Below, one piece after another: positions 1 to 64,000 of a stretch of DNA of 64,000 nt. The position numbers and the translations under genes were made by a program. Source of the stretch: Halorutilales archaeon Cl-col2-1 (lineage in GTDB: Archaea > Halobacteriota > Halobacteria > Halobacteriales > Afararchaeaceae); NCBI GenBank assembly GCA_041891055.1, contig CP169074.1, forward strand, positions 1,248,001 through 1,312,000. The letters run 5' to 3'. Below the pieces are notes generated by a model that was given only the letters and a program-made list of their open reading frames with translations, did not search any database and was not told the origin of the DNA. Within the stretch, counting starts at the first letter, position 1; each line of letters begins with the position of its first letter.

Positions 1-1366
1 CGAAGATCACGTTTTCGAGGCTGTAGACGTCGGGAACCACAGACAGGAGGACGAAGACGCCGGCGAGTAGAAAGACGACCCAGAGGAACGATATTATAGC
101 CGCCTCCTCAAGCTCGTGTGCGACCTCGGCGTCGGAGAGCGTCCTTCCGTCGATTTCGAGATGTCTCACAGCCGTGTCGGGATAGAAGACACCCGCTATC
201 CTGTAAGCAGTCCCCTTCGTGAGTGTGATAGCACGTATGACCTTTATTCCCCCGACCGTCGAACCCGCGGCGGCTCCTACCGTCATAGCCAACGAGACGA
301 GTATCTGTGACTCCGCCGACCAGTCGCCGACCGCGCCCGTCTGGAAGCCAGCGCATGACGCCGCCGAGACGAACTGGAAAGTACCGTACCTGAACGACTC
401 GAACGCCGATGAATAAGAGCCGTTGACGTAGAGGAGTGCCGAGAGCACGACGCTCCCGAGTGTGAAGATACCGATGACCCATCTAGTCTGTATGTCGGAG
501 ACGACACGTCTGAGATTGCCCTGGAGAAGGAGGTAATGTACGGGGAAAGCCACGCCTCCGACCGCCATCACGGGAATCACGGCGAAGTCTACCAGGGCAC
601 TGTCGTAGGTCGCTATACTGTTGTCGGTGACGCTGAATCCTCCCGTCGAGAGACCCGTCATGGCGTGGTTTACGGCGTCCCAGAGAGGCATCCCGGCGAG
701 CCACAGCAGAAAGACCGAGACGAAACTGTAAAGGACGAATATCCACCAGATCGTCCGGACAGTAGAGAGTATGCTCGGATGTATCTTCTCCGAGCGCGCC
801 TCGCTCCTGTAAAGAGTCAGAGAGCCGCTCCCCGGGCGCGCGAGTATAGCCGTCGTGAGTACGATCACACCGACGCCGCCGATCCACTCAGTGAAAGACC
901 TCCACCACTGGAGCGTATGGGGCAGGACGTTCTCGTGACGTGTCATGGTGAGTCCTGTCCCCGTGAATCCGCTCATGCTCTCGAAGACGGCGTTGAGGGG
1001 CGACTTGAACGCCGCGACTGTCGGCGACATCTCCGGTGACCCGAGTAAGCCGGGGTCGAGAGCGACCGTCCACGCTATCAGTACGAAAGGGAAAGACCCG
1101 AAGACTGCGACCACTCCCCAGCCCAAAGCGGCTATCACCATCCCGTGGAGCTTTCCAGGGTCCTCGGCGTCGGCGTACCTGCGTACGAGGAGAGTTCCGA
1201 CGCCGAAAGGCACGAGCGATGAGACGGCTAATCCAGGGACTGCATACAGCTCCCCCCAGATCAAAGGTACTAATATAGAGATTCCGACCGCCGCCGAGAG
1301 CGCCCTGAGTATGTTCCCGAGGTCGCGGAGAACCGTCTCCGACGTCCAGACGAACGAGGGTTTCAT
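1..1366 (-). CDS. trkH: TrkH family K+ uptake membrane protein (partial, runs off left edge)
   Basis: Manual translation from ATG at 1366: MKPSFVWTSETVLRDLGNIL...NAVFESMSGFTGTGLT. Hydrophobic, carries the TrkH pore motif, divergent from trkA. Absent from the ORF track because there is no stop in the window. Confidence 0.9.
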   Translation of the reverse strand, partial: MKPSFVWTSETVLRDLGNILRALSAAVGISILVPLIWGELYAVPGLAVSSLVPFGVGTLLVRRYADAEDPGKLHGMVIAALGWGVVAVFGSFPFVLIAWTVALDPGLLGSPEMSPTVAAFKSPLNAVFESMSGFTGTGLTMTRHENVLPHTLQWWRSFTEWIGGVGVIVLTTAILARPGSGSLTLYRSEARSEKIHPSILSTVRTIWWIFVLYSFVSVFLLWLAGMPLWDAVNHAMTGLSTGGFSVTDNSIATYDSALVDFAVIPVMAVGGVAFPVHYLLLQGNLRRVVSDIQTRWVIGIFTLGSVVLSALLYVNGSYSSAFESFRYGTFQFVSAASCAGFQTGAVGDWSAESQILVSLAMTVGAAAGSTVGGIKVIRAITLTKGTAYRIAGVFYPDTAVRHLEIDGRTLSDAEVAHELEEAAIISFLWVVFLLAGVFVLLSVVPDVYSLENVIF

Positions 1367-1498
1367 CTTACCGTGTCGAAAGACACCGGATCTGAACATA
1401 AAACCTGAGGTTGGCGCTCTGGTCAGTGGTCTGTAACGGAGACTATTAGAAGACAGTTCTTAAGTACGAAACCGTCGTGTTTTACGCCACTATTCAAG

Positions 1499-2857
1499 AT
1501 GCGGGTTATAATAATAGGAGCGGGCCAGGTTGGGTCTAAGATCGCGGCGGAGCTCTCGAAGTCACACGAGGTCGTCGTGATCGACGCCGACAAGGAGAAG
1601 GTCGATGAGCTGACCTACGCTGTCGACGCGATGTCGATACACGGAGACGGTACCGACACCGACGTTCTCGACGAGGCGGGCGTGTCGGAAGCCGACATGC
1701 TCATAGCCACTACCGACGAGGACCACGCCAACATAGTCGCGTGTACCACGGCGAAGACACTCTCGGACGTCTTCACTGTCGCACGTGTCAAGAGAACTCA
1801 GTTCCTGAGGACGTGGGAGAGGTCGGAGAAGAAGGGAGCGATGGGAGTCGATTACATGGTCTGTTCGGATCTCCAGACGGCGAAGGCGGTGGTCTGGGTC
1901 ACGACTTTACCCGCAGCGAAGGACGTCGACCTCTTCGCCGAGGGACGCGTCCAGATGGTGGAGTTCGAGATAAATGAGGGGAGTCCCGTCGCGGGTATAA
2001 CGGTAGAGAACGCCGATGTCCTCGACTCGTTGACCTTCGCGGCTCTCCTCAGGGACGGCGAGGTCATCCTACCAAGGGGTGACACCGTCATACGTGAGGG
2101 CGACTCGGTGATCGTAATAGGGAGCGTCGAGAGCACACAGAAGTTCAGCAACAGGCTGATGTCGGGGTCGATAGAAGACGACAGCCACGACGAGGAACAC
2201 GGCGACATTGTGATCGTCGGAGGGAGTCAGACGGGATACCACACGGCGCGTCTCCTCGAAGAACGCGGATACCAGCCTAAGCTCATCGAGTCTGACCCCG
2301 AGAGGGCGCGCCGTCTCGCCGAGGATCTTCCCGGAACCGTAGTGATGGAGAGCGACGCCACCGACATCGAGTTCCTGAAACGTGAGGGGGTCGACAGGGC
2401 AGACGTCGTGATATCCGCTCTCGACACCGATGAGAAGAGCCTCCTCGTTTCGCTCCTCACGAAACGTCTGGGTGCCGAACGGTCGGTCGCCGTCGTCGAA
2501 CAGGGATCGTACGTCGACCTCTTCGAGACAGTGGGGGTGGACGTCGGTGTCAACCCGAGGAAGATAACCGCCGAGAAGATCACGCGTTTCACGCGTGATT
2601 ACCGAGCCCAGAACCTCGCCGTGATAGGCGACGGAGAGGCGGAGATACTTGAGATTGAGATAGACGACGACAGCCTACTTGCCGACAGCACCGTCGAGGA
2701 AGCCGCTGGGACTCTCGGATCAGGGGTCGTCTTCGGAGCCATCACACGTGACGGAGGTTTCATAACACCCCGCGGTGGTACACGTATGCGAGCCGGCGAC
2801 CACGTAGTAGTCTTCGTCGAGGACGAGCATCTCGACGAGGTTGCACCGATGCTCTGA
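1499..2857 (+). CDS. trkA: Trk system K+ uptake protein TrkA (two RCK N/C pairs)
   Basis: MRVIIIGAGQVG and IVIVGGSQTG Rossmann motifs; 452 aa; flanked by trkH genes. Confidence 0.95.
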   Translation: MRVIIIGAGQVGSKIAAELSKSHEVVVIDADKEKVDELTYAVDAMSIHGDGTDTDVLDEAGVSEADMLIATTDEDHANIVACTTAKTLSDVFTVARVKRTQFLRTWERSEKKGAMGVDYMVCSDLQTAKAVVWVTTLPAAKDVDLFAEGRVQMVEFEINEGSPVAGITVENADVLDSLTFAALLRDGEVILPRGDTVIREGDSVIVIGSVESTQKFSNRLMSGSIEDDSHDEEHGDIVIVGGSQTGYHTARLLEERGYQPKLIESDPERARRLAEDLPGTVVMESDATDIEFLKREGVDRADVVISALDTDEKSLLVSLLTKRLGAERSVAVVEQGSYVDLFETVGVDVGVNPRKITAEKITRFTRDYRAQNLAVIGDGEAEILEIEIDDDSLLADSTVEEAAGTLGSGVVFGAITRDGGFITPRGGTRMRAGDHVVVFVEDEHLDEVAPML

Positions 2858-2933
2858 TGAAGTACGGTATCGACAGATTGATTCGTGTATTAGATCGAGT
2901 TTGACACAGCGGGATACAAAATAAGAGATAATA

Positions 2934-4514
2934 ATGCGTGTGGGTATACCGAGACTCAGGGTTGACTACCGAGCGAGCCTTTCGATGATAGGCACGGTTC
3001 TGAAGTTACTCGCCGTGCCTCTTCTGATTCCGGTCGTCGTGGGTGTGATCTACGGCGACTCGTTGGTTCCCTTCTTCGTTACCATAGCCGTAACTCTCGT
3101 ACTCGGGGAGTCGCTCGAACGTCTGAGTCCCGACGCCGACATGGGTAACCGCGAGGCGTTTCTGATGGTGCCTCTGACCTGGATCGCTGTCGTAGTCATC
3201 GGCGCGATCCCGTACGTCGTAGAGGCTCACGGAATACCTCCCGTCTATCCGGCACCGTACCCCGAATCGAGCCTCGGAGACCCCGTAGACGCCGTCTTCG
3301 AGAGCATGAGCGGATTCACGACTACGGGAGCTACCGTGATGGAGTCGATATCGTTCGAGTCCCACTCGCGCGCTCTGATGATGTGGAGACAGGAGACCCA
3401 GTGGCTCGGCGGAATGGGTATAGTCGTCCTCGCGGTCGCTATACTCCCGAGGCTCTCAGTCGCGGGCGCACAGCTAATGGAAGCCGAGGCACCGGGTCCG
3501 GGTATCGAGAGGCTGACTCCACGTATAAAAGAGACTGCAAAGACACTCTGGAAGATATACCTCGGTCTCACTGCTCTCCAGGTAGGTCTCCTCTATCTCT
3601 TCTACCGTCTCGGACACGCTCCCGAGATGACTCTCTACAACGCCGTGGCTCACGGCTTCACGACGCTCCCGACAGGGGGGTTCTCACCCGAGGCGAGGAG
3701 CATAGAGGCGTTCTCACCCCTAGTCCAGTGGAGTATCGTACCGTTCATGCTCGCGGCGGGTACCAACTTCGCCCTCTTCTGGTATCTCCTCAACCTCGAC
3801 TTCGGTGACTTCTTCGGCGACGAGGAGTTCAGGTCGTACATCGGTGTAACCGCAGTCCTGTCACTGATGGGAGCCGCTCTGATCTTCTTCGACCCGGGTC
3901 TCGAATCAGTCGACGGCATAGGCAGGATAGCCGGCGAGGTAGAGCCCGCATTACGCCACTCAGTCTTCCAGTTTACCTCGATAGTCACGACGACGGGATA
4001 CGCGAGCATGGATTTCAACGCGTGGGGATTCGGGTCGACGGTGCTCCTCTTCATAGCTCTCTTCGTGGGCGGAAGCACGGGAAGTACGGGCGGCGCGATA
4101 AAGATAATGAGATGGGTCGTCGTGGTCAAGTCGATCAAGCGCGAGCTTTTCACGACGGTTCATCCCGAGGCTGTCAGACCCGTCCGTCTCTCGGGTAACC
4201 CGCTCGATGAACGCGCGATCCGTGGCGTCCTCGTCTTCGTGACGACCTACCTCGTACTCTTCTTCGTCGGCGTCTTCCTCGTCGCAGTCGACGCCTCGAA
4301 CGCCGGAGTAGACATTAGCCTCTTAGAGGCAGCCTCGGCAGTCGCCGCGACTCTCGGAAACGTAGGACCCGGATTCGGAGCCGTAGGACCGATGAACAAC
4401 TACGCCTTCTTCTCCGACACGACGAAGCTGTTTATGGTCGTTCTGATGTGGGCGGGAAGGCTCGAAATCATACCCGTCCTCGTAGTTCTGACGCCGTCGT
4501 ACTGGACGTCCTGA
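2934..4514 (+). CDS. trkH: TrkH family K+ uptake membrane protein
   Basis: FESMSGFTTTG, TLPTGGF, TTTGY, GGSTGSTGGAIK, LGNVGPG and GRLE motifs. Confidence 0.95.
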   Translation: MRVGIPRLRVDYRASLSMIGTVLKLLAVPLLIPVVVGVIYGDSLVPFFVTIAVTLVLGESLERLSPDADMGNREAFLMVPLTWIAVVVIGAIPYVVEAHGIPPVYPAPYPESSLGDPVDAVFESMSGFTTTGATVMESISFESHSRALMMWRQETQWLGGMGIVVLAVAILPRLSVAGAQLMEAEAPGPGIERLTPRIKETAKTLWKIYLGLTALQVGLLYLFYRLGHAPEMTLYNAVAHGFTTLPTGGFSPEARSIEAFSPLVQWSIVPFMLAAGTNFALFWYLLNLDFGDFFGDEEFRSYIGVTAVLSLMGAALIFFDPGLESVDGIGRIAGEVEPALRHSVFQFTSIVTTTGYASMDFNAWGFGSTVLLFIALFVGGSTGSTGGAIKIMRWVVVVKSIKRELFTTVHPEAVRPVRLSGNPLDERAIRGVLVFVTTYLVLFFVGVFLVAVDASNAGVDISLLEAASAVAATLGNVGPGFGAVGPMNNYAFFSDTTKLFMVVLMWAGRLEIIPVLVVLTPSYWTS

Positions 4515-4558
4515 GCAGTAAGCAAAAGTGACGTGTGGGGTGGGCGCGAAGAGGCAGT

Positions 4559-5851
4559 ATGTTCGGAACATCGGGTATACGCGGAAGCCTCGAAGAGGTC
4601 TCACCCAGTCTGTGTCTCAGACTCGGAAAGGCTGTCGGGAGCCTGTCGTCGAGAGTCGTCGTAGGACGAGACGGACGTCTCACGGGGAAATCTCTCAAGA
4701 ACTCCTTAGTCGCTGGGTTAGAGAGTGTGGGAGCCGAGGTCGTCGACGTCGGAGTAGTTCCGACACACACGCTCGCCTGGGCGGCGCGCGAACACGGGTG
4801 TCTGGGAGTGATGGTCACGGCTTCCCACAACCCGCCGAGCGACAACGGACTCAAAGTATTTGGCTCCGACGGAAGCGAGATAAGCCGCGAGACGGAGAGA
4901 CGGTTAGAGGAGAGAGTCGGTGACAGCGACGTCGCCGAGCCGCGCGACTGGACTGAGTCAGACGAACGCGGCTGTTTGAGTGCCTATCTGAGAGACGCTC
5001 TCGACTACGTAGGAGAAGACGGGGACGTCGATCTCAGAGTCGCGGTCGACTGCGCTAACGGCGTCGGTTCCCTGACTACGCTCCCGCTCCTGAGAGAGAT
5101 GGGATGCGAGGTCACGGGGGTCAACGCCCAGATAGACGGTAGCTTCCCGGGACGTGAGCCGAAGCCGACACCCGACTCACTCTCGGAGTTCGGTGACTTC
5201 GTCCGAGACGGCGACTTCGACTTGGGTCTCGCACACGACGGCGACGCGGACAGACTAGTAGTAGTAGACGGTGACGGCGACGTAGTCCCCGAGGACGCAG
5301 TCGTGGCTGTCCTCGCCGACGACTACACGAATAGAGACGGAGGCACAGTAGTCACTACGCCGAACGCGTCGTCGAAGATAGACCAACGCGTCGACGGAGA
5401 AGTGAGACGGACACGTCTCGGGGGGCTCTCTGAGGCACTCGACGACGACGTCGTATTCGCCGCAGAGCCGTGGAAACACGTCTTTCCGAAGTTCGGCGGC
5501 TGGATAGACGGAACCGTGAGTGCAGCCGAGGTCGTACGTCTCGTCGCAGAGGCAGGAAGCACCGAAGATCTCTTCGGCGACATACGGATCTCAGTCGAGA
5601 AGACCAACGTCGACTGTCCCGACGACGCGAAGCGACAAGCCATCGAAGGCGTCGAGGAGAGGACAAGAGAGGAGTTCGGCTCCGAGGCGGAGATAGACAC
5701 GTCTTACGGAGTCCGTCTCGACTTCGGAGGCGGAGACTGGGCACTCGTACGTCCGAGCGGAACAGAGCCGGTCGTACGTGTCTACTCCGAGGGGTTCGAG
5801 TTAGAAAGAGTAGTCGAGGTCGTCGAGGAAGCTATTCGAGAGGCACAGTAG
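4559..5851 (+). CDS. Phosphohexomutase (phosphoglucosamine mutase / PMM-PGM family)
   Basis: MFGTSGIRG start (ATG 4559); TASHNP phosphoserine loop; DGDADR metal loop; RPSGTEP. Confidence 0.92.
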   Translation: MFGTSGIRGSLEEVSPSLCLRLGKAVGSLSSRVVVGRDGRLTGKSLKNSLVAGLESVGAEVVDVGVVPTHTLAWAAREHGCLGVMVTASHNPPSDNGLKVFGSDGSEISRETERRLEERVGDSDVAEPRDWTESDERGCLSAYLRDALDYVGEDGDVDLRVAVDCANGVGSLTTLPLLREMGCEVTGVNAQIDGSFPGREPKPTPDSLSEFGDFVRDGDFDLGLAHDGDADRLVVVDGDGDVVPEDAVVAVLADDYTNRDGGTVVTTPNASSKIDQRVDGEVRRTRLGGLSEALDDDVVFAAEPWKHVFPKFGGWIDGTVSAAEVVRLVAEAGSTEDLFGDIRISVEKTNVDCPDDAKRQAIEGVEERTREEFGSEAEIDTSYGVRLDFGGGDWALVRPSGTEPVVRVYSEGFELERVVEVVEEAIREAQ

Positions 5852-6569
5852 CCTCGTGTCCGTTGACCCAGGTAAAACGGTAGTCTTTCTCGGAGTCCGA
5901 CTCAGCCTCGAAGGCGGCGTTGACTGACTGAACCTCGGCGTCCCCTTCCCAGTCGACACGGTAGCTACCCGCGTCACCCACACGTGTCTTGCCGGCGACA
6001 GGAGCGACCTCTCCGTTACTGACGGCGAGGGTCGCTTTCGGCGGTTCGAGACTGAAGACGTCGACGCCCACAGTGTAGTCAGTCTGAGTGTCAGTCGCTG
6101 GCGAGTACATTCCCATCTCGTATCCCTCGTCGAGTTCGACTCCTGTGTAGATCCTCTTGACACCACCGTCAGACCCGGAGCTTTCGGAGAGGTTTGACAG
6201 AACCGCGTTCCAGAGCCAGAAGAAGTAGGAGTCGGAAGTCGTGCCCTCCCGCCGGATACGGTAGACGGCGACCGCGGAGTCGGAACGTCCCGATCGGTTG
6301 GGTAACTCGACGCCGTCAGTCCACGCGCCGACGTATTCGAGTTCGTGGTCGGGAGTCTGCCTCTGTTTCCCCCAGACACCGTTGTCGCCGTAGATGTCGG
6401 CTGTCTCGTCAGCGAAAGAGTCGAACTCGGTCTCAGAAAGCCCTCCCTCGGAGTTACTGGATCTCACGACAGTCGAGGTATCACGTCTGTCGAGAGTAGT
6501 TCCGCCACCGAGACAGCCGGCTGTGAAGACAGTAGCAGCGGCTGCCTTCACGAAGTCTCGTCTTTCCAT
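5832..6569 (-). CDS. Tat-exported lipoprotein, unknown function
   Basis: N-terminal ERRDFVK twin-arginine motif and TAGC lipobox. Confidence 0.75.
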   Translation of the reverse strand: MERRDFVKAAAATVFTAGCLGGGTTLDRRDTSTVVRSSNSEGGLSETEFDSFADETADIYGDNGVWGKQRQTPDHELEYVGAWTDGVELPNRSGRSDSAVAVYRIRREGTTSDSYFFWLWNAVLSNLSESSGSDGGVKRIYTGVELDEGYEMGMYSPATDTQTDYTVGVDVFSLEPPKATLAVSNGEVAPVAGKTRVGDAGSYRVDWEGDAEVQSVNAAFEAESDSEKDYRFTWVNGHEATVPLE

Positions 6570-6624
6570 AGCTATGGTATGGTCAGCGTTCCGGAATAAA
6601 GGATTTGTGTAGGAAGAAGAGAAG

Positions 6625-7011
6625 CTACTCGAGAGGCTCGAACTTAGTGCCGTAATGTATCATGCCTTCCTCGCCGTCCTGTCCTATACGTCTGAACGAA
6701 GTCTCGACGCGGTCGCCTATCTCGACGTCCTCGTCGACGACCTGACCCGTCGTACGTGCTCCCTCGTCTAGCTCGACGACAGCGAGCGTGTAGGGCACGG
6801 TTCCCTCGTAGTCCTCTCCGGGGTCGTGGACACGCGTGTAAGAGACGACCTCTCCCTCTCCCGAGAACTCCTTCTCGACTATCTCGCCGTCCCTCCTGCA
6901 GTCAGGACACAGACTGCGCGGAGGGAAGTAGGCTGTGCCGCACGTCTTGCACTCTGTTCCTACGGTTCTGTAACGCTGGTTTATCTTTCTCCAGAAACGT
7001 GGTACTGTCAT
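6625..7011 (-). CDS. DUF35 family Zn-ribbon/OB-fold protein (thiolase-HMGCS scaffold)
   Basis: CKTC...CPDC zinc ribbon plus OB fold; ends YGTKF; directly after the thiolase. Confidence 0.92.
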   Translation of the reverse strand: MTVPRFWRKINQRYRTVGTECKTCGTAYFPPRSLCPDCRRDGEIVEKEFSGEGEVVSYTRVHDPGEDYEGTVPYTLAVVELDEGARTTGQVVDEDVEIGDRVETSFRRIGQDGEEGMIHYGTKFEPLE

Positions 7012-7015
7012 TTAT

Positions 7016-8212
7016 CTACTGCCTCCTTGAGCTCGGGTTCTGGTTCGAGTTCGAGAGTATGCTGACTACGGCTGTCGCGCCCGTTCCTCCGACGTTGTGG
7101 GCGAGTCCGACCTCGGCGTCTTCGACCTGTCTCCCGTCGGCTTCGCCTCTGAGCTGTGTCACGACCTCGGCGATCTGTCTCACACCCGTCGCTCCGAGAG
7201 GATGTCCACACGCCTTGAGACCTCCCGACGGATTTACGGGTATACGTCCGTCGAGTCCTGTCTCGCCGTTCTGGGTAGCCTCGCCTCCCTTTCCTTTCTC
7301 GACGAATCCGAGATCCTCTACTGCGAGTATTTCGCCTACGGTGTACGAGTCGTGAACCTCGGCGAGGTCTACGTCGTCGGGATCTATACCCGCGGAGTCG
7401 TATGCGGTCTGGGCGGCGTGCTGTGTCGACTTGATACTCGTCATGTCGTCCCTGTCGTGGACTGAGAGTGTGTCGCTCGCCTGTGCGGTCGCCTCGACGT
7501 AGACTGGATTGTCGGTGTACTCCTCGGCTACGTCGGCGGAGGCGACTACTACCGCCGCCGCGCCGTCGCTTCCGGGCGAACAGTCGAACATCCTGAGAGG
7601 CTCCGACACATACGGAGTCGACTCGACTACCTCGGCGGGCACAGAGCTCTGGTACTGTGCGTACTCGTTGCCCTCTGCATTGGCGTGGTTCTTGACTGCG
7701 ACCTCCGAGAGCTGAGACCTCGTCGTGCCGTACTCGTCCATGTGTGCACGCGCCATCATAGCGTAGAGCGAAGGGACGTTGGCACCCTCGAAGACCTCCC
7801 ACTCCCTGTCGGCGCTCCCGCTCAGGGCGTCGGTCGTCTCCTCGGCACCGAGGTCTGTCATCTTCTCGGCTCCGCTAGCGACGACGACGTCTGACGCGCC
7901 GCTCGCCACGTCGAGGACTGCCTGTCTGAAAGCGAGTCCTCCCGAGGCGTCGGCGGCTTCGACACGTGTCGCGGGTATGTGTTCGACCGCGAGTCCGGCG
8001 TAGTCGGCGATGAGCGCGGCGACGTGTTCCTGATCTATGAACTGACCCGCGCTCATGTTTCCGCCGTAGAGAGCGTCTATGTCGTCTCCACCGACGCCCG
8101 CGTCTTCGAGAGCACGTACCCCCGCAGTCGTGAATATGTCTCTGAACGATCTGTCCCAGTGTTCGCCGAAAGAGGTCTGTCCGACCCCTATTACTGCTAC
8201 GTCTCTTTCCAT
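7016..8212 (-). CDS. Archaeal (SCP2-type) thiolase / acetyl-CoA acetyltransferase-like protein
   Basis: GAEKM, NPSGGLKACGHPLGATG and AHNVGGTG motifs. Canonical cysteines are replaced (VEAADASGG, VHDSY). Confidence 0.88.
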   Translation of the reverse strand: MERDVAVIGVGQTSFGEHWDRSFRDIFTTAGVRALEDAGVGGDDIDALYGGNMSAGQFIDQEHVAALIADYAGLAVEHIPATRVEAADASGGLAFRQAVLDVASGASDVVVASGAEKMTDLGAEETTDALSGSADREWEVFEGANVPSLYAMMARAHMDEYGTTRSQLSEVAVKNHANAEGNEYAQYQSSVPAEVVESTPYVSEPLRMFDCSPGSDGAAAVVVASADVAEEYTDNPVYVEATAQASDTLSVHDRDDMTSIKSTQHAAQTAYDSAGIDPDDVDLAEVHDSYTVGEILAVEDLGFVEKGKGGEATQNGETGLDGRIPVNPSGGLKACGHPLGATGVRQIAEVVTQLRGEADGRQVEDAEVGLAHNVGGTGATAVVSILSNSNQNPSSRRQ

Positions 8213-8214
8213 TC

Positions 8215-9261
8215 TTACTCCTCCTTTATCTTGCCCTTGTGCTTGGCGTACTCTCCGTAGTCGAGATACTCTACGTCGTCGGAGTCGATGATGTCACGCA
8301 CGAGAGGTGCGCGGTCACGTCTCTCGATCTCCTCAGTTATGTCGAGCGAGAAGGCGTCACTTCCCGCTCCCGATCCGAACGATGCTAAGAAGACGCGGTC
8401 GCCGGGCTCCGCCTCGTCTAAGACAGCAGAGAGACCGACGAGCGACGCGCCGCTGTATGTGTTTCCTATCTCGGGTGTGAGAAGACCCGTCTCGTACTGT
8501 TCCTCGTCGAATCCTATCTTCTGTGCGACCTTGACGGGGAACTTACCGTTGGGCTGGTGGAATACGGCGTAGTCGTAGTCGTCTGTCGTCGTCCCGAGTC
8601 TGTCCATCAGCTTCTCACTCGAACTCGTTATATGTCTGAAGTAGGCGGGCTCTCCCGTGAAACGTTCTCCGTGCTGAGGATAACGCGCTCCCTCACGTCT
8701 CCAGAAGTCGGGGGTGTCGGTTGTGAAGGACGCGGTGTCCTCGATCTTAGCCATCGCCTCGTCGTCGTCTCCTATAACGAAAGCCGCGCCTCCGGCGGCG
8801 GCACTGTACTCAAGAGCGTCCCTCGGCGCGCCCTGTGAGACGTCGGCACCGATAGCCATTCCGTAATCTATCATACCCGAGTCGACGAGTCCCATACACG
8901 ACTGTATCCCCGCTGTGCCTGCCTTACACGCGAACTCGAAGTCGGCGGCTGTCATGTCAGGGGTCGCGCCTATCGCCGCGCCGACTATCGTTCCCGTCGG
9001 CTTGACTGCGTAGGGGTGTGACTCACTTCCGGTGTATATAGCACCGATCTCCTCGCCGTCTACGTCGACACGTCTCATCGCGTTCTTCGCCGCCTCGGTG
9101 GCGATAGTTATGGTATCCTCGTCCTCGTCGGGGACGCTTTTCTGTTCAACGTTGAGACCGTTCTTGATGACGTCTGGGTCGTCTCCCCAGATACGTGCTA
9201 TCTCCTCGGCCTCTATCCTGTACTTGGGTACGTAGGCTCCGTAGCTTACTATTCCTGCCAT
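8215..9261 (-). CDS. Archaeal-type hydroxymethylglutaryl-CoA synthase
   Basis: [19 protein letters not shown] (catalytic Cys), [25 protein letters not shown]. Confidence 0.95.
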
Positions 9262-9265
9262 TCGG

Positions 9266-10018
9266 TTACTCCTCCTCGTATCTGTTTATACGTGAGATCA
9301 TCTTACTCAGATCCATCTGTGTAACGCTCAGGTCTATTCCTTCTATACGTGCGAGACGGGGTGCTAGATCCGACATCTCGTCTTCGTCTATTCCGTGTAG
9401 TACGACGGCGCGCGGCTTGAGGCTCGTGACACGTATTGCGACGAGAGGACTCTCACCGCGCGAGACACGTGTGAAAACGAGTGCGCGCTGTGTCGTCCAG
9501 CCGTAGAGACGCGTGAACTCGGCGTTCGAGAGGCTAGTTATCGCCTTCACCGAGTCTATGACTGTGTGTCCGGCGAGTGTCTTGTCGTCGTCGGACTCCT
9601 CGCCGGCTCTGTGAACCACGTCAGCGTCTATGGCGTCGTAGAAGTCGTCACCGTCGACGGGGGTCTCGTAGTCCCTGAGATCCTTTATGGCGTCACCCTC
9701 GAAGCCGGCTCCGAGAATACGTCTGTACCTTCGGAGTGTCTCGCCTCCGCGCTCTCTGTCAATCTCTATGAGGGCATCGACAGTCCTCCTCACTACGTTC
9801 GCTCCAGGGCTCTCGCGTCTGCCGCTCTCGTAGTCACTCACGACACTCACCGAGACCCCGAGTCTCTCGCTGAGCTCCGACTGTGAGACTCCGAAGTTCT
9901 CCCTCCATTTCCGGAGTGTAGATCCGGGGTCGTCGCTCAGGACGACCTCTCCCGCAATCTTCTCCGAGAGCTTAGTCTCAGGTGTCGAAGCCGCGCGTGC
10001 CTCCTCCGTCTCAGCCAT
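9266..10018 (-). CDS. Conserved archaeal Cro/XRE HTH transcriptional regulator
   Basis: [19 protein letters not shown]...[15 protein letters not shown]; first gene of the HMGCS operon. Confidence 0.85.
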
Positions 10019-10096
10019 CTAAAGGAGAGTCACGTCTCTCTCATATATATGTAGCGAAAGGCGACGAAACGAGTTTCGACAGCTGTCGAAAGAGTG

Positions 10097-11224
10097 TCAG
10101 GGGTTTTCGGGTCTGTCTCCCAAGGTCACCTCAACGGTCTTCTCGTCTCCGTCATGTACTACGGTTACCTCGACGGTTTCACCCGGACGTGTCTCAGTAG
10201 CGAGATGGCTAGCGAGATCCTCCGATGAGTCGACCCCCATCCCTCCGATTCCGACTATGACGTCTCCTCCGGTGGGCATCCTTCCGTCGGTACTGCTCGG
10301 CTCAAGGATGCCCTCAGAGGGCCCATCGTCGATTACGTCGACTACGAGTATGCCCCTCACGTCTTCGAGACCGTTGGCTTCGGCGACAGCAGGTGTCACG
10401 GGCATAGTCGATACGCCGAGGTACGAGTGGCTGTAGTCGCCGTCTTGTATGAGTTCGGGGACGACACGGCTCACCATCTCGGGCGATATTGCAAAGCCGA
10501 GATTGTCGCCCTGTTTGGCGCGGTTGACACCCACGACCTCCCCCTTGAGATTTACGAGAGGACCGCCGCTGTTACCCGGATTTATGGGAGTATCAGTCTG
10601 AACCGCGTCGGGGATTGCGAAGCCTCCTCTCGTCCTCATAGACCTGTCGAGTCCGCTGACTATGCCGTGTGTGACAGAAGCCTCGTAGCCGAGAGGGTTT
10701 CCGAGGGCGAGTACGACCTGCCCCCTCTTAGGATCGGAGGACGCAACTGGTAGTGGGTCGGCGTAGGTGGGAGGATCGTCGACTCTGAGTACGGCTAAGT
10801 CAGTGTAGACGTCGGTTCCGATAACCGTTGCCTCTCTCCAGTCGCCCTGATTGAATCTCACCCAAACATCCTCTGAGTCCTGTACGACGTGCTGGTTGGT
10901 GACTACGTGCCCCTCAGAGTCGTAGATGAATCCGGATCCCTGACCCGAGTTAGTCGACGCCGAAGAGCCGACACGTATCGAGACGACAGAGTCTATCGTA
11001 GAGTTGTAGACCGACGAGTAGACTTCCGACGGGCTTCCCGTGATATTTACTGAGACCGGAGTCCCGGGTCGCGTGTCGGCTCCGGCTCCCTCGGGCGACT
11101 CCGAAGTAGAAGCAGACGGAGACGGGTTCGGCGACTGGGGCGCTGCGGTGTTTACGACGCCGAATATGACGCCGAATATCACCACGACGGCGACAGCTCC
11201 GCCTATCTTCGATTTTGTACTCAT
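10097..11224 (-). CDS. HtrA/DegP-like serine protease with PDZ domain
   Basis: N-terminal TM segment; TNQHVV, TDLAVL, NPGNSGGPL catalytic triad; C-terminal PDZ. Confidence 0.93.
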   Translation of the reverse strand: MSTKSKIGGAVAVVVIFGVIFGVVNTAAPQSPNPSPSASTSESPEGAGADTRPGTPVSVNITGSPSEVYSSVYNSTIDSVVSIRVGSSASTNSGQGSGFIYDSEGHVVTNQHVVQDSEDVWVRFNQGDWREATVIGTDVYTDLAVLRVDDPPTYADPLPVASSDPKRGQVVLALGNPLGYEASVTHGIVSGLDRSMRTRGGFAIPDAVQTDTPINPGNSGGPLVNLKGEVVGVNRAKQGDNLGFAISPEMVSRVVPELIQDGDYSHSYLGVSTMPVTPAVAEANGLEDVRGILVVDVIDDGPSEGILEPSSTDGRMPTGGDVIVGIGGMGVDSSEDLASHLATETRPGETVEVTVVHDGDEKTVEVTLGDRPENP

Positions 11225-11273
11225 TTGCGTCTAAGTAGACGGCTTCGGAGAATAAGGCTGGTGGTAGATGAGT

Positions 11274-11825
11274 CTAAGCGTTCCCATCGGCGTCGGAGAA
11301 CTCGTGTCCACAGTTGGGACACGTATGTTTCTCGTCGGTCTCCTCACGCCGAAGCTCGCGGCTCGACTCGGCAATCTCCTTCATGGCGTCAGTTATGCGA
11401 TCCTCAGCTTCCTTCTCTCTGTCGACAGAGACGCGCGCGCCCTCGACTTCCAACAGGAAACGTGCGGTCTCGGTCGACTCATAGACTATGTCGTCTATCT
11501 CGTCGGGCTCGAAGAACTCCGACATAGCTCCGTAGAGGAAGGTAGCACCCGACTTACGCACCTTGTCCTCGAAAGAGTTTCTCGCCTCGTTTACCGCCTG
11601 TGGCGAGTAGGTGTCTGTCATGAAAGGGACAAGGTCGGGGAGGTTCTCGCCTATGAGTGTCATCTCGATCCCCGTCTCAGTCCTGAAGTCGGAACACAGA
11701 CGCGCTATTGCCCACTCGCGCGCCGTGATGTAGGTACGGTCTCTCAGGAACTCGTTTACCCTGTCATACTCCGACTCCTCGACCTTCTTGAAACGGTCGT
11801 ACTTGTCTATCTCGTCGGACTCCAT
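11274..11825 (-). CDS. Conserved archaeal protein (DUF5806-like) with C-terminal Zn ribbon
   Basis: FLRDRTYITAREWAIARLCSDFRT conserved block; CPNC at the C-terminus. Confidence 0.75.
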   Translation of the reverse strand: MESDEIDKYDRFKKVEESEYDRVNEFLRDRTYITAREWAIARLCSDFRTETGIEMTLIGENLPDLVPFMTDTYSPQAVNEARNSFEDKVRKSGATFLYGAMSEFFEPDEIDDIVYESTETARFLLEVEGARVSVDREKEAEDRITDAMKEIAESSRELRREETDEKHTCPNCGHEFSDADGNA

Positions 11826-11876
11826 TGGGATAGTTTAGTCAGTCTTTCAACTTAAAGACCTGCGCTGGGTGTCGTC

Positions 11877-13484
11877 TCAGACGTCTTCGGCTTCGAGACT
11901 GTGTCTGTGTAGCTCAACGGGTATACCGCCGGCTTCGAGTAGCCGACTGTGGAAGTCCCGCGTGCTGAAGTCGGTCTCGTCGGCGAGGTCTGAGAGAAGT
12001 CTCTTACCGACCGTGAAGGAGACGCCGTTTCCGGGGTTACGGCTGTAGGCGACCGCCTCTGACCACGCAGCCTCGGGCTCGAAGCCCGCCTCTTCGACGA
12101 GGTAGTCGGCGGCTTCGTCGACTGTCATCTCTCCTCTGCTGAGTCTCATGTCGACTACGGCACGGCATGCGTTTCTGATCCTCTTCTCTGCCGAGACGAG
12201 ACGTAGACCCTCGGCAGTCGCTCCCGTATCGAGTTCGTCGACGAAACCCGACTCTATCGCAGTCTGTGCGGTGTATCCCCTCCATCCCTCTACGAAGTCG
12301 TCGCCGAAGCTGTTGAATCTCCCCGCGAGGCTGTTGACGCGCGACGGACTGAGACACGAGTAGACCTGCTGGAGATGGTGTCCGGGGAAGACGTCCGAGA
12401 AGACGGTGTACGCAATCTCGGAGACGTTGTGAAACCTGAGCATCTCGGAATCTGCGGGTGGTGAGACGTAGTAGACTGCGTCCTTCTCGCCAAGGGGGGT
12501 GGGCTCTACGTAGCCAGAGTCACCTATGAGTGGACGGAGACGTTCGGGGGTCTCAGATATACGGAGGCTCGACTCGGGGACGTCAGCGAAGTCACCGTCT
12601 GTGAGACGGTACGCGGCGTCGGCAGTTCGTCTGTACTCGTCTATGACTCCGTCAAAGGTCTCGGGATGGTCGGACTCAACCGACTCTATAGCCTCGTCGA
12701 AGGATGGCGCGTCAATCTTCGAGACAGCGTCTCTCAGATCCTCGTCCGCCGCGTCAATCTCCGACTCAGCTATCTCGATGACCTCCGAACTCGGCGGCAG
12801 GTAACGGAGTTCGAGGAGACGGTCGAGTTTTTCCTCGCCGACCGGGTCGTAGCTACGCGTGTCGAGCGACTCTAGCCAGTCACGGTAGTCGTCGACAGCG
12901 TCGATGACGTCCTGTGAGTTCGCACTTATCCTGTAGGCGACGTCCTGTCTCTCTATGTCGCCAGCGTGGTCTGCTATAAGCTGTAGGAGACCCGGAATCT
13001 CAGCACACGCCTCTATCTCGGATTCGACCCACTCGTCGACGGGATCGGTCAGACGGCTCTTTGTCTCTTCTATGTAGTCGGGACAGTCTTCGAGACGGTC
13101 GGCTATTCTCTCGAGACGTTCCTCGAAGGGAGCGAAGTCACGTACGAAGAGGGGGTAGATCAACGAGACCACGCCGTCAACCGCCTGTGGGTCGGACTCC
13201 CAGAGACGTAGCTCGTCCATCTCGTAGAGGTCGTATTCGAGACTCGAAACAGCCGCCTGTTTGCTCACTGTGTCTTCGTCTAAGCCCCTGAGTTCTTCGA
13301 GGACGTCCTTGGCGTCTTCTATCTCTTCCACTACGGATTCGCGGCTTCCGTCGGGGACGTCGGAGTCGTAGTCGTGGACGCCTAAGACTGTCGCCATGTG
13401 GGGGTTGCGTTCGAGTACACGGTCGAAGTAGTCGGAGACCACGGCTTCGGTCTCTGTCTGTGTCTGATCGTCTGTGTCTGTCAT
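11877..13484 (-). CDS. DUF885 family protein
   Basis: PHMATVLGVHDYD, FPGHHLQ, FVEGW, RACRAVVD pattern; 535 aa. Confidence 0.8.
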   Translation of the reverse strand: MTDTDDQTQTETEAVVSDYFDRVLERNPHMATVLGVHDYDSDVPDGSRESVVEEIEDAKDVLEELRGLDEDTVSKQAAVSSLEYDLYEMDELRLWESDPQAVDGVVSLIYPLFVRDFAPFEERLERIADRLEDCPDYIEETKSRLTDPVDEWVESEIEACAEIPGLLQLIADHAGDIERQDVAYRISANSQDVIDAVDDYRDWLESLDTRSYDPVGEEKLDRLLELRYLPPSSEVIEIAESEIDAADEDLRDAVSKIDAPSFDEAIESVESDHPETFDGVIDEYRRTADAAYRLTDGDFADVPESSLRISETPERLRPLIGDSGYVEPTPLGEKDAVYYVSPPADSEMLRFHNVSEIAYTVFSDVFPGHHLQQVYSCLSPSRVNSLAGRFNSFGDDFVEGWRGYTAQTAIESGFVDELDTGATAEGLRLVSAEKRIRNACRAVVDMRLSRGEMTVDEAADYLVEEAGFEPEAAWSEAVAYSRNPGNGVSFTVGKRLLSDLADETDFSTRDFHSRLLEAGGIPVELHRHSLEAEDV

Positions 13485-13528
13485 TGAAGTAGAGTCGGGA
13501 CGCGGCGACTTGTAAACTGTGTCTATAT

Positions 13529-14698
13529 CTACGTCTGTGGCAGATCGCCGCGGACGACATAAGGACCGACTACACGCACGAACTGTGAGGTCACGACGAG
13601 TAAGATCGGGCCTAAGAAGATGCCGTAAAATCCGAAGACTGCGGGTCCGAGTATGTAAGCGAACATTAGGAGACCCATGTGAGTGTGCTTGCCGCTGACG
13701 TAGGGTCTCACGAGGAAGTCGGGCACGAGGTCAACGACGACGAGTGTGACGGCGACGAAGACCGCGACGAAGACGAGGGTCTCAGCCCCGGCGGTTAGGT
13801 ATCCCATCGCCCCCATGTAGGCTGCGACAGGAAGGTAGACTATCTTCATCCCCACGACGGGTATCAGGCTTCCCGCGCCCGTGAGAGCACCTACGAGAGC
13901 CGGATACGGAACCTCGACCGCCTCAGGTGCGACGTAGTTGTAGGCGTAGAAGATCCCTATTCCGATTATGGCTGTCACGAAGGCGTTGAGTATGTTTCCG
14001 AAGAGTATCGACGAGAGTTCACGGTCGACGGCGTCGGCGTAAGTCTCGACTATCCCCGTCGAGTCGTACTCCTCAAGTATCCACATCCTAAGACGGCTGC
14101 CGTCGGCTAGTAGGTAGTAGGTTCCCGAGAAAACTAGGAAACTCCTGAGAAGGACACCTCCGGCAGCCGTGACCGTCTCAGATATGCTCTCGGAGGCTGT
14201 GGTCAGCCATCTACGAACCGAGTCGTCGTTGGCGAGTTCACGTAGCTCCGAGACTGTCAGACCACGTATACTGTCGAGGGTGAGAGGGGGCGAGTCGGTA
14301 GGTGTCGGAAGTACACCAATGTCAGGGACATAACCCTCTCCGAGAGCATCACGTATCTCGGGCACTAAGAGCGAGACTGTGTATCCTAAGAGAGCGACGA
14401 AGGGTATCAGAAATATGAGTATCGTAGCCGCGGCTCTGAGTCTCGACTGGTATGGGAACGAGATGTCCTCGAGAAAACGGTGGTCGGAGAGTGACTTCAG
14501 GCTCTTGTGTATCGGACGGCTCGCATAGTAGAGAAAGACGGTAAAGACGGCTGTCGCGGCAAACTGTGTGACCACGTATGTGACAGTCCCGAGTAAGAGA
14601 ATGAGGAGTACGCCGAATCCGACGCGTCGGAGCAGGTCGGCTCTTAGTCTCGTTTTCTGACCTCCGTCTTCACCTTCGTTAACGTCGGACTGGGACAT
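13529..14698 (-). CDS. AI-2E family transporter
   Basis: Multiple TM segments; SLIPVVG, LVRPYVSG, GPAVFGFYGIFLGP. Confidence 0.88.
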   Translation of the reverse strand: MSQSDVNEGEDGGQKTRLRADLLRRVGFGVLLILLLGTVTYVVTQFAATAVFTVFLYYASRPIHKSLKSLSDHRFLEDISFPYQSRLRAAATILIFLIPFVALLGYTVSLLVPEIRDALGEGYVPDIGVLPTPTDSPPLTLDSIRGLTVSELRELANDDSVRRWLTTASESISETVTAAGGVLLRSFLVFSGTYYLLADGSRLRMWILEEYDSTGIVETYADAVDRELSSILFGNILNAFVTAIIGIGIFYAYNYVAPEAVEVPYPALVGALTGAGSLIPVVGMKIVYLPVAAYMGAMGYLTAGAETLVFVAVFVAVTLVVVDLVPDFLVRPYVSGKHTHMGLLMFAYILGPAVFGFYGIFLGPILLVVTSQFVRVVGPYVVRGDLPQT

Positions 14699-14762
14699 CC
14701 TGTCTAGGCATTACGGAGACAGAACATAAATGTCAGGACAGTTCCTCGGGGTCGACATTCGA

Positions 14763-14850
14763 AGAGCTTTGCTCTCGTTGGCTCAGAAATCAAAGATTTC
14801 TGAACGTATGCAAATCGAAGATTTGCTTGCACACTAATCAGAGATTAGCG
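14763..14850. repeat. Array of four triloop mini-hairpins (REP-like)
   Basis: AGAGC-TTT-GCTCT, TCAGAAATC-AAA-GATTTCTGA, GCAAATC-GAA-GATTTGC, CTAATC-AGA-GATTAG. Near-identical to 29796-29858. Confidence 0.9.
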
Positions 14851-15681
14851 GATTTCGTGGTTCCTTATGTAATGGAAGATGTAGTTCTGAGCATAACCGG
14901 CGTACTCTCCGAAGTAGTCGCGGAAGTTCTCCGACGTCTCGGAGTAGCTCGACCCCGCTAAGTCGGGATAGTAGGTCTCTATAGCCTCGTCTATCCACGT
15001 GTCTATCGGAACCGCCTCGTTGAAGCCGAGCGAGAAGAGGAGTATACAGTCGGCGACCTTGTCTCCGACGCCCATGAGACGTTTGACCTCGTCGTGTGCG
15101 TCGACGTACTCCATCCGCCTCACCTCGTCGGGGTCGACCTCTCCGTCTGCGACCATACGCGCCGTCTTGACGACATACGGGGCTCTGTACCCCAGACCTA
15201 TCTCTCTGAGCTCTTCCTCTCCCGCCTCGGCGAGAGTCTCGGGTGACGGGAAGACATAGGCGTCGTAACCCTCGATAGGCTCACCGTACCTTCGTCTGAT
15301 CTCGTCGACGAGACTCTTTATGCGCGGTATCCTGTTCTGCGCGCTGATTATGAAAGAGACAGTACACGCGAAGAATTCGTCGTTGACGACTCTGAGACCC
15401 GGGTACTCGTCGATACCGCGTGTCACGAGTTCGTCGTGTGAGATCTCGTCGTGTATCTCGTCGAGTGGGTCGTCTAAGCCGAGGAGACGTCTGACGGCTT
15501 TCTCGGAGGCTCCCGTGGTCTCGTACCGAACGCCTTCCTCGTGGTCGTCCTGATAGACCCTCACTCCCTCTCCCTCGACTGCTGTCGAGAATCCGTCGCC
15601 GTCAGTTTGACGTCTCCAGACAAAGGTCTGTCCCGACTCAAGCGTTTCAACGAGGTCGATACGTGTCTCGATCTCTCTCAT
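14845..15681 (-). CDS. ogg: 8-oxoguanine DNA glycosylase (HhH-GPD)
   Basis: TLESGQTF N-terminus, SFIISAQN, GLGYRA, LMGVGDKVADC, PIDTW, YAGYAQ. Confidence 0.88.
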   Translation of the reverse strand: MREIETRIDLVETLESGQTFVWRRQTDGDGFSTAVEGEGVRVYQDDHEEGVRYETTGASEKAVRRLLGLDDPLDEIHDEISHDELVTRGIDEYPGLRVVNDEFFACTVSFIISAQNRIPRIKSLVDEIRRRYGEPIEGYDAYVFPSPETLAEAGEEELREIGLGYRAPYVVKTARMVADGEVDPDEVRRMEYVDAHDEVKRLMGVGDKVADCILLFSLGFNEAVPIDTWIDEAIETYYPDLAGSSYSETSENFRDYFGEYAGYAQNYIFHYIRNHEIR

Positions 15682-16004
15682 ATCTGTATGCTCCCGACAC
15701 AGTCGTCGATGCTACGTCTGACTTCGTCGTACTCACGTAACATCGTCTTCCCGTCGTCGGTCAGAGACGCACCCCCACCCTCGCTCCCGCCTCTTTTCCG
15801 CTCGACGAGTGTCGTCCCGAGCCGCTCCTCGACTGTCTGTATCTTGTCGAGAGCGTACCTGTAGCTCATCTCAGTGTTCTCGGCTGCCTCCGAGACTGTT
15901 CCCGTCTCGTCTATCTCCTGAAGGAGAGCCATAGTCCCCTCACCGAAGACGTAGTCCCCGTCGTCGTCGGTGAACCAGAGCTTGAACTCGGGATATATCT
16001 CCAT
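15678..16004 (-). CDS. ModE-like winged-helix regulator
   Basis: FGEG...LLQEIDETGTVSEAA..MSYRYA...RGGSEGGGASLT. Confidence 0.85.
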   Translation of the reverse strand: MEIYPEFKLWFTDDDGDYVFGEGTMALLQEIDETGTVSEAAENTEMSYRYALDKIQTVEERLGTTLVERKRGGSEGGGASLTDDGKTMLREYDEVRRSIDDCVGSIQI

Positions 16005-16061
16005 ACGGATACGTCGTGCGCGCCGGGTTAATAGATATGGTGCTCTCGCTGTTGTTATGGA

Positions 16062-16934
16062 CTACTCAGTCTTCGGGGTCGTCTTAGCCCCCGACGGCGG
16101 AACGATTAGGACATTACTCGTTGACTTCTCTGCTACGCTCTCAGTCACACTTCCGAGGAGAAGACGTCTTATCCTGCTGAGACCACGTGATCCCATCAGA
16201 ACGAGCGACGGATCCCAGTCGTCTTCCTCAGCAAGTATCTCCTCGACAGCGTTGCCCTCACGAACGTTCGTCTCTACGTCTATGTCATCCTTCAGATCCT
16301 CAAGCTCGCCGCGGAGATCCTCAAGTGTCTGCTTAGCTCCCTCTTCCCCTCCTACGACGTCCTCCTCTCCCGTGAGGACGTGGAGGAGGTCGACTTCCTG
16401 TACCGACTCCTGTATATCCTGGAACTCGTTGTACGCTCTCTGTGCGTTCTCGGAGAAGTCGGTAGGATGTAGAACGCGTGAGAAGATAGCCTTCTCGGCG
16501 ACCTTGACCTCGCCCTCCTCGTGTCCGGTTATACGCTGTATCAGAAGGGGACGAGACGCGGTTCTCGCCATGTTCTTCGCTGTGCTCCCTATGAGGGTAC
16601 GCTGTATACGTCCACGTCCCTTTGAGCCGACTATGATCATGTCGGCATCGACCTCCTTCGCGAGATCGTTTATACGTCTGTACGGCGTGCCTCTCACGAC
16701 GTGGGACTCGACTTCGAATCCCTCGTCTTCAAGAACTCCCTTCTGACCGTCGAGTAGCTCCTGCTTCGGGCTTTCGAGGTCGAAAGGCGCAATACCCGAC
16801 CTCATCGAGACATTTATGACATGGATTAGATGTATCTTGTCGACGCCGACTCTCTTAAGACAGTCGAGACACGTCTGTGACTTTACCGCCGCCTCTGTCG
16901 GCTCTGACAGATCTGTCGCGTATACGACTTCCAT
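16062..16934 (-). CDS. Universal stress protein (two USP domains)
   Basis: ATDLS, GSKGRG..LIGSTA, PTDFS, GSRG..LLGSVT; likely start MEVVY at 16934. Confidence 0.9.
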   Translation of the reverse strand: MEVVYATDLSEPTEAAVKSQTCLDCLKRVGVDKIHLIHVINVSMRSGIAPFDLESPKQELLDGQKGVLEDEGFEVESHVVRGTPYRRINDLAKEVDADMIIVGSKGRGRIQRTLIGSTAKNMARTASRPLLIQRITGHEEGEVKVAEKAIFSRVLHPTDFSENAQRAYNEFQDIQESVQEVDLLHVLTGEEDVVGGEEGAKQTLEDLRGELEDLKDDIDVETNVREGNAVEEILAEEDDWDPSLVLMGSRGLSRIRRLLLGSVTESVAEKSTSNVLIVPPSGAKTTPKTE

Positions 16935-16990
16935 GGACTTGGGTACTCGTTCATACGGTTTATAATCTAGGGTGGCGGCAGACACCGAAG

Positions 16991-19525
16991 CTACCGCCTC
17001 AGCCAGCCGAGGAACGAGTAGTCAGTGTGGGGGTCGTAACGCCTAAATAGAAGACTGTTCGAGAGAACCGAGACGCTCGAAAACGCCATAGCCCCCGCGG
17101 CGAGGACGGGCTGGAGAAGGCCGAGGGACGCGAGGGGTATCATCGCCGTGTTGTATCCGAGCGCCCAGAAGAGGTTCTGTCTGATCTTCGAGAGTGTAGC
17201 TTCTGAGACACGGAGAGCCTTGACGACGTCGAGGGGGTCGTCTCTCATGAGTGTTATGTCGCCCGCCTCTATCGCGACGTCGGTTCCGCTTCCTATCGCA
17301 GTCCCGACGTAGGCAGCAGCGAGAGCAGGGGCGTCGTTGACACCGTCGCCGACCATCATAACACGTCTACCGTCGGACTGTATCTCCGAGACGACCTCTT
17401 CCTTCTCGTCGGGGAGTACGTCGGCGTGGACGTCGTCGGTATCTATGCCGACCTCGTCGGCGACGGCGTGTGCAGTACGTGGGTTGTCGCCCGTGATCAT
17501 CATGACGTCGAGATCTCTCTCAAGCAGACTCTCTACGGCTTCCTTCGAGGACTCCTTGACTGTGTCGGAGACTCCGACGACACCTATGAGGCGTCCTTCG
17601 AGGGCAACCATGACCGCAGTCTTGCCCTCATTTTCGAGCCTCTCGGCGGTCTCTTCTCCGGCGGAGACATCTATCCCGTTGTTCTCCATATGTCTCCTGT
17701 TTCCGAGGACTACCTCGCCCTCGTTGGTCTCGGCGTGGAGACCGTGTCCGGGGACGTTCTCGAAGCTCTCGGGTTCGTCGAACTCGACACCTCTGTCCTC
17801 GGCACCCTCGACGACCGCGCGTCCTATGGGATGTTCACTACCTGTCTCCGCGGTCGCGGCGAGTCGGACGACGTCTTCGTCGTCGTACTCGTCGACGACC
17901 TCCAAGCCGCCGTCTCCCACCGCGGAAGAGTCCGAGACGGGAACTACGTCGGTCAGACTCATCTCTCCCCGAGTGAGAGTCCCTGTCTTGTCGAAGACTA
18001 CTGTGTCGACGTCTTTGGCTCTCTCCAAGACGTCACCGCCTTTGAAGAGGACGCCGTTCCTCGCTCCTATTCCCGTCCCAACCATAGTCGCCGCGGGGGT
18101 CGCGAGACCGAGTGCGCACGGACATGCTATCAGGACTGCGGAGGCGAAGACTATCACGGCGAACTCGAAGACAGAGACTGCGGCGGGTCCACCGCCGACG
18201 AGTCCCCAGAGAGGAAGCGCGGCGACGAAGCCCGCAAGTGTTTCGGGGAAGACGTACCACGCCGTACCCCAGATGACCGCGTTGAGTATCACTATGGGAA
18301 CGAAGTAGGCACTTATCCTGTCGGCGACGTTCTGTATCTCGGGCTGTCTCGACTGGGCTTCCTTCACGGTCGAGACTATCTGCTGAATAGCGGTGTCGTC
18401 CCCGACCTTAGTCGCCTCGACTCTCAGGACACCGTTCTTGTTGACGGTCGATCCCACGACATCGTCGCCCTCCGACTTCTCGACGGGAACCGACTCACCC
18501 GTTACCATCGCCTCGTCAACTGCGCTCTTGCCCTCGATCACGGTTCCGTCGGTAGGTATCTTCTCACCCGGACGTACTTTCATCACGTCGCCGACCTCGA
18601 CCTCATCGAGAGGAACCTCGGTTTCGTCTCCGCCTCTCACGACAGTCGCGGTGTCAGCTTCGAGTTCGAGGAGGCTTCTGAGGGCGTCACCCGCCTGTCT
18701 CTTAGCTCTAGCTTCGAGGTAGTTTCCGAGTGTGATGAAGACGAGTATGAGAGCGGCAGTGTCGAAGTATAGGCCGCCCGTGATGAGGTCGAGAAGTACG
18801 GCTATGGAGTAGAAGTAGGCTGTCGAGGAGCCGAGTGCAATCAGGACGTCCATGTTCGCAGTCCTGTTCCTCACGAGGGCGTTGTACGAGTTGACGTAGA
18901 ACTCCTTTCCGAGGACAGCCTGGACGGGGGTGGCGAGTCCGAAGGCTATCCAGCCCGTCGGAATGCCGAGGACTGTCTCAGGGAGACCCACTGAGAGTTC
19001 GACGACGAGCATGAGTAGGAGGGGCACAGCGAACGACGCGCCGAAGAGAACGAGTCTGAGCTTTCTCTCGACCTCGGCGGTCTGTGATCCGTTCTCGTCG
19101 GTGCCATCGCCGTCGGATCTCACGGGTTCGTACCCTGCCTTCTCGACCGCGTCGTATACCTCGTCGACGCCGGCGTCCATGGGGTTATACTCGACTCTCG
19201 CCTCGTCGGTGGCGTAGTTGACGTCGATGTCTATGACTCCCGAGACGTCACCCACAGACTCCTCGACAGTCTCAGCACAGTTGGCACACGACATCCCGCG
19301 TATATCGACGGTTCGCGTCCGTCTAACGGGGTCGTAGCCCGCCCTTTCGACTGCGTCGTAGATCTCAGAGAGGGTGACCTTCTCGGGGTCGTACTCGACT
19401 GTCCCCTCGTCGGTGGCGTAATTTATGTTGGCGTCGTCGATCCCGTCAAGTGAGGAGATCCCCTCTGCGACTGCCTGTGAACAGTTGGCACAGCTCATGC
19501 CCTCGATACGGAGATTAGCCTTCAT
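16991..19525 (-). CDS. copA: Cu(I)-translocating P1B-type ATPase
   Basis: Two GMSCANC HMA domains; TGES, CPCALG, DKTGT, GDGVND, YN and MAFSS motifs. Confidence 0.96.
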
Positions 19526-19609
19526 ACTCTGAGTACGTGACTCAGATTCAACCGTCTTTCGGCTAAAAAAGTTAAGTAAAACCCGCTCCTAAGCACGGAT
19601 TCTTAGGTG

Positions 19610-20194
19610 TCAAGCTCCCTCTCTTAGCCTCTCGTACCTCTCCTCGAAGGATGACTCACACGATGGACAGCAGAAGTGGTAGGTATCGCCGTCTATCGTA
19701 ACCGACTCTCCCTCGGACGTCACCGTGTTGCCACATTCGTCACAGCTGAGTGCGAGGGTAGCGTCACCCACTCCGGGGCTCGAAGCCGTGTCGATCAGGA
19801 GGCTGACTTCGTAGTCCTCGATCCCCTCGACCGACGAGGCTATCTCGCTGACTCTCTCGGGACTCGTAGTCGCCGTGAAGACGACGCGTGAGTCGGCGGT
19901 CGTGTAGAGATCGTCTGTCTCGTCGAAAGCACGTAAGACGTCGGCAGCGTCACGTGTGTCGGCGTTGGCTTCGAGGTAGAGATCCACGAGCACACGCACC
20001 CCCTCGTCGAGGAGAGACCTATCGAGGTCGACTGTGAACCGTCTTACGACCCCTATCTCTTTCAGGCGGTCGATCCGGTCGGAGACCGCAGGAGGCGACA
20101 GGCCCACCTCGTCGGCAATCTCGCTGTAAGGACGTCTCGCGTCTTCTAAGAGTAGGTCGAGTATCTTCAGGTCGGTATCGTCTATGCCGCGCAT
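19610..20194 (-). CDS. Lrp/AsnC-type copper regulator with C-terminal TRASH domain (CopR-like)
   Basis: MRGIDDTDLKIL HTH (ATG 20194); CDECG...FCCPSC TRASH motif; sits between copZ and copA. Confidence 0.88.
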   Translation of the reverse strand: MRGIDDTDLKILDLLLEDARRPYSEIADEVGLSPPAVSDRIDRLKEIGVVRRFTVDLDRSLLDEGVRVLVDLYLEANADTRDAADVLRAFDETDDLYTTADSRVVFTATTSPERVSEIASSVEGIEDYEVSLLIDTASSPGVGDATLALSCDECGNTVTSEGESVTIDGDTYHFCCPSCESSFEERYERLREGA

Positions 20195-20213
20195 ACTGTG
20201 GCTTGGTCCGATC

Positions 20214-20408
20214 CTAAGCGACCTCGTACCCGGCTTCCCTGACAGCGCCCTCAACGGCTCCGAGATCAAAGTCGCCGTCTACCTCGACTACTCCGTCCTC
20301 GTGGTTAGCGGTGACATCGGTGACACCGTCGATATCACCCACGGATTCCTCGACGTTCTCCTCACATCCGTCACAAGCCATTCCCTCGACTGTAAGCTTC
20401 TGTACCAT
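20214..20408 (-). CDS. copZ: Copper chaperone (HMA domain)
   Basis: VEGMACDGC; 64 aa. Confidence 0.9.
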   Translation of the reverse strand: MVQKLTVEGMACDGCEENVEESVGDIDGVTDVTANHEDGVVEVDGDFDLGAVEGAVREAGYEVA

Positions 20409-20444
20409 ACTCCGGGTAAGGCTCGGTACCGGAAAACGGTTGTG

Positions 20445-21605
20445 CTACTCCGTCTCAGAGACCGGCTTACGGAGGGTCAAAACGAACTCAGCACCTCCCA
20501 AGTCGCTGTCTCCGACCTCGATGTCTCCGCCGTACCTCTCGACCATCCGCCTGGCGTAGCCGAGTCCTATTCCGGCTCCCTCACTGTCCTCGCCCGAGAA
20601 TCCCATCTCAAATATCCTGTCCTTGATAGAGTCAGAGACCCCGTGTCCGTCGTCAGAGATAATGACGGAGATCTCGTCGTCGGTCTTGTCTGTCGATAGA
20701 CGTACGTTTACGTCACCCTCGTTGTGGAAGCCGGCGTTAGTAACGAGGTTACTCAGGACTGACGAGAGCATGCCGTCGGCTACTACGGCTGTCTCGAAGT
20801 CGTCAGGATCGTACTCGACAGAGAGGTTTTCGTAGTCGTCGGCGTCGTCGACAGCCTCCTCGACCTGTTCGATGAGTGAAACCCGACGTGTCTCAGGCTC
20901 ATGTCGGGTTCCTCTCACAAGGCTGTGTGTCTTCGTGAGGACGTGGTCGGCGGACTCTACCGAGTCGAGGAGAGACCCGACCGAATCGTCGTCGGGATAT
21001 CTCTCGGACAGCCTGCGCGCGTGGCTCTCTATCGAGTCGAGCTTGTTACGCAGGTCGTGTCTCAGAAGTGCATCGTAGGTCTGTATGACTTCCTTCCGTC
21101 TCTCAAGCTCGTCCATCGACCTTATATTGCTTATCGCGGTTCCGGCATGCGAGGCAAGTATTTCGAGAAGGTGAACCCCCTCGCTCTCGTCGTCGAGGCT
21201 GGCACTCTCATATCCGTCTGTGTCGTCCTCGGAGACTGTCTCTATTACCCCGACTACGTCGTCAGCGACTGTGACCGGGACTGCTACGACCACCTCAGCG
21301 TCAGAGTAGACCGAGACGTCGATATCGTCGCCTGATACGACGACTGAGTCTTTCGTCTCGTAAGCCTCACTCGCGACGGCTTCGTGTTCGTCGCCCCTCT
21401 CGACACGGTCTGTCGTGGTGTCTACGACCCTCAGAGATCCATCAGTGGGCTCGACGTATGTCGTGTGTGTGAATCCTATTAGGTTCTCAGTAGCCTCTAT
21501 GCTCAGACTCACGACATCGTCCTCCGACGAGCTCTGGTTGAGAACCCTGGCGTAATGGTTGAGGTCGGCAACCTTGTTCTCGAACTCGGATCTGTGTTTC
21601 GACAT
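20445..21605 (-). CDS. GAF-domain sensor histidine kinase
   Basis: LRHDLRN H-box, NLVTNA, DDGHG, GAGIGL. ATG 21605 chosen because a TTATAA box lies about 28 nt upstream. Confidence 0.88.
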   Translation of the reverse strand: MSKHRSEFENKVADLNHYARVLNQSSSEDDVVSLSIEATENLIGFTHTTYVEPTDGSLRVVDTTTDRVERGDEHEAVASEAYETKDSVVVSGDDIDVSVYSDAEVVVAVPVTVADDVVGVIETVSEDDTDGYESASLDDESEGVHLLEILASHAGTAISNIRSMDELERRKEVIQTYDALLRHDLRNKLDSIESHARRLSERYPDDDSVGSLLDSVESADHVLTKTHSLVRGTRHEPETRRVSLIEQVEEAVDDADDYENLSVEYDPDDFETAVVADGMLSSVLSNLVTNAGFHNEGDVNVRLSTDKTDDEISVIISDDGHGVSDSIKDRIFEMGFSGEDSEGAGIGLGYARRMVERYGGDIEVGDSDLGGAEFVLTLRKPVSETE

Positions 21606-21687
21606 CTGGTCTTCGTACTTACGTGGAGGCACTTATAAAACAGGGTGGAAGCAAAATTCTTTTGCTCAAGAGGGGAGTCTCTCAGAT

Positions 21688-22314
21688 GTGAACGTACGTG
21701 TACGTGTGGTCGACTACGGTCTCGGGAACCTCAGAAGCGTCAGTAAGGGTCTCGAACGCGCGGGCGCAGACATCGAGATCACCGACAGTCCGGCTGAGAT
21801 AGACGAAGCCGACGCTCTCGTCCTCCCCGGAGTCGGCGCGTTCAGAGAGGGAATGGAGGAGTTGGAGAGGCTACGGGGAGCCGTCGAGGACGCAGCCGAC
21901 GACACCCCGATCCTGGGAATCTGTCTCGGGATGCAGATGCTTCTGACTGAGAGCGAGGAGGGGTCGGAGTCGGGGTCAGTCGAGGGTCTAGATCTCATAC
22001 CCGGAAGGGTGGTGCGTTTCCCAGACGACGTCGGTAAGATTCCCCACATGGGATGGAACAGCCTGAGAGTCGAGAGGAAACACCCGGTCGTCTCGGGGAT
22101 AGAAGACGGCTCTCACGTCTACTTCGTCCACTCGTACTACGCCGACGCGGGATCCGACTCTACTGTGGCTTCGACCGAGTACGGCGTCGAGTTCTCGTCT
22201 GTCGTGGCGAACGAGAGAGGGAACGTAGTCGGGACACAGTTCCATCCCGAGAAGAGCGGCGATGTGGGCCTCAGTATACTCAAGAACTTCGTCGAGTACT
22301 CCGAGGAGTACTGA
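21688..22314 (+). CDS. hisH: Imidazole glycerol phosphate synthase glutamine amidotransferase subunit
   Basis: VVDYGLGNLRSV, LPGVGAF, GICLGMQ, PHMGWN, YFVHSY, QFHPEKS. Confidence 0.96.
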   Translation: MNVRVRVVDYGLGNLRSVSKGLERAGADIEITDSPAEIDEADALVLPGVGAFREGMEELERLRGAVEDAADDTPILGICLGMQMLLTESEEGSESGSVEGLDLIPGRVVRFPDDVGKIPHMGWNSLRVERKHPVVSGIEDGSHVYFVHSYYADAGSDSTVASTEYGVEFSSVVANERGNVVGTQFHPEKSGDVGLSILKNFVEYSEEY

Positions 22315-22335
22315 GATCTCAGAGGTAGAACTGAA

Positions 22336-23820
22336 TTGACGGGGGAGACTGAGGGAGTCACCGTAACCGAGAGACGGACTGCGACCCTCGGGGTTCTTCT
22401 GGGAATCTTCCTCGCGGGAATAGAGGGAACTGTAGTGAGCACGGCGATGCCGACAGTCGTGAAGTCACTCGGAGGACTCGAACTCTACTCGTGGGTCTTC
22501 GCTTCCTACATGCTATTCGCGGCGGTCTCGATGCCCGTACTCGGGAAGCTGTCTGACATATACGGTAGGAAGAGGCTCTTCGTCGCGGGAGTTGTTGTCT
22601 TCGTCGCGGGAAGTGCCCTCTCGGGGCTTTCGAGGAGCATGACACAGCTTATACTCTTTAGATGCCTCCAGGGGATAGGCGGCGGGGCGATGTTCTCGAT
22701 ACCCTACACGATCTTCGGTGTGATATACCCGCCCGAGAAGAGGGGGAATGCGATAGGATACGGCAGCGCAGTATGGGGAATTTCGAGCGTGATAGGTCCC
22801 CTTCTTGGATACGGCGTTGTGACCTACCTCGGATGGCGGTGGGTCTTCTACCTCAGTCTTCCCGTGGGTGCTGCGGCGATAGCCCTCGTGTCGTACTCGC
22901 TCGAAGAGACAACAGGGGAGGCTGAGTCGGTCGACTACCCGGGGGCTTTCGCCCTCGTTGTCGGGGTCGGATCGTTCCTACTTGGACTCGAGTTCGTGGG
23001 GAGCGGAGCCGAAGCGGATGTCGGCGGAATCTCGGTGGGACTCCTAGGTGTCTCAGTCGTCTCGGTAGCCGGATTCTACTTAGCCGAGAAGAGAGCGCGT
23101 GAGCCGCTTCTATCGCTATCACTCTTCTCAGACGGCGTCTTCGTGGCGACGAACACCGTAGCGTTTCTGACGAGCTTCACAGTCTTCGCCGCGATAGCAT
23201 ACGTACCTCTCTTCGTACAGAGCATGAGGGGAGGGGCGGGAAGCGCGGCACTCGCAGTCTTTCCTATCTCACTCGGCTGGTCGGGGACGAGCGTCTTAGC
23301 GGGAAGGCTCGTCAGCCGCGTGGGGGAGAGACGTCTTGCGACGTTCGGTGGAGTGGTCATGACGGTCGGCTTCGCGGGAGCGTCTTTCTGGAGCATCGAC
23401 ACGTCACTGCCCGTCGTGATGGCGACTGTCTTCGTAATGGGCGTCGGTATGGGAAGCATCACGGTTCCTCTCCTCACGTCGATACAGAACCATCTCGGGA
23501 AGGAGAAGATGGGTCTGGCGACTTCGTCACAGCAGTTCTTCAGGAACCTCGGCGGAACTGTGGGAGTCTCAGTCCTCGGATTCGTAATGACTCTCACAAT
23601 GCGTGACAGCCTTCAATCCGTCGAGGGTGTCTCGGGGATCGGCGAGATACAGCGTCTCCTTCTCGGAAACGGCTCGCCTCCCGACGAGGTGGTTCCCATA
23701 CTTACTCAGAGCCTCGTGAGGGTCTTCACAGTCTCAGTGGTAATCTGTGTCATTGCGGTCGTCGTGGCGAGAAGACTCCCCGTCGACTCAGTCAGGGGAG
23801 AGTCCGACGAAAGTAGGTAG
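22336..23820 (+). CDS. MFS drug:H+ antiporter (DHA2-like, 14 TM)
   Basis: GKLSDIYGRK motif A; GPLLG..WRWVF; FRNLGGTVG. Confidence 0.9.
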   Translation: MTGETEGVTVTERRTATLGVLLGIFLAGIEGTVVSTAMPTVVKSLGGLELYSWVFASYMLFAAVSMPVLGKLSDIYGRKRLFVAGVVVFVAGSALSGLSRSMTQLILFRCLQGIGGGAMFSIPYTIFGVIYPPEKRGNAIGYGSAVWGISSVIGPLLGYGVVTYLGWRWVFYLSLPVGAAAIALVSYSLEETTGEAESVDYPGAFALVVGVGSFLLGLEFVGSGAEADVGGISVGLLGVSVVSVAGFYLAEKRAREPLLSLSLFSDGVFVATNTVAFLTSFTVFAAIAYVPLFVQSMRGGAGSAALAVFPISLGWSGTSVLAGRLVSRVGERRLATFGGVVMTVGFAGASFWSIDTSLPVVMATVFVMGVGMGSITVPLLTSIQNHLGKEKMGLATSSQQFFRNLGGTVGVSVLGFVMTLTMRDSLQSVEGVSGIGEIQRLLLGNGSPPDEVVPILTQSLVRVFTVSVVICVIAVVVARRLPVDSVRGESDESR

Positions 23821-23848
23821 TAGAAGAAGGACTAAAGACAGTCCTAGG

Positions 23849-24736
23849 ATGTCACACAGACTCAGATTCCACATAGTAGACGTCTTCGCCGAGAGAAAGT
23901 ACTCGGGAAACCAGCTTGCGGTGGTCAAGGACGACGGGTCGCTCTCCGACGACGATATGCAACGTATCGCTCGGGAGTTCGGATACTCCGAGACGACATT
24001 TATCGAGTCCGACGTCAAGGACGGAGCGTACGACGTCCGTATATTCACACCCGAGGAGGAGATTCCCTTTGCGGGACATCCGACGCTCGGGACGGCTCAC
24101 GTGATACGGGAGGGGGTGGAAGAGAAGCCTCAAACTGAAACCCTTCTGAACCTCGGGGTCGGCGAGATACGGGTCGACGCAGAGTTCGAGGACGGAAACG
24201 AGATCCTCTGGATGTCTCAGAAATCGCCCGACTTCGGACGTGAGTTCAGAAGAGAGGAAGCCGCCGAGGCTCTGGGTTTGAACTCAGACGAGATAGACAA
24301 CAGTTATCCCGTCGAGTACGTGTCGACTGGTCTTCCGACTGTGGTAGTCCCACTGCGGAGCATCGACGCCCTAAAGCGAGTATCCGTGAACCGCACCGCC
24401 TACGACAGCTTCGTCTCAGGACACGACGCTAAGAACATACTCGCTTTCTGTCCCGAGACCCGGAGTGACGAGAACGACGTCTCCGTGCGTGTCTTCGCGC
24501 CGTTCTACGGCGTTCCGGAGGATCCCGCTACGGGAAGCTCAAACGGCTGTCTCGCGGGATATCTACTTCGTCATAACTACTTCGGGAGTGAAATCATAGA
24601 CGTCCGTGTGGAACAGGGACACGAGATACAGCGTCCATCACTACTACGTCTGCGTAGTTCTGTGAGCCAGGACGGAATAGAGGTAAGAGTTGGTGGACAG
24701 ACAGTTACGGTCGCAGAGGGAGAGCTTTTAGTTTAG
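23849..24736 (+). CDS. PhzF family isomerase
   Basis: VDVFA..GNQLAV, SETTF, EIPFAGHPTLG, EDPATGS. Confidence 0.92.
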   Translation: MSHRLRFHIVDVFAERKYSGNQLAVVKDDGSLSDDDMQRIAREFGYSETTFIESDVKDGAYDVRIFTPEEEIPFAGHPTLGTAHVIREGVEEKPQTETLLNLGVGEIRVDAEFEDGNEILWMSQKSPDFGREFRREEAAEALGLNSDEIDNSYPVEYVSTGLPTVVVPLRSIDALKRVSVNRTAYDSFVSGHDAKNILAFCPETRSDENDVSVRVFAPFYGVPEDPATGSSNGCLAGYLLRHNYFGSEIIDVRVEQGHEIQRPSLLRLRSSVSQDGIEVRVGGQTVTVAEGELLV

Positions 24737-24746
24737 GTGGGTGAGA

Positions 24747-25238
24747 ATGGAGAAGATCAACCAGGACGACGTCGACTGGAAGGATTACGAAAACGGTGAG
24801 TCGGAGTTCCGCAGAAAAGAGCTATCGAACTCAGTCGAGTCTGAGAAACTAGGGTGTAGCCTATACGAACTTCCTCCAGGGAAACAGTCTTGGCCCTACC
24901 ATTACCATACTGCGAATGAGGAGGCTATCTTCGTTTTAGAGGGAGAGGGACAGCTTCGTGCCGAGGGTGGGAAGCACTCGTTGGAGAAGGGTGACTTCGT
25001 GACACTTCCAGCTAATAGTAGTGGTGGACATACTGTATTCAACGACAGCGACCGGAAAATACGGTACTTGATGGTGTCCACGATGAACGAGCCCGACGTG
25101 ACTGTGTACCCAAAGATGGAGAAGCTGGGTATTTTCGTGGGCGATCCACCCGGAGGTAGGAGTGAGGACGGGCGCGATCTCCACGGCTTCTATAAGATCG
25201 ACGACGACGTCAGTTACTGGGGCGAAGATGGGGACTGA
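24747..25238 (+). CDS. Cupin domain protein
   Basis: PYHYHTANEEAIFVLEGEG...H cupin motifs. Confidence 0.88.
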   Translation: MEKINQDDVDWKDYENGESEFRRKELSNSVESEKLGCSLYELPPGKQSWPYHYHTANEEAIFVLEGEGQLRAEGGKHSLEKGDFVTLPANSSGGHTVFNDSDRKIRYLMVSTMNEPDVTVYPKMEKLGIFVGDPPGGRSEDGRDLHGFYKIDDDVSYWGEDGD

Positions 25239-25319
25239 TACTCAAGGACAGAGCCACCGGGTCGAATAGGAGTACTACATCTATAAATGTCGTCGGCTCC
25301 AGTCTCAGTATCAGTAGTG

Positions 25320-26198
25320 ATGAGTGAATCCAAGCCCGAGGAGATAGCCCAGGTTAAGACGTCACTCTCGGACAAGACAGCCGTAGTCACCGGATCGACG
25401 AGGGGAATAGGACGTGAGACGGCTCTCAGCCTCGGACGTCTCGGGGCGGACGTCGTAGTTCACGGAAGGGACAGCGAGAGGGGAAAAGAAGTCGTCGACT
25501 CGGTCGGCGCGCTCGACAACGGAGCGTCGGCGGAGTTCGTGAGAGCCGACTTCTCGGAGGCATCGGAGGTCAAGTCCTTCGCCGAAGAACTGCGTAAATA
25601 TGGCTGCGTCGACATACTCGTCAACAACGCCGGAGGCTACTTCCGCGACGCCGAAACGGTCGACTGGAGAGGTACTCAGGTCAGCCGTACAGTCGCAGTC
25701 AACCATCTCGCTCCCTTCGTGGTAGTCGCCGAGCTATCGGAGAGTATAGAAGGTCGTGTCATCAACACGGCGTCTGAGGCACACAGGGACGCAAGCCTCA
25801 ATGTCTCGAAGTTCGAGTCCCCCGAAGCAGGATGGTCGGCGTACTGCCGTTCGAAGCTCGCAAACGTGCTCTTCACGAGGAGTCTTGACAGACGCATCGA
25901 AGACTTGGGTGTCTACTCAGCACATCCTGGAGTCGTGCTCGGAAGTGGTCTCTGGAGGGCATTCCCCTCAGTACTACGGAGAGGTGCTAAGATACTATCG
26001 CCTCTCTTCGACTCGCCGGAGAATGCAGCCTCAAACCTCGTGTATCTCGCGGCGAAGGAAGACGTTCCCGACGGCTATTACTTCAAAAACAGAAAGCCGT
26101 CGAAGCCATCACGCGAAGCCCGGAGCGACGAGAACGCAAGACAGCTCTGGGAGTGGAGCCGCGAACTAACCCAAAAGGGGACGGATAATACCTCGTGA
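25320..26198 (+). CDS. Short-chain dehydrogenase/reductase
   Basis: TGSTRGIG, NNAG, YCRSK, HPG. Confidence 0.9.
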   Translation: MSESKPEEIAQVKTSLSDKTAVVTGSTRGIGRETALSLGRLGADVVVHGRDSERGKEVVDSVGALDNGASAEFVRADFSEASEVKSFAEELRKYGCVDILVNNAGGYFRDAETVDWRGTQVSRTVAVNHLAPFVVVAELSESIEGRVINTASEAHRDASLNVSKFESPEAGWSAYCRSKLANVLFTRSLDRRIEDLGVYSAHPGVVLGSGLWRAFPSVLRRGAKILSPLFDSPENAASNLVYLAAKEDVPDGYYFKNRKPSKPSREARSDENARQLWEWSRELTQKGTDNTS

Positions 26199-26237
26199 TC
26201 CAGAAATGCTTTCAGCAACTAAGCCTGATTCTCCAAC

Positions 26238-26702
26238 ATGGAGTTCAGCATAGACGGTCCTTCTGGAAGATTACAGACGGTCTTACTGCTTCTACTCGGG
26301 ATTGCGTCAGTGGGATACGGAGCGTACAGCTACAACGTCCAGTCGTCGGCTCTCGACTCAGGGGTGGAGGTCGAAGCGACTCTAAACTCGACCTCGGTGG
26401 AGGAGGTGTCACAGAGACGGGGTGTGGGCTACGTTCCCCGTGCGACCTTGACTTACAGATACGACGGCAAGGAGTACAGTTCTTCGAATGTATACCCCGG
26501 GGAGCTACCCAGGGAGTTCGATACCGAGGACGCCGCCGAGTCCGTCCTCGACGGATATGATACGGGAGACACGGTGACAGCGTACGTTCCGCCTGAGTCG
26601 CCCGACGACGCCTACATCAAGCACGAGAGCAGTAATAAGCCGTTTCTGATAATCGGCATCGGCGTCTTGTTCGTCGTGGGAGGAGTCCGGTCATTTCTTT
26701 AG
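26238..26702 (+). CDS. DUF3592-like membrane protein
   Basis: Two terminal TM helices around Y.P...Y.Y.YDG..Y and GDTVTAYV.P. Confidence 0.75.
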   Translation: MEFSIDGPSGRLQTVLLLLLGIASVGYGAYSYNVQSSALDSGVEVEATLNSTSVEEVSQRRGVGYVPRATLTYRYDGKEYSSSNVYPGELPREFDTEDAAESVLDGYDTGDTVTAYVPPESPDDAYIKHESSNKPFLIIGIGVLFVVGGVRSFL

Positions 26703-27670
26703 CTACTTCCGTCTGTCGGTAGGTTAGGGTCGAACTCAAACTCGGGTAGTCTCTCCTCTATCACGTCACGCCTGTCTTCGAGCCAGTCGGGAAGCACGAG
26801 CCGGCTTCCGAGACTCTTGACGTCCTCGTCGACTGTGAATCCGGGGTCCTCGGTTGCGACCTCGAAGAGAATCCCGCCCGGCTCACGGCAGTATATCGAG
26901 TTGAAGTACTTCCGATCCACTTTACGAGTCACGTTTAGACCGTGGTCAGCAAAGGCGTCGCGGAACTCTTCGAGCTCTCCGTCGTCGGATGCTCTGAAAG
27001 CGACGTGCTGAACCACTCCGATACCCATACGTCCGCTTTCGTCGTCGGTTTCGACGACGTCTACTACCGACCCCATTCCGTCGTCTTGTGTTGAGTAACG
27101 CCGTCTACCTCCGGACTCGTCTTCGAGTGAGTAACCCAGTACGTCGGTGAGAACCGAGACGGTCGGGCCGAACTCCTCGACCGCGAGAGTTACACTGTGG
27201 AAGCCACGTAGCTGGTGTTCGACGGGTACAGGACTCCCCTCCCACGGCTCGGCGTCGGTCTCCGTATCGCTGGCGACGAGTTCGAGACTGACACCGTCGG
27301 GGTCGGTGAAGCCGAGAACCGGATCACCGAATCTTTCGATATGGTCGACTTTCACCCCCTTAGATTCGAGACGTTCCTCCCAGTAGCCGACTGAGTCCGA
27401 CGGTATCACGTAGGCGACCGTCTCAGCCTGTCCCGCTCCATTCCTACCAGGGAGTCGGTTAGCTAAGAGAGGAAAGAAACTGATGTTGGTTCCGGGTGTA
27501 CCCTTTCGGTCACCGAAGTAGAAGTGGTAGATGTCGGTGTCGTCGTGGTTCACGGTGCGTTTGACGAAACGGAGTCCGACTATGTTGACGTAGAACTCTG
27601 CGTTGGGTTCGGGATCACCTGCTGTCACTGTCACGTGGTGAAGACCCGATGTCGTGGGTTTGGATGTCAC
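26699..27670 (-). CDS. Ring-cleaving dioxygenase (VOC family)
   Basis: GLHHVT, VKRTVNHDD, HSVTL, HVAF, DRKYFNSIY.REPGGILFE. Confidence 0.92.
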   Translation of the reverse strand: MTSKPTTSGLHHVTVTAGDPEPNAEFYVNIVGLRFVKRTVNHDDTDIYHFYFGDRKGTPGTNISFFPLLANRLPGRNGAGQAETVAYVIPSDSVGYWEERLESKGVKVDHIERFGDPVLGFTDPDGVSLELVASDTETDAEPWEGSPVPVEHQLRGFHSVTLAVEEFGPTVSVLTDVLGYSLEDESGGRRRYSTQDDGMGSVVDVVETDDESGRMGIGVVQHVAFRASDDGELEEFRDAFADHGLNVTRKVDRKYFNSIYCREPGGILFEVATEDPGFTVDEDVKSLGSRLVLPDWLEDRRDVIEERLPEFEFDPNLPTDGSS

Positions 27671-27721
27671 GGACTGTGTACAGACCGTAAGAGTATCCGT
27701 CTTGTGGACACCGGAGAGAGG

Positions 27722-29698
27722 TCAATACTTGTCCGCAGCCTGAAGCTCAACGACAAAGACAGTACCCTCACCGTCGGGGGCGTCGGGGTTGTCCTCGACC
27801 CAGACATCGCCGCCGTAGCTCTCGACGAGTGTATTGACGAGATAAAGACCGACACCCGTACCCTCGCTTTCGAGTCCTTTCTCGCCTTTTCCGAACACCT
27901 CTTGTTTCCTGCCGTCGGGGATACCTGGACCGTTATCGGCGACACATACGATGATTCTACCGCCCACGTTGTCGATCTCTGCTGAGACCTCGACCCTCGG
28001 AGTCGGCTTGTCGTTGTGCTGTACGGCGTTGTTGAGGAGATTCCTGAAGACAGTCGAGAGGAGATCGTTCGCCCTGACGTCGACATCGGGTATATCATCC
28101 ACTCGGATCTCGGCGTCGGAGTGTCTTTCGGAGGCTTTCCTGACGGAGTCCTCGACCGAGTCGGATAATCTAACGGCTTTAAGCTCTACGTCGTTACCTC
28201 TCTCTATTGCCTCGACGAAGTCACGTGCGGTTCTCGTGAGATCGACGACGTGCTGACTAGCGTCGAGAACCGTGTCGAGGTACTCCTCGCCTTCGTCGTC
28301 GACGTGGTCTCTGAGCTTACTTCCCCATCCGAGGACTTTGTTCATGTCGTTACGTATGTCGTGTCTCACTATCCGGTTGAGAAGGGCTAACTGATCCTTC
28401 TCAGTCCTTATCCTCTCCCTTGCCTCGATGGTATACAGACCTATGGAGACGTTATGGGCGATCTCCTCGACGACACGTCTCTCGTTCTTGGATATCCCCG
28501 ACGGGAGATGTAAGGTCATTATACCGTATGCCGTGTCCCTGTACTCAAGCGCGAGGGCTATCGCTCCGTGACCCTCCCTTTCGGAGTCGTGCTGTTGGTA
28601 CGGGGGACGAGTGATATCGTCGATTGTGAGAGTTCCCGAGTCGAGAACCTCATCTATGTACTCCTCGGTGTGGATCTCACGCCATCTTCTCTCGCTCTCT
28701 GTCTCGGAGTCGGCTATGCTCCCGGCGTTGTAGATCTCGGTCACTTGATTGTCGTCATCGAGAATTGCGATCGCTGTACAGCCGTATCTGTATCCCTTCT
28801 CGCTCCTCGACGCGAGGGTGTCACGCACGGTATCGAAGACATCCTTTCGGCTGTCAGCGTCGAGTATCCCCTTAGTTATGTCACGAACCGAGTTGAGCAT
28901 CGTCCTCAGCTTCCTCTGTTCGGTGACGTCCTGTACGGTACCCAGAATTCTTGCGGGCTCGCCGTCCTCGTGCTTCAGATTGCTTCTCTGATGTATAATA
29001 CGCACCTCGTCGTCGTTACCCGCTCCACCGCAGTTCCGGAGTATACGGTAGTTCGTCTCGTGGTATCCCTTCTCGACTGTCTCGTCGATCTCGTCCCCCA
29101 TCCTCCCCCGGTCATCGGGATGGACACAGCTACGTATCGTGTCGTAATTTTCGACCAAGGAGTTCCTTAGACCAAGTATCATCTGAGCCTGCTCCGAGAG
29201 TTCGATCCTTCCCGAGTCGAGGTCGAGAGACCAGTATCCGATGTCGGCTACTTCCTGTGCCTCCCTGAGACGGTCACGAGCACGTGACAGGTCCCGGTTC
29301 TTCTGTCCCAGATTGAGCGACAGACGACGGTTCCGTAGGAGGTTCCGGATACGCGCGTCGAGCTGTTTCTTGTCGACAGGTATCTCGACGACATCGTCGA
29401 CTGTCTCCCAGACACCGGGGGGAACCTCTTCCCTCTCACGTTTGACCAGGAGATAGGGGAGAAAGACGGGCTCCTCCGACTCCTTCTTCTCTCTCAGACG
29501 TGAGGCTCTGTGCTCGAAGGTTGAGACATCGAGTATAACCAAGTCGAGATCCGACTGTATGTCAGAGTCAGTTCTGACGTTGTGATCCGTCTGAAGCTCG
29601 TCACGGAGTAGATCTATGTCGGACTTGTTCCTCAGAAGAAGTAGTATATCGGAAGTCGGAGATCTACCTGTCTGAGAAGAGACGCGCTCCTCAACCAT
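27722..29698 (-). CDS. PAS/GAF sensor histidine kinase
   Basis: Receiver-like N-terminus, PAS (VHPDDR...GTVQDVT), GAF, RHDIRN, NAVQHN, DNGPG, GTGVGL. Confidence 0.9.
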   Translation of the reverse strand: MVEERVSSQTGRSPTSDILLLLRNKSDIDLLRDELQTDHNVRTDSDIQSDLDLVILDVSTFEHRASRLREKKESEEPVFLPYLLVKREREEVPPGVWETVDDVVEIPVDKKQLDARIRNLLRNRRLSLNLGQKNRDLSRARDRLREAQEVADIGYWSLDLDSGRIELSEQAQMILGLRNSLVENYDTIRSCVHPDDRGRMGDEIDETVEKGYHETNYRILRNCGGAGNDDEVRIIHQRSNLKHEDGEPARILGTVQDVTEQRKLRTMLNSVRDITKGILDADSRKDVFDTVRDTLASRSEKGYRYGCTAIAILDDDNQVTEIYNAGSIADSETESERRWREIHTEEYIDEVLDSGTLTIDDITRPPYQQHDSEREGHGAIALALEYRDTAYGIMTLHLPSGISKNERRVVEEIAHNVSIGLYTIEARERIRTEKDQLALLNRIVRHDIRNDMNKVLGWGSKLRDHVDDEGEEYLDTVLDASQHVVDLTRTARDFVEAIERGNDVELKAVRLSDSVEDSVRKASERHSDAEIRVDDIPDVDVRANDLLSTVFRNLLNNAVQHNDKPTPRVEVSAEIDNVGGRIIVCVADNGPGIPDGRKQEVFGKGEKGLESEGTGVGLYLVNTLVESYGGDVWVEDNPDAPDGEGTVFVVELQAADKY

Positions 29699-29770
29699 CT
29701 ACTATTAACCCAGATCACAGGCATATATGAGTTGTGATTCCTGTACAGTTTACCCCAAAATACAGATGGA

Positions 29771-29909
29771 TAATCAAAGATTAGCGAACGTTACGAGAGC
29801 TTTGCTCTCGCTGGCTCGGAAATCGAAGATTTGCTTGCACGCTAATCAGAGATTAGCGAACGTCCCGAGATCTACGATTCTGTTCTATGCAAATTTCAGA
29901 GAAATTTGC
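29771..29909. repeat. Array of five triloop mini-hairpins (same family as 14763-14850)
   Basis: TAATC-AAA-GATTA, CGAGAGC-TTT-GCTCTCG, AAATC-GAA-GATTT, GCTAATC-AGA-GATTAGC, GCAAATTTC-AGA-GAAATTTGC. Confidence 0.9.
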
Positions 29910-29947
29910 TCCGTCAGGGATTTGAACCCTGGTCATTGCCTCGAGAG
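29907..29947 (-). other. 3' half of tRNA-Glu(CTC): att site at the island boundary
   Basis: Minus strand CTCTCGA-GGCAATGACCAGGGTTCAAATCCCTGACGGAGCA gives anticodon loop, T-arm and acceptor 3' strand. The 5' half is absent and GC content drops to the right. Confidence 0.88.
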
Positions 29948-30180
29948 TCCGCCGAGTCTCGCGTAACTCTAACCTACTTTTCGGACATGACTTCTCTGAA
30001 TCCATGTCTTCTACTGGTGTCTATCAACCTATGACATCCCTATATAACCACCCTAACTACATAAAAACCCGGAACGTTGCCCCAGAAGGCAACTTGGATT
30101 GGATTTAACGTGTATACCGAATAGCGGGTGAAGAAAAATGACCCAAAAATTATTATTCGATTCTATCTCTGATTTGTGTA

Positions 30181-33100
30181 ATGGTAATTGAAGGTGCTAT
30201 CGCAAGTCTTCTAGTCGAAGTCGGTACTAACGCTGCCTCAAAGGCTTACGACTGGTACGACGACAGAGAACGGAGCAGCCGTATATCAGAAAACCTCAAC
30301 GACCTTGAAACTGAGTTCAACGACAGACTAGGTAAACGTATACAAGAGAGAGCAAACGACGACGACATAGACAGCACGAGCCTACTTCAGGTCGGATGGA
30401 AATGGAAAAATGTCGCCGACAGGGTGGACGTCTACGAACTCAGTTTTGAGGACGAGAGAGAAGCAGTAGACGAAATTACAGAGAGGATAGTTGAAACGGT
30501 AAATGCCGATACAGATACGTTCGGTGGAACAGAGCTCGACGAGAGTGATGAACAGGAGTTGCACGACATTCTTTCCGACGAATTCGCTGAAGCTACCGAA
30601 CAGTTCCGTGAAACAGTCGAAGGAAACCAAAAGCTACAGGACAAACTCCAGAACGACCTGAATGTCCAGATACTTGAGGAACTCAGAGAGATGCAGGAAT
30701 CGTTCGCAAGACTCAACGCGACACCGTACGACGTATACGACTTCCCCGAGGAACGTGACAAGATCCTCGAAAAGCTGGACAAGACATTCATCAAAGAGGA
30801 CGAAGCCCCTGAGTTCATCGAGAGAAACGACGGAACAGTACCCGACGACCACAAACCTGCTAAGCACTTCGTCGTCGGCCCGTCGGGTTCCGGTAAGAGC
30901 CGTATAGTCTTCGAGCGCTTAAAGCGTCTGTCGGACGACAGCCTGGCTCACATCATGGTACCTGACAAGGGCATGCTCTCACCATCAGATGCCTCGGGGC
31001 TGGCACGTGAGTCGTTCGACGGCGACTTACTGTTAGTCTGGGGGGACGTACACAGAGTAGCTCTGGATCAGGAAAATGCTTTCGTGAAAGACGTCCTGAC
31101 GAAGCTTGACGACGCACTCACAGAGCAGGGGCACAGTCTGCACACTCTCTTAGAGGCTCGCTCTGATAAGCTCGACAGCCTGACGGGGAACCTACCCGAT
31201 GACTTTAACAACGAGTTCTCGAAGAGCATCTGGACCGAGTATGAACCCATCTGGACAGAGGAACTCGATGAGGCAGTTCTGTACAGGATGGTAGGGGCAA
31301 TGGCGGAGAAGTACGGTGTCGAGATGGACGAAGAGGCACGCGATGCACTTGTCGAAAAGACCAACGACTCGAAGTCCGCACCGGAATATATAGACGCGGC
31401 ACTATCGACCGTACACGACGAGGATGGCGAACTGACTGTCGAAGACGTAGAAGAACTTTCGGAGACAGTCGAAGAAATGTGGCAGGAAAACTACGACTAC
31501 TTACGGGACGAATCCCCCAAGGAGTGGAATATTCTCCTCTCTATGAAGGCTCTCTACGACCTGAACGTGCTCCCGTACTCGCGCCTCGTTCGTTGCCTAT
31601 ACCTCGAGGTGTTTAACGGAGACAGGGGAGTGTTCAAGCCCGCGGTGAAATCCCTAAGCGACGGTCGACGGTGGGTAAACGTCGTGAGAGAAGGTAACTC
31701 CGCCGATGAAGTTCTAGAAGATGAGGTACGATACGAGATCCATGACACACAGCTTGACGCAGTGAGTTACAGCGCGAAGGACGACGCTGATGAGGTTTCG
31801 GAACTACTGCTCGATGAAACCGCCGACGCGGTTCCGCAGGAGATACAGGCTCGTGTACACTTCTTCGTGGGCAAGTCTCTTCACGAATGGGAGGTAGCTA
31901 AAAAGGCAGCAGTTCATTATGAGAGAAGCATAGCTATAGAGCCTAATACCATAGCCTACAACAACTATGGTATTCTTCTCCATAAGAAGTTAGACAGACC
32001 TGAGGACGCGGAAAAGAAGTATAAGAAAGCAATAAAACATGACCCCGAATACGCCATAGCCTACAACAACTATGGTCTTCTTCTCTATGAGAAGTTAGAC
32101 AGACCTGAGGACGCGGAAAAGAAGTATAAGAAAGCAATAAAACATGACCCCGAACACGCCATAGCCTACTACAACTATGGTAATCTTCTCGCTCGGGAGT
32201 TAGACAGACCTGAGGACGCGGAAAAGAAGTATAAGAAAGCAATAAAACACGACCCCGAATACGCCATAGCCTACACCAACTATGGTAGTCTTCTCGATGA
32301 GAAGTTAGACAGACCTGAGGACGCGGAAAAGAAGTATAAGAAAGCAATAAAACATGACCCCGAATACGCCGATGCCTACAACAACTATGGTAATCTTCTC
32401 TATGAGAAGTTAGACAGACCTGAGGACGCGGAAAAGAAGTATAAGAAAGCAATAAAACATGACCCCGAATACGCCATAGCCTACAACAACTATGGTAATC
32501 TTCTCTATGAGAAGTTAGACAGACCTGAGGACGCGGAAAAGAAGTATAAGAAAGCAATAAAACACGACCCCGAACACGCCAATGCCTACAACAACTATGG
32601 TAGTCTTCTCCATAAGAAGTTAGACAGACCTGAGGACGCGGAAAAGAAGTATAAGAAAGCAATAAAACATGACCCCGAATACGCCATAGCCTACAACAAC
32701 TATGGTAATCTTCTCTATGAGAAGTTAGACAGACCTGAGGACGCGGAAAAGAAGTATAAGAAAGCAATAAAACATGACCCCGAACACGCCGAACCCTACA
32801 ACAACTATGGTAATCTTCTCGATGAGAAGTTAGACAGACCTGAGGACGCGGAAAAGAAGTTTAAGAAAGCAATAAAACACGACCCCGAACACGCCAATGC
32901 CTACAACAACTATGGTATTCTTCTCGATGAGAAGTTAGACAGACCTGAGGACGCGGAAAAGAAGTTTAAGAAAGCAATAAAACACGACCCCGAATACGCC
33001 ATAGCCTACAACAACTATGGTCTTCTTCTCCATAAGAAGTTAGACAGACCTGAGGACGCGGAAAAGAAGTATAAGAAAGCAATAAAACATGACCCCGAAT

Positions 33101-34215
33101 ACGCCGATGCCTACAACAACTATGGTAATCTTCTCTATGAGAAGTTAGACAGACCTGAGGACGCGGAAAAGAAGTATAAGAAAGCAATAAAACACGACCC
33201 CGAAAACGCCGATGCCTACAACAACTATGGTAGTCTTCTCGATGAGAAGTTAGACAGACCTGAGGACGCGGAAAAGAAGTATAAGAAAGCAATAAAACAC
33301 GACCCCGAACACGCCAATGCCTACTACAACTATGGTAATCTTCTCTATGAGAAGTTAGACAGACCTGAGGACGCGGAAAAGAAGTATAAGAAAGCAATAA
33401 AACATGACCCCGAATACGCCGATGCCTACAACAACTATGGTAATCTTCTCTATGAGAAGTTAGACAGACCTGAGGACGCGGAAAAGAAGTTTAAGAAAGC
33501 AATAAAACACGACCCCGAATACGCCAATGCCTACAACAACTATGGTAGTCTTCTCCGTAAGAAGTTAGACAGACCTGAGGACGCGGAAAAGAAGTTTAAG
33601 AAAGCGATTAATCTATTCAGACAGAAGGGCAAAACTCAGCACCTTCTGGTCAGTCTGCGTGGCTTAGTCAGCCTGTCAATGGAGTTAGGACAATGGGAAA
33701 CAGTAACTGAAAACTGTGAACTTGCTCTCGAAGTACTCGAGGAAGCACCTCAACTCGACCCTGATGGGAGCGAACGCCTGTGGTTCAAGAGCATGAGAGT
33801 ACTGTCGAAAGAAGATACTATCGAGATTTATAGACACGGGCTTGAGAATGTCGAAGCGTCGCAAGGGAATATGGCTTTCCGCCTCTTTGAGCACGCTTGG
33901 GAGAGACGCGACGAACACGTCGATGGTTCACAGTCGTACAGCGCGGCGGTATCGGCGGGCGTCGCACTCGCGGCGCACTTAGATATGGGTGTAAAATCGT
34001 CGCGTACCGTTGACGGAATAATCGCCGAGATAGACGCCGACGACCTGTCAGGATCTCAGAAGGCTGTCTACGACGAAGTCCATCCAGATCGCGAGACGGA
34101 TGTGACGCCTAAGGGTATATTCGAATCTGCCGAACAGTACGAGAGTCTCGGTCTAGATGGAGCGGCTTTTGAGGCTCGGGTCTTCGGAAAGATACTCGGG
34201 GCTTTGAAATCGTGA
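30181..34215 (+). CDS. STAND/NLR-like P-loop protein with 16 highly conserved TPR units
   Basis: Helical N-terminal domain; Walker A VVGPSGSGKS; Walker B-like LLLVWGD; TPR array; C-terminal helical domain; 1344 aa. Confidence 0.8.
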   Translation: MVIEGAIASLLVEVGTNAASKAYDWYDDRERSSRISENLNDLETEFNDRLGKRIQERANDDDIDSTSLLQVGWKWKNVADRVDVYELSFEDEREAVDEITERIVETVNADTDTFGGTELDESDEQELHDILSDEFAEATEQFRETVEGNQKLQDKLQNDLNVQILEELREMQESFARLNATPYDVYDFPEERDKILEKLDKTFIKEDEAPEFIERNDGTVPDDHKPAKHFVVGPSGSGKSRIVFERLKRLSDDSLAHIMVPDKGMLSPSDASGLARESFDGDLLLVWGDVHRVALDQENAFVKDVLTKLDDALTEQGHSLHTLLEARSDKLDSLTGNLPDDFNNEFSKSIWTEYEPIWTEELDEAVLYRMVGAMAEKYGVEMDEEARDALVEKTNDSKSAPEYIDAALSTVHDEDGELTVEDVEELSETVEEMWQENYDYLRDESPKEWNILLSMKALYDLNVLPYSRLVRCLYLEVFNGDRGVFKPAVKSLSDGRRWVNVVREGNSADEVLEDEVRYEIHDTQLDAVSYSAKDDADEVSELLLDETADAVPQEIQARVHFFVGKSLHEWEVAKKAAVHYERSIAIEPNTIAYNNYGILLHKKLDRPEDAEKKYKKAIKHDPEYAIAYNNYGLLLYEKLDRPEDAEKKYKKAIKHDPEHAIAYYNYGNLLARELDRPEDAEKKYKKAIKHDPEYAIAYTNYGSLLDEKLDRPEDAEKKYKKAIKHDPEYADAYNNYGNLLYEKLDRPEDAEKKYKKAIKHDPEYAIAYNNYGNLLYEKLDRPEDAEKKYKKAIKHDPEHANAYNNYGSLLHKKLDRPEDAEKKYKKAIKHDPEYAIAYNNYGNLLYEKLDRPEDAEKKYKKAIKHDPEHAEPYNNYGNLLDEKLDRPEDAEKKFKKAIKHDPEHANAYNNYGILLDEKLDRPEDAEKKFKKAIKHDPEYAIAYNNYGLLLHKKLDRPEDAEKKYKKAIKHDPEYADAYNNYGNLLYEKLDRPEDAEKKYKKAIKHDPENADAYNNYGSLLDEKLDRPEDAEKKYKKAIKHDPEHANAYYNYGNLLYEKLDRPEDAEKKYKKAIKHDPEYADAYNNYGNLLYEKLDRPEDAEKKFKKAIKHDPEYANAYNNYGSLLRKKLDRPEDAEKKFKKAINLFRQKGKTQHLLVSLRGLVSLSMELGQWETVTENCELALEVLEEAPQLDPDGSERLWFKSMRVLSKEDTIEIYRHGLENVEASQGNMAFRLFEHAWERRDEHVDGSQSYSAAVSAGVALAAHLDMGVKSSRTVDGIIAEIDADDLSGSQKAVYDEVHPDRETDVTPKGIFESAEQYESLGLDGAAFEARVFGKILGALKS
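31951..33606 (+). repeat. Coding tandem repeat, 105-bp unit (35 aa), 15 full units plus one partial
   Basis: Unit starts at 31951, 32056 ... 33526, with an exact 105-bp period. Confidence 0.97.
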
Positions 34216-34283
34216 TCTTTCTTCGGCTCGGCTTTGTTTCCGACACGTACAACCGATCACTTTCTGGCTTGTTCTGGATAGTT

Positions 34284-35306
34284 GGCTCCATTGAATCACT
34301 AGACTGCGTCGGTGCGGGTCGGTAAATCAAAGGGGTTGAAGCGGGTAAGTAGTGGCTTGCATGAACCTTACAACCCGCTTCACTGAGGAGATGGTGTCGC
34401 TGGCCAAAAGTTATTGCGACGATCCCGACGAAGCTGCCTCCCCAGAAGGCGGCGGCAGCTTCGCGGAATACGCGATGATTCCCCTCCACAGGCTGCGAAT
34501 TTTCCTCGATGAGACCTACGAGATGATTATCGACCGGCTAGAGGTAATGCCGCCAATTCTGGAGATCGTCGGGCTCAAGACCGACGATCTTCCGCATCCA
34601 TCGACGTTGAATAAGTGCTTGATAGGATCGTAACGCAGGTCTGGCGCGTGCTGCTGCGCCACTCGGCGCAGCTGCACGCCCCATCGCCTCACGTCGCCGT
34701 TGACGCAACGTACTACGAGCGGTCACCGGCGAGCAAGCACTACTGCGACCGCACGAACTACCGCGTTCAGACGGTTGAAGCGACGAAACTCGTCGATACA
34801 GAGACGCAAGCGATCTTAGACGTGCATTGCACGACCACCCGAGAAGGAAGCGACGCAGAGGTCTGTGCGCAACTCGCCCGCCGGTACGCGGGCGAGTTGC
34901 AGACCCTTGCCGCAGACAAGGGCTATGATAGCCAACCGTTGCGTGACACCCTCCGAGAGATGGGCATACGTCCGCTCGTGAAACATCGCGTCTTCGCTCC
35001 GTACGACCACGCGCACAACGCACGAATCGAGGATGATCTCTACAATCAGCGCTCAATGACGGAGACAGTGAACTCGTCGGTCAAGCGCTCGTACGGCTCT
35101 GCCGTCCGAGCGCGTGAATGGTACCGTGAGTTCCGTGAGATCGTCCTGATGTGTCTCGTCTACAACATTGAAGGTGCTATTTCCTCTCCTACCTGCCAAC
35201 TTTGAGTGATTGAGTCGAATTCTCCTCGAAACTCCCCAATCAAAGCTGGGAGAGCTATCACAAGGTAGTAAGCAATTCCGCTTCACTCTGCGGATTCAAT
35301 AGGGCC
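34284..35306 (+). mobile_element. IS5-family (haloarchaeal ISH1/ISH9-like) element with frameshifted transposase
   Basis: Ends GGCTCCATTGAATC / GATTCAATAGGGCC. Transposase split between ORFs 34361-34633 and 34615-35205 (DATYY, ADKGYD, QRSMTETV); C-terminus aberrant. Confidence 0.88.
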
Positions 35307-35739
35307 GAATACTGATACTTGGCAAGAGAACATTTATTGCGAGATACCCAGCGATTATGGCAGCAATAACCCAGACTGGCGGGCCGAGGAAGGACAGTTT
35401 CGGGATATCCCAGTCACGCCCATCCTTTTATAGACTTCATAGAAGTATCTCTTGTCGAAGTCCATCCCGTTTGCGATGACTATCCTTTCGGTGCTGTCAC
35501 TCCCCTCATCGTCTGATGTTTTTCCTCTGGCACAATTATACAAATTTATATATACATAAAAATTTCCGCTGTTCTATCTAATTCTGACATTAGGAATAAC
35601 CGATACCCCCATTAAGTGTTTGATGTCAAGATAGTAGATATAGCGATTTTCTTTTATTCGTAACTTATGCACACTCGCTGTTAAGCTAAGTTAACTAACT
35701 GATGATAATATATAATTGGGAGGAATTAAAAGTAAAATT

Positions 35740-35991
35740 ATGCCGACTAAATCAGGAGGATCACATGCCCTAGCAAGCTTTGTCAGTATTCTAATGGGTG
35801 GAGTATTGGAGTCTTATCTGAGTATTCATGCTCCAGTTATTCATGGAATAACAGAGAAGTTTGGCTCATTTCTTATAGAACAAACGGGGTTACCAGTTAC
35901 TGAAAGAATTGCTGGCATACTGCTTATTACTATTATTCTATCTTTTATATGGGGTTTCTTTTATCATATAGGACGTCATGGTGGAAAATAG
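35740..35991 (+). CDS. Small two-TM membrane protein
   Basis: 83 aa from ATG 35740; two hydrophobic helices; first gene of the tubulin-like cluster. Confidence 0.7.
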   Translation: MPTKSGGSHALASFVSILMGGVLESYLSIHAPVIHGITEKFGSFLIEQTGLPVTERIAGILLITIILSFIWGFFYHIGRHGGK

Positions 35992-36036
35992 ATTAAGATT
36001 AATATTATGATGAATGAGCAAAGACTCTGAGAAGAT

Positions 36037-36381
36037 ATGACACAGAAAGACCCGAACCGGACAGTGGAAATTAACGAATACGGTGAATTTGATCTGCCAG
36101 AAGAGTTTGCAGAAGCTGAGGACTTCACTATACGATCTCCAGATCATACTCTCGATGTTGTAGATGGTGAGTCTATCAAAAAAGGGATATTTAGACCACC
36201 TCCAATTAATAAGCAAGAAGAAGTTCTAAACCCATCACTATCCCCTGATCTCGTATCTATTAAAATAGACGAAGGCGACCATGAGCCAATTCTTTTCAGG
36301 GTCGAAAATGCAAATGAATTGGATCCTGAGATTCTATCAGGCAAGATCAACGAAGAGATATTGAAAAAAGACAGGTCTTAG
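36037..36381 (+). CDS. Hypothetical protein
   Basis: 114-aa acidic ORF co-oriented with its neighbours. Confidence 0.65.
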   Translation: MTQKDPNRTVEINEYGEFDLPEEFAEAEDFTIRSPDHTLDVVDGESIKKGIFRPPPINKQEEVLNPSLSPDLVSIKIDEGDHEPILFRVENANELDPEILSGKINEEILKKDRS

Positions 36382-36442
36382 TTCTACTTACTCCAGAATT
36401 TCAGGGATAGTATTATTATGGCTAGTACTGTAATAGTCATTA

Positions 36443-36946
36443 ATGGGGCACCGTATACCAAATAGTAATCGAGTTGAAAGTGACGATATAAAGCCTGGTG
36501 CGGATCTTAGCGGCTTAGATCTCAGTTATTCAAAATTACGTGACGCAGAATTGAGGGGAGCAGACTTAAGAGAAGCTAACCTCAAATGTGCAGACTTGAG
36601 AGAAGCTAATCTAAAAGATGCTGATATGCGTGAGGCAGATATGAAAGAAATAGATCTTAGGGAAGCAAGCTTATATAAGGCTGATCTCCGAGAAGCAGAT
36701 CTATATAAAGCTGACCTCCGAGAAGCAGATCTATACAAAGCTGATCTTAGCGAAGCAGATCCTTATGAAGCCGATATTAGGGAAGCGGATTTAACTGGCG
36801 TTGACTTAACTGATGCTACTCTTTGGGAAGCAAATCTCAGTGAAAGTGATCTCCACAAAGCCCACTTGAGAGATGCGAACTTGAGTGGGGTCAAACTCAC
36901 AGGTGCAAACTTTGATGAATCAGAGATACCTGATGAGGTACTCTAA
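36443..36946 (+). CDS. Pentapeptide repeat protein
   Basis: Continuous A(D/N)LxE repeats, with 30-bp DNA-level duplications near 36680-36770. Confidence 0.88.
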   Translation: MGHRIPNSNRVESDDIKPGADLSGLDLSYSKLRDAELRGADLREANLKCADLREANLKDADMREADMKEIDLREASLYKADLREADLYKADLREADLYKADLSEADPYEADIREADLTGVDLTDATLWEANLSESDLHKAHLRDANLSGVKLTGANFDESEIPDEVL

Positions 36947-36988
36947 GTTACTAAGTCGGTAAATTAATAAAGAAGTGAGATAACCGTG

Positions 36989-37654
36989 ATGGATATGAAG
37001 GCAAGGAAAAAAAGAGTAGCAAGGGGTAGTATTTCTTTATTCTTGGTTATACTAGTTGTTTTCACTGTACTACCGATAGCATCTGCAGAGATGGATATTT
37101 CGTCTCAGACTGAGTATTCAGGTGGTGAAGAAGAATCAAACCAAGTCATAGAAACAGAAGTCACTATCTCTCCTGTTGGAAACAGAATAACTAATGCTAC
37201 AGTAGAAGTTGACCAAACCTCAAAGTCTTTCGTCGATTTTAATACATTCTCTGTTTCCGTTGACCCGGCAGGTGTTGAAGGGAGAGTAGATTCGTTAGGA
37301 AACGGAGAGTTTCAAATATCTGAACTTAGAACTGGAGAGCAAGTCACATTATCATATGAAGCATATCCTCGAAGTATAAAGAGCAGATCAGTTCCGGTCA
37401 GTACAGTAGACGTACAGTATGTACAAAGAGGACAGGATCTCTCAGAGGGAGCTACCATTGAGGCGAATCTTTCCTCATCACCTTGGTTCAGATTACAGGA
37501 AACACAAGAAGATCTTAACGACGTGAGATCTAATTCTACTAACTCCAAATGGATATTTATAGGAGGAGCAGTACTAGGTGTGATTGGGTTGTTATTAGCA
37601 GTAGCAGCAGCATTAAAATGTAGAGAGGGTATCAACGGAAGGGGAGGGATATAA
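36989..37654 (+). CDS. Secreted, C-terminally anchored beta-rich protein
   Basis: Signal peptide ending ASA, beta-rich core, short coil, C-terminal TM helix. Confidence 0.75.
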   Translation: MDMKARKKRVARGSISLFLVILVVFTVLPIASAEMDISSQTEYSGGEEESNQVIETEVTISPVGNRITNATVEVDQTSKSFVDFNTFSVSVDPAGVEGRVDSLGNGEFQISELRTGEQVTLSYEAYPRSIKSRSVPVSTVDVQYVQRGQDLSEGATIEANLSSSPWFRLQETQEDLNDVRSNSTNSKWIFIGGAVLGVIGLLLAVAAALKCREGINGRGGI

Positions 37655-37692
37655 TATGCAATTACTCTCATACGAAGAAGACATAAAACGAA

Positions 37693-37879
37693 GGCATTGG
37701 TGAATCAGCATACAGAGTAGATTCTAGTAATGACGAGAAAGTATACAGAATTCTCCAAACCGTCTATTTGAGTTTTCATCCAGGTTATCAGCTAAGATAG
37801 GTGGTTTCAGACGAGTTTAGCTCATAATTAGGTACTTAATCACTCCAATACCGATGACTCCTAATCATTCAACAAAGCC
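37693..37879. mobile_element. 187-bp MITE with IS5-type ends and perfect 8-bp target-site duplication
   Basis: Ends GGCATTGGTGAAT / ATTCAACAAAGCC, flanked by AAAACGAA at 37685-37692 and 37880-37887. Confidence 0.85.
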
Positions 37880-37945
37880 AAAACGAAGGAACACCCGTCG
37901 TTAATTATTTATCAATTAAACCTGTGTATTACTCTCAAAGAAAAG

Positions 37946-40861
37946 ATGAGTTATAAAAAAACTGACCCAACAGTAGTAATAGGTCTTGGGGGGGCCGGTT
38001 CCGGCATGGTTGCTGATGTAAGAGATCTTATCAGAAATGAAGTTATAAAAGGAGACAAAGAAATCGATAATAGGTTTCAGTATATAATTATTGATAGCGA
38101 TGATGAAAATCTAGACAAGATAGACACTAAAGCTGACGACGTGTCACGTATAAATATAGATAAAGGTACTATTGAAAGTGATATAGCAAGGCAGTCAATA
38201 GAAGAAGAAGAATACCATTATCTTCCGGAGGACAGTGATATAGAAGCTAGCCATTTAACAGGAAAGACTGGAACAGGGCAGCGTAGACCTGTTGGTAGAT
38301 ATTGTCTCCATTATAATCAAATACATGGTCAGGATAGTATACGCGAGAAGTTGTCTCAACGAATAGAAGGCTCCATAGAGAGCCTAATGGAGAACGTAGG
38401 AGATGAAAGTGTCAGCGATAACAATGCTCGTATCTGGATTCTGAATTCACTTTCTGGCGGTACAGGAAGTGGTATGTTTATCGATATAGCTGGAATGGTA
38501 AATGAGATAGTTGAAGGTGGTTTTGAGCCTGCTCCAAACACTATTACTTCCGGTGATTTTTCAATCATGGGAGTTGGTTCCCTGAATAAATGGGGGACAG
38601 GAGATATAAAGCAAGATTATATTGAAAATGGTTATACCGCTCTTGAGGACATAAAAAAGACAGTGGCAGGGAGCGACGGGGATGTTAAGCTTAGAATACC
38701 CGTTAATCAAGAAGATATCAAAGTACACGACTACCTCTTCGACGAGTATTTCTTACAGCCCATAAACTTTGACAAGGATTATAATAGCACAAAAGCTCCT
38801 GAATATAGAAGACAGCGTAATCGGGTTATAGGATCTTTAATACTCTCCTATGCCATCAGCTCTTCAACAGAAGATATAGCTGCTGATTTCAATAGTGATA
38901 GAGATTACAATATAAACTGGCTAACCGGATATGAAGTAAAAGCTCCAATGTCGGGTATCTATATGTACTCTTCTATGGAAAGTGCTATTGAGAGCGGGAA
39001 AACTCAAGTAGAGAAGGTAGATAAATCGATATCTGCCTATGAATCAGATATCAGTGATATATCTAATGCGATGGATGTCTCAGTACACGGCCCTCAAGGA
39101 AACGAAGACCAGGATATTGAGAAGAAAGATAATGACTGGAGAGCAAGAATAGAGGACGTTTTAGCAAACGCCGATGGGGATTCTAAAGTAGCTGCTGATT
39201 CTTCCGAGATCTCCATGGATACCAGTGACTGGAGTCCTCATTTAAGAAAGAAATTAGACCAGGTAATAGAGTATGCGAGAAAAGAAATATCTCATCTAGG
39301 TGGCGACTCAGACAAGGAAGACATCAATGAAGCAAAAAAACGTGTGGTAAAGGAAACGAGAATCTCTGGGGCAGATAACCAAAACACAGATGATCTTTAC
39401 TACGAAGGGGGGAAAGAAGAGGACGCTATAGCTGAGTATCTCTTTTTACAATTAGCTGCTAGACATATAGCGGAGAATCTGACTGCACACGAGATCTATG
39501 AATACTTACCTCCAGAAGCAGAGTGGGTTGATGAGTTACATAATACAGTTGCTGGAGAGAAACTAGGTAACAAGCCTAGCTATCAGATACTTGGACCTAT
39601 GCGTCAAGCCGAAGAGATAGGGGAAGAATTCTGGGAGTATTATAAAGAGAATAACCCTCGTGGTATTGGAATACTTACCTCATACATAGGGATACCGTTC
39701 ACTAACCTCGGTACGGGAACTTGGAAAAGGAGGAAAATCTGCAACCGCCTTAAAGCATGGCTACAGACTATGTATAAATCGGAAGACGGGGAGATATCGC
39801 CAACAGATGAGAAATACTATTCAGGTTCGCTGCGTGACTACCATGAACTCTATACTGCATATAAAGGAATAGTCAGTGATATGGAAGAATCCTACGAAAA
39901 GGTTGGAAGTATAAAGAAAGAATACAATAATATAATAGATATTTTAGAAAGAGTGAAGAATAGAATAGAGACTGACCTTGACAGATACGAATCAAGAAAG
40001 GAGAAAGTAGAGGAAAGCATCACCTCTAATGAAGTGGAACCATTTGCTAATAACAGGCATGCTGCTTCTGTAGACTTACCTGTGAATATAGAGAATATAG
40101 ATCAAAATGTGAAAAAAACGTCTAGAAAATACTTTGAAGAGTATGAGGGCGTGAAGAAAGCAGTAATTAGGAAGTATAATCTCTCTGAGGACAGCATAGA
40201 AGACTTAGGTATAACGAAAGAGTATGATCTGGACTTGGAAGAAGGGGAGATTAACCCAGACAGGTATGATCTTGGTGGATCCGTGAGTATTGATTGGGAG
40301 TTTGATACAGCTAATACGAAGAGAAGCATATACAGACTGTATAGTGAGTTTGATCTCTTTGACGAGATTGATATATCTCAATCATTCAACAGGGCTATGA
40401 ATGGGGTTAGTAACTTTGACATGTCAGATATAAATGATGCTCTCAATCCTGATCAAACGACAGAGAAAATGATGTTACAATGGGAGGAAGATAACAGGAA
40501 CCTTGCAGAAGATATTACTGCAGGCAATCAACCACTTGAAGATACAATAAATAAATTAGACTATGGTGAGATTCTTATGAGAGATCCGTATCGTGTCTGG
40601 ATGACAGTTGCATATTCAGGTCTTGACGAGCTAGAATACATGAGTGAATACATGCGTATTAGAGCATTATATACAAATATGGATGAAAATGATCTTGATA
40701 TAGAGTTAGATCTAGAAGATGATCTCTCTGACCTTGGATTAGATAAAAAAGGAGTATCAGAAGCGTTCGCGTATCCTGAACTACATGCTGAAGACAACGA
40801 TCTTTTAGAAAGTATGTTGGATATTCACTCAACTAATTGGATAGAGGAAAATGGAGTATGA
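37946..40861 (+). CDS. Tubulin-like (Tubulin_2-type) GTPase domain protein
   Basis: VVIGLGGAG, IIDSD, GTGQRRPVGR, NSLSGGTGSGMFID signature; long helical/coiled-coil tail; 971 aa. Confidence 0.88.
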   Translation: MSYKKTDPTVVIGLGGAGSGMVADVRDLIRNEVIKGDKEIDNRFQYIIIDSDDENLDKIDTKADDVSRINIDKGTIESDIARQSIEEEEYHYLPEDSDIEASHLTGKTGTGQRRPVGRYCLHYNQIHGQDSIREKLSQRIEGSIESLMENVGDESVSDNNARIWILNSLSGGTGSGMFIDIAGMVNEIVEGGFEPAPNTITSGDFSIMGVGSLNKWGTGDIKQDYIENGYTALEDIKKTVAGSDGDVKLRIPVNQEDIKVHDYLFDEYFLQPINFDKDYNSTKAPEYRRQRNRVIGSLILSYAISSSTEDIAADFNSDRDYNINWLTGYEVKAPMSGIYMYSSMESAIESGKTQVEKVDKSISAYESDISDISNAMDVSVHGPQGNEDQDIEKKDNDWRARIEDVLANADGDSKVAADSSEISMDTSDWSPHLRKKLDQVIEYARKEISHLGGDSDKEDINEAKKRVVKETRISGADNQNTDDLYYEGGKEEDAIAEYLFLQLAARHIAENLTAHEIYEYLPPEAEWVDELHNTVAGEKLGNKPSYQILGPMRQAEEIGEEFWEYYKENNPRGIGILTSYIGIPFTNLGTGTWKRRKICNRLKAWLQTMYKSEDGEISPTDEKYYSGSLRDYHELYTAYKGIVSDMEESYEKVGSIKKEYNNIIDILERVKNRIETDLDRYESRKEKVEESITSNEVEPFANNRHAASVDLPVNIENIDQNVKKTSRKYFEEYEGVKKAVIRKYNLSEDSIEDLGITKEYDLDLEEGEINPDRYDLGGSVSIDWEFDTANTKRSIYRLYSEFDLFDEIDISQSFNRAMNGVSNFDMSDINDALNPDQTTEKMMLQWEEDNRNLAEDITAGNQPLEDTINKLDYGEILMRDPYRVWMTVAYSGLDELEYMSEYMRIRALYTNMDENDLDIELDLEDDLSDLGLDKKGVSEAFAYPELHAEDNDLLESMLDIHSTNWIEENGV

Positions 40862-42486
40862 ATATGCCTGCTAAGAAAAAACCAAACTCACACACTATAG
40901 CGATAGGAGTAGGAGAATCCGGATGTCAAGTAGCATCACATCTGAGAAGTCTAAGTCGTAAAGATGGCTCTGAAGGGCATTTTCGCACTCTAGGTATATA
41001 TTCTGAAAGAGAAGAAATAGAAGAGATCAGTAAAGAAAAGTTAGACGACAGTGTCCGTCTAACGAAGCCAGATATAGAGGGAGAGGAGAGTTCCACTCTT
41101 TTAGATTCGAATCTCTCTGAAAGGATTGGGGAAGACAAAGCCGATGAAAGGATATCTGGAAGATTTTATATTGACTCTCAGGAGAACTTCCTCGACGTAT
41201 ATAGCTTGATAAACTCCGCCATAGAGGAATCAGTCTCAAAGTACAAGTATGATCTAGAGCAGGAAGTAGAAAGATACGATATATGGATTCTGAGCTCTTT
41301 AGATGAAGCATTTGGAAGCGGGGCGTTTCCTATAGTAGGTGCTATAGCTGACCACATATTCGATAATATAATGCAGGACGTGGAGAGAAATGATGCCAAT
41401 ATCTTTGGTATTGGCACATTCCCATGGAAGAGGGTTGACATAGAGAAATATATTTTCGAGAAGAATGTGGTTCCAGAGCAGGTGAACTCATATACAGCAC
41501 TTAAAGATATCGAGATACTAACTGACAAAGATAAACAACATCAGATAGATGTTCTTTCTTCCGAGGGTCATTCAGGAGGTGTGCCTGACGAACTCAGAGG
41601 AGGAGGTTCCTTCGATAATTACTTCCTCCAGCCAGCAGATAGAGGGAAAATCTGGAACGAAAACGAGAGAGAATTTACGAAAGACCTACAGATATCTGCT
41701 GCTGTTCTTCCTCTTTATCTCTCGAAATTAGATGGAAATGACAGCGATCATAGCTTGGAGGAATTGGAAGTAAACAACGGAGGGTATCAATCGTTTAGAA
41801 GCGTAGAAATAAAGATACCATACGAAAAGATTAACAAGTATATTAATCTAGATGAAAGGTCAGATGAGAAAGAGAGAGCGAAAATACGTAAGGAGTTCCA
41901 TTCTTTCAAGAGAAGAAAAAGACGTATACCGCTCCCAATAAAAAATCCAGAAGAAAAATTGAAGTCTTTTGAAAAAGATGAGAAAGACAATGGTAAAATT
42001 ACATTAAAAAGTCTTATTGATGAGGGAGTTATTTCCAGGGAGCATATTCAGAAAGCCCGAGATATAGCCCTTGGTGATATACTTTCTTCTGAGCCCTTAC
42101 TTGATATAGATACCGAATCCGGATATGAACAAAACTCATATATCGGATACCTCAGAAGTGAGAATAACTCTGATATTCTTAAAGGTAATGACAGCAGCTA
42201 TGCAGTTCTAATGAATGAATACGATGGCAATGTAGACGCAGAAATAGGAGAAGAACGTGGTATATGGCTCGTAGGGACGTACCCCTGTCCTGATTTAGAT
42301 CATGTAAGTGAATTCAGGAGAATAGATGATAGATACTCTGAAAAAGAAAAAGACCTAACGGAGCTGTTTGGTGATGTCCACGAAGGTGAAATAACTGATG
42401 AGTATGTTACTGAAAGATTTGCATATCCTGAATTCTACTATGAGAACGAACTATTTGAGAAAAGAATGAAAGATAAATTCTACTGA
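40858..42486 (+). CDS. Degenerate tubulin-like paralogue
   Basis: IAIGVGESG, R.SGRF, ILSSLDEAFGSGAF, FDNYFLQP. Shares the C-terminal FAYPE motif with the upstream gene and overlaps it by ATGA. Confidence 0.8.
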   Translation: MNMPAKKKPNSHTIAIGVGESGCQVASHLRSLSRKDGSEGHFRTLGIYSEREEIEEISKEKLDDSVRLTKPDIEGEESSTLLDSNLSERIGEDKADERISGRFYIDSQENFLDVYSLINSAIEESVSKYKYDLEQEVERYDIWILSSLDEAFGSGAFPIVGAIADHIFDNIMQDVERNDANIFGIGTFPWKRVDIEKYIFEKNVVPEQVNSYTALKDIEILTDKDKQHQIDVLSSEGHSGGVPDELRGGGSFDNYFLQPADRGKIWNENEREFTKDLQISAAVLPLYLSKLDGNDSDHSLEELEVNNGGYQSFRSVEIKIPYEKINKYINLDERSDEKERAKIRKEFHSFKRRKRRIPLPIKNPEEKLKSFEKDEKDNGKITLKSLIDEGVISREHIQKARDIALGDILSSEPLLDIDTESGYEQNSYIGYLRSENNSDILKGNDSSYAVLMNEYDGNVDAEIGEERGIWLVGTYPCPDLDHVSEFRRIDDRYSEKEKDLTELFGDVHEGEITDEYVTERFAYPEFYYENELFEKRMKDKFY

Positions 42487-42643
42487 GGAGTTTTTATATA
42501 GTCCATCTATTAATGTTCTTGGTGTATCACACTTGATATAATAGATCAACTATTTTCTGACTATGTTGGGATATTGGAAGTTTTAGTCTGCTTGTTTAAT
42601 ATACATGATGATTTTACGATATTTGTCAGAATAATTTATTTTA

Positions 42644-44659
42644 TCAACGGTGTATCGATCGCGTCAGAGTGAATACAAATACTGCAATCAAGAATGCTCC
42701 GATAAAGCCCTCTATTGAACTTAGTAACTGGGGCAAAAGCTCCGTATCAACAGGACTTGACCCGAGTATGAAAGTTATAAAAGATTGGGTACTCAGTAAC
42801 AAGTATCCAAAGGTTCCTTCTGAGGTAGGAGGAGCGTCTACCATCCAGTACAGGACTGCAAATAGGAATATAGTTGTAACGGAGAATATTACTGGTCTCT
42901 TCGGTCTCTCGCCATAACCTGCTATGATCCCAAGCGTCGCATTACTCAACCATTGATAACTCGCTTTCCAAACAGGTTTTTTCTCTCGGGATCCCCGTTT
43001 ACGTTGCGGAGATAGATGAGAAACTATATCCAGTAAAGAACAACCTACACCAATCCAAGGCGCTAATATATACTCTACAACTGAGTCGGGACTTTCGATC
43101 AAAACTTCTGACAAACGCTGTTTAGCCGAGATTGTGTGTTCTCTTCGTCGACATTTCATCTCATGTACGAAAAACTCAGATGCGGCTTTATTATGTCCTG
43201 CTTCAGTAGCACCGCTTTTTGCCCGAAGATAAGTTTCTTCAAGGGATTCGTATTTCTGAAGTTCATCACATTCTTGAGTTTCATCTTCAGTAGGCCAATC
43301 TTCCACGAGTCTGTCAAGTTTCCAGTCCGGCTTAAGATATATATCGTGAGCAGTAAAATCAAAACCTTCAAAATCAGTTCTTGAAATTCGAATATATGAA
43401 AACAAGTCTTGAGGAGCTCCGCTTACACCTTTTATAGAGACTTTCCCAATCGAAGCTTCTGTCATATCATAATAAGTTGGGTTTTCATCTATCTCAATAA
43501 CCCCAGAAGAAAGAGTTGCTCCTTTTAGAGAGACAACGTCATTTGGTACCTTTAGCTTTCTTAGTTCGACAAAATCTGAGAAATCGGCACCAGTAAAAGT
43601 AACTCCATCCTCAATGTGAGTCTGTATTATTCTGACCATGCCGTTAAAGGTCGCATATTCACAATCGAGACTTCCTCCGAACGTTGTAGCAAGCATCTCA
43701 ACTTTTGACCCGAAATTACTGTTCCACAAAACTACGTCTTCTTTGAATGTAGTGTAATTAAAGATGGCGGCAGTTCTGTACTCTCCTTGGAATTGAGCAT
43801 GACCTTCTATAGTTGCTTTGCTGAAGTCCGCTTTGTCATCAAAGGTAGCCCATATCTCTGCGTCTTCTTCGAACTCTGCATAATTAAACATACCAACATC
43901 CTCAAACTTTGCTCCATTAAAAGAAACATTAGACTCAAACCTCGCGTTTTTGAAGTCTACTGTGTTTCCAAAGTGAGCCTGATTAAAGTTAATTGTTGCA
44001 TCCAAACTTACGTACCTATTCGACGCAATGCCTGTCTCAGAATCATCCTCTTCTACTCTAGAACAGAAAACCGCGCCTTCAGCATTTACTGGTGGCTCAA
44101 AATAAGTACCCTTGCATTCTAACTCGTCGTAAATCCTTACCAACCGGAGATCCAATTCTTCGTTATCATGAGATTCAATACGCTCCTCGGACAAGCATAA
44201 GCTTCGAAAGCTAGCTCCAATGAACATCTTTTGTTGATTCCCACTAGCATCAACTGCTTTCAAGAACTTATTATCGATATCTTCTGGTTTAACACCCACT
44301 TCCTGATATCTTTCAGGTTTAAGGTGGAAATAACAGTAATCTTCTCCATTTACTTTTTCATGAGGACACTGATCTGGAATCCATTCATTTTCGGTTTCCC
44401 ATACAGTAGCTGCTTTCGCAACTGATACATCTACGTTCGGATTCTTTGATAAAGAGACACCATCTACTGATTCGCCTATGGTCTTAACCGCAAGCTCTGA
44501 TGGATCCTCGTCAACTATTGAGCTTATCTCTTCAATACGTTCTTGTGTATTTGTGCTCTCAACCTTACGAAGGTAAGTCTCTAGATCCCAAGCACGGCCA
44601 ATATAGGATTGAACACGTTGATACCAATCTTCAGAGTCAAAGAAGGAACACTCAGTCAT
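42644..44659 (-). CDS. Pentapeptide-repeat protein with C-terminal two-TM channel-like domain
   Basis: CPH..CYFH motif; A.F...F repeats; GYGERP followed by TM-pore-TM; filter degenerate (SFITFILG). Confidence 0.8.
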   Translation of the reverse strand: MTECSFFDSEDWYQRVQSYIGRAWDLETYLRKVESTNTQERIEEISSIVDEDPSELAVKTIGESVDGVSLSKNPNVDVSVAKAATVWETENEWIPDQCPHEKVNGEDYCYFHLKPERYQEVGVKPEDIDNKFLKAVDASGNQQKMFIGASFRSLCLSEERIESHDNEELDLRLVRIYDELECKGTYFEPPVNAEGAVFCSRVEEDDSETGIASNRYVSLDATINFNQAHFGNTVDFKNARFESNVSFNGAKFEDVGMFNYAEFEEDAEIWATFDDKADFSKATIEGHAQFQGEYRTAAIFNYTTFKEDVVLWNSNFGSKVEMLATTFGGSLDCEYATFNGMVRIIQTHIEDGVTFTGADFSDFVELRKLKVPNDVVSLKGATLSSGVIEIDENPTYYDMTEASIGKVSIKGVSGAPQDLFSYIRISRTDFEGFDFTAHDIYLKPDWKLDRLVEDWPTEDETQECDELQKYESLEETYLRAKSGATEAGHNKAASEFFVHEMKCRRREHTISAKQRLSEVLIESPDSVVEYILAPWIGVGCSLLDIVSHLSPQRKRGSREKKPVWKASYQWLSNATLGIIAGYGERPKRPVIFSVTTIFLFAVLYWMVDAPPTSEGTFGYLLLSTQSFITFILGSSPVDTELLPQLLSSIEGFIGAFLIAVFVFTLTRSIHR

Positions 44660-44740
44660 TTACATATGAATTAGTGACGTTATATAAAAAACAACTGGGA
44701 TGGTTTTTTTAATTGGCATTCACTAGAATGTACACACACA

Positions 44741-44962
44741 ATGCAACATGGATGGGTTCGATTTCTCAGCAAGCGTGAAGCATATGGTTTCATTAAGAGA
44801 AAAGAATACGGTCAGGATGTCTTTGTTCACCGTGCGGACGTAAAAAAAGGTAATCTATCGAGAGGAGCAAGAGTTGAATTCAAGGTTACTTCAACTGGAA
44901 GAGGACCGAGAGCTCGAAAAGTAAACGTGATAGAGGAAGGAGAATTCAAAACTAACAAATGA
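44741..44962 (+). CDS. Cold-shock domain protein
   Basis: GWVRF...YGFI (RNP1), DVFVH (RNP2), GPRA..V. Confidence 0.85.
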   Translation: MQHGWVRFLSKREAYGFIKRKEYGQDVFVHRADVKKGNLSRGARVEFKVTSTGRGPRARKVNVIEEGEFKTNK

Positions 44963-45705
44963 CAAATATAACTGTAATAATCCAGGCTAGAGTAGGATCT
45001 AGTCGACTTCCAGGAAAAGTAATGTATCCCCTTGACGGACAACCAGTTCTCAAACACGTTGTTAAGAGAACAGCCTCTTCCGATGACGTGACTGAGATCG
45101 TAGTCGCAACCTCAAAGCAACCTCAGGACGATGTTATTGAGCAGTACGCACCAGAATTCGGAGCTGAGGTAATAAGAGGAAGCGAAACTAACGTACTTAG
45201 TAGATTTGAATATGGTGTTGAAAAATATGAGTCAGACATCGTTGTTCGAGTGACCGGAGACTGTCCCCTCATTTCCCCTCAGTTTCTTGATCAGAGTATC
45301 GAAATAATTCAGACAAAGGATATAGACTACGTCTGTGCAAGTCTAGATAGGACATTTCCTCGTGGAATAACTTGTGAAACGTTTACCACCGATTCATTCA
45401 ATAGAGTAAGCTCGGAATCAAGTAAACCAAGACACAGAGAACATGTAACACCATATTATCGAGAAAATCCGAACAAATTCAGTTTATATAATATTGAGTC
45501 AAGCGAACTCTTTGATCAAGAATGGCTGCAAAACCGTACTGATCTTCGACTCACTCTTGACGAACCATCTGACTACCATTTATTTGAAAAAATATATAGA
45601 GAGATTGAATACAATGACATTCTAAAAGTCAAGGATGCAATTCGATATATCGATCAACAAAATCTCTCAGAGATCAACGAAAACGTAGATCAAAAGACAA
45701 TCTAG
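44959..45705 (+). CDS. SpsF-like cytidylyltransferase
   Basis: IIQARVGSSRLPGKV, RGSETNVLSRF, VRVTGDCP, REHVT, RLTLD. Confidence 0.9.
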   Translation: MTNITVIIQARVGSSRLPGKVMYPLDGQPVLKHVVKRTASSDDVTEIVVATSKQPQDDVIEQYAPEFGAEVIRGSETNVLSRFEYGVEKYESDIVVRVTGDCPLISPQFLDQSIEIIQTKDIDYVCASLDRTFPRGITCETFTTDSFNRVSSESSKPRHREHVTPYYRENPNKFSLYNIESSELFDQEWLQNRTDLRLTLDEPSDYHLFEKIYREIEYNDILKVKDAIRYIDQQNLSEINENVDQKTI

Positions 45706-45816
45706 TCCAGTTCTGTTGGATCATTAGGATGATTGGTATTGATGTGATTAGTTACAAAATCCTGATCTGAATTGACCTGCAACTACAGTATCTTAACTGA
45801 TGGTTTTGATGAATAG

Positions 45817-46090
45817 GGCTTTGGTGAATCGCCATACGCAGCTTGATCTACTGTTTTACCGCATGTTTGATGTTGTAGACAGAGCAGATCAAGACGAGTT
45901 CACGAAATTCTCTGTACCAGGCACGCGCATGCTCGGCACAGCCGTGCGTGCGCTTGATGTTTGAGAAGACGGTTTCAGACATAGATCTTTGACCGTAGAG
46001 AGCCCCATCGATTCTGGTGTCGCAAATCTGAGATTTGCGTACATCCAAAAATCGGAGATTCTTGGGAAGATTACTTTGAAAAATCTGGAG
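45817..46090 (-). pseudogene. 3' fragment of IS5-family element ending within a hairpin cassette
   Basis: TIR GGCTTTGGTGAATC at 45817; encodes TRIDGALYGQRSMSETVFSNIKRT...WYREFRELV; homologous to 51287-51583. Confidence 0.88.
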
Positions 46091-46111
46091 ACCAATAGGT
46101 AATTCAAAGCG

Positions 46112-47454
46112 ATGGCGAACCCGAACGACACCCGTAATCTCAGCGACCAACTCGAACGCCAGTTTGAGTTGCTTGAACAGGCTGACGTAGATGAAAGCGA
46201 CCGAGAGGCTATCAGAGCCTTTGCAGAAAAACGAGCCTCTGAACTCACCACAGGTTCGCTCACAACGTACCTTAGTCGTCTCAGAAAGAGTGCTGGGCGG
46301 GCGGTCGGTGGTGACTCCACTCCCAGACGACCAAGACACACCGGAAAAAGTCGATGGTCGCCCCCTCCCGACTGACGAAGACGGAAACACCGTAAACCCA
46401 GTTGATAAACCTCTGTTGGCGTTCGAACATGACCGCGATGTATCGAAACTCCAGAAACTCCACGGGGCACATGGCACCCATAGCACGGATAGTCTGAACA
46501 CCCATACCAGTGCCCTGTCTCAATTCTTTGAATGGCTGTACCGACATGCGAACCCGAGTTATGACTGGCTGGAAGACCGAGACCAGTACCGATTCTACGC
46601 CCACATTCCTCGGGTCAAAGACGCAGACAACGACGAAAGCAGCGTTCAGCCAAGAGACATCCCGACTATGGAGGAAGTTGCGGCGATGGAAGAAGCCGCG
46701 CCTAACTACCGTGATGCTGCTATTGTTGCTTTCATGGGTAAAGTGGGACACCGCGTTCAACTCACGACTCAAACCAAGCGCGGTGACGTTGACCTTCAGG
46801 GATTTCAAGGAGAGCCAACGTTTCGACCGAACGACCAAGAGAGCGGTCAGAAGGACACTCCAGTAAAGGACTATTTGCTCCGGGACTCGAAGCGACTCCT
46901 GCGAGAATGGCTGAATCATCACCCAGACGACCACGACGAGGCACCAGTCTTTGCCAGACTTCGAGGATATACCCGAGAAGACGGTGCCATTCATCCAAGC
47001 ACGGTCGCTGGTAGACTGGAAAAGTGTGCGGAACGTGCCGCTGAAATGTTCCCAGACCGTGCCGCTGACATCAAAGAACGGGACATACGGCCCCACATTA
47101 TGCGCTACCATGCCGCGCTTCGGATGCGAACAGATAGACAATTCCGACGAACCCCAGCGACAGTTCAATGTCCTGTACCGTGACGAAGATGGCACCGACG
47201 GAACTCCAGACGAACCTACGTAGAGAGAATGCCAAGACTGCGGAAATATGGTGCCAGCCAACAAGCAATACTGTGGGGATTGTGGGCGAGATGTAACTAT
47301 CGCCCCGGAGAGGGTCGAAATGGTCAAAGAGAACGTCCGACAGAACTTCCAGACGCTTCTTGCAGAAGCGGACAGAGAGACAGTTGAGGAAGTCACAAGG
47401 GACGTATTCAGGTCTGCGGTTGACTATATTGACAGGATTGAGGAAACTGACTAA
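46112..47454 (+). pseudogene. Tyrosine recombinase/integrase pseudogene with C-terminal Zn ribbon
   Basis: MANPND start; frameshift near 46305; YRDAAIVAF..GHR and IRPHIMR motifs; catalytic Tyr region missing; in-frame stop before RECQDCG...YCGDCG. Confidence 0.8.
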
Positions 47455-47710
47455 TTGTAGGGAAACTGATTTGTCTGTGGGGCGATAATACCGGCGTGAC
47501 GCCCTCGGTTCCACTAAGGCGTCTCCCGGTTGCCCCTGAGATTCTACCACCATGCTTTCACTTGATTAGCGGAAGGTTCGCGCCGGTGTGACCCGGCTAC
47601 GGACTGAGATTGCCGGTCGACTTGTACCCGATGGAAGGACCGACTGCGTTTGCTCCGGTTGGGCTGGGAGCTGTCCTGTCGTATTTAGAAGCCGCCCGAC
47701 AGGAGGCGGA

Positions 47711-47757
47711 TGCTCCGGCCCGGAGTCGAACCGGGATCCGTCCAACAACGCCGGAGT
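47711..47757 (-). ncRNA. tRNA-like mini-element (acceptor stem plus T-arm only)
   Basis: Minus strand A-CTCCGG-CGTTGTTGGACGGAT-CCCGG-TTCGACT-CCGGG-CCGGAG-CA. Confidence 0.6.
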
Positions 47758-48321
47758 TAGAGTGATCCGTTCATTTGTGCCGGACCGGTTGGAACCTGAC
47801 CCGTGGTGTCTTGGTCTTGCTCAGGCTCTCGGTCTATGTTCCGTCGTCCTTCCCCCCGTTCACGCCGGGTTTCTGAACGTGTTGTCTCGTATTCGAGGAG
47901 CCGAATCGGGTTTAAGTTATGATTCAGTTTTCAGCGCGTATTACTAACGCTGATTTACGTTATCCGCCGGATGCAGGGTGTAAATTGATGTTACTAATAC
48001 CGATTCAATCCGAGTTCCTTCAAGCGATTAACGAAGTTTACACCGAAATTCGAGTCTCGTATCCCATGAACCAACAATCGACAGTAGGCGATCGAATGAT
48101 GGTGTTACTAATACTGGATTAACGGTCACTAACAATCTGGCTAAAATCCGGGTTCGCTGGGTACAGAGTACATGGCATTCATACCCACTACTACCCCCTC
48201 CCCGACTCGGACTCCCGCGTTAGTGTAGGGCTGCCGCGAGTCGTTGGCGGAGGTCTCCGCCGGGAAGGTGCGTGAGAGAGGTCAGTGACAGTGGGATAGC
48301 ACAGGTGGACACACCGGTACA

Positions 48322-48639
48322 CTACGTCGAAGACACTTTGTAGGCTGTGTATCCCGAATCCAGTCGTGGTAGTTCCTCCTCGATTCGATAGGTTCGTCCA
48401 TCATCTTTGTACTCGACAGTATCTCCCACTTGTACGGTTACTTCGTCGTCAATTCGCATCACCTCATCTGCAAGCAGCACCTCCGTTTTTATGATCCCAT
48501 CATCGTCTGAATGAATGACCACTGGTAATCCAAACTGGAGGACTGAATCTCTCCACATCGGGTCTTCCCACTCCTTGTCCTCCCAGTAGTCGTTCGTCGC
48601 ATCAGGTCTGTCGTACTCCTCACACACCTCATTAGCCAC
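48322..48639 (-). CDS. Hypothetical acidic protein
   Basis: 105-aa ORF with haloarchaeal composition, GTG start. Confidence 0.5.
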   Translation of the reverse strand: MANEVCEEYDRPDATNDYWEDKEWEDPMWRDSVLQFGLPVVIHSDDDGIIKTEVLLADEVMRIDDEVTVQVGDTVEYKDDGRTYRIEEELPRLDSGYTAYKVSST

Positions 48640-49149
48640 GTCCCATACCAGATCAGTGTGATATGCGTTTCATCAAGCACCTCGTCACTCTCGCTCACGA
48701 CGAGTACCGTGGTCAGTGTCGTCGGTTCGAACTCCAGTATTTCCTCCAGCATACAGGTGGCCCTTCGTTCGAGCGCCGGACTATCCACCGAACTCGGTGC
48801 CTTCCCAAGTACTGGCAAGGCTATCGATTCACAACCACAGGCATCTGCCGTATTGAGAGTGCTTGTAGTCGCGTCACGTACTGCTGATTCGCTCACGTCA
48901 CCGGTCGGCTCTCGGATGGCGGCGTGGATGACATACTACGCATCAAGCGCATACGCACCTGTCTCAACCGCCTTCACCCAGACCAATCGGGGCTTTCTCG
49001 TCACACTCCACCTGTATCTCTGTCACTCCTGTGGCTTGCTTCAGTGCTCTCGGATCCCCTCTGTCCGGCTTGAGAGTAGTGGTTGCACCCGTTACCAGCG
49101 CGTCCACCTCCCTTGATGTAGTATTTCCCTGTACTACGTCGAACTCCAT
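48640..49149 (-). pseudogene. Macrodomain (ADP-ribose-binding) protein pseudogene
   Basis: MEFDVVQGN..VDALV...PIGLGE, frameshift, TGAYALDA*YVIHAA...ADACGCESIALPVLG. Confidence 0.78.
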
Positions 49150-49200
49150 ACGATTGGTCTCGCACCTCGGAAAGTAGTGATTTGGGTCACACGCTCTGTG

Positions 49201-51249
49201 TTATCGTGCTGCCCTTCGACCGAGGATGAACACGAGCAGGGCAAGCATCACTGCTCCAAAGCCTGTCTCAAGCGTCGTCAACAGTCGTCCGAGGCCAACC
49301 GGCTGGAAGTCACCGAATCCGAGCGCCGTGTACGTCAGTGTCGAGTAGTAGACCGAGTTGAGAATCTCGATAGGGTTGGACACAATCTGTGCGTAGGTAA
49401 TCGGGTCACTGTCTGCCGGTTTCATCCATCCTCCGAGCGGATACAGAAGTGCGAACGAGAAGATGATACCGAGGCTCCACGCGATGACGCGCCACGGACT
49501 CTCGCCGTAGAGCAGTGTCGCTCGTGCCACCTTCGCTCGACCCCACCGAGCGCCCGCTATGAACTGTTCTTCAAGTGAGGCGTCATTTGCTGTGGCATCA
49601 TCCCAGTAGTCCTGCTTCTGGAGGTCTTGCCGTCGGACAAACGAGCGAGCCTGTAACCGAGGGCGGGCGTGCTTTCCTCCGAGTTCCTCAAACGCTCGGT
49701 AGACGCTTTTCGCTTTATCTATGTCTTCATATTGGTTATTGTCTTCATAGTCAGGGTCATAGACGCAAGTCGAAGGTGAACGGATAGCCGAGAAAGTATG
49801 TGGGGATGTATTGCCGTCATCGGAAGGATGGCCAAGGAGTTTTGTTTTGTCATCAATTCTGGCATCACCCAATAGGGCACCTGAAAGACGACAGCCACTC
49901 ATATCTGCGCCCAGAAGAACAGTCCTGTTTAATTCTGCATTTTCAAAGTTAGATCTGCCTAATTTTGTATTATCGAAAGAACAGCCCGAGCAGTCTGAAC
50001 TACTAAAATTAGCGCCCTCAAAGTTAGTATCTGAGAAGTCTGAGTTAGCCACATCTGACTCTGAGAAATTAGGAGAATTTTGGAAAGTTACAGCTATATC
50101 TTCTGTAGTAGAAAAGTCAGAATCTCTAATATCGGATTTAGAAAACATAGCATCAGACCTAAAAACTGTTTTAGATTTGTCAATATTGGCATCTCCGCCG
50201 AATTGACCTCCTTCACGCATCGTCACTCTTGAAAAATCAGCATCTCCGATAAATTCACATCCGCAAAATTTACCATAGCCTAAATATGACGAGCGGAATT
50301 CTGCCCGTCCATCAAACAACGACTCTGTAAAATCAGCTCTTCCTCTAAACCTTGTATTAGTAAAACAAACAGACCGATTGATAGAACCTCCGTCATTTTC
50401 ACAAAATTCAGATCCTCTGAATGAAGATGAGGAATTGAAATTCGCATTCCTAAAATTGGCCGATTCATTAAAATTTGACCTAAGGAAATTCACTTTATCA
50501 TCAAATTCTGCTTCCTTGAATTTTGCTTTGCAGTTGAATTCGGAAGACGGAAAGTTAGTTCTTAAGTTTACATTTACTTCTCTAAAATCTGCTTCATTTT
50601 GGAAGGTTGCTTTCCCAAAGGCTGCTCCTCTATCAAAAGAGGCCCGATAGAAGTTTGCTTCAGCAAAATATGATTCACGAAACGTGGCTCCTCTGAAAGA
50701 GGTGCGTTCAAATGATGCCCTTCGTTCAAACATTACCTCTCGAAAATATGCACCTTTATTGAAATTGGCACCATCAAAAACAACATCTTCATAAAACTCG
50801 CTGCCATCAAATGATGTTTCATATATAAAACTAGAATAGTTTAGAAACATCTCTATATTTATGCTACAATCCTCTATTCTAACATCGCCCTTGAATTCAG
50901 AACCGATAAAAATAAGCGGAAAATCCGCATTTCCCCCAATTTCTTCTCTTTTTATTATTAAATCATCGAATATACAACCGATAAATTGACCACCTATATA
51001 TTCATATTCGTCTTCCTGGATTACTTTAAATAATTCATCTGACTTATCCTTTTCACTGGGTATTTCATCAAGAGGTAGGTGAAATATACATCTATCTCTA
51101 TTATCCAGTGCTTCAAATGGGCACTCCCAAACGTCTCTGCCGATATTCAACTTATTGAGAATTTTTGGCCAATCTTCAGCGAAGCCACCCCACTCCTGCC
51201 AGTCAGATTGGTCTGCTACAAAAGAGCAGGTGTCTGCCGTGGAACTCAT
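49201..51249 (-). CDS. Pentapeptide-repeat protein fused to K+-channel pore domain
   Basis: CPF..CIFH motif; long pentapeptide tract; YGESPWR; YYSTLTYTALGFGD selectivity filter. Confidence 0.88.
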   Translation of the reverse strand: MSSTADTCSFVADQSDWQEWGGFAEDWPKILNKLNIGRDVWECPFEALDNRDRCIFHLPLDEIPSEKDKSDELFKVIQEDEYEYIGGQFIGCIFDDLIIKREEIGGNADFPLIFIGSEFKGDVRIEDCSINIEMFLNYSSFIYETSFDGSEFYEDVVFDGANFNKGAYFREVMFERRASFERTSFRGATFRESYFAEANFYRASFDRGAAFGKATFQNEADFREVNVNLRTNFPSSEFNCKAKFKEAEFDDKVNFLRSNFNESANFRNANFNSSSSFRGSEFCENDGGSINRSVCFTNTRFRGRADFTESLFDGRAEFRSSYLGYGKFCGCEFIGDADFSRVTMREGGQFGGDANIDKSKTVFRSDAMFSKSDIRDSDFSTTEDIAVTFQNSPNFSESDVANSDFSDTNFEGANFSSSDCSGCSFDNTKLGRSNFENAELNRTVLLGADMSGCRLSGALLGDARIDDKTKLLGHPSDDGNTSPHTFSAIRSPSTCVYDPDYEDNNQYEDIDKAKSVYRAFEELGGKHARPRLQARSFVRRQDLQKQDYWDDATANDASLEEQFIAGARWGRAKVARATLLYGESPWRVIAWSLGIIFSFALLYPLGGWMKPADSDPITYAQIVSNPIEILNSVYYSTLTYTALGFGDFQPVGLGRLLTTLETGFGAVMLALLVFILGRRAAR

Positions 51250-51286
51250 CAGGGGGAGTGTGAACTTCCTGCCAAATATATTTTAT

Positions 51287-52403
51287 GTCTTTGGTGAATC
51301 GCAATACGTAACTTGATTTACTATTTTACAGCATGTTTGATGTTATAGACAGATCAGATCAGAACGAGTTCACGAAATTCTCTGTACCAGGCACGCGCAC
51401 GCACGGCTTCACGAAGCACAGCTTCGTTAGCTGAAAATCTTCGATTTTAAGCAGTGCCGAGCGTGCGCTTGATGTTTGAGAAGACGGTTTCAGACATGGA
51501 TCTTTGACCATAGAAAGACCCATCGATCCTAGTGTCGAAAATCTGAGATTTGCGTACATCCAAAAATCAGAGATTTTTGAATACGTTATGCGCCTGATCG
51601 ATGGGCCGGAACTCACGGTGTTTGATGAGTGGTCTTACGTCTTCTTCTCGTAATTTTTCACGTAGTTTCATCCAGTCATAGCCTTTGTCGGCAGCGAGGG
51701 TATGCAGGTCGCCTGCGTTCCGCAGTGCGACCTGCAAGCCGAGCTGAGTATCATGGCGTTTCTCAGCCGTGCAGTGAAGGTCAAGGACTGCTTGAGTTTC
51801 TGTGTCGACGAGGGCTGTAGCTTTGAGTGTCTGGACACGGTAATTCGTCCTACGGCAGTAGTGTTTGCTAGCGTTTTCTCGGTCGAAGTAAGTAGAGTCC
51901 ATAGCAGTGTGACCGGTGTTGTCGTGTAGTTCCGAGGAGAGACGGAGAAGTACTCGCCATACACCCATCTCTATCCTATCGAATGCTTTGACTAGGGTTG
52001 AATGGTGAGGGAGATCGTCCTCTTCGAGGCCGATCTCCTCAAGAATTCTTGGCATCTCGCTCAACAGATCGAGTGCTTCTCGGTAGGATTTCTCTAAGTA
52101 AATCCGTAGACAGTGGAGAGAAACGATGGCGTAATCCGCGAAGCCGCCACCCTGCTCTGGGGCGGCGGCTTCGCTCCGACCACCAACATCATGAACTCCG
52201 TTCATGAGCCTCAAAGCTCTGCTTTGAGACAGCGTTTTTAGCTAATGTCACGACTCTATCACTGAAGTTAATCGAAGATTCACATGCGTTAGGACACTTG
52301 CGTTCCAAAACGGGAGATTTTGGACATGTCACCGAAAACTTCCCGCTTCATCTCCTTTGCATTAGTGGCTTAACCCAACGCAGTCTAGTGATTCACCAAA
52401 GCT
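51287..52403 (-). mobile_element. IS5-family element whose transposase (52327 to 51321) is interrupted by four hairpin cassettes
   Basis: TIRs CTTTGGTGAATC / GATTCACCAAAG; MSKISR...DSTYFDRENAS...ADKGYD...YNIKHAVK. Inserts at 51411-51455, 51533-51583, 52186-52228 and 52268-52310. Confidence 0.92.
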
Positions 52404-54043
52404 TCTTTAATAATTATTATTATCCCAAGTCCAATAAGAATTACTGGCGAATAAGTAAAAAATATAGACATAACTGGAGGTGAATCTATAAAAGCTGAGG
52501 AGAGTATATTTAAAACTATTCCGAGTAAGATAAGAAAAACCCCATATAAATAATTTATGGTAGTTTTTTCAGAATCATATAGATAATAATATCCTATGTT
52601 TGTAAAAAATAGACTTGCTATGTAAAATGCTAAAACAACGGTAGTAAATGATGAAAAAGAAATAGCTTTGCCTGTTTCAATTATAACTAACAGATCTGAC
52701 CCAAATGCAAGTGATATAAGCTGAAGGGAGAATCCAACAAAGATCCAAATATGCTCGTATTCAACAGATTGAGAGGTTTTACTTTTACTATGGGTTAATT
52801 GAACTGACCAAATTCCAATAATTATAAAAAAAGGCCATAGTAGTCCGAAAGCAATATTAATAGAATCAATATATCTAATTGGAGTTATGATAACATAAAT
52901 CACATGGAGAAAAAATGCAATAATAGATATAGCGTTAAATCCTGGCGGGCGTGTAATCAAATCCTTATTTGAGGCTGTATTCTTTCCATCCCATGTATCA
53001 AGATAATGAGGGAGACGATAAAGTTCTCTTATCCATGCCCAAATACCATAACCAATAGCAAAGAAAATTAGAACTCCACCACCAATTAGATTCCACATAG
53101 ATAACCAATCACGAATTGAAATTGAAGAATTAGAATTAATCAGACTTTCAGCTATATCATCTGAAACTAAATCAAAATATATGGATCCTGTAGAGAATAA
53201 AGCGACGGAGGAAATTATACCCAGAAAAATGAAAAATATCATATTCATTCCAATTGGGCCTCGTGTAGTATTTTCGATAGAGTCAATTAATACTTTTTCA
53301 AAGTCAAATTCAAAGTTCATTAATCGGTTACGGTTAGGTCCTACACTTAATCGAGGAAATAAACGATATGATATTGCCCATCCTAAGAATATAAAATCAG
53401 GAAGTGGATATGAAATCATAGAGATTAGTAATACTACGGCTGCTGCAAACGTGGGAATAAAATAAATAACAGAGGCAAAGGTGAGTAGCAAAGAAGAAGA
53501 ACCAACTATCTTAACCCAGTCTTCTTGATTAAGTTGAGATTTGAATTCCGAGTCCTCAGTTTCTTCTATAGTAAAATGAAGTCGGGTCAAGATTGCTTTA
53601 CCCTGTGGATCAAATAGATCCCAATCACGTACTCTTGATAGATATACAAGGAAAAGAAATCCCACAAATAAATAACTAATAAATAAATATCCTGGGTGAA
53701 GGGAAGAGGGTATGAAATTGGGGAGAGCATAACCGAGAAGATTACCGAATAAAACAGACCCAATAGTGAATATAATCCTAATTCCCGGTTTTTCGTTAGG
53801 AAAGGAAGGAATCTTATTACCAAGATAACTATAAGCCAAGGGTGCGAGATTGTAGAGGGCGACTGCAAACATAAACCAAGTAGTCAAAAGAGCCATTTCT
53901 GACGAGCCGAAAATCCCCCCTGTAATCGAAATAAGTGGAGCGATTAAATCCTCAGGAAGTCGAGTTACAATATCAAGAATTACTGATGCGCCAAGAACAT
54001 CATAACGTGAAGGAAGCCAAGATCTTAACCGCGTTATTTTCAT
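52385..54043 (-). CDS. Very AT-rich polytopic membrane protein, unknown function
   Basis: 552 aa with more than 10 hydrophobic segments. The last codons and stop (ALVNH*) come from the IS end. Confidence 0.75.
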   Translation of the reverse strand: MKITRLRSWLPSRYDVLGASVILDIVTRLPEDLIAPLISITGGIFGSSEMALLTTWFMFAVALYNLAPLAYSYLGNKIPSFPNEKPGIRIIFTIGSVLFGNLLGYALPNFIPSSLHPGYLFISYLFVGFLFLVYLSRVRDWDLFDPQGKAILTRLHFTIEETEDSEFKSQLNQEDWVKIVGSSSLLLTFASVIYFIPTFAAAVVLLISMISYPLPDFIFLGWAISYRLFPRLSVGPNRNRLMNFEFDFEKVLIDSIENTTRGPIGMNMIFFIFLGIISSVALFSTGSIYFDLVSDDIAESLINSNSSISIRDWLSMWNLIGGGVLIFFAIGYGIWAWIRELYRLPHYLDTWDGKNTASNKDLITRPPGFNAISIIAFFLHVIYVIITPIRYIDSINIAFGLLWPFFIIIGIWSVQLTHSKSKTSQSVEYEHIWIFVGFSLQLISLAFGSDLLVIIETGKAISFSSFTTVVLAFYIASLFFTNIGYYYLYDSEKTTINYLYGVFLILLGIVLNILSSAFIDSPPVMSIFFTYSPVILIGLGIIIIIKEALVNH

Positions 54044-54293
54044 ACTCTATAATTCCCTCGTATTTCGGATAGTTAGGATTTATGGAAGTTAATTATAGAT
54101 GCTCCTACAAATTTAGTTCTGAGTGCATAGGGGAAGTTAGCGAGTAAATTTATCAGACTATTATCTCTAAATCCGTTTTCTATAGTAAATCGGGTAGAGA
54201 AACAGCTCAACACCCCATATAGGCATTAATACAAGAATATATCTATAGATAGAATCCGAAAGTACAATGTAAAAACGGGTATAGATACCGCTC

Positions 54294-54908
54294 ATGACTG
54301 AAGTCTGGCTGACTGAGAGTGAAATAGAAACTCTCGAACTTCAAGCCGACAAACTCAGAGATAGACTGATAATACAGCTCGGAGCCTACAGCGGTATGCG
54401 TATAGGTGAGGTTGTCTCTCTCCAGGTATCAGACTTAGGTCAAGAGACAGTCAACGGAGAACTAAGATATTTTGCTAAAGTCGAAGGGAAAAAGACTGAC
54501 CAAGATGCTGAAGGTGAGACTGAAAAAAAGATCCGTGAAGCATGGATTACACGTGATACCTGGAAAGACCTCCAGACCCATATAAACCAAGAGAATCTAA
54601 ACGGAGACGATTATGTCATGAACTCCCGGTATGGAGATGGTCTACACAAAGACAGTGCAAGAAAGATAGTCAAGAGGATAGCTGAGAAGGCTTACAATCA
54701 GACGGATAAAGAAAAGTTTCTCAATGTCAGTAGCCACGACCTGAGACGGTTCTTCGCCCACTACCTGGCTGAAGAACAGGGTATCAATATACGTGTGGTC
54801 ATGGATCTAGGGGGATGGGAGGATCTACAAACCTTCGTGAAGCATTATCTCGACAAGCCCAGCAAAAGAACAAAAGCTCGTGAATTAGAAGCCGCAGGAT
54901 GGAGATGA
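54294..54908 (+). CDS. Small tyrosine recombinase (catalytic domain only)
   Basis: GMR, GKK, SHDLRR, LGGW, HY give a complete R-K-H-R-W-Y set; 204 aa. Confidence 0.9.
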   Translation: MTEVWLTESEIETLELQADKLRDRLIIQLGAYSGMRIGEVVSLQVSDLGQETVNGELRYFAKVEGKKTDQDAEGETEKKIREAWITRDTWKDLQTHINQENLNGDDYVMNSRYGDGLHKDSARKIVKRIAEKAYNQTDKEKFLNVSSHDLRRFFAHYLAEEQGINIRVVMDLGGWEDLQTFVKHYLDKPSKRTKARELEAAGWR

Positions 54909-55069
54909 TTCCTATAGCTTCAACGCTATGCACTCCAAAGCGGGTGTGGTGGTGTCGGTGTTAAGCTGGGTCAGGTGACTCAGGTTAACAGTGATTGATT
55001 TACAATCCAAGCTAAAACTCAAATAGACAGCTTAGAGAAATATGTATACATTCTCATTACATTAGATTA

Positions 55070-55205
55070 GGCTTTGGTGGATCGGGCCAATATTACGACT
55101 CTATCAGTGAAGCAGGACATCTTAGACATACCATCAAAGATTTCCCGCTACCTTTCCTTTGAATTAGTGGTTTAATCGCGCGTAGTCCAGTGGTATATCA
55201 GAGCC
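55070..55205 (-). mobile_element. 136-bp internally deleted IS5 derivative (MITE-like)
   Basis: Ends GGCTTTGGTGGATC / ...TCAGAGCC. Aligns with 52250-52403 and encodes MSKMSCFTDRVVILA without the 43-bp insert. Confidence 0.8.
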
Positions 55206-55262
55206 TATTTTTTGAATGATATTCCTGAGTTTCATCTCAAGAAAAGGAATTACTGAGAATTC

Positions 55263-55940
55263 CTAAGATAGCGATAATTCTACGTGTTCCTCAAGTTCGG
55301 ACTCACGTAGATGTTCTAATTGATCATCAGAAAGATTATTCAGCGCAAAGCGTTCTTCATTTAGAAGTCCTTTTACAATCTCTTCAAGCTCTGTACCCTC
55401 GTACGGGCCGAAGAGCTTTTCCTTTGCTTGATCATATGATTGGCGTACATCTGAGCCGTATTCTTGTGTATATGATCCCAGTTCTCGTATATTTTCTTCT
55501 TTATTATTATATATATCTTCTTTCCAATCCCAATTATTAAATAGGTCAGCAAGATCATCGAGTATCTCTTCGTCAACCTGTTCGAGTCTTTGATTGAGCT
55601 TTTTCATGCCAGATACTTGATCTGCCATATCTGATCGGATGTCCTGAATCTTAACATTAATTCTGTGACGCTCTTTTTCAATTTCCGTTTCAAGTTCATC
55701 TATTTCCTCCTCCATCTTCTCGAAATTATTTCTCTCTATATGCTTATTCATTTCCTGAACAGCCTGTTTTTTATCTTCATCTATTTCTATTTCAATTTCA
55801 AATATAGTTGAAGCAAGAACTCCCTGTAGTATAGTTTCCTCCATTATATTTGCTACTTCATTCAAACGGTCATTTAGTTCACTATGTCTATACTGTTTAT
55901 ATACTTGGTCAAGTTCTTCCTCAAACCCTTCATTTGACAT
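55263..55940 (-). CDS. Helical/coiled-coil protein, DpdI-like position
   Basis: About 225 aa, acidic and helical; overlaps the end of the ATPase gene. Confidence 0.6.
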   Translation of the reverse strand: MSNEGFEEELDQVYKQYRHSELNDRLNEVANIMEETILQGVLASTIFEIEIEIDEDKKQAVQEMNKHIERNNFEKMEEEIDELETEIEKERHRINVKIQDIRSDMADQVSGMKKLNQRLEQVDEEILDDLADLFNNWDWKEDIYNNKEENIRELGSYTQEYGSDVRQSYDQAKEKLFGPYEGTELEEIVKGLLNEERFALNNLSDDQLEHLRESELEEHVELSLS

Positions 55941-58866
55941 AGTATTCACTCACCTCCTTGAAATTCTCCCCTATTTTACTATCCTGACTACTACCTACCA
56001 AAGGAACTGAACGGAATTGATGTACTATACTCATATTATCTAATTTGAGGCTTATGAGAGCCGCGGCAATACTCTGGAATTCATCTTCTTTCCAGAGTTC
56101 GTTTGCTATTTCGGCTGCTTCCTCTACTTCCCTTACATCTTCGTTAGTGTATTCGCATAGCTTACCTAACTCTTCGAGGAAGTCAGTGTTCACGCTATCA
56201 TAGACTTTCAGATTTTCGTATTTGGAACCTACTTCATTCATGTCTGTACCAGCAATCACGTCATTTACGTAGCTAATAACATCGTAATTGAATCCATGAT
56301 CAACCACATCGTCTAATGTTTGCCGAACATCATACATATTGTCAGCAAAGTCTTTCACATTGTGTCCTTTATCGAACCGAAGCCGGGAATCGATATTTTG
56401 TATCTGACCTCTGCCTAACTTGTCTAGAACTTCATAAGGCGGATTAGCTTGTAGACGGCGTCGTACGGCTGGTACGTCAAGTGAGCTCGCAGACACACCA
56501 AACATCTCTCTAACAAGTGACTCGACGTATTCTGCGTCCTGCATAAGCGTCTCAAATACCGAGTAACTACCTATATCAAGAACGTCTTTGAGTGGAGACG
56601 TGAGTCGGCGATCAACTGAGAAGCTTTTGTCATCCCGGAAACGTTCGTTCAGGTCTTCCGCAGAGAGAGGTCTGACAGGGTCATCAAGAAGACAAAGCGT
56701 AGCATAGGACGCTAACAGTAGGTCTGAGAATTCGTACCTAGCATCCCGCTTGTATATCCGATCATCTTTCTCAAGCTGTGTTTCAAAAATACGTCGACGC
56801 CACCCCTTAGAGTATCCAGCTAACTGAACACCTATTCTCTTGTACTGACTCTCGTAATCAGCACTCCGCGGCTCCTCATGGCGTCGAACCCCGAACTCAG
56901 CCAGCTGGCGTAGGTCAGATCTCCGAAAGTCCTTTCTACTAATTACGATCTGATCCTCTTCCGGAGCCTCATTCGAGTCCGAATACACGAAGGGATCCTT
57001 CTGACTGCTAAGCTTATAAAGCAGGTCACCACCTTCGTAGAGCTTGAATCCATCCGTTAGTTCTTTTATAAGATCCCTGAGACCTCTCCGAATGTACATA
57101 TTTGTATCCGGATATTTATCGGGATTCTCTATCCAAGAGTCGACTTCGTCTTTTGCCGTTCGTATCTTTTTCTGTAGGGGATCTGTACCGACAATTATCT
57201 CCCCGCAGTCACCACAAACAACGTTACCGTTACTCTTCGTTTGTATGTTCGAGGAACCGCAAGCAGGGCAGGTGTCTCCATTTCCTCCTCCACCGTTATC
57301 AACCTCTTCTTTATCAATTAGCACGTAATCGTCATCAAACGTAATTTCCTCCGGTAGATCTTCCGTTTCAAACCCAAATGCTTCGACGAACTTTCTATTG
57401 ATCGCCACTTGGCTTCCCCGTTCCTCTCCGTACCACTTCGCCAAATCAGCATACTCTTCCGCTTCGTCGTATACGATATCGGCTACGGATACCGTGTTCC
57501 GTATCCTTTCCCTGAGTACTCCGGCACTTGACGGTGCCTGTGCACTCCCGTAGTGGAACTCATCGAGTATGTCAAATACAGCAATCACGTACTCTCTGGG
57601 TGACTTTTGATCTTCTTCAAGACCAGAGTAGACTCGTCTCAGGAACTGCTCGTTGAACGGATATAGATCACGAAAATCGTCGTCACAGAAACCGCACTTC
57701 GCACAGATTGAGTCCGAAGGGGCATCCTTCAGATTGTAATCCCAACCTTCACGATCATACTGCACACTTCCATCATGTGATTTTATATAGCCAAGGTAGG
57801 GTCGGATAAAGTCAACCGAGGTTTCCTCGTCGAGAAAAAGCACACTGTTGGAATCCTTCTTGTTAGTCTGAAAGAACATAAACCGATCCTCTGAAGTCTG
57901 AGTATGTAATACCTTCGTGGAATCACGTGTACCTGCAACGATGAAATCCCAGTTATCAGACTCCTTGTCACGCTCCATGTAATTGGAGAGTCTTTTTGCT
58001 TCAACAGCAGCTATAGAGAAATCCTCAAATACTATCACAGGACGGGTGTCTTTGAATCTATTTCCCACTTTCTCAAGAATACTATCAAGTGAGGCTGTTT
58101 CGTAACGATCGCGTATTTCCCTCCAGAGCTCGTTGTTGAACTCCTGCGTGGCTTCTTCAATATCTACTGAACCGGCGAAAATCTGGAGAAAGTCCTCCTG
58201 TTCCATCTCCTCTTCTCTGATAAACCTAACCTTCTTGTCATACTCACCGCGTTCCATGAACTGATTGACTAACTTTTCCGCAACAAGATTGCTTATCTTG
58301 TTTCTTTGCTCCGAAGACTCCTCAACATTATATCCCCGCCTACGTAAATTAAGAATCGCACCTGACGTGGCGTTGGTGGCTACAGTCTCCGGATTTTTCT
58401 CAATGTCCTCACGAAGATTCTTGAACTTTTGTGCCCCAGGAAGTTCCTCTCCGAAATGCTCTTCGTAGAACTCCGGTATGCGTTCAGAGAGTATAGTCAT
58501 CAAGTCATCGTTCTTATCAATATGAAGTATGGGGCGATCATCACGGCGTAGACGATGAGTAAGATATGCACACAGTTCGGATTTCCCGGTTCCTACTTCT
58601 CCCTCAATTACAACAACGAAGTTTCCTTCTACCCTGTCCTCAGAAAACTGACGGTAGATACGATCCTCATCCCAGACTGGCAAGCCTTCCGAAGCTGTCC
58701 CACGGAAGACTTCCATAGGACGGTGGGTGAAGGAAAACAGGTCGTACTCTTCGGATCTAACGGCTGCTACTTTACTAAAGAGGCGTTCCAGAGTCTTGTC
58801 GTCAATCTCTTCAAAGTGAGGGCATTCCCCTAACTCATTCTCTGCCGGGTTCTTGTACATACTCAT
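55930..58866 (-). CDS. Large P-loop ATPase, DpdH-like
   Basis: THRPM; Walker A IEGEVGTGKS; Walker B VIVFED; CAKC..LYPFN; internal CPAC..CGDC ribbon; 978 aa. Confidence 0.75.
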   Translation of the reverse strand: MSMYKNPAENELGECPHFEEIDDKTLERLFSKVAAVRSEEYDLFSFTHRPMEVFRGTASEGLPVWDEDRIYRQFSEDRVEGNFVVVIEGEVGTGKSELCAYLTHRLRRDDRPILHIDKNDDLMTILSERIPEFYEEHFGEELPGAQKFKNLREDIEKNPETVATNATSGAILNLRRRGYNVEESSEQRNKISNLVAEKLVNQFMERGEYDKKVRFIREEEMEQEDFLQIFAGSVDIEEATQEFNNELWREIRDRYETASLDSILEKVGNRFKDTRPVIVFEDFSIAAVEAKRLSNYMERDKESDNWDFIVAGTRDSTKVLHTQTSEDRFMFFQTNKKDSNSVLFLDEETSVDFIRPYLGYIKSHDGSVQYDREGWDYNLKDAPSDSICAKCGFCDDDFRDLYPFNEQFLRRVYSGLEEDQKSPREYVIAVFDILDEFHYGSAQAPSSAGVLRERIRNTVSVADIVYDEAEEYADLAKWYGEERGSQVAINRKFVEAFGFETEDLPEEITFDDDYVLIDKEEVDNGGGGNGDTCPACGSSNIQTKSNGNVVCGDCGEIIVGTDPLQKKIRTAKDEVDSWIENPDKYPDTNMYIRRGLRDLIKELTDGFKLYEGGDLLYKLSSQKDPFVYSDSNEAPEEDQIVISRKDFRRSDLRQLAEFGVRRHEEPRSADYESQYKRIGVQLAGYSKGWRRRIFETQLEKDDRIYKRDARYEFSDLLLASYATLCLLDDPVRPLSAEDLNERFRDDKSFSVDRRLTSPLKDVLDIGSYSVFETLMQDAEYVESLVREMFGVSASSLDVPAVRRRLQANPPYEVLDKLGRGQIQNIDSRLRFDKGHNVKDFADNMYDVRQTLDDVVDHGFNYDVISYVNDVIAGTDMNEVGSKYENLKVYDSVNTDFLEELGKLCEYTNEDVREVEEAAEIANELWKEDEFQSIAAALISLKLDNMSIVHQFRSVPLVGSSQDSKIGENFKEVSEYYVK

Positions 58867-59687
58867 GAAATCACCTCTATTGAGTTAGCTTCAGTATCAA
58901 TCCCAGGTTGAGATGGGACACCTTGGAGACCAACCGCCGCGGCATCACCCACCTCAACTATCCTGATACGTTCATCTGCCACGAGATTGAAAAGCACCCG
59001 TGAGAGTGGTTCCGGGATCTCACCGTCGTCCGTCATCTCAACAAGTAGAAGGTTCTGGTTAAGCCACCTGATGTAGTCGCGTATTTCCATCGGAGAGGTG
59101 TTAGTGTTCCTTGAGGCGAGAATTATGGATTGGTATATCATCTCTTCATCAGGATACACGATATGCCTCTTCCCTTGAGCCTTATAAACCAACCCCAGGA
59201 AATCAGCTATCCGCGTCCAGTTGACCAGCTTCGGCTGATTCATATCTATGACACCTTGCTGTGATCTAGGTTCGTATCCCTTGTCTCTCGCAAAACTATT
59301 CATCTCTCTGTAGATACGCTCACTATCGGACTCAAATGTCTGTACATTTTTCTGGAGGAGATACTGGTAGTTGAGAAGAACCACCGACTGCTTACCCCAA
59401 TTACCACGATCAGCGTCATTTGCGAGCTCATGTAGAACCGCCATACGGAAATTGAGATCGTCATTACCTGTATCCCATGGGTAATTTACTGTATAGTAGT
59501 CTGGTTCTTCTCTTCCAATTAGACCGATTTCCTGAAGACCAGAAATTCCTTGCTTGAGAAGGCTTTCCGATAGGTCAGTATCATCAAGTATCTTTTCTTT
59601 AGTAGTATTCCCTCTCCGAATGGATTTGTATACTACACGTAATGGTCCCGGTGTCTGTACCGTATTGAGTATGTATCCTTCACTCAT
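58863..59687 (-). CDS. Winged-helix-like protein, DpdG-like
   Basis: ILN..P start; N..K..NW...DFLGL motif; overlaps both neighbours. Confidence 0.55.
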   Translation of the reverse strand: MSEGYILNTVQTPGPLRVVYKSIRRGNTTKEKILDDTDLSESLLKQGISGLQEIGLIGREEPDYYTVNYPWDTGNDDLNFRMAVLHELANDADRGNWGKQSVVLLNYQYLLQKNVQTFESDSERIYREMNSFARDKGYEPRSQQGVIDMNQPKLVNWTRIADFLGLVYKAQGKRHIVYPDEEMIYQSIILASRNTNTSPMEIRDYIRWLNQNLLLVEMTDDGEIPEPLSRVLFNLVADERIRIVEVGDAAAVGLQGVPSQPGIDTEANSIEVIS

Positions 59688-60618
59688 AGTCGTAATTTAA
59701 CCATTTGTAGTATTTCGCATCTATCTTGCTCCTTTCAGGGTTTAAGTCTTCTGCGGCTTCTCTCGCGTCTATCTTTGAGGAGTCGTTTACTGCATAGGCA
59801 TAGTCGAAAGTTGGGACATCTTTTAAAGCAGCTCTGTTCAGCTTGCGTGCCATACTGACACTCTCCTTCCTGTCCCATTCAATCCTTCTTCTTAGCCATC
59901 CACCCAAAGCTTCTACCTTCTCATCGGTTTCCAGAGGACCGCTACCTTGGGATTTAGGATTGTCGAATATGTCACAAAATACGTGATATAGAGGGAGATA
60001 TGGGTTATCCGGGAGAATTTCAAACAGATCTCGTGTCTCCTCAACTCTCTTTCCTTCTACAAGTTTATAGAGATTCGCGTTATCCTGTAAGAACAGATTC
60101 TTGGTGTCTTGAAGAAGAAGCTGCCAACCCTTCTGCCTGTAGTCTTCTTCAATACTCTTGTATACTCTTTCGTATGCACCGATTGAGTTCACGAACTGTT
60201 CATGACGGAGAGGACGATGGCCCTCGGTTGGCTCAAACATACGGTGATCCGAGACTACCACGAGCGTCCCGTTACTTGCTGTGTATCTATCTATTAGTCT
60301 TGTAATTGAGTACTTCGTCTGGTGTTCGTAATAACTCGTTGTTACGACACCGAGATCCTCTTCAGAGGGGTGTTTGAAGTTTTCGTCCCCGATAACGTGG
60401 TAGCCAACATCAGGGAACTCGTACTGCCTCCCTCCTTTGTCGTACTCTGAACTCTTTTTCAACTGTCTCCAAGAAGTTGGATACGTAAAGTCAGACAGTC
60501 CGATATACTGGAGAGCGGGTACCGACCTTAGCTTCCAGAAGTGAACGTTGCCCACAGGGTCATGAATAAACGCTACGTCCTTCGAATGAAGACGACGTTT
60601 GATATCTTCAAGAGTCAT
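59680..60618 (-). CDS. Hypothetical protein in the helicase-ATPase operon
   Basis: 312 aa; 4-bp gap to the helicase and 8-bp overlap downstream. Confidence 0.75.
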   Translation of the reverse strand: MTLEDIKRRLHSKDVAFIHDPVGNVHFWKLRSVPALQYIGLSDFTYPTSWRQLKKSSEYDKGGRQYEFPDVGYHVIGDENFKHPSEEDLGVVTTSYYEHQTKYSITRLIDRYTASNGTLVVVSDHRMFEPTEGHRPLRHEQFVNSIGAYERVYKSIEEDYRQKGWQLLLQDTKNLFLQDNANLYKLVEGKRVEETRDLFEILPDNPYLPLYHVFCDIFDNPKSQGSGPLETDEKVEALGGWLRRRIEWDRKESVSMARKLNRAALKDVPTFDYAYAVNDSSKIDAREAAEDLNPERSKIDAKYYKWLNYDYE

Positions 60619-60622
60619 TAGG

Positions 60623-63600
60623 TTACTCCTCTATACCTGTTATTGCCGCGAGAGTGCGGTGATCTAGTAGATCATTTTCAAGGTAATGTGCAGGAGTACG
60701 TGAGATGAGAAGGCACTCATCACAGTAATCAACGCATCTTTCACAGTCGGCTATTTCTCGAACCTTTTCCTCTATATCTTCGAGGCTCTCGCGTACCTGC
60801 CAAGCTATTCCATTTCCTCCTTGGCGACTATCTACCAAGAACACCTTGACGGTATCTTCCGTAGTTTTTGTTTTAACACGGAAGTCCGACCTGTCGCACT
60901 CTGCAACAACGGCTACCGCCCTCTTCATAGCCTGCTCAATACTCGTCAACGCCTGTGACCACGACTTTGGTTCATGATCGGCTCTGTCGTACCTCTCTTC
61001 TACCTGTTCCTTGTCGAATGATATTATAGTTCCTTGAGTATGGTACTGCTGACCAACCGGACGGTACCGTTCTTTTTCAGTTTCCTCCAACTTGTCACGC
61101 CAAGACATATCTGTTTCAGAAGTACTCGATTCTTCGTCTTCTTCTATTAGGGCTTCGGAACGGTAGAGATCCATATCCGGGCTACTGGAATGGCCTCTTT
61201 CAAAAGCATAGACAAAATCAGTGAGTTCGTGCTGTCCGTACCCCACTTGGCAGTCGAGATCGAACAGCGTTGTCTCTTCAGTGGTACCCCCTTCGTTCTC
61301 AGCAATATATGTGGACATCTCGGCGTGAGTTCTCCACTCTGCTCGTCCTCCGCGTGCTTCCTTGCATTCGACGTTTGCGACTCCGTGGACATCTGTGGAC
61401 TCAAGCTCGGATCCGCAGTGGGGACAGATATCTTCGTCCGTATGGTAGGTTTGGAACCGACGATCGCATTCTTCGTTGTCGCATACCGCTACGCTCGTTA
61501 TCGGCTCAGGTGTGCCACGAACATCGTTAACGACGTAGTCGGTACCGTGGAGCTTAAGAACCGCTCCAAACTCGTTCTCCTGTCCTGGATACATATCGTA
61601 GAGACGCCCCCCTCTTTCGAAGGATATCTCATCATCCCTTCCGCTGAACTTTACAGGGAATGTCTGTCCGAAGTTACGGTAGTTTGCGAGGTATCCCAGC
61701 TTGCTCAGCCACTGATCAAGCCGGCTTGTGTTCTTCGTCAGCTCTCTGTTTGCCGTAGCGGAACTTGACATCGTGGATAGACTTCCGAATGTCTGATCAG
61801 TCCGCGTCGATAGAGACAGGTTTTCATCTTCAAAGAATATCTGTTCGAATACTTCGACCCCCCGTTCTCCGAATACGTCCTGTATGTGTTCGCGTAGAAC
61901 GCCTTCCATCTCATCGCGTATGAATCCGTTCAGGATACTAATGTGCTCCTGTACCGCGGAAACGAACTTAGCGAGGTTCTCCCTCTCTGGTTCAGGTATA
62001 GTATACATCCTCTGGAAGACATCTTCAGGGTGAGGGTTGCGAGCGAGATACGCAAATACTTCTGTGGTCACATGACCCGCCAGAAGCTCGTCGAAGTCAT
62101 ACGGATCAGGTATACGAACGGGTTCAAAGCTTCCGAGGTAGCTATCCAGATTTGCGTAATAATGTCCGTCCACAGGATGTTGTCCTCGGATAACTGTCAT
62201 GACCAATGACGAACTCCCGCGGGTTCTTCCTGTCCGACCGGAGCGTTGAACATAGTTGGTCAACGTCGGGGGTATTCCCACCTGTGCAACAGTATCTAGA
62301 GACCCTATGTCCACACCAAGCTCCATTGTTGGGGTGGAACTTACTATGTTAACATCCGGGTCCTCCTTCTTGAAGCCCTCCTCGATAGCTCCCCTCACCG
62401 TGTGCGGTATATTGCCTTTATGAATACCTACTGAGATAAACTCGGGAGAGCCACCACCTTGTATAGGCTGAGTTACGTCATGAGCCCAGTGATCGACCGC
62501 ATAGTCCCATCCGGATTCGACTTCGGCGTATCCTGGATCCGCTTGAAGGTTTCCGTTCTCGTCGCGTGTGAACCTTCTGTACGTTTTAAGCGGGGAACCG
62601 CATTCCTGACACTCGTTAATGCACCCGCCGGACGAAGTAGCCGGGTATGAGGAATAACACTCTTTACAAAATCCCACGTCAGGTAGGAGAACCAAATCCG
62701 AATCATCATTACGGATGTCACGTGTGAATATCCCGCTATCAGCTGGCTCATCAAGTATTCCCATCGACTCAACTGTTTCGCGGGCTGACTCAAGATAATC
62801 TCTCAGACTCTCACGCTTGACTTCATCGAGGTTCTGCGAAGATACCCTTTGTTTTACGTCGTCAAAGGGCATGATAGAAACGATACCAACCTCATGTAGA
62901 TCAGATATTACGTCGTCTATAACCCTCTCTACCATCTCCTCTGATACGTTAACCCTCTTGTCTATACGGTCAACCAGCTTCGACCTCGTCAAACCGTTGA
63001 ACCCAACTCCTTCTTTTGTAAACGAGGCTTTCTGAAGCGCGAAGAGCTTGTACACCTCATGTGCCACAACAAGCTCAAGCGGATCGGAACGTTCTGCAAC
63101 TACGTTAGCTGTGACTAACGCACTGTCGAGTAGGTTCTCACAGTTCGATAGACCTGCGTGTCCCCTGACAGTTTCCAACATCGGTCGGAGGAAGTTATAC
63201 GCCTCAGACTCCTCGTCTATCTCGTTCTGTACGAGTGGATCCCAGTACTCCTCTTGGAGTTTAGTGGCGACATTAGTATACACCTCATAGTTTTCCGCTT
63301 GACCTCCGTTTTCGATTATCTCCTGCAGGTACAGGGTCTGAGCCATCAGGCTGTACTCAGTATCTATTATTTTGTCCCCGACGCTTTCTGCGGCGCTATG
63401 TGAGTCGGAGAAGACAAGCGTCTTTTTCGAAGGAGTTTCCCTGCAGACCTCCGTTAGCATATACGACAACAGAGAGGATGTCGGAACACCAACATCGGAT
63501 AGACGAGGAGAGTTGCTACAGCCGGGGCAGTCGCTCTCCGATCCGTGTCTGTTCGACCGTGCAGGAGTAAACTGAGACCCATCGTTGTCCTCGGTTTTTA

Positions 63601-64000
63601 CCTCAACATATGGCTCGTGACAGCTCCGACAGAACTTTATTTCAGGTAGCTCTGCCTCAGACTCACAGTGAGGGCATCGAGAGTCTCTGGTAAGGGATCC
63701 ACACTCCTGGCACCAGTACACCTTATGAGGGGGCTTTAGAAAGACGTGGTATTTCTCGGTTACTATGCCCGCAAGACGACCAAACGCCATAACGGTACTC
63801 ATCACCTCTTCGGGATTATCAACCCCCTGTTCAGCGATGCTGTCTATCAGTTCATCATAAGATTTGAAGCCGACAACGCCGGTCGTTTCCGTATCGAACC
63901 ACCTCGTGAGTTCAGCTACCTCAGGGACTGATTCGAGAATGAAGTCGTACCAACGACTCGTAAATCCGCTGGTCTCTATAACTGTCTCAACAATCTGTCT
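60623..64000 (-). CDS. SF2 DEAD/DEAH helicase with Zn ribbons and DUF1998-like C-terminus (partial, starts beyond window)
   Basis: Frame is open to 64000; LVFSDS, TPTMELGVDIG, YVQRSGRTGR, DSRQGGNG, C..C..YC..CL. Confidence 0.9.
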   Translation of the reverse strand, partial: RQIVETVIETSGFTSRWYDFILESVPEVAELTRWFDTETTGVVGFKSYDELIDSIAEQGVDNPEEVMSTVMAFGRLAGIVTEKYHVFLKPPHKVYWCQECGSLTRDSRCPHCESEAELPEIKFCRSCHEPYVEVKTEDNDGSQFTPARSNRHGSESDCPGCSNSPRLSDVGVPTSSLLSYMLTEVCRETPSKKTLVFSDSHSAAESVGDKIIDTEYSLMAQTLYLQEIIENGGQAENYEVYTNVATKLQEEYWDPLVQNEIDEESEAYNFLRPMLETVRGHAGLSNCENLLDSALVTANVVAERSDPLELVVAHEVYKLFALQKASFTKEGVGFNGLTRSKLVDRIDKRVNVSEEMVERVIDDVISDLHEVGIVSIMPFDDVKQRVSSQNLDEVKRESLRDYLESARETVESMGILDEPADSGIFTRDIRNDDSDLVLLPDVGFCKECYSSYPATSSGGCINECQECGSPLKTYRRFTRDENGNLQADPGYAEVESGWDYAVDHWAHDVTQPIQGGGSPEFISVGIHKGNIPHTVRGAIEEGFKKEDPDVNIVSSTPTMELGVDIGSLDTVAQVGIPPTLTNYVQRSGRTGRTRGSSSLVMTVIRGQHPVDGHYYANLDSYLGSFEPVRIPDPYDFDELLAGHVTTEVFAYLARNPHPEDVFQRMYTIPEPERENLAKFVSAVQEHISILNGFIRDEMEGVLREHIQDVFGERGVEVFEQIFFEDENLSLSTRTDQTFGSLSTMSSSATANRELTKNTSRLDQWLSKLGYLANYRNFGQTFPVKFSGRDDEISFERGGRLYDMYPGQENEFGAVLKLHGTDYVVNDVRGTPEPITSVAVCDNEECDRRFQTYHTDEDICPHCGSELESTDVHGVANVECKEARGGRAEWRTHAEMSTYIAENEGGTTEETTLFDLDCQVGYGQHELTDFVYAFERGHSSSPDMDLYRSEALIEEDEESSTSETDMSWRDKLEETEKERYRPVGQQYHTQGTIISFDKEQVEERYDRADHEPKSWSQALTSIEQAMKRAVAVVAECDRSDFRVKTKTTEDTVKVFLVDSRQGGNGIAWQVRESLEDIEEKVREIADCERCVDYCDECLLISRTPAHYLENDLLDHRTLAAITGIEE

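Follow-up and report, generated by a model that had tools for sequence, protein, structure and literature searches.

Among described receptors, the fungal HIC-repeat NLRs have the layout of the gene presented here; their repeats are described as more than 85% identical, with polymorphism on the concave face and alleles shuffled between units (Dyrka et al., 2014, PMC4986451). In TPR repeats, the concave face is formed by positions 2, 5, 9, 12, 13, 33 and 34 according to Magliery and Regan (2005, PMC1261162). For bacterial and archaeal antiviral STAND proteins, which include the Avs families, 589 clades are reported (Lee et al., 2026, PMC13581612). For the N-terminal domains of the Bell, HeLo, MLKL and plant CC types, a hydrophobic first helix with an early acidic residue is given as the common feature, and in the same survey, as far as it is drawn on here, archaeal Bell domains and NLR architectures are essentially limited to Methanosarcinales (Dyrka et al., 2020, 10.1101/2020.01.06.895854).

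The gene analysed here is a single large gene laid out like the innate immune receptors known from fungi, animals and plants, and in its host, a salt-loving archaeon, it lies at one border of a mobile genomic island. It was found in Halorutilales archaeon Cl-col2-1 (GCA_041891055.1, contig CP169074.1, positions 1,248,001-1,312,000 of the forward strand), and this whole stretch of 64,000 nt is referred to below as the window. A preliminary description had reported a homogenised TPR array with variation at ligand-binding positions, an observation that was confirmed, and had interpreted the gene as an NLR-like receptor, which is supported, as every part of this interpretation that was accessible to in silico tests was borne out. 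The proposed order of N-terminal helical domain, P-loop and TPR sensor was recovered in the AF2 model and the repeat analysis. Table 1 provides an overview of the features.

Table 1. Features of the NLR-like gene and its borders, with positions in the window and residues of the predicted protein.
Feature	Position	Strand	Remarks
41-bp att core, duplicating the 3' portion of tRNA-Glu(CTC)	29907..29947	.	distal (left) end of 57-kb island
NLR-like gene, one ORF	30181..34215	+	1344 aa; frame open
Layout of the 1344-aa ORF: N-terminal helical domain, STAND NOD, 16 TPR units, TPR-like cap	30181..34215	+	
N-terminal all-helical domain, residues 1-190, putative effector/signalling module	30181..30750	+	AF2 model
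N-terminal hydrophobic helix, residues 1-20	30181..30240	+	acidic residue at position 4
STAND module NBD-HD1-WHD-HD2, residues about 191-589	30751..31947	+	AF2 model, structural alignment
Walker A GPSGSGKS, residues 233-240	30877..30900	+	fits GxxxxGK[ST]
Walker B LLLVWGD, residues 283-289	31027..31047	+	G288 at first acidic position
R327 in LLEARS, sensor-1-like Arg	31159..31161	+	R in 48/57
IHD, residues 520-522, MHD-like, winged-helix domain	31738..31746	+	H521 51/57, D522 45/57
Degenerate TPR-like lead-in, residues 555-589	31843-31947	+	
16 homogenised TPR units, 105 bp / 35 aa each, putative sensor	31948..33627	+	in-register unit alignment
C-terminal helical TPR-like cap, residues 1150-1344	33628..34212	+	conserved in close relatives
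IS element directly 3' of the gene, not part of it	34292..35205	.	DDE_Tnp_1 transposase at 34615-35205

The array is the most conspicuous part of the gene. Tandem Repeats Finder reported a period of 105 with 15.8 copies at 31949-33605 (93% matches, 0% indels, score 2837), in agreement with the unit alignment and with the 16 near-identical in-frame units described earlier, and Pfam TPR_17 matches the array with an E-value of 1.4e-95. Unit 16 departs from the array consensus past codon 29. The identity at offset 35 is 0.89 over 140 aa and the DNA identity 93%, values that lie above the threshold of more than 85% identity over at least 100 aa used for HIC repeats (PMC4986451, as far as it is drawn on here). 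Over all 16 units, the alleles are I7/D4/N4/E1 at codon 2, N13/Y2/T1 at codon 5, N8/S4/I2/L2 at codon 9, Y7/D4/H3/A1/R1 at codon 12, E11/K4/R1 at codon 13, Y12/F4 at codon 25 and Y9/H5/N1 at codon 35, where unit 16 has K; the earlier allele lists, including the Y/F toggle, are thereby reproduced. Three singleton changes were counted instead of the two originally given: T1 in unit 1, P3 in unit 9 and E14 in unit 3. Within units 1-15, 17 of the 105 nucleotide columns vary, and the only synonymous variable site is codon 31 (CAT 8 / CAC 7), so that the identity claimed for synonymous sites stands for the array in general and fails at this codon.

All 15 full units differ from one another at the DNA level and all four gametes were found for 18 of 28 site pairs, as expected from the earlier statement that the same alleles recur in varied combinations. 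On alignment, near-identity of the units at the DNA level thus goes together with variation at predicted concave-face positions, in shuffled combinations. Since the NLR-like gene is single-copy in its own genome, units can only be exchanged within the array. When two units were compared with the whole genome by blastn, all 17 matches fell within the array. The array was also considered as the target of a diversity-generating retroelement, which was rejected because a template repeat is absent elsewhere in the genome (blastn).

To place the variable codons on the TPR fold, the concave-face codons of the 35-residue unit were set a priori as 2, 5, 9, 12, 13, 34 and 35. Position 35 corresponds to published position 34, because the unit is longer by one residue: in the TPR_8 alignment, residues 975-1009 span profile positions 1-34. 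Of the 17 variable columns in units 1-15, 12 fall in concave-face codons (binomial P = 9.2e-6), and the six codons with at least three alleles (2, 5, 9, 12, 13 and 35) all belong to this set (P = 4.3e-6). The hypervariable sites are therefore predicted to lie on the concave binding face, and the claim that they line the TPR binding groove agrees with the set of Magliery and Regan (PMC1261162), as far as that source is drawn on here. The statistics for selection on the array are weak and were counted against the reading as an immune receptor: pN/pS across units is 1.5, the extra alleles comprise 19 nonsynonymous and one synonymous (binomial P = 0.24), and the comparison with the less homogenised array of a relative, L025, which has 10 synonymous-variable codons, gave a Fisher P of 0.06.

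Five homogenised relatives with an internal identity of at least 0.75 were inspected (P0008, P0114, P0014, P0032 and P0120), and four of them, all except P0120, vary mainly at the same TPR positions. P0032 has a 42-residue unit and varies in its insert too, and P0120, with a 51-residue unit, was left out of the position mapping. In 10 relatives whose units have 35 residues, mean entropy is highest at six positions, namely 2, 35, 9, 12, 5 and 13, with positions 5, 13, 1 and 30 tied at 1.4. Helix-B positions that vary in these 10 relatives are invariant in the array of the window.

The P-loop region was modelled with AF2 from an alignment of 57 sequences (mean pLDDT 84.4, pTM 0.77). In structural alignments with VIA-align, Apaf-1 (3shf) matched residues 189-589 of the model with Z 16.8 over 337 residues, followed by MalT (8bob, Z 15.8), the STAND-TPR protein 6mfv (Z 15.4) and NRC1 (Z 15.1). 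A wide structure search gave MalT (15.9), 6mfv (15.4), NLRP9 (14.3), NRC2 (14.2) and NLRP3 (14.1), and the Foldseek list includes CED-4, Apaf-1, MalT, EfAvs5, SAMD9 and ZAR1 among its matches. STAND proteins align over model residues 187-589 (about 290-340 residues), whereas for other AAA+ proteins the aligned part is confined to about 206-428. In the model, the P-loop region thus adopts a predicted STAND fold that extends past the AAA+ core; failure to model as such had been named beforehand as a refutation of the NLR-like interpretation, and the NBD-HD1-WHD-HD2 order was obtained.

The motifs are consistent with this assignment. The Walker A motif expected of the STAND NTPase superfamily is present, and in it G238 and K239, like the following R241, are invariant in the 57 sequences. 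We take R327 as a candidate for sensor 1 of STAND proteins, and IHD is presumably the equivalent of the NB-ARC MHD motif; the positions of R327, H521 and D522 were set by the alignment together with predicted secondary structure, and both the candidate sensor-1 Arg and the winged-helix His(-Asp) expected of a STAND protein were found. The Walker B motif, for which the STAND pattern is hhhhD[DE], had been called atypical, and the glycine at position 288 is indeed peculiar to the protein of the window (of the 57 sequences, 40 have D and 15 have E, and G and Q occur once each), while D289 is kept in 56 of 57. This glycine suggests that the copy in the window binds nucleotide with poor hydrolysis; the NTPase switch may be impaired, a point that was counted against the reading as an immune receptor. 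NB-ARC and NACHT Pfam matches were absent at E ≤0.1 for the whole protein and at E ≤10 for residues 194-589, and the sole Pfam NTPase matches are AAA_16, with E 0.0015, and, at the P-loop, nSTAND1 with E 0.0041. The protein itself has no match to nSTAND_NTPase5 (PF25199; gathering cut-off 34 bits) at E up to 1. However, eight of 11 close relatives match it weakly (best E 6.2e-6) and the distant relatives P0109 and P0118 pass the cut-off with 49.6 and 49.0 bits. By these sequence comparisons, the protein is related to nSTAND_NTPase5 but not assignable to it by its own score.

Beyond residue 40, the N-terminal domain is modelled as helices at a pLDDT of about 70-87, and F46, L50 and W75 do not vary among 11 sequences; the helix at residues 2-15 is modelled with pLDDT below 50. 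In 44 of 57 relatives, the first 30 residues contain a hydrophobic 15-residue window (Kyte-Doolittle score at least 1.2), compared with two of 57 for residues 41-175, and D or E is found at positions 2-5 in 44 of 57. The domain thus shows the hydrophobic helix with an acidic residue that is typical of membrane-targeting N-domains, as predicted from sequence. It has no Pfam match beyond noise at E up to 10, which includes the HeLo, SesA and RPW8-type families, nor did sequence comparison with the PDB yield a match (best E 0.089); the structure-match lists are taken up by matches to the NOD. In Pfam searches, no enzymatic effector was recognisable, in line with the preliminary description, and searches of the whole protein found no DNA-binding or output domain. 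In the relative P0075, an HNH_2 nuclease domain precedes the same NOD, and the N-terminal slot is, on this sequence comparison, exchangeable. At the other end, the C-terminal cap has no Pfam match and its sequence is homologous to that of P0004, P0005, P0006 and P0008. As a lead only, its feature neighbours in the atlas are TPR clusters at 0.91-0.93.

From the 41-bp att repeat bordering the tRNA-Glu(CTC) island, it is 234 bp inwards to the start of the gene, in the position of first cargo next to the att site that had been proposed. The att core is identical to G000:C1:1335055-1335095, within an intact tRNA-Glu(CTC) gene (ARAGORN) that adjoins a 382-aa Phage_integrase gene, and near 30 kb the G+C content drops from about 58% to 40-50%. 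The 54-nt end of the IS element, which lies 77 bp downstream of the gene, is repeated inverted at 52342-52395. Homologs were found in 14 of 400 other genomes of the class and in 13 of 91 genera, including the genus of the window, while the same-genus genome G025 contains none. Some are located on Halobacterium and Halorientalis plasmids, an integrase or transposase is near six of nine, and no neighbour gene is conserved across the homolog loci. PADLOC defence models lie beside three of 10 homolog loci (a BrxH/DruE-like helicase; LmuB-like with PDC-S11; an ApeA-like HEPN protein) and a fourth has a weak LmuB match. In the window, the nearest defence-like genes are 21-26 kb away, which was counted against the reading as an immune receptor. 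The virus records contained no homolog, which has no bearing either way on the target. Outside the repeats, the NLR-like protein has no match to defence-system or Avs HMMs of PADLOC-DB 2.0. The matches to PrimPol (E 2.8e-26, TPR residues 1044-1118), mad8 (E 0.012) and TPR (E 0.013) were rejected as a defence identity, as they are on the repeats or weak.

Taken together, the product of the gene is probably a stand-alone NLR-like STAND receptor, with the gene itself carried as cargo on a haloarchaeal tRNA-Glu integrative island. Inside the array, the units would be homogenised by gene conversion or unequal recombination, while selection would retain, and recombination reshuffle, a few alleles at the groove positions, altering what the superhelical groove binds; the number of repeats would then be polymorphic in the population. 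Once the groove has bound a foreign ligand, most likely a protein from a virus or mobile element, autoinhibition would be released, upon which the NOD would swap its nucleotide and oligomerise. The clustered N-terminal helical domains may then attack the membrane or bring in a host factor, and the infected cell would be stopped (abortive infection). As an alternative without an immune role, the product could be a STAND protein of the MalT/PH0952 type that acts in signalling or regulation or serves as a scaffold; its TPRs would sense a cellular metabolite or protein, and the homogeneity of the repeats would be a by-product of recent tandem duplication. The two best Foldseek-independent matches, MalT and 6mfv, the lack of an effector enzyme in the searches and the missing PADLOC recognition speak for such a protein. 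However, the DNA-binding and output domains expected of it were not found, the gene is accessory and patchy, islands and plasmids harbour it next to integrase, transposase and defence genes, and one relative has an HNH nuclease in the N-terminal slot. Confinement of the variation to the groove (P about 9e-6) is also unlike the outcome of neutral duplication, for which the drifting array of L025 is an example, and we regard this explanation as rather unlikely.

Haloarchaea mate by cell fusion. The array could accordingly provide the specificity of an allorecognition (kin-discrimination) receptor, with a protein of a non-self partner triggering the death of the fused cell, and the combination of internal conservation, hypervariable concave sites and shuffling matches that described for fungal HIC NLRs (PMC4986451, in part). 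However, no polymorphic partner locus was seen, a conserved neighbour is absent, and a single-copy gene that is missing from most genomes searched is more in keeping with mobile defence than with a recognition locus shared across a species, which leaves only a slender chance for this analogy. A decaying or inactive gene, in which the Walker B glycine disables the switch and the array expands by slippage without function, would agree with G288 (against D/E in 55 of 57) and with the close IS element. It is improbable in view of the 4035-nt frame, which stays uninterrupted across 1.7 kb of repeats with zero indels, and of the position-specific variation. Metagenome contigs from two salt-lake runs of one study carry both gene flanks and, over about 2 kb of the left flank, differ from the window at 16 and 20 sites; the contigs that cover the G288 codon (31042-31044) have no listed difference there, and the related environmental contigs keep the frame, the sole indel listed being 12 nt. 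That the assembler invented or collapsed the length or order of the array is highly improbable, even if 1.7 kb of 93%-identical 105-bp units is beyond short-read resolution and the short-read metagenome contigs fragment in the array into pieces of 59-82 nt: the contig is 1.94 Mb long, the 15 full units are all distinct, in frame and without indels, and the repeat pieces reach about 8-18 times the flank depth in the two runs, the range expected for about 16 units, as a rough estimate from summed contig depths.

Compared with known systems, the predicted NLR-like receptor shares with the fungal HIC-repeat NLRs (Podospora NB-ARC-TPR and the NACHT-WD proteins het-e/het-d) the order of N-module, NOD and superstructure-forming repeats, as well as repeat identity above 85%, concave-face polymorphism and allele shuffling (Dyrka et al., 2014, PMC4986451, as far as drawn on here). 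However, the haloarchaeal gene is single-copy and lies on an integrative island, whereas the fungal genes are described there as a chromosomal family with many paralogs; the haloarchaeal units have 35 residues, and the NOD lacks a Pfam NB-ARC or NACHT match. With the Avs proteins, as described in the part of Lee et al. (PMC13581612) used here, it has in common the single-gene STAND organisation, a TPR-like sensor, an exchangeable N-terminal effector slot and the location on mobile elements near defence genes. In contrast to the large irregular fold-recognising domain of Avs, its sensor is a regular homogenised array, and it has no nuclease, protease or Sir2 effector and no PADLOC Avs match. 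The N-terminal domain, with about 190 residues compared to about 120-140 for Bell (10.1101/2020.01.06.895854, in part), is helical and, in 44 of 57 family members, shares with the Bell, HeLo, MLKL and CC types a hydrophobic first helix with an early acidic residue, but no sequence similarity to these domains was detected (Pfam, E up to 10). MalT (8bob) and the Pyrococcus STAND-TPR protein (6mfv) are, in the wide structure search, the best match to the NOD plus arm (model residues about 194-589). They have a sequence identity of 9-12% to the haloarchaeal protein, which differs in its N-terminal domain, lacks a DNA-binding output domain and is encoded by an accessory gene of mobile distribution, whereas a TPR sensor following the NOD is found in all three.

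The open reading frame of 1344 codons is present as a single copy in its own genome and contains one tandem array, which is listed together with the other features in the table below. With the units anchored on a nine-residue motif at a spacing of 35 residues, 17 of the 105 nucleotide columns are variable (units 1-15), and the array has a G+C content of 42.8% as opposed to 55.4% for the contig. The alleles are I7/D4/N4/E1 at codon 2, N13/Y2/T1 at codon 5, N8/S4/I2/L2 at codon 9, Y7/D4/H3/A1/R1 at codon 12, E11/K4/R1 at codon 13, Y12/F4 at codon 25 and Y9/H5/N1 at codon 35. The variant list of the preliminary description is right for the positions it names, but the singletons number three (T1, P3 and E14) instead of two, and one synonymous site does vary, a toggle at codon 31 (CAT 8 / CAC 7).

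Coordinates and properties of the features discussed (positions refer to the window unless a locus is named)
Feature	Position	Strand	Properties
Island in tRNA-Glu(CTC)	29907-64000 and on to G000:C1:1335095 (contig CP169074.1 of the own genome)		57.1 kb; 41-bp direct repeats at the ends
att core	29907-29947		41 bases; exact copy of the 3' portion of an intact tRNA-Glu(CTC), 57.1 kb downstream on the same contig
Open reading frame	30181-34215	+	1344 codons
Tandem Repeats Finder array	31949-33605		period 105, 15.8 copies, 93% matches, no indels, score 2837
16 repeat units	31948-33627		consensus lost past codon 29 in unit 16
Metagenome contigs, left flank	29944-31963; 29944-32003		16 and 20 differences, respectively
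Metagenome contigs, right side	33597-34421		in both salt-lake runs
Metagenome deletion	34142		in-frame, 12 nt; one run
Dispersed segments, intergenic	29771-29873; 14763-14850		common 37-39-nt segments, 92-97% identity; short palindromes AAATCGAAGATTT, TAATCAGAGATTA
Weaker third copy of the segment	52269-52299
DDE_Tnp_1 IS copies	34292-35205; 51567-52395		inverted orientation; 54-nt arms 76% complementary; flank ~17 kb of lowest-G+C DNA
Pentapeptide-repeat proteins (three)	36443-36946; 42644-44659; 49201-51249		the last with 682 aa and an Ion_trans_2 channel domain at its end
Tubulin_2 protein	37946-42486		971 aa; N-terminal Tubulin_2 domain, E 3.5e-31; overlaps a 549-aa family-less ORF; 39% G+C part of the island
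Phage_integrase ORF	54294-54908		204 aa; separate from the tRNA-adjacent integrase
Gene run	55263-63805	-	228-aa ORF; 978-aa nSTAND3-like NTPase with TFIIB-type zinc ribbon; two family-less ORFs; 1060-aa helicase with MZB (DUF1998-type) domain, matching DruE, DrmA and BrxH models
Homolog on Halobacterium salinarum plasmid pHSAL2	L045, 5316-13897		annotated only as "tetratricopeptide repeat protein"; flanked by a transposase and by DUF4238 and ApeA-like HEPN proteins; ISH elements around
Homolog at mutS	L042, 7261-14140		184-aa MutS_V fragment on one side, full-length mutS gene on the other

According to Magliery and Regan (PMC1261162), the most variable TPR positions are 2, 5, 9, 12, 13, 33 and 34, which are exposed on the concave, ligand-binding face. 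Since each unit carries one extra residue, as seen in the Pfam alignments (residues 975-1009 on profile positions 1-34 of TPR_8, residues 976-1009 on positions 2-34 of TPR_2), unit position 35 corresponds to canonical position 34. The seven codons of this concave set take up 12 of the 17 variable columns (P = 9.2e-6), which upholds the earlier claim that the variation is concentrated at ligand-binding positions. They also include all six codons with at least three alleles (6/6, P = 4.3e-6) and six of the ten amino-acid-variable codons (hypergeometric P = 8e-4). The selection statistics are weak, with a pN/pS of 1.50 and extra alleles divided into 19 nonsynonymous vs 1 synonymous (P = 0.24).

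At the DNA level, the full units are all distinct from each other (15/15), and all four gametes were seen in 18 of the 28 variable-site pairs, in agreement with the earlier observation that the same few alleles recur in different combinations. This is compatible with recombinational reshuffling, or with recurrent mutation. A search of the whole own genome yielded no unit copy outside the array; therefore, there is neither a DGR-like template nor a paralog as exchange partner, and diversification of the DGR type was ruled out. The TPR sensor is evolving concertedly, with its diversity restricted to the groove in which binding is predicted.

The family is defined by the N-terminal 589 residues; a search of 1.84 billion proteins gave 116 representatives at an E of up to 1e-3, and the database label of its members is only "tetratricopeptide repeat protein". 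An indexed search returned 10 relatives, one of which, from a plasmid in a Natrialbaceae archaeon, bears this label. Homogenised arrays are found in the relatives P0008 (35-aa units, identity 0.88), P0114 (34-aa units, 0.89), P0032 (42-aa units, 0.87) and P0014 (0.75), in which the variable columns are chiefly 2, 5, 9, 12/13 and the last, with the insert of P0032 varying too; P0008 is the best replicate at the protein level. A fifth member with a homogenised array is P0120 (51-aa units, identity 0.73). In 10 relatives with 35-aa units, the mean entropy is highest at positions 2 and 35 (1.9), followed by 9 (1.7), 12 (1.6) and 5 and 13 (1.4), the latter tied with positions 1 and 30. Those helix-B and loop positions that have entropies of 0.8-1.4 in these relatives do not vary in the window's array. 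At the DNA level, the arrays of homologs in genomes of the class show identities of 69-77%, except for a short 1.9-copy repeat at 90% in one locus (L012). Among the 17 loci of a metagenome scan, a homogenised array (126 bp, 90%) was present only in L025/L026; the variable codons of L025 comprise 10 synonymous vs 13 nonsynonymous (Fisher P = 0.06 vs the window), and this is a drifting array with ordinary synonymous drift.

The gene itself was recovered from two runs of a single salt-lake metagenome study. Here the array is split into pieces of 59-82 nt, which were taken at a 90% likeness threshold and may derive partly from related genes. Their depth is ~8 to 18x that of the flanks (137.6 vs 17.1; bin sums 288 vs 17.1 and 155 vs 8.4), a ratio that is only rough because contig depths were summed; an array of 16 units should give a value in this range. 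Inside the array there are eight differences: codons 5, 12 and 13 account for five, codon 14 for one and codon 16 for two. The environmental contigs, ~99% identical to the gene, depart from the window exactly at 29944, the inner edge of the att core, and their sequence to the left of this point was not found in the own genome; therefore, the gene lies at a different junction in that population. An excised circular island as the source of the departing contig was ruled out, as the letters of the loose end occur nowhere in the own genome. Another metagenome hit consisted of the tRNA-like core and IS pieces only.

The fold of the nucleotide-binding part was assessed on an AlphaFold2 model built from 57 aligned members of the family (mean pLDDT 84.4, pTM 0.77, pLDDT <50 only at residues 1-35); a single-sequence run gave a pLDDT of 39.8. 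Foldseek placed CED-4 and Apaf-1 on top and also listed MalT, EfAvs5, SAMD9 and ZAR1. Alignment with VIA-align resulted in Z scores of 16.8 for Apaf-1 (rmsd 4.7, 337 aligned, model 189-589), 15.8 for MalT, 15.4 for the STAND-TPR protein 6mfv and 15.1 for the NRC1 NB-ARC, and a Foldseek-independent fold search returned MalT (15.9), 6mfv (15.4), NLRP9 (14.3), NRC2 (14.2) and NLRP3 (14.1). Clamp loaders and Clp/Hsp100 proteins reach scores of 12-13.7, but their alignment is confined to ~206-428, so that residues 430-589, the winged helix and arm, mark the model as STAND. In the 57 sequences, G238, K239 and R241 are invariant at the Walker A motif GPSGSGKS, Walker B reads LLLVWGD in the window's protein, and P401 is found in 56/57. 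By the STAND motif definitions, R327 (48/57) is a putative sensor 1 and the IHD motif (H521 in 51/57, D522 in 45/57) is putatively MHD-like. At position 288, 55 of the 57 sequences have an acidic residue (40 D, 15 E), one has Q and one has G, the lone glycine being that of the window's protein; it is not a sequencing error, since the metagenome contigs spanning codon 288 show no difference there. Pfam matched the protein with AAA_16 only (E 0.0015-0.016), while nSTAND_NTPase5 made weak contact in 8 of 11 close relatives and its cut-off was passed by two distant relatives. A PDB profile search from the full-length alignment returned TPR proteins only.

Residues 1-190 are helical in the model, and no family was found for them in Pfam or PDB sequences, the best match of the PDB profile search (E 0.089) being noise. 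The N-termini of the family form a hydrophobic helix rich in small residues with an acidic residue before it: D/E occurs within positions 2-5 in 44/57 members, and a 15-residue window with a hydropathy of at least 1.2 lies in the first 30 residues in 44/57, vs 2/57 for residues 41-175. Dyrka et al. (10.1101/2020.01.06.895854) describe an acidic residue and an N-terminal hydrophobic helix as a trait that Bell, HeLo, MLKL and plant CC domains have in common. The N-domain of this family resembles these domains in its first helix, a likeness rather than a demonstrated kinship. In an Atlas feature search, the best named neighbour was NNH2 (PF22734) at 0.84, which is below the level where chance matches are common and a lead only. 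The relative P0075 carries an HNH_2 domain (21.1 bits vs a cut-off of 21) ahead of the same nucleotide-binding oligomerisation module, which identifies the N-terminus as a slot for exchangeable output domains, as in antiviral STANDs. At the other end, residues 1150-1344 form a conserved helical cap that is probably TPR-like; TPR clusters at 0.91-0.93 in the Atlas search are likewise a lead only.

Homologs were found in 14 of 400 other genomes of the class and in 13 of 91 genera, the window's own genus counted, with none in the other genome of this genus (G025). Plasmids carry homologs as well, in nine records from Halobacterium and one from Halorientalis, and the phage collection contained none. 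Across nine homolog neighbourhoods, no partner gene is conserved, and an integrase or transposase lies close by in six. PADLOC matched neighbours of the homolog at the loci L037 (BrxH/DruE-like helicase) and L043 (LmuB-like plus PDC-S11) and on the H. salinarum plasmid (ApeA-like HEPN, adjoining a DUF4238 protein). At L042, the homolog is placed as though it had integrated next to, or within, a duplicated end of mutS.

In the own genome, a 382-aa tyrosine integrase is located just inside the intact tRNA-Glu(CTC), beyond the window. The G+C content falls at the att core from ~58% to 40-50%, and the island interior is a mosaic of 37-54% vs 55-60% in the flanking chromosome. Rfam and ARAGORN gave no match in the window, and the tRNA fragment of the att core was spotted by eye and confirmed by the genome search. 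The start of the gene lies 234 bp inward of the att repeat, which bears out its earlier designation as first cargo beside the att site. The nearest defence-like genes in the window are the nSTAND3-like NTPase and the DruE/DrmA-like helicase at 55.9-63.8 kb, whose gene run is a candidate second defence module of the island. Among the other contents, the 204-aa Phage_integrase ORF may be the remnant of a nested element, the arrangement of the two IS copies resembles a composite transposon, and the 37-39-nt segments look like a small dispersed repeat element.

The gene, carried on its own by an island integrated in a tRNA gene, encodes an NLR-like STAND receptor, and the architecture, repeat pattern and island are established. 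Judged by family resemblance and context, it would sense a ligand, oligomerise, attack the membrane with its N-domain and act against viruses. Haloarchaea are capable of cell fusion, and one reading, which we consider quite improbable, is that the haloarchaeal family serves as a fungal-het-like self/non-self system, in which the intragenic shuffling of a few groove alleles among the 16 TPR units would give rise to a wide range of specificities and a HeLo/CC-like N-terminal helix would attack the membrane, killing infected cells or fusion partners that do not match. If true, unicellular archaea would possess NLR recognition that is diversified by recombination and coupled to pore-forming death. 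Since the carriers of the family include Halobacterium strains amenable to genetics, its trigger, the mechanism of its effector and the dynamics of the array can be tested directly.

Near-identical repeats that vary at binding positions are the hallmark of rapidly re-targetable fungal NLR receptors and have been noted in multicellular bacteria. The kind is already known: HIC-repeat NLRs are documented in fungi and noted in bacteria (PMC4986451; Dyrka et al., 10.1101/2020.01.06.895854). No description of this family, of its haloarchaeal occurrence or of such an array in haloarchaea was found in the literature searched, which did not extend to the supplementary tables of a 2026 STAND survey (PMC13581612). 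Dyrka et al. (10.1101/2020.01.06.895854) place archaeal NLR architectures essentially only in Methanosarcinales, and the evolutionary regime of such repeats is now seen in this unicellular haloarchaeon, in a gene that lies on a mobile island and belongs to an uncharacterised STAND family.

Follow-up and report, generated by a model that had tools for sequence, protein, structure and literature searches.

The four short inserts that break the transposase gene of an IS5-family insertion sequence in the window (the whole stretch of 64,000 nucleotides analysed here) probably belong to a lineage-restricted family of non-autonomous, REP-like mobile elements. A unit of this family would move as hairpin-forming single-stranded DNA that an enzyme provided in trans cuts and joins. 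A preliminary description of this DNA had named a REP-like element mobilised in trans as one possible source of the inserts; our analysis supports this as the best-fitting kind of element, with one IS200-type TnpA as the candidate HUH enzyme.

The ends of the window IS5 copy and the coordinates of its inserts, A to D, were obtained from an alignment of three copies, the window copy and two full-length genomic paralogues. Loci outside the window are given in genomic coordinates, C1 being the chromosome and C2 a contig of 116 kb. The features of the window are:

51287..52403, minus strand: IS5-family insertion sequence, non-functional copy; transposase frame broken by four inserts and one extra stop.
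51406..51450 (± 2 nt), minus strand: insert A, double-hairpin unit of 45 nt; absent from C1:304520-305540 and from window positions 45812-46020.
51533..51583, listed as plus strand (putative): insert B, double-hairpin unit of 51 nt (TGT-hairpin-TACATC-hairpin); absent from the intact copy only.
52187..52229, minus strand: insert C, double-hairpin unit of 43 nt; absent from C1:304520-305540 and C2:71390-72540.
52268..52310, plus strand: insert D, decayed copy of 43 nt; absent from C1:304520-305540 and from window positions 55086-55203.
45812..46065, plus strand: truncated copy of the window IS5, without A; a B unit lies at 46018-46065 and the copy stops directly after it.
55086..55203, minus strand: short remnant of the window IS5 (its positions 1-118) with site D empty.
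14781..14850, minus strand: cluster of three ATC-NNN-GAT-type hairpins of the same family that lies in no IS5 copy; oriented match at C1:1262805.
29768..29885, minus strand: array of the same family with about five hairpins, part of them decayed.

The window IS5 fragment matched Pfam DDE_Tnp_1 (3.2e-14), and the intact paralogue scored 250.5 bits on the IS5 family model NF033579 (cut-off 140). This paralogue, at C1:304520-305540, is without all four inserts and has an intact ORF of 283 aa; the other, at C2:71390-72540, has A, B and D and lacks C. Excision of the inserts (182 nt) from 51321-52327 left 825 nt, or 275 codons in a single frame, with one internal stop (codon 264) besides the terminal stop, and the restored transposase was identical to that of the intact copy at 277 of 282 aligned residues. 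The reconstruction in the preliminary description (1007 minus 182 nt, one extra stop) is therefore borne out, as are its four inserts of 45, 51, 43 and 43 nt. Its coordinates were exact for B and D and, given a 3-nt boundary ambiguity (ACA), correct for C, whereas A had been placed 5 nt away from its present position. The empty sites that it reported for A (45812-46020) and D (55086-55203) are indeed empty, and the related insertion sequence at 34292-35168 contains no hairpin cluster, as it had stated.

Both empty and filled paralogous copies exist for each of the sites A to D. Inserts A and B are common to at least four other IS5 copies or derivatives, C is also found in two deletion derivatives, and D is also found in the C2 copy at least. 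The four inserts are separate insertion events, yet they are not private to the window copy. Since they occur in other IS5 copies, they were inherited from an already broken ancestor that kept multiplying. In this sequence of events, one IS5 copy would have been hit four times, lost its transposase and multiplied as a passenger of the intact copy.

Folded as single-stranded DNA, inserts A, B and C each formed two hairpins (z of −4.6, −3.8 and −5.6), and as good a fold was reached by 0, 1 and 0 of 200 shuffles, respectively. These three fold far better than shuffles; D of the window copy is decayed (z about 0), and D in the C2 paralogue is a perfect double hairpin of 48 nt (z −5.95). Insert A sits in the loop of a native IS5 palindrome (GCGCACGC...GCGTGCGC), and in the truncated copy at 45812..46065 the palindrome loop at this site is inverted. 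Insert B has no flanking repeat. Inserts A and B and the 48-nt D have lengths divisible by three; an in-frame stop is present in each of A, B and D, and C causes a frameshift. That the inserts differ in sequence and share an architecture was seen correctly from the start, and they are genuine insertions. A process that would write such cassettes anew is not supported: the inserts are copies or relatives of units elsewhere in the genome. The second hairpin of A is found again in a unit at C1:464701, for example, and units of type B at C1:35972, C1:1000838 and C1:1208598. Compared with Rfam, the full window had no match that reached the gathering score.

The double-hairpin family occupies at least 113 loci (303 hairpins) in the genome. 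Clusters of two or more hairpins numbered 113, against 5 in shuffled C1; perfect hairpins with a 9-bp stem and a 3-nt loop numbered 114 on C1 (2 when shuffled) and 27 on C2 (1 when shuffled). Among 285 perfect hairpins there were 202 distinct sequences. Units are 43 to 51 nt long, with a mode of 48. Their hairpins have stems of 7 to 9 bp, with counts falling sharply above 9 bp; the loops, of 3 nt, are GNA or TNC in most cases and frequently closed by ATC...GAT (ATC-NNN-GAT). The usual form is CGTY-hairpin-GC(CA)-hairpin-RACG, in which the joint is GC or GCCA; the unit is typically a head-to-head dimer of tagged palindromes. Outer YGT...ACR tags are present on both sides of 36 of the 113 clusters and on one side only of another 38, compared with 2.4% at random places, and in oriented units the fourth tag base is more commonly T than C. 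Dimers account for 76 clusters and arrays of three or more hairpins for 37. Many different pairings of hairpin types occur, and stems that are otherwise identical enclose loops of either complement. For solo element ends, the RE motif 'Y' was too common to be informative.

On C1 the units show a bias in orientation: 19 of 25 are on the plus strand below 1.05 Mb, and 17 of 21 on the minus strand above it. The flip parallels the gene-strand bias and lies away from both the only chromosomal orc1/cdc6 gene (1.52 Mb) and the extremes of GC skew (0.12 and 1.5 Mb). The bias is not readable as replication-coupled insertion, and we dropped it as evidence of single-strand transposition.

The family is lineage-restricted. 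The hairpin pattern was counted 66 times in the genome studied and 49 times in its sister species (G025), and at most 15 times in any of the other 299 genomes of the class. A stricter unit pattern found 22 stretches among 185,579 species, and 18 of these were in five haloarchaeal or euryarchaeal records. The viral contigs searched with the unit pattern gave 0 matches. Our literature search found no description of this double-hairpin family; the main text describing one named organism with the strict motif is silent on transposases, insertion sequences, repeats, palindromes, hairpins and mobility.

Filled and empty versions of the same site were found within the genome, between species and in environmental DNA. 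One site downstream of tnpB paralogues holds 0, 1 or 2 units (C2:39400, C1:1161010 and C1:1018840), and the 45-nt unit at C1:464701 corresponds to an empty paralogous site at C2:36490. The sister species, whose assembly of 120 contigs was compared by targeted searches, is without the 48-nt unit in its KBL-like and M24 genes and shares the unit in ThiN; its Hel308-like gene has three units where the genome studied has two, and both frames are open. The KBL unit and an array of two units are missing from metagenome contigs of two runs in one study, and a 47-nt unit is missing from a contig of another study. On these sequence comparisons, the units may have moved so recently that sister species and natural populations differ in them, which forms part of the joint reading given below. 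Boundaries were exact to the base at only about ten sites. Across these, boundary ambiguity ranged from 0 to 5 nt without a rule; long inverted repeats, regular target duplications and a conserved target of 4-5 nt were all absent. A C is all that the left flanks of units have in common, and in two of three interspecies comparisons the adjacent base differed between filled and empty junctions.

The units land beside or inside hairpins, namely those of IS200/IS605-type ends, the native IS5 palindrome and other units, and as new units land beside or inside existing ones, tandem arrays are built. Of the 113 clusters, 23 lie 3' of a tnpB zinc-ribbon match at a distance of less than 700 bp, and at least 35 fall in recognised IS elements, although these make up only a few percent of the genome. 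The enrichment in mobile elements is strongest at IS200/IS605-type ends. Native end hairpins of tnpB elements are split by units, and C2:113106 and C2:36569, paralogues that are empty, preserve the original state. In the sister species, a unit occupies the loop of a hairpin 3' of tnpA, and one tnpA gene is interrupted by two units. Units are also found in plain intergenic DNA.

About ten gene loci carry units that are in frame and stop-free, among them a KBL/AONS-like enzyme, an M24 peptidase, ThiN, a Hel308-like helicase, a PolB intein and two unnamed ORFs. Non-genic units were stop-free in only 181 of 360 unit-frames. Within protein genes, survival is limited to in-frame, stop-free insertions. 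A 48-nt unit adds 16 residues, for example VHQSKIDEPVNQRLTD and AHQSLIDVPVNQRLTD, and the solved homologues 8s1y and 7poa show a gap at the KBL-like insert. Sense orientation holds for every unit 3' of tnpB and for those in the KBL, M24 and ThiN genes. A rule that units are always sense was dropped, since an ORF at C1:1836609 and two tnpB genes contain antisense in-frame units.

The preliminary description had called for a search for a mobiliser that co-occurs with the units. The search found one candidate of the kinds it named: the genome has a single Y1_Tnp gene, at C1:979038-979397 (IS200 equivalog, 159.5 bits), with a six-hairpin array directly 3' of it. RAYT genes and reverse transcriptases did not turn up; the sole Y1 protein reached 26.1 bits on the RAYT model NF047646 (cut-off 80), and a search of the genome with the RVT_1 profile found none. 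The genome also contains about 30 tnpB genes, with 29 of 33 matches in frames of more than 370 aa. As the sole candidate visible in the genome, the IS200-type HUH/Y1 transposase is a possible mobiliser, albeit a doubtful one. Against it, the units have no left-flank target, their hairpins are unlike native ends, two genomes with hairpin-pattern matches have no Y1_Tnp match, and a tnpA gene of the sister species is itself interrupted by two units. The resident IS200/IS605-type element sits 3' of ...CTTAT and ends in ...GTCAA. Native end hairpins are G+C-rich with loops of 4-7 nt, whereas unit hairpins are A/T-rich near the triloop. Only 2-3 nt separate the hairpin foot from the unit end, which leaves little room for guide sequences. 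Co-occurrence was partial: Y1_Tnp was matched in three of five hairpin-rich genomes, one of them with broken copies only, and the two genomes without a match carry 12 and 9 hairpin-pattern matches.

Both tagged palindromic repeats and coding palindromes of the Rickettsia type were recognised decades ago. REP, BIME and REPIN elements carry a GTAG tag and are accompanied by a cognate RAYT gene flanked by repeats; being themselves non-autonomous, they are considered to be moved, in single-stranded form, by an HUH/Y1 enzyme. The present units resemble them as small hairpin repeats that occur singly, in pairs or in mosaic arrays, with lineage-specific copy number. They differ in that GTAG is absent from the unit position logos, the genome has no RAYT, and the two hairpins of a unit differ in sequence and fold side by side rather than as the one long hairpin of a REPIN. 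MITEs have terminal inverted repeats matching a resident transposon and the target duplication of that transposon; the units have neither such a repeat nor such a duplication, and their ends are unrelated to those of IS5. Double-hairpin elements and GC clusters of fungal mitochondria are short mobile inserts with two hairpins, variable in sequence and constant in architecture. They belong to a different genetic system, and the likeness is one of architecture by description only.

The closest kinds are CGTC-tagged REP dimers and Rickettsia RPEs, together with the PATE and SMR repeats of Haloquadratum; none is fully matched. According to the portions of the 2013 survey used here (Di Nocera, De Gregorio and Rocco 2013, PMC3733652), CGTC-tagged REPs, which include Rickettsia RPE-4 and RPE-6 and Neisseria dRS3, have an unpaired terminal tag CGTC (also TGTC or CCTC) and 8-9 bp stems with 4-5 nt loops. 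They mostly form head-to-head dimers with the tags outside, clusters being rare; some copies are intragenic, sequences within a family are heterogeneous, and some dimers lie inside palindromes. Those portions name only bacterial hosts, report that no dedicated transposase is known, and leave the question of the mobilising enzyme open (PMC3733652). With the repeats so described, the units share short palindromes, heterogeneous sequences, intragenic copies and insertion in palindromes; outward tags agree in part, being present on both sides of 36 of the 113 clusters. Their stems of 7-9 bp fit, but the loops are of 3 nt and not 4-5; partners lie 2-4 nt apart, CGTT or TGTT is the commoner tag, clusters are frequent, 37 of 113 having at least three hairpins, and the host is archaeal. 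A further difference is that the units sit at the ends of transposase genes because they target those ends.

PATE and SMR-A are repeats of Haloquadratum walsbyi (Dyall-Smith et al. 2011, PMC3119063). In the parts of that account bearing on them, PATEs have the end palindromes and the 4-6 nt targeting sequence of IS605-type elements, and forms of 52 bp seem mobile; SMR-A measures about 110 bp and has prominent inverted repeats at its termini, and how it is mobilised is called enigmatic (PMC3119063). Like both, our units are haloarchaeal, transposase-free, without target duplication and linked to IS605-type elements. As described for SMR-A, they are inserted within near-terminal palindromes of IS605-type elements, and as described for PATEs they have no inverted terminal repeats. 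The published descriptions nevertheless set them apart, since the units have no IS605-type end palindromes or targeting sequence, and are 43-51 nt long with at most GT...AC ends. RPEs are described, in the sections of the source drawn on here, as palindromic selfish DNA of about 150 bp, in ten families, lying in frame in unrelated housekeeping genes of an obligate intracellular bacterium and encoding a recurring peptide (PMC10969869). Compared with that description, our units are likewise in frame and stop-free in conserved genes and absent from orthologues; here 48 nt add 16 residues and the host is a free-living archaeon.

Spread without any transposase would explain several of these observations. 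A polymerase stalled at a hairpin could switch template to an ectopic unit, copy it and return (copy-choice or microhomology-mediated templated insertion), and switching within a hairpin would keep stems perfect and flip loops. This agrees with landing in or beside existing hairpins at no conserved target and with no regular duplication, with the many hairpin pairings and both loop complements on identical stems, with the inverted palindrome loop in one IS5 copy, and with junction identities of 2 nt at A, 3 at C, 2-3 at KBL and M24 and 5 at C1:464701. CGTC-type REPs are likewise reported without a dedicated transposase in the portions of the survey cited (PMC3733652). We nevertheless regard template switching as unlikely, because unit ends are sharp and recurrent (CGTY...RACG), junction identity is missing at B, D and the C1:1161010 unit, and the process would be hard to start in KBL and M24, where a local palindrome is not evident; the sample of exact junctions is about ten. 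Another reading takes the units for terminal-only derivatives of IS200/IS605-type elements, that is, PATEs in the Haloquadratum sense, moved by TnpA like their parents. Consistent with it are the missing inverted terminal repeats and target duplication, the palindromes near the ends, the tnpB genes alongside one tnpA, and the clusters just 3' of tnpB; terminal-only PATEs of 52 bp with strain-specific insertions appear in the portions of the Haloquadratum account used here (PMC3119063). It is improbable, since empty paralogues make the tnpB-adjacent units later insertions into element ends rather than the ends themselves, the unit hairpins are unlike native end hairpins, and a targeting oligonucleotide is absent, though the resident element has one.

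The preliminary description also considered a host mechanism that disables IS elements, in which the units would be a weapon that breaks transposase genes and IS200/IS605-type end hairpins. A similar idea was published for SMR-A of Haloquadratum (in the same portions of PMC3119063). The predicted enrichment in IS elements is real; end hairpins of tnpB elements are split, the IS5 transposase is broken here and tnpA is broken in the sister species. The exclusiveness expected of a dedicated mechanism was not seen: some units lie in plain intergenic DNA, and about ten protein genes, housekeeping genes included, contain units in frame. Most tnpB matches remain in long frames, the broken IS5 copy kept multiplying, and neutral tolerance with hairpin preference accounts for the enrichment, so that we give defence very little weight; the enrichment looks like a preference for hairpin-bearing or tolerant DNA. 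Finally, the inserts might be removed after transcription as mini-introns, or skipped by the ribosome, so that interrupted genes still work. Short hairpin-rich inserts are skipped in translation in yeast mitochondria, and three of the inserts (counting the 48-nt D) have lengths that are multiples of three. This is highly improbable, since all units inside open genes are in frame and stop-free, which would be needless if they were removed, and the stops in A, B and D and the frameshift by C occur in an IS copy with an extra stop.

Returning to mobile REP-like units, we tentatively offer a joint reading that may well prove too broad. The family would be the first archaeal one resembling tagged REP dimers and among the smallest mobile DNAs (about 48 nt); it would be recently active, home to DNA hairpins including the ends of TnpB elements, and lodge as 16-residue insertions in essential enzymes. 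Since the genome is small and has only one HUH/Y1 transposase and, by the RVT_1 search, no reverse transcriptase, the family could show by what means the transposase-less REPs of the CGTC type and the RPEs move. If the reading is true, the answer would be either the ordinary IS200 TnpA, or an unrecognised hairpin-specific enzyme or replication-based copying. This compact archaeal genome would offer the CGTC-like kind in a very clean state, with exact empty and filled sites in the genome, the sister species and environmental DNA. The preference of the units for end hairpins of TnpB elements matters to users of haloarchaeal TnpB guide RNAs, and ordinary enzymes appear, from their sequences, to tolerate 16 to 48 extra residues encoded by units. 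Selfish DNA of less than 50 nt may thus reshape both mobile elements and proteins, and this family would provide a tractable route to the mechanism.

The source genome (2.06 Mb, four contigs) carries an IS5-family insertion sequence in the window, which spans positions 1248001-1312000 of the chromosome, C1. The largest open fragment of the insertion sequence matches the DDE transposase domain. Using this element in a genome BLAST, we found two further full-length copies as well as several deletion derivatives and partial copies. The product of the intact paralogue (C1:304520-305540), 283 aa long, reaches 250.5 bits against the IS5 family model, for which the cut-off is 140. In a three-way copy alignment, this paralogue lacked all four small inserts, A to D, and the copy on the 116-kb contig C2 lacked C only; the inserts that the preliminary description placed in the window transposase are therefore real.

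Features in the window (A to D from copy alignment, the last two from a hairpin scan):
51287-52403, minus strand: IS5-family insertion sequence
51406-51450: insert A, 45 nt, boundary +/-2
51533-51583: insert B, 51 nt
52187-52229: insert C, 43 nt, 3-nt ambiguity
52268-52310: insert D, 43 nt here, 48 nt in the C2 copy
14781-14850: further double-hairpin family members
about 29768-29885: further double-hairpin family members

Removal of 182 nt from the span first described left 825 nt, that is, 275 codons in one frame with one extra internal stop, reproducing the earlier reading. The frame restored by insert removal was identical to the intact IS5 protein at 277 of 282 residues. The double-hairpin architecture claimed for the inserts held for A (z −4.6), B (z −3.8) and C (z −5.6), each of which folded into two DNA hairpins much better than its shuffles did, whereas D is decayed in the window copy (z about 0) and perfect in the C2 copy (z −5.95). 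A and B are also present in at least four other IS5 copies or derivatives, C in two others and D in at least the C2 copy. The inserts are four separate events, as had been proposed, but they predate the window copy and are common to other copies. Since they recur in this way, the broken element went on multiplying, presumably by means of transposase supplied by the intact copy. The two partial copies noted previously exist: one, at 45.9 kb, is empty at site A, contains B alone of the four inserts and stops right after it, and the other is empty at site D. The related IS at 34.3 kb has no hairpin cluster of this kind, also as described. The dead window copy, with in-frame stops in A, B and D and a frameshift by C, is under no selection for open, in-frame inserts. 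Insert A occupies the loop of a palindrome native to the IS5 element. In the truncated copy, the loop of this palindrome (arms GCGCACGC / GCGTGCGC) has the opposite orientation to that in the other copies (45890-45950 versus 51385-51470), the same sort of flip as in the loops of the double-hairpin family.

The IS5 element directly adjoins a 682-aa ORF (49201-51249, minus strand), the translation of which has long pentapeptide-repeat-like runs and a hydrophobic C-terminal part that appears ion-channel-pore-like. A very A+T-rich 552-aa membrane-protein ORF (52385-54043) also adjoins the element. The G+C content of the window is 50.6% versus 55.4% for the chromosome; this region is a possible foreign-DNA island. 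Seven copies of a 19-nt near-palindromic motif, ATCTTCTCTATGAGAAGTT, spaced 105, 210 or 315 nt apart (32393-33461), probably form a tandem repeat unrelated to the inserts.

The idea that such cassettes are written de novo was not borne out: the inserts belong to a genome-wide family of double-hairpin elements (units) of about 48 nt, with two adjacent hairpins and 3-nt loops. Perfect hairpins with a 9-bp stem and a 3-nt loop numbered 114 in C1 and 27 in C2 versus 2 and 1, respectively, in shuffles. Perfect hairpins with stems of at least 8 (n = 285; 202 different sequences) share a profile of approximately TC-G-n-A-A-A-T-C / nnn / G-A-T-T-T-n-C-G-A, and a centre-to-centre distance of 21 to 28 nt between neighbours occurred 125 times in C1 and 23 times in C2. 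Allowing one mismatch and requiring at least two hairpins per cluster, we counted 113 clusters (76 pairs, 15 triplets, 14 quadruplets and 8 larger, with up to nine hairpins), comprising 303 hairpins and 6931 bp; shuffled C1 yielded 5 pairs. ATC...GAT closes 175 of the 303 hairpins, and 163 have GNA (78) or complementary TNC (85) loops; the same stem can carry its loop in both complements. DNA mini-hairpins with C(GNA)G triloops are unusually stable, which would fit a role for single-stranded DNA. In many other haloarchaeal genera, whose genomes lack the expansion, one hairpin, TCAGAAATC-NNN-GATTTCTGA, is found one to four times per genome; it may represent a conserved or older family relative.

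Units are gained or lost at identical sites, their arrays grow, and they insert into hairpins. One site in tnpB paralogues holds none, one or two units (C2:39400, C1:1161010, C1:1018840), and a 45-nt unit at C1:464701 has an empty counterpart at C2:36490. The sister species of the same genus, G025, whose genes are 89-96% identical to those of the source genome, lacks the 48-nt unit in its KBL/AONS-like and M24 peptidase genes, has the ThiN unit in common and carries one extra 48-nt unit in its Hel308-like helicase gene (three versus two). One study yielded, in two of its metagenome runs, a contig that lacks exactly the KBL unit (49 nt, one letter between); other high-depth contigs of these runs lack a two-unit array of 97-99 nt, and in a contig of another study the left end of a tnpB element is missing a 47-nt unit.

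From the empty and filled sites, the unit is (C)GT - hairpin 1 - GC or GCCA - hairpin 2 - (G)AC, with a length of 43 to 51 nt and hairpin 1 often TCnnnAATC nnn GATTnnnGA. C precedes GT in nearly all filled sites, and outer YGT...ACR tags were present on both sides of 36 of the 113 clusters versus 2.4% at random places. The exact sites revealed no conserved target (left flanks gag, cga, cct, ccc and aag). Apart from GT...AC, the ends form no inverted terminal repeat, and target duplication is not regular, with a boundary ambiguity of 0-5 nt; on the last two grounds we rejected a classification as MITEs. Neighbouring units abut as ...GAC/GT...; the right end recreates a junction like the entry junction, hence the tandem arrays.

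On a crude ORF map, about 90% of it 'coding', 54 of the 113 clusters were intergenic, 17 at ORF edges and 42 inside ORFs, mostly short ones of low GC3; units therefore avoid genes. A host mechanism aimed at IS elements, as suggested previously, is not supported: units are also intergenic and within protein genes. Twenty-three clusters lie at most 700 bp 3' of a tnpB zinc-ribbon match, of which the genome has 33 (29 in frames longer than 370 aa), together with one tnpA. In the 3' regions of 29 tnpB genes that were inspected, the units are insertions into native element ends: the G+C-rich end hairpin is intact in unit-free paralogues and split by units in other copies (C2:113106 versus C1:682698; C2:36569 versus C2:107775 and C1:1767311). 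On the 3' side of the single tnpA gene, a six-hairpin array lies between the two arms of a native hairpin, and C2 carries a two-hairpin version of this locus. The KBL and M24 insertion sites have no obvious palindrome. Because the tnpB ends, the tnpA 3' array and insert A involve native hairpins, the target is best described as a preference for hairpin-forming DNA.

Units lie within long open frames at about ten loci, all in frame and stop-free. These include the KBL/AONS-like enzyme, in which the unit-encoded insert VRKSLISEPGDQGSAD coincides with a gap in solved homologues, M24 peptidase, ThiN, the Hel308-like helicase, the PolB intein, two further high-GC3 ORFs and tnpB genes (two antisense, plus the C-terminal part of another tnpB). 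By comparison, 181 of 360 unit-frames in 60 non-genic pairs were stop-free. The open, in-frame state of all gene-borne units thus argues against their removal as mini-introns or by ribosome bypass; the pattern is what translation of the units, with survival of harmless insertions only, would be expected to produce. Intein(s) with a LAGLIDADG-like domain occur in the family-B DNA polymerase gene (C1:641670-646688), with one double-hairpin unit in frame within the intein part.

In kind, the evidence supports the earlier proposal of a REP-like element mobilised in trans: the unit would move as hairpin-forming single-stranded DNA through a trans-acting enzyme. As a visible candidate for this enzyme, the genome offers its only Y1 transposase, the IS200-type TnpA, with 159.5 bits against the IS200 model and 26.1 bits against the RAYT model (cut-off 80). 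We regard this assignment as doubtful because target, hairpins, distribution and a broken tnpA count against it. The resident tnpB (IS200/IS605-type) element (positions 139-1806 of stretch L030, G000:C1:1766138-1767805 in the source genome) is delimited by its complete absence from a metagenome contig that two runs of the same study contain; it is inserted 3' of ...CTTAT and ends in ...GTCAA. These follow the canonical style of the family, exemplified by TTAC and TCAA of IS608. Units have no target like ...CTTAT, their hairpins are unlike the native end hairpins of tnpB elements, two unit-bearing genomes have no Y1 match at all, and a tnpA gene of G025 is itself broken by two units. At this G025 locus (L028, G025:C7:66630-69139), the four hairpins of the two units interrupt tnpA soon after its start (about 1823-1919), and a B-type unit occupies the loop of a hairpin 3' of the gene. 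An unrecognised enzyme seems about as plausible a mobiliser as TnpA, and replication-based templated copying is somewhat less probable than either. No reverse transcriptase domain was found in the genome. On C1, unit orientation is biased towards '+' below 1.05 Mb (19 of 25 units) and towards '-' above it (17 of 21). This flip lies apart from the GC-skew extremes at 0.12 and 1.5 Mb and from orc1/cdc6, of which the chromosome has one gene, at 1.52 Mb. A mild gene-strand bias on C1 also flips near 1.05 Mb.

We found no prior description of the family in the literature, including that on one named motif-bearing organism. The units were compared with REP and Haloquadratum repeats on the basis of published descriptions, and some overlap with those families may exist. 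The nearest printed description, in the excerpted text of PMC3733652, is that of the CGTC-tagged REP class: short palindromes with an unpaired CGTC/TGTC/CCTC tag and 8-9 bp stems, mostly head-to-head dimers, heterogeneous within families, sometimes inserted in palindromes, with copies inside genes (Rickettsia RPE-4/RPE-6 included) and, in that text, no dedicated transposase. Compared with the same excerpt (PMC3733652), units have 3-nt rather than 4-5-nt loops, frequent rather than rare clusters, a tag that is more often CGTT, a close tie to IS200/IS605-type ends and an archaeal host where bacteria are given. A GTAG REP/REPIN-RAYT identity was ruled out by both tag and RAYT. The haloarchaeon Haloquadratum walsbyi has PATEs and SMR-A repeats (PMC3119063, in extract). 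As described there, PATEs, unlike units, have their end palindromes and a targeting oligonucleotide in common with IS605-type elements; SMR-A repeats, like units, enter near-terminal palindromes of IS605-type elements without target duplication, but are about 110 bp long with prominent inverted repeats, neither of which applies to units. In their in-frame genic behaviour, units resemble the Rickettsia palindromic elements outlined in extracts of PMC10969869, at a third of the size.

The hairpin pattern occurred 66 times in the source genome, 49 times in G025 and at most 15 times in each of the other 299 genomes sampled from the class (reversed-pattern control, 0-1). A stricter unit pattern matched only 22 stretches among the genomes of 185,579 species. 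Of these, 18 fall in five haloarchaeal or euryarchaeal records and the remaining 4 are lone bacterial matches; the viral contigs searched had none. The distribution of the family is thus restricted. The units are an archaeal, very small, triloop double-hairpin repeat. Close relatives demonstrably differ in the units they carry, hairpins of TnpB-bearing elements serve as targets, and essential genes tolerate the insertions.
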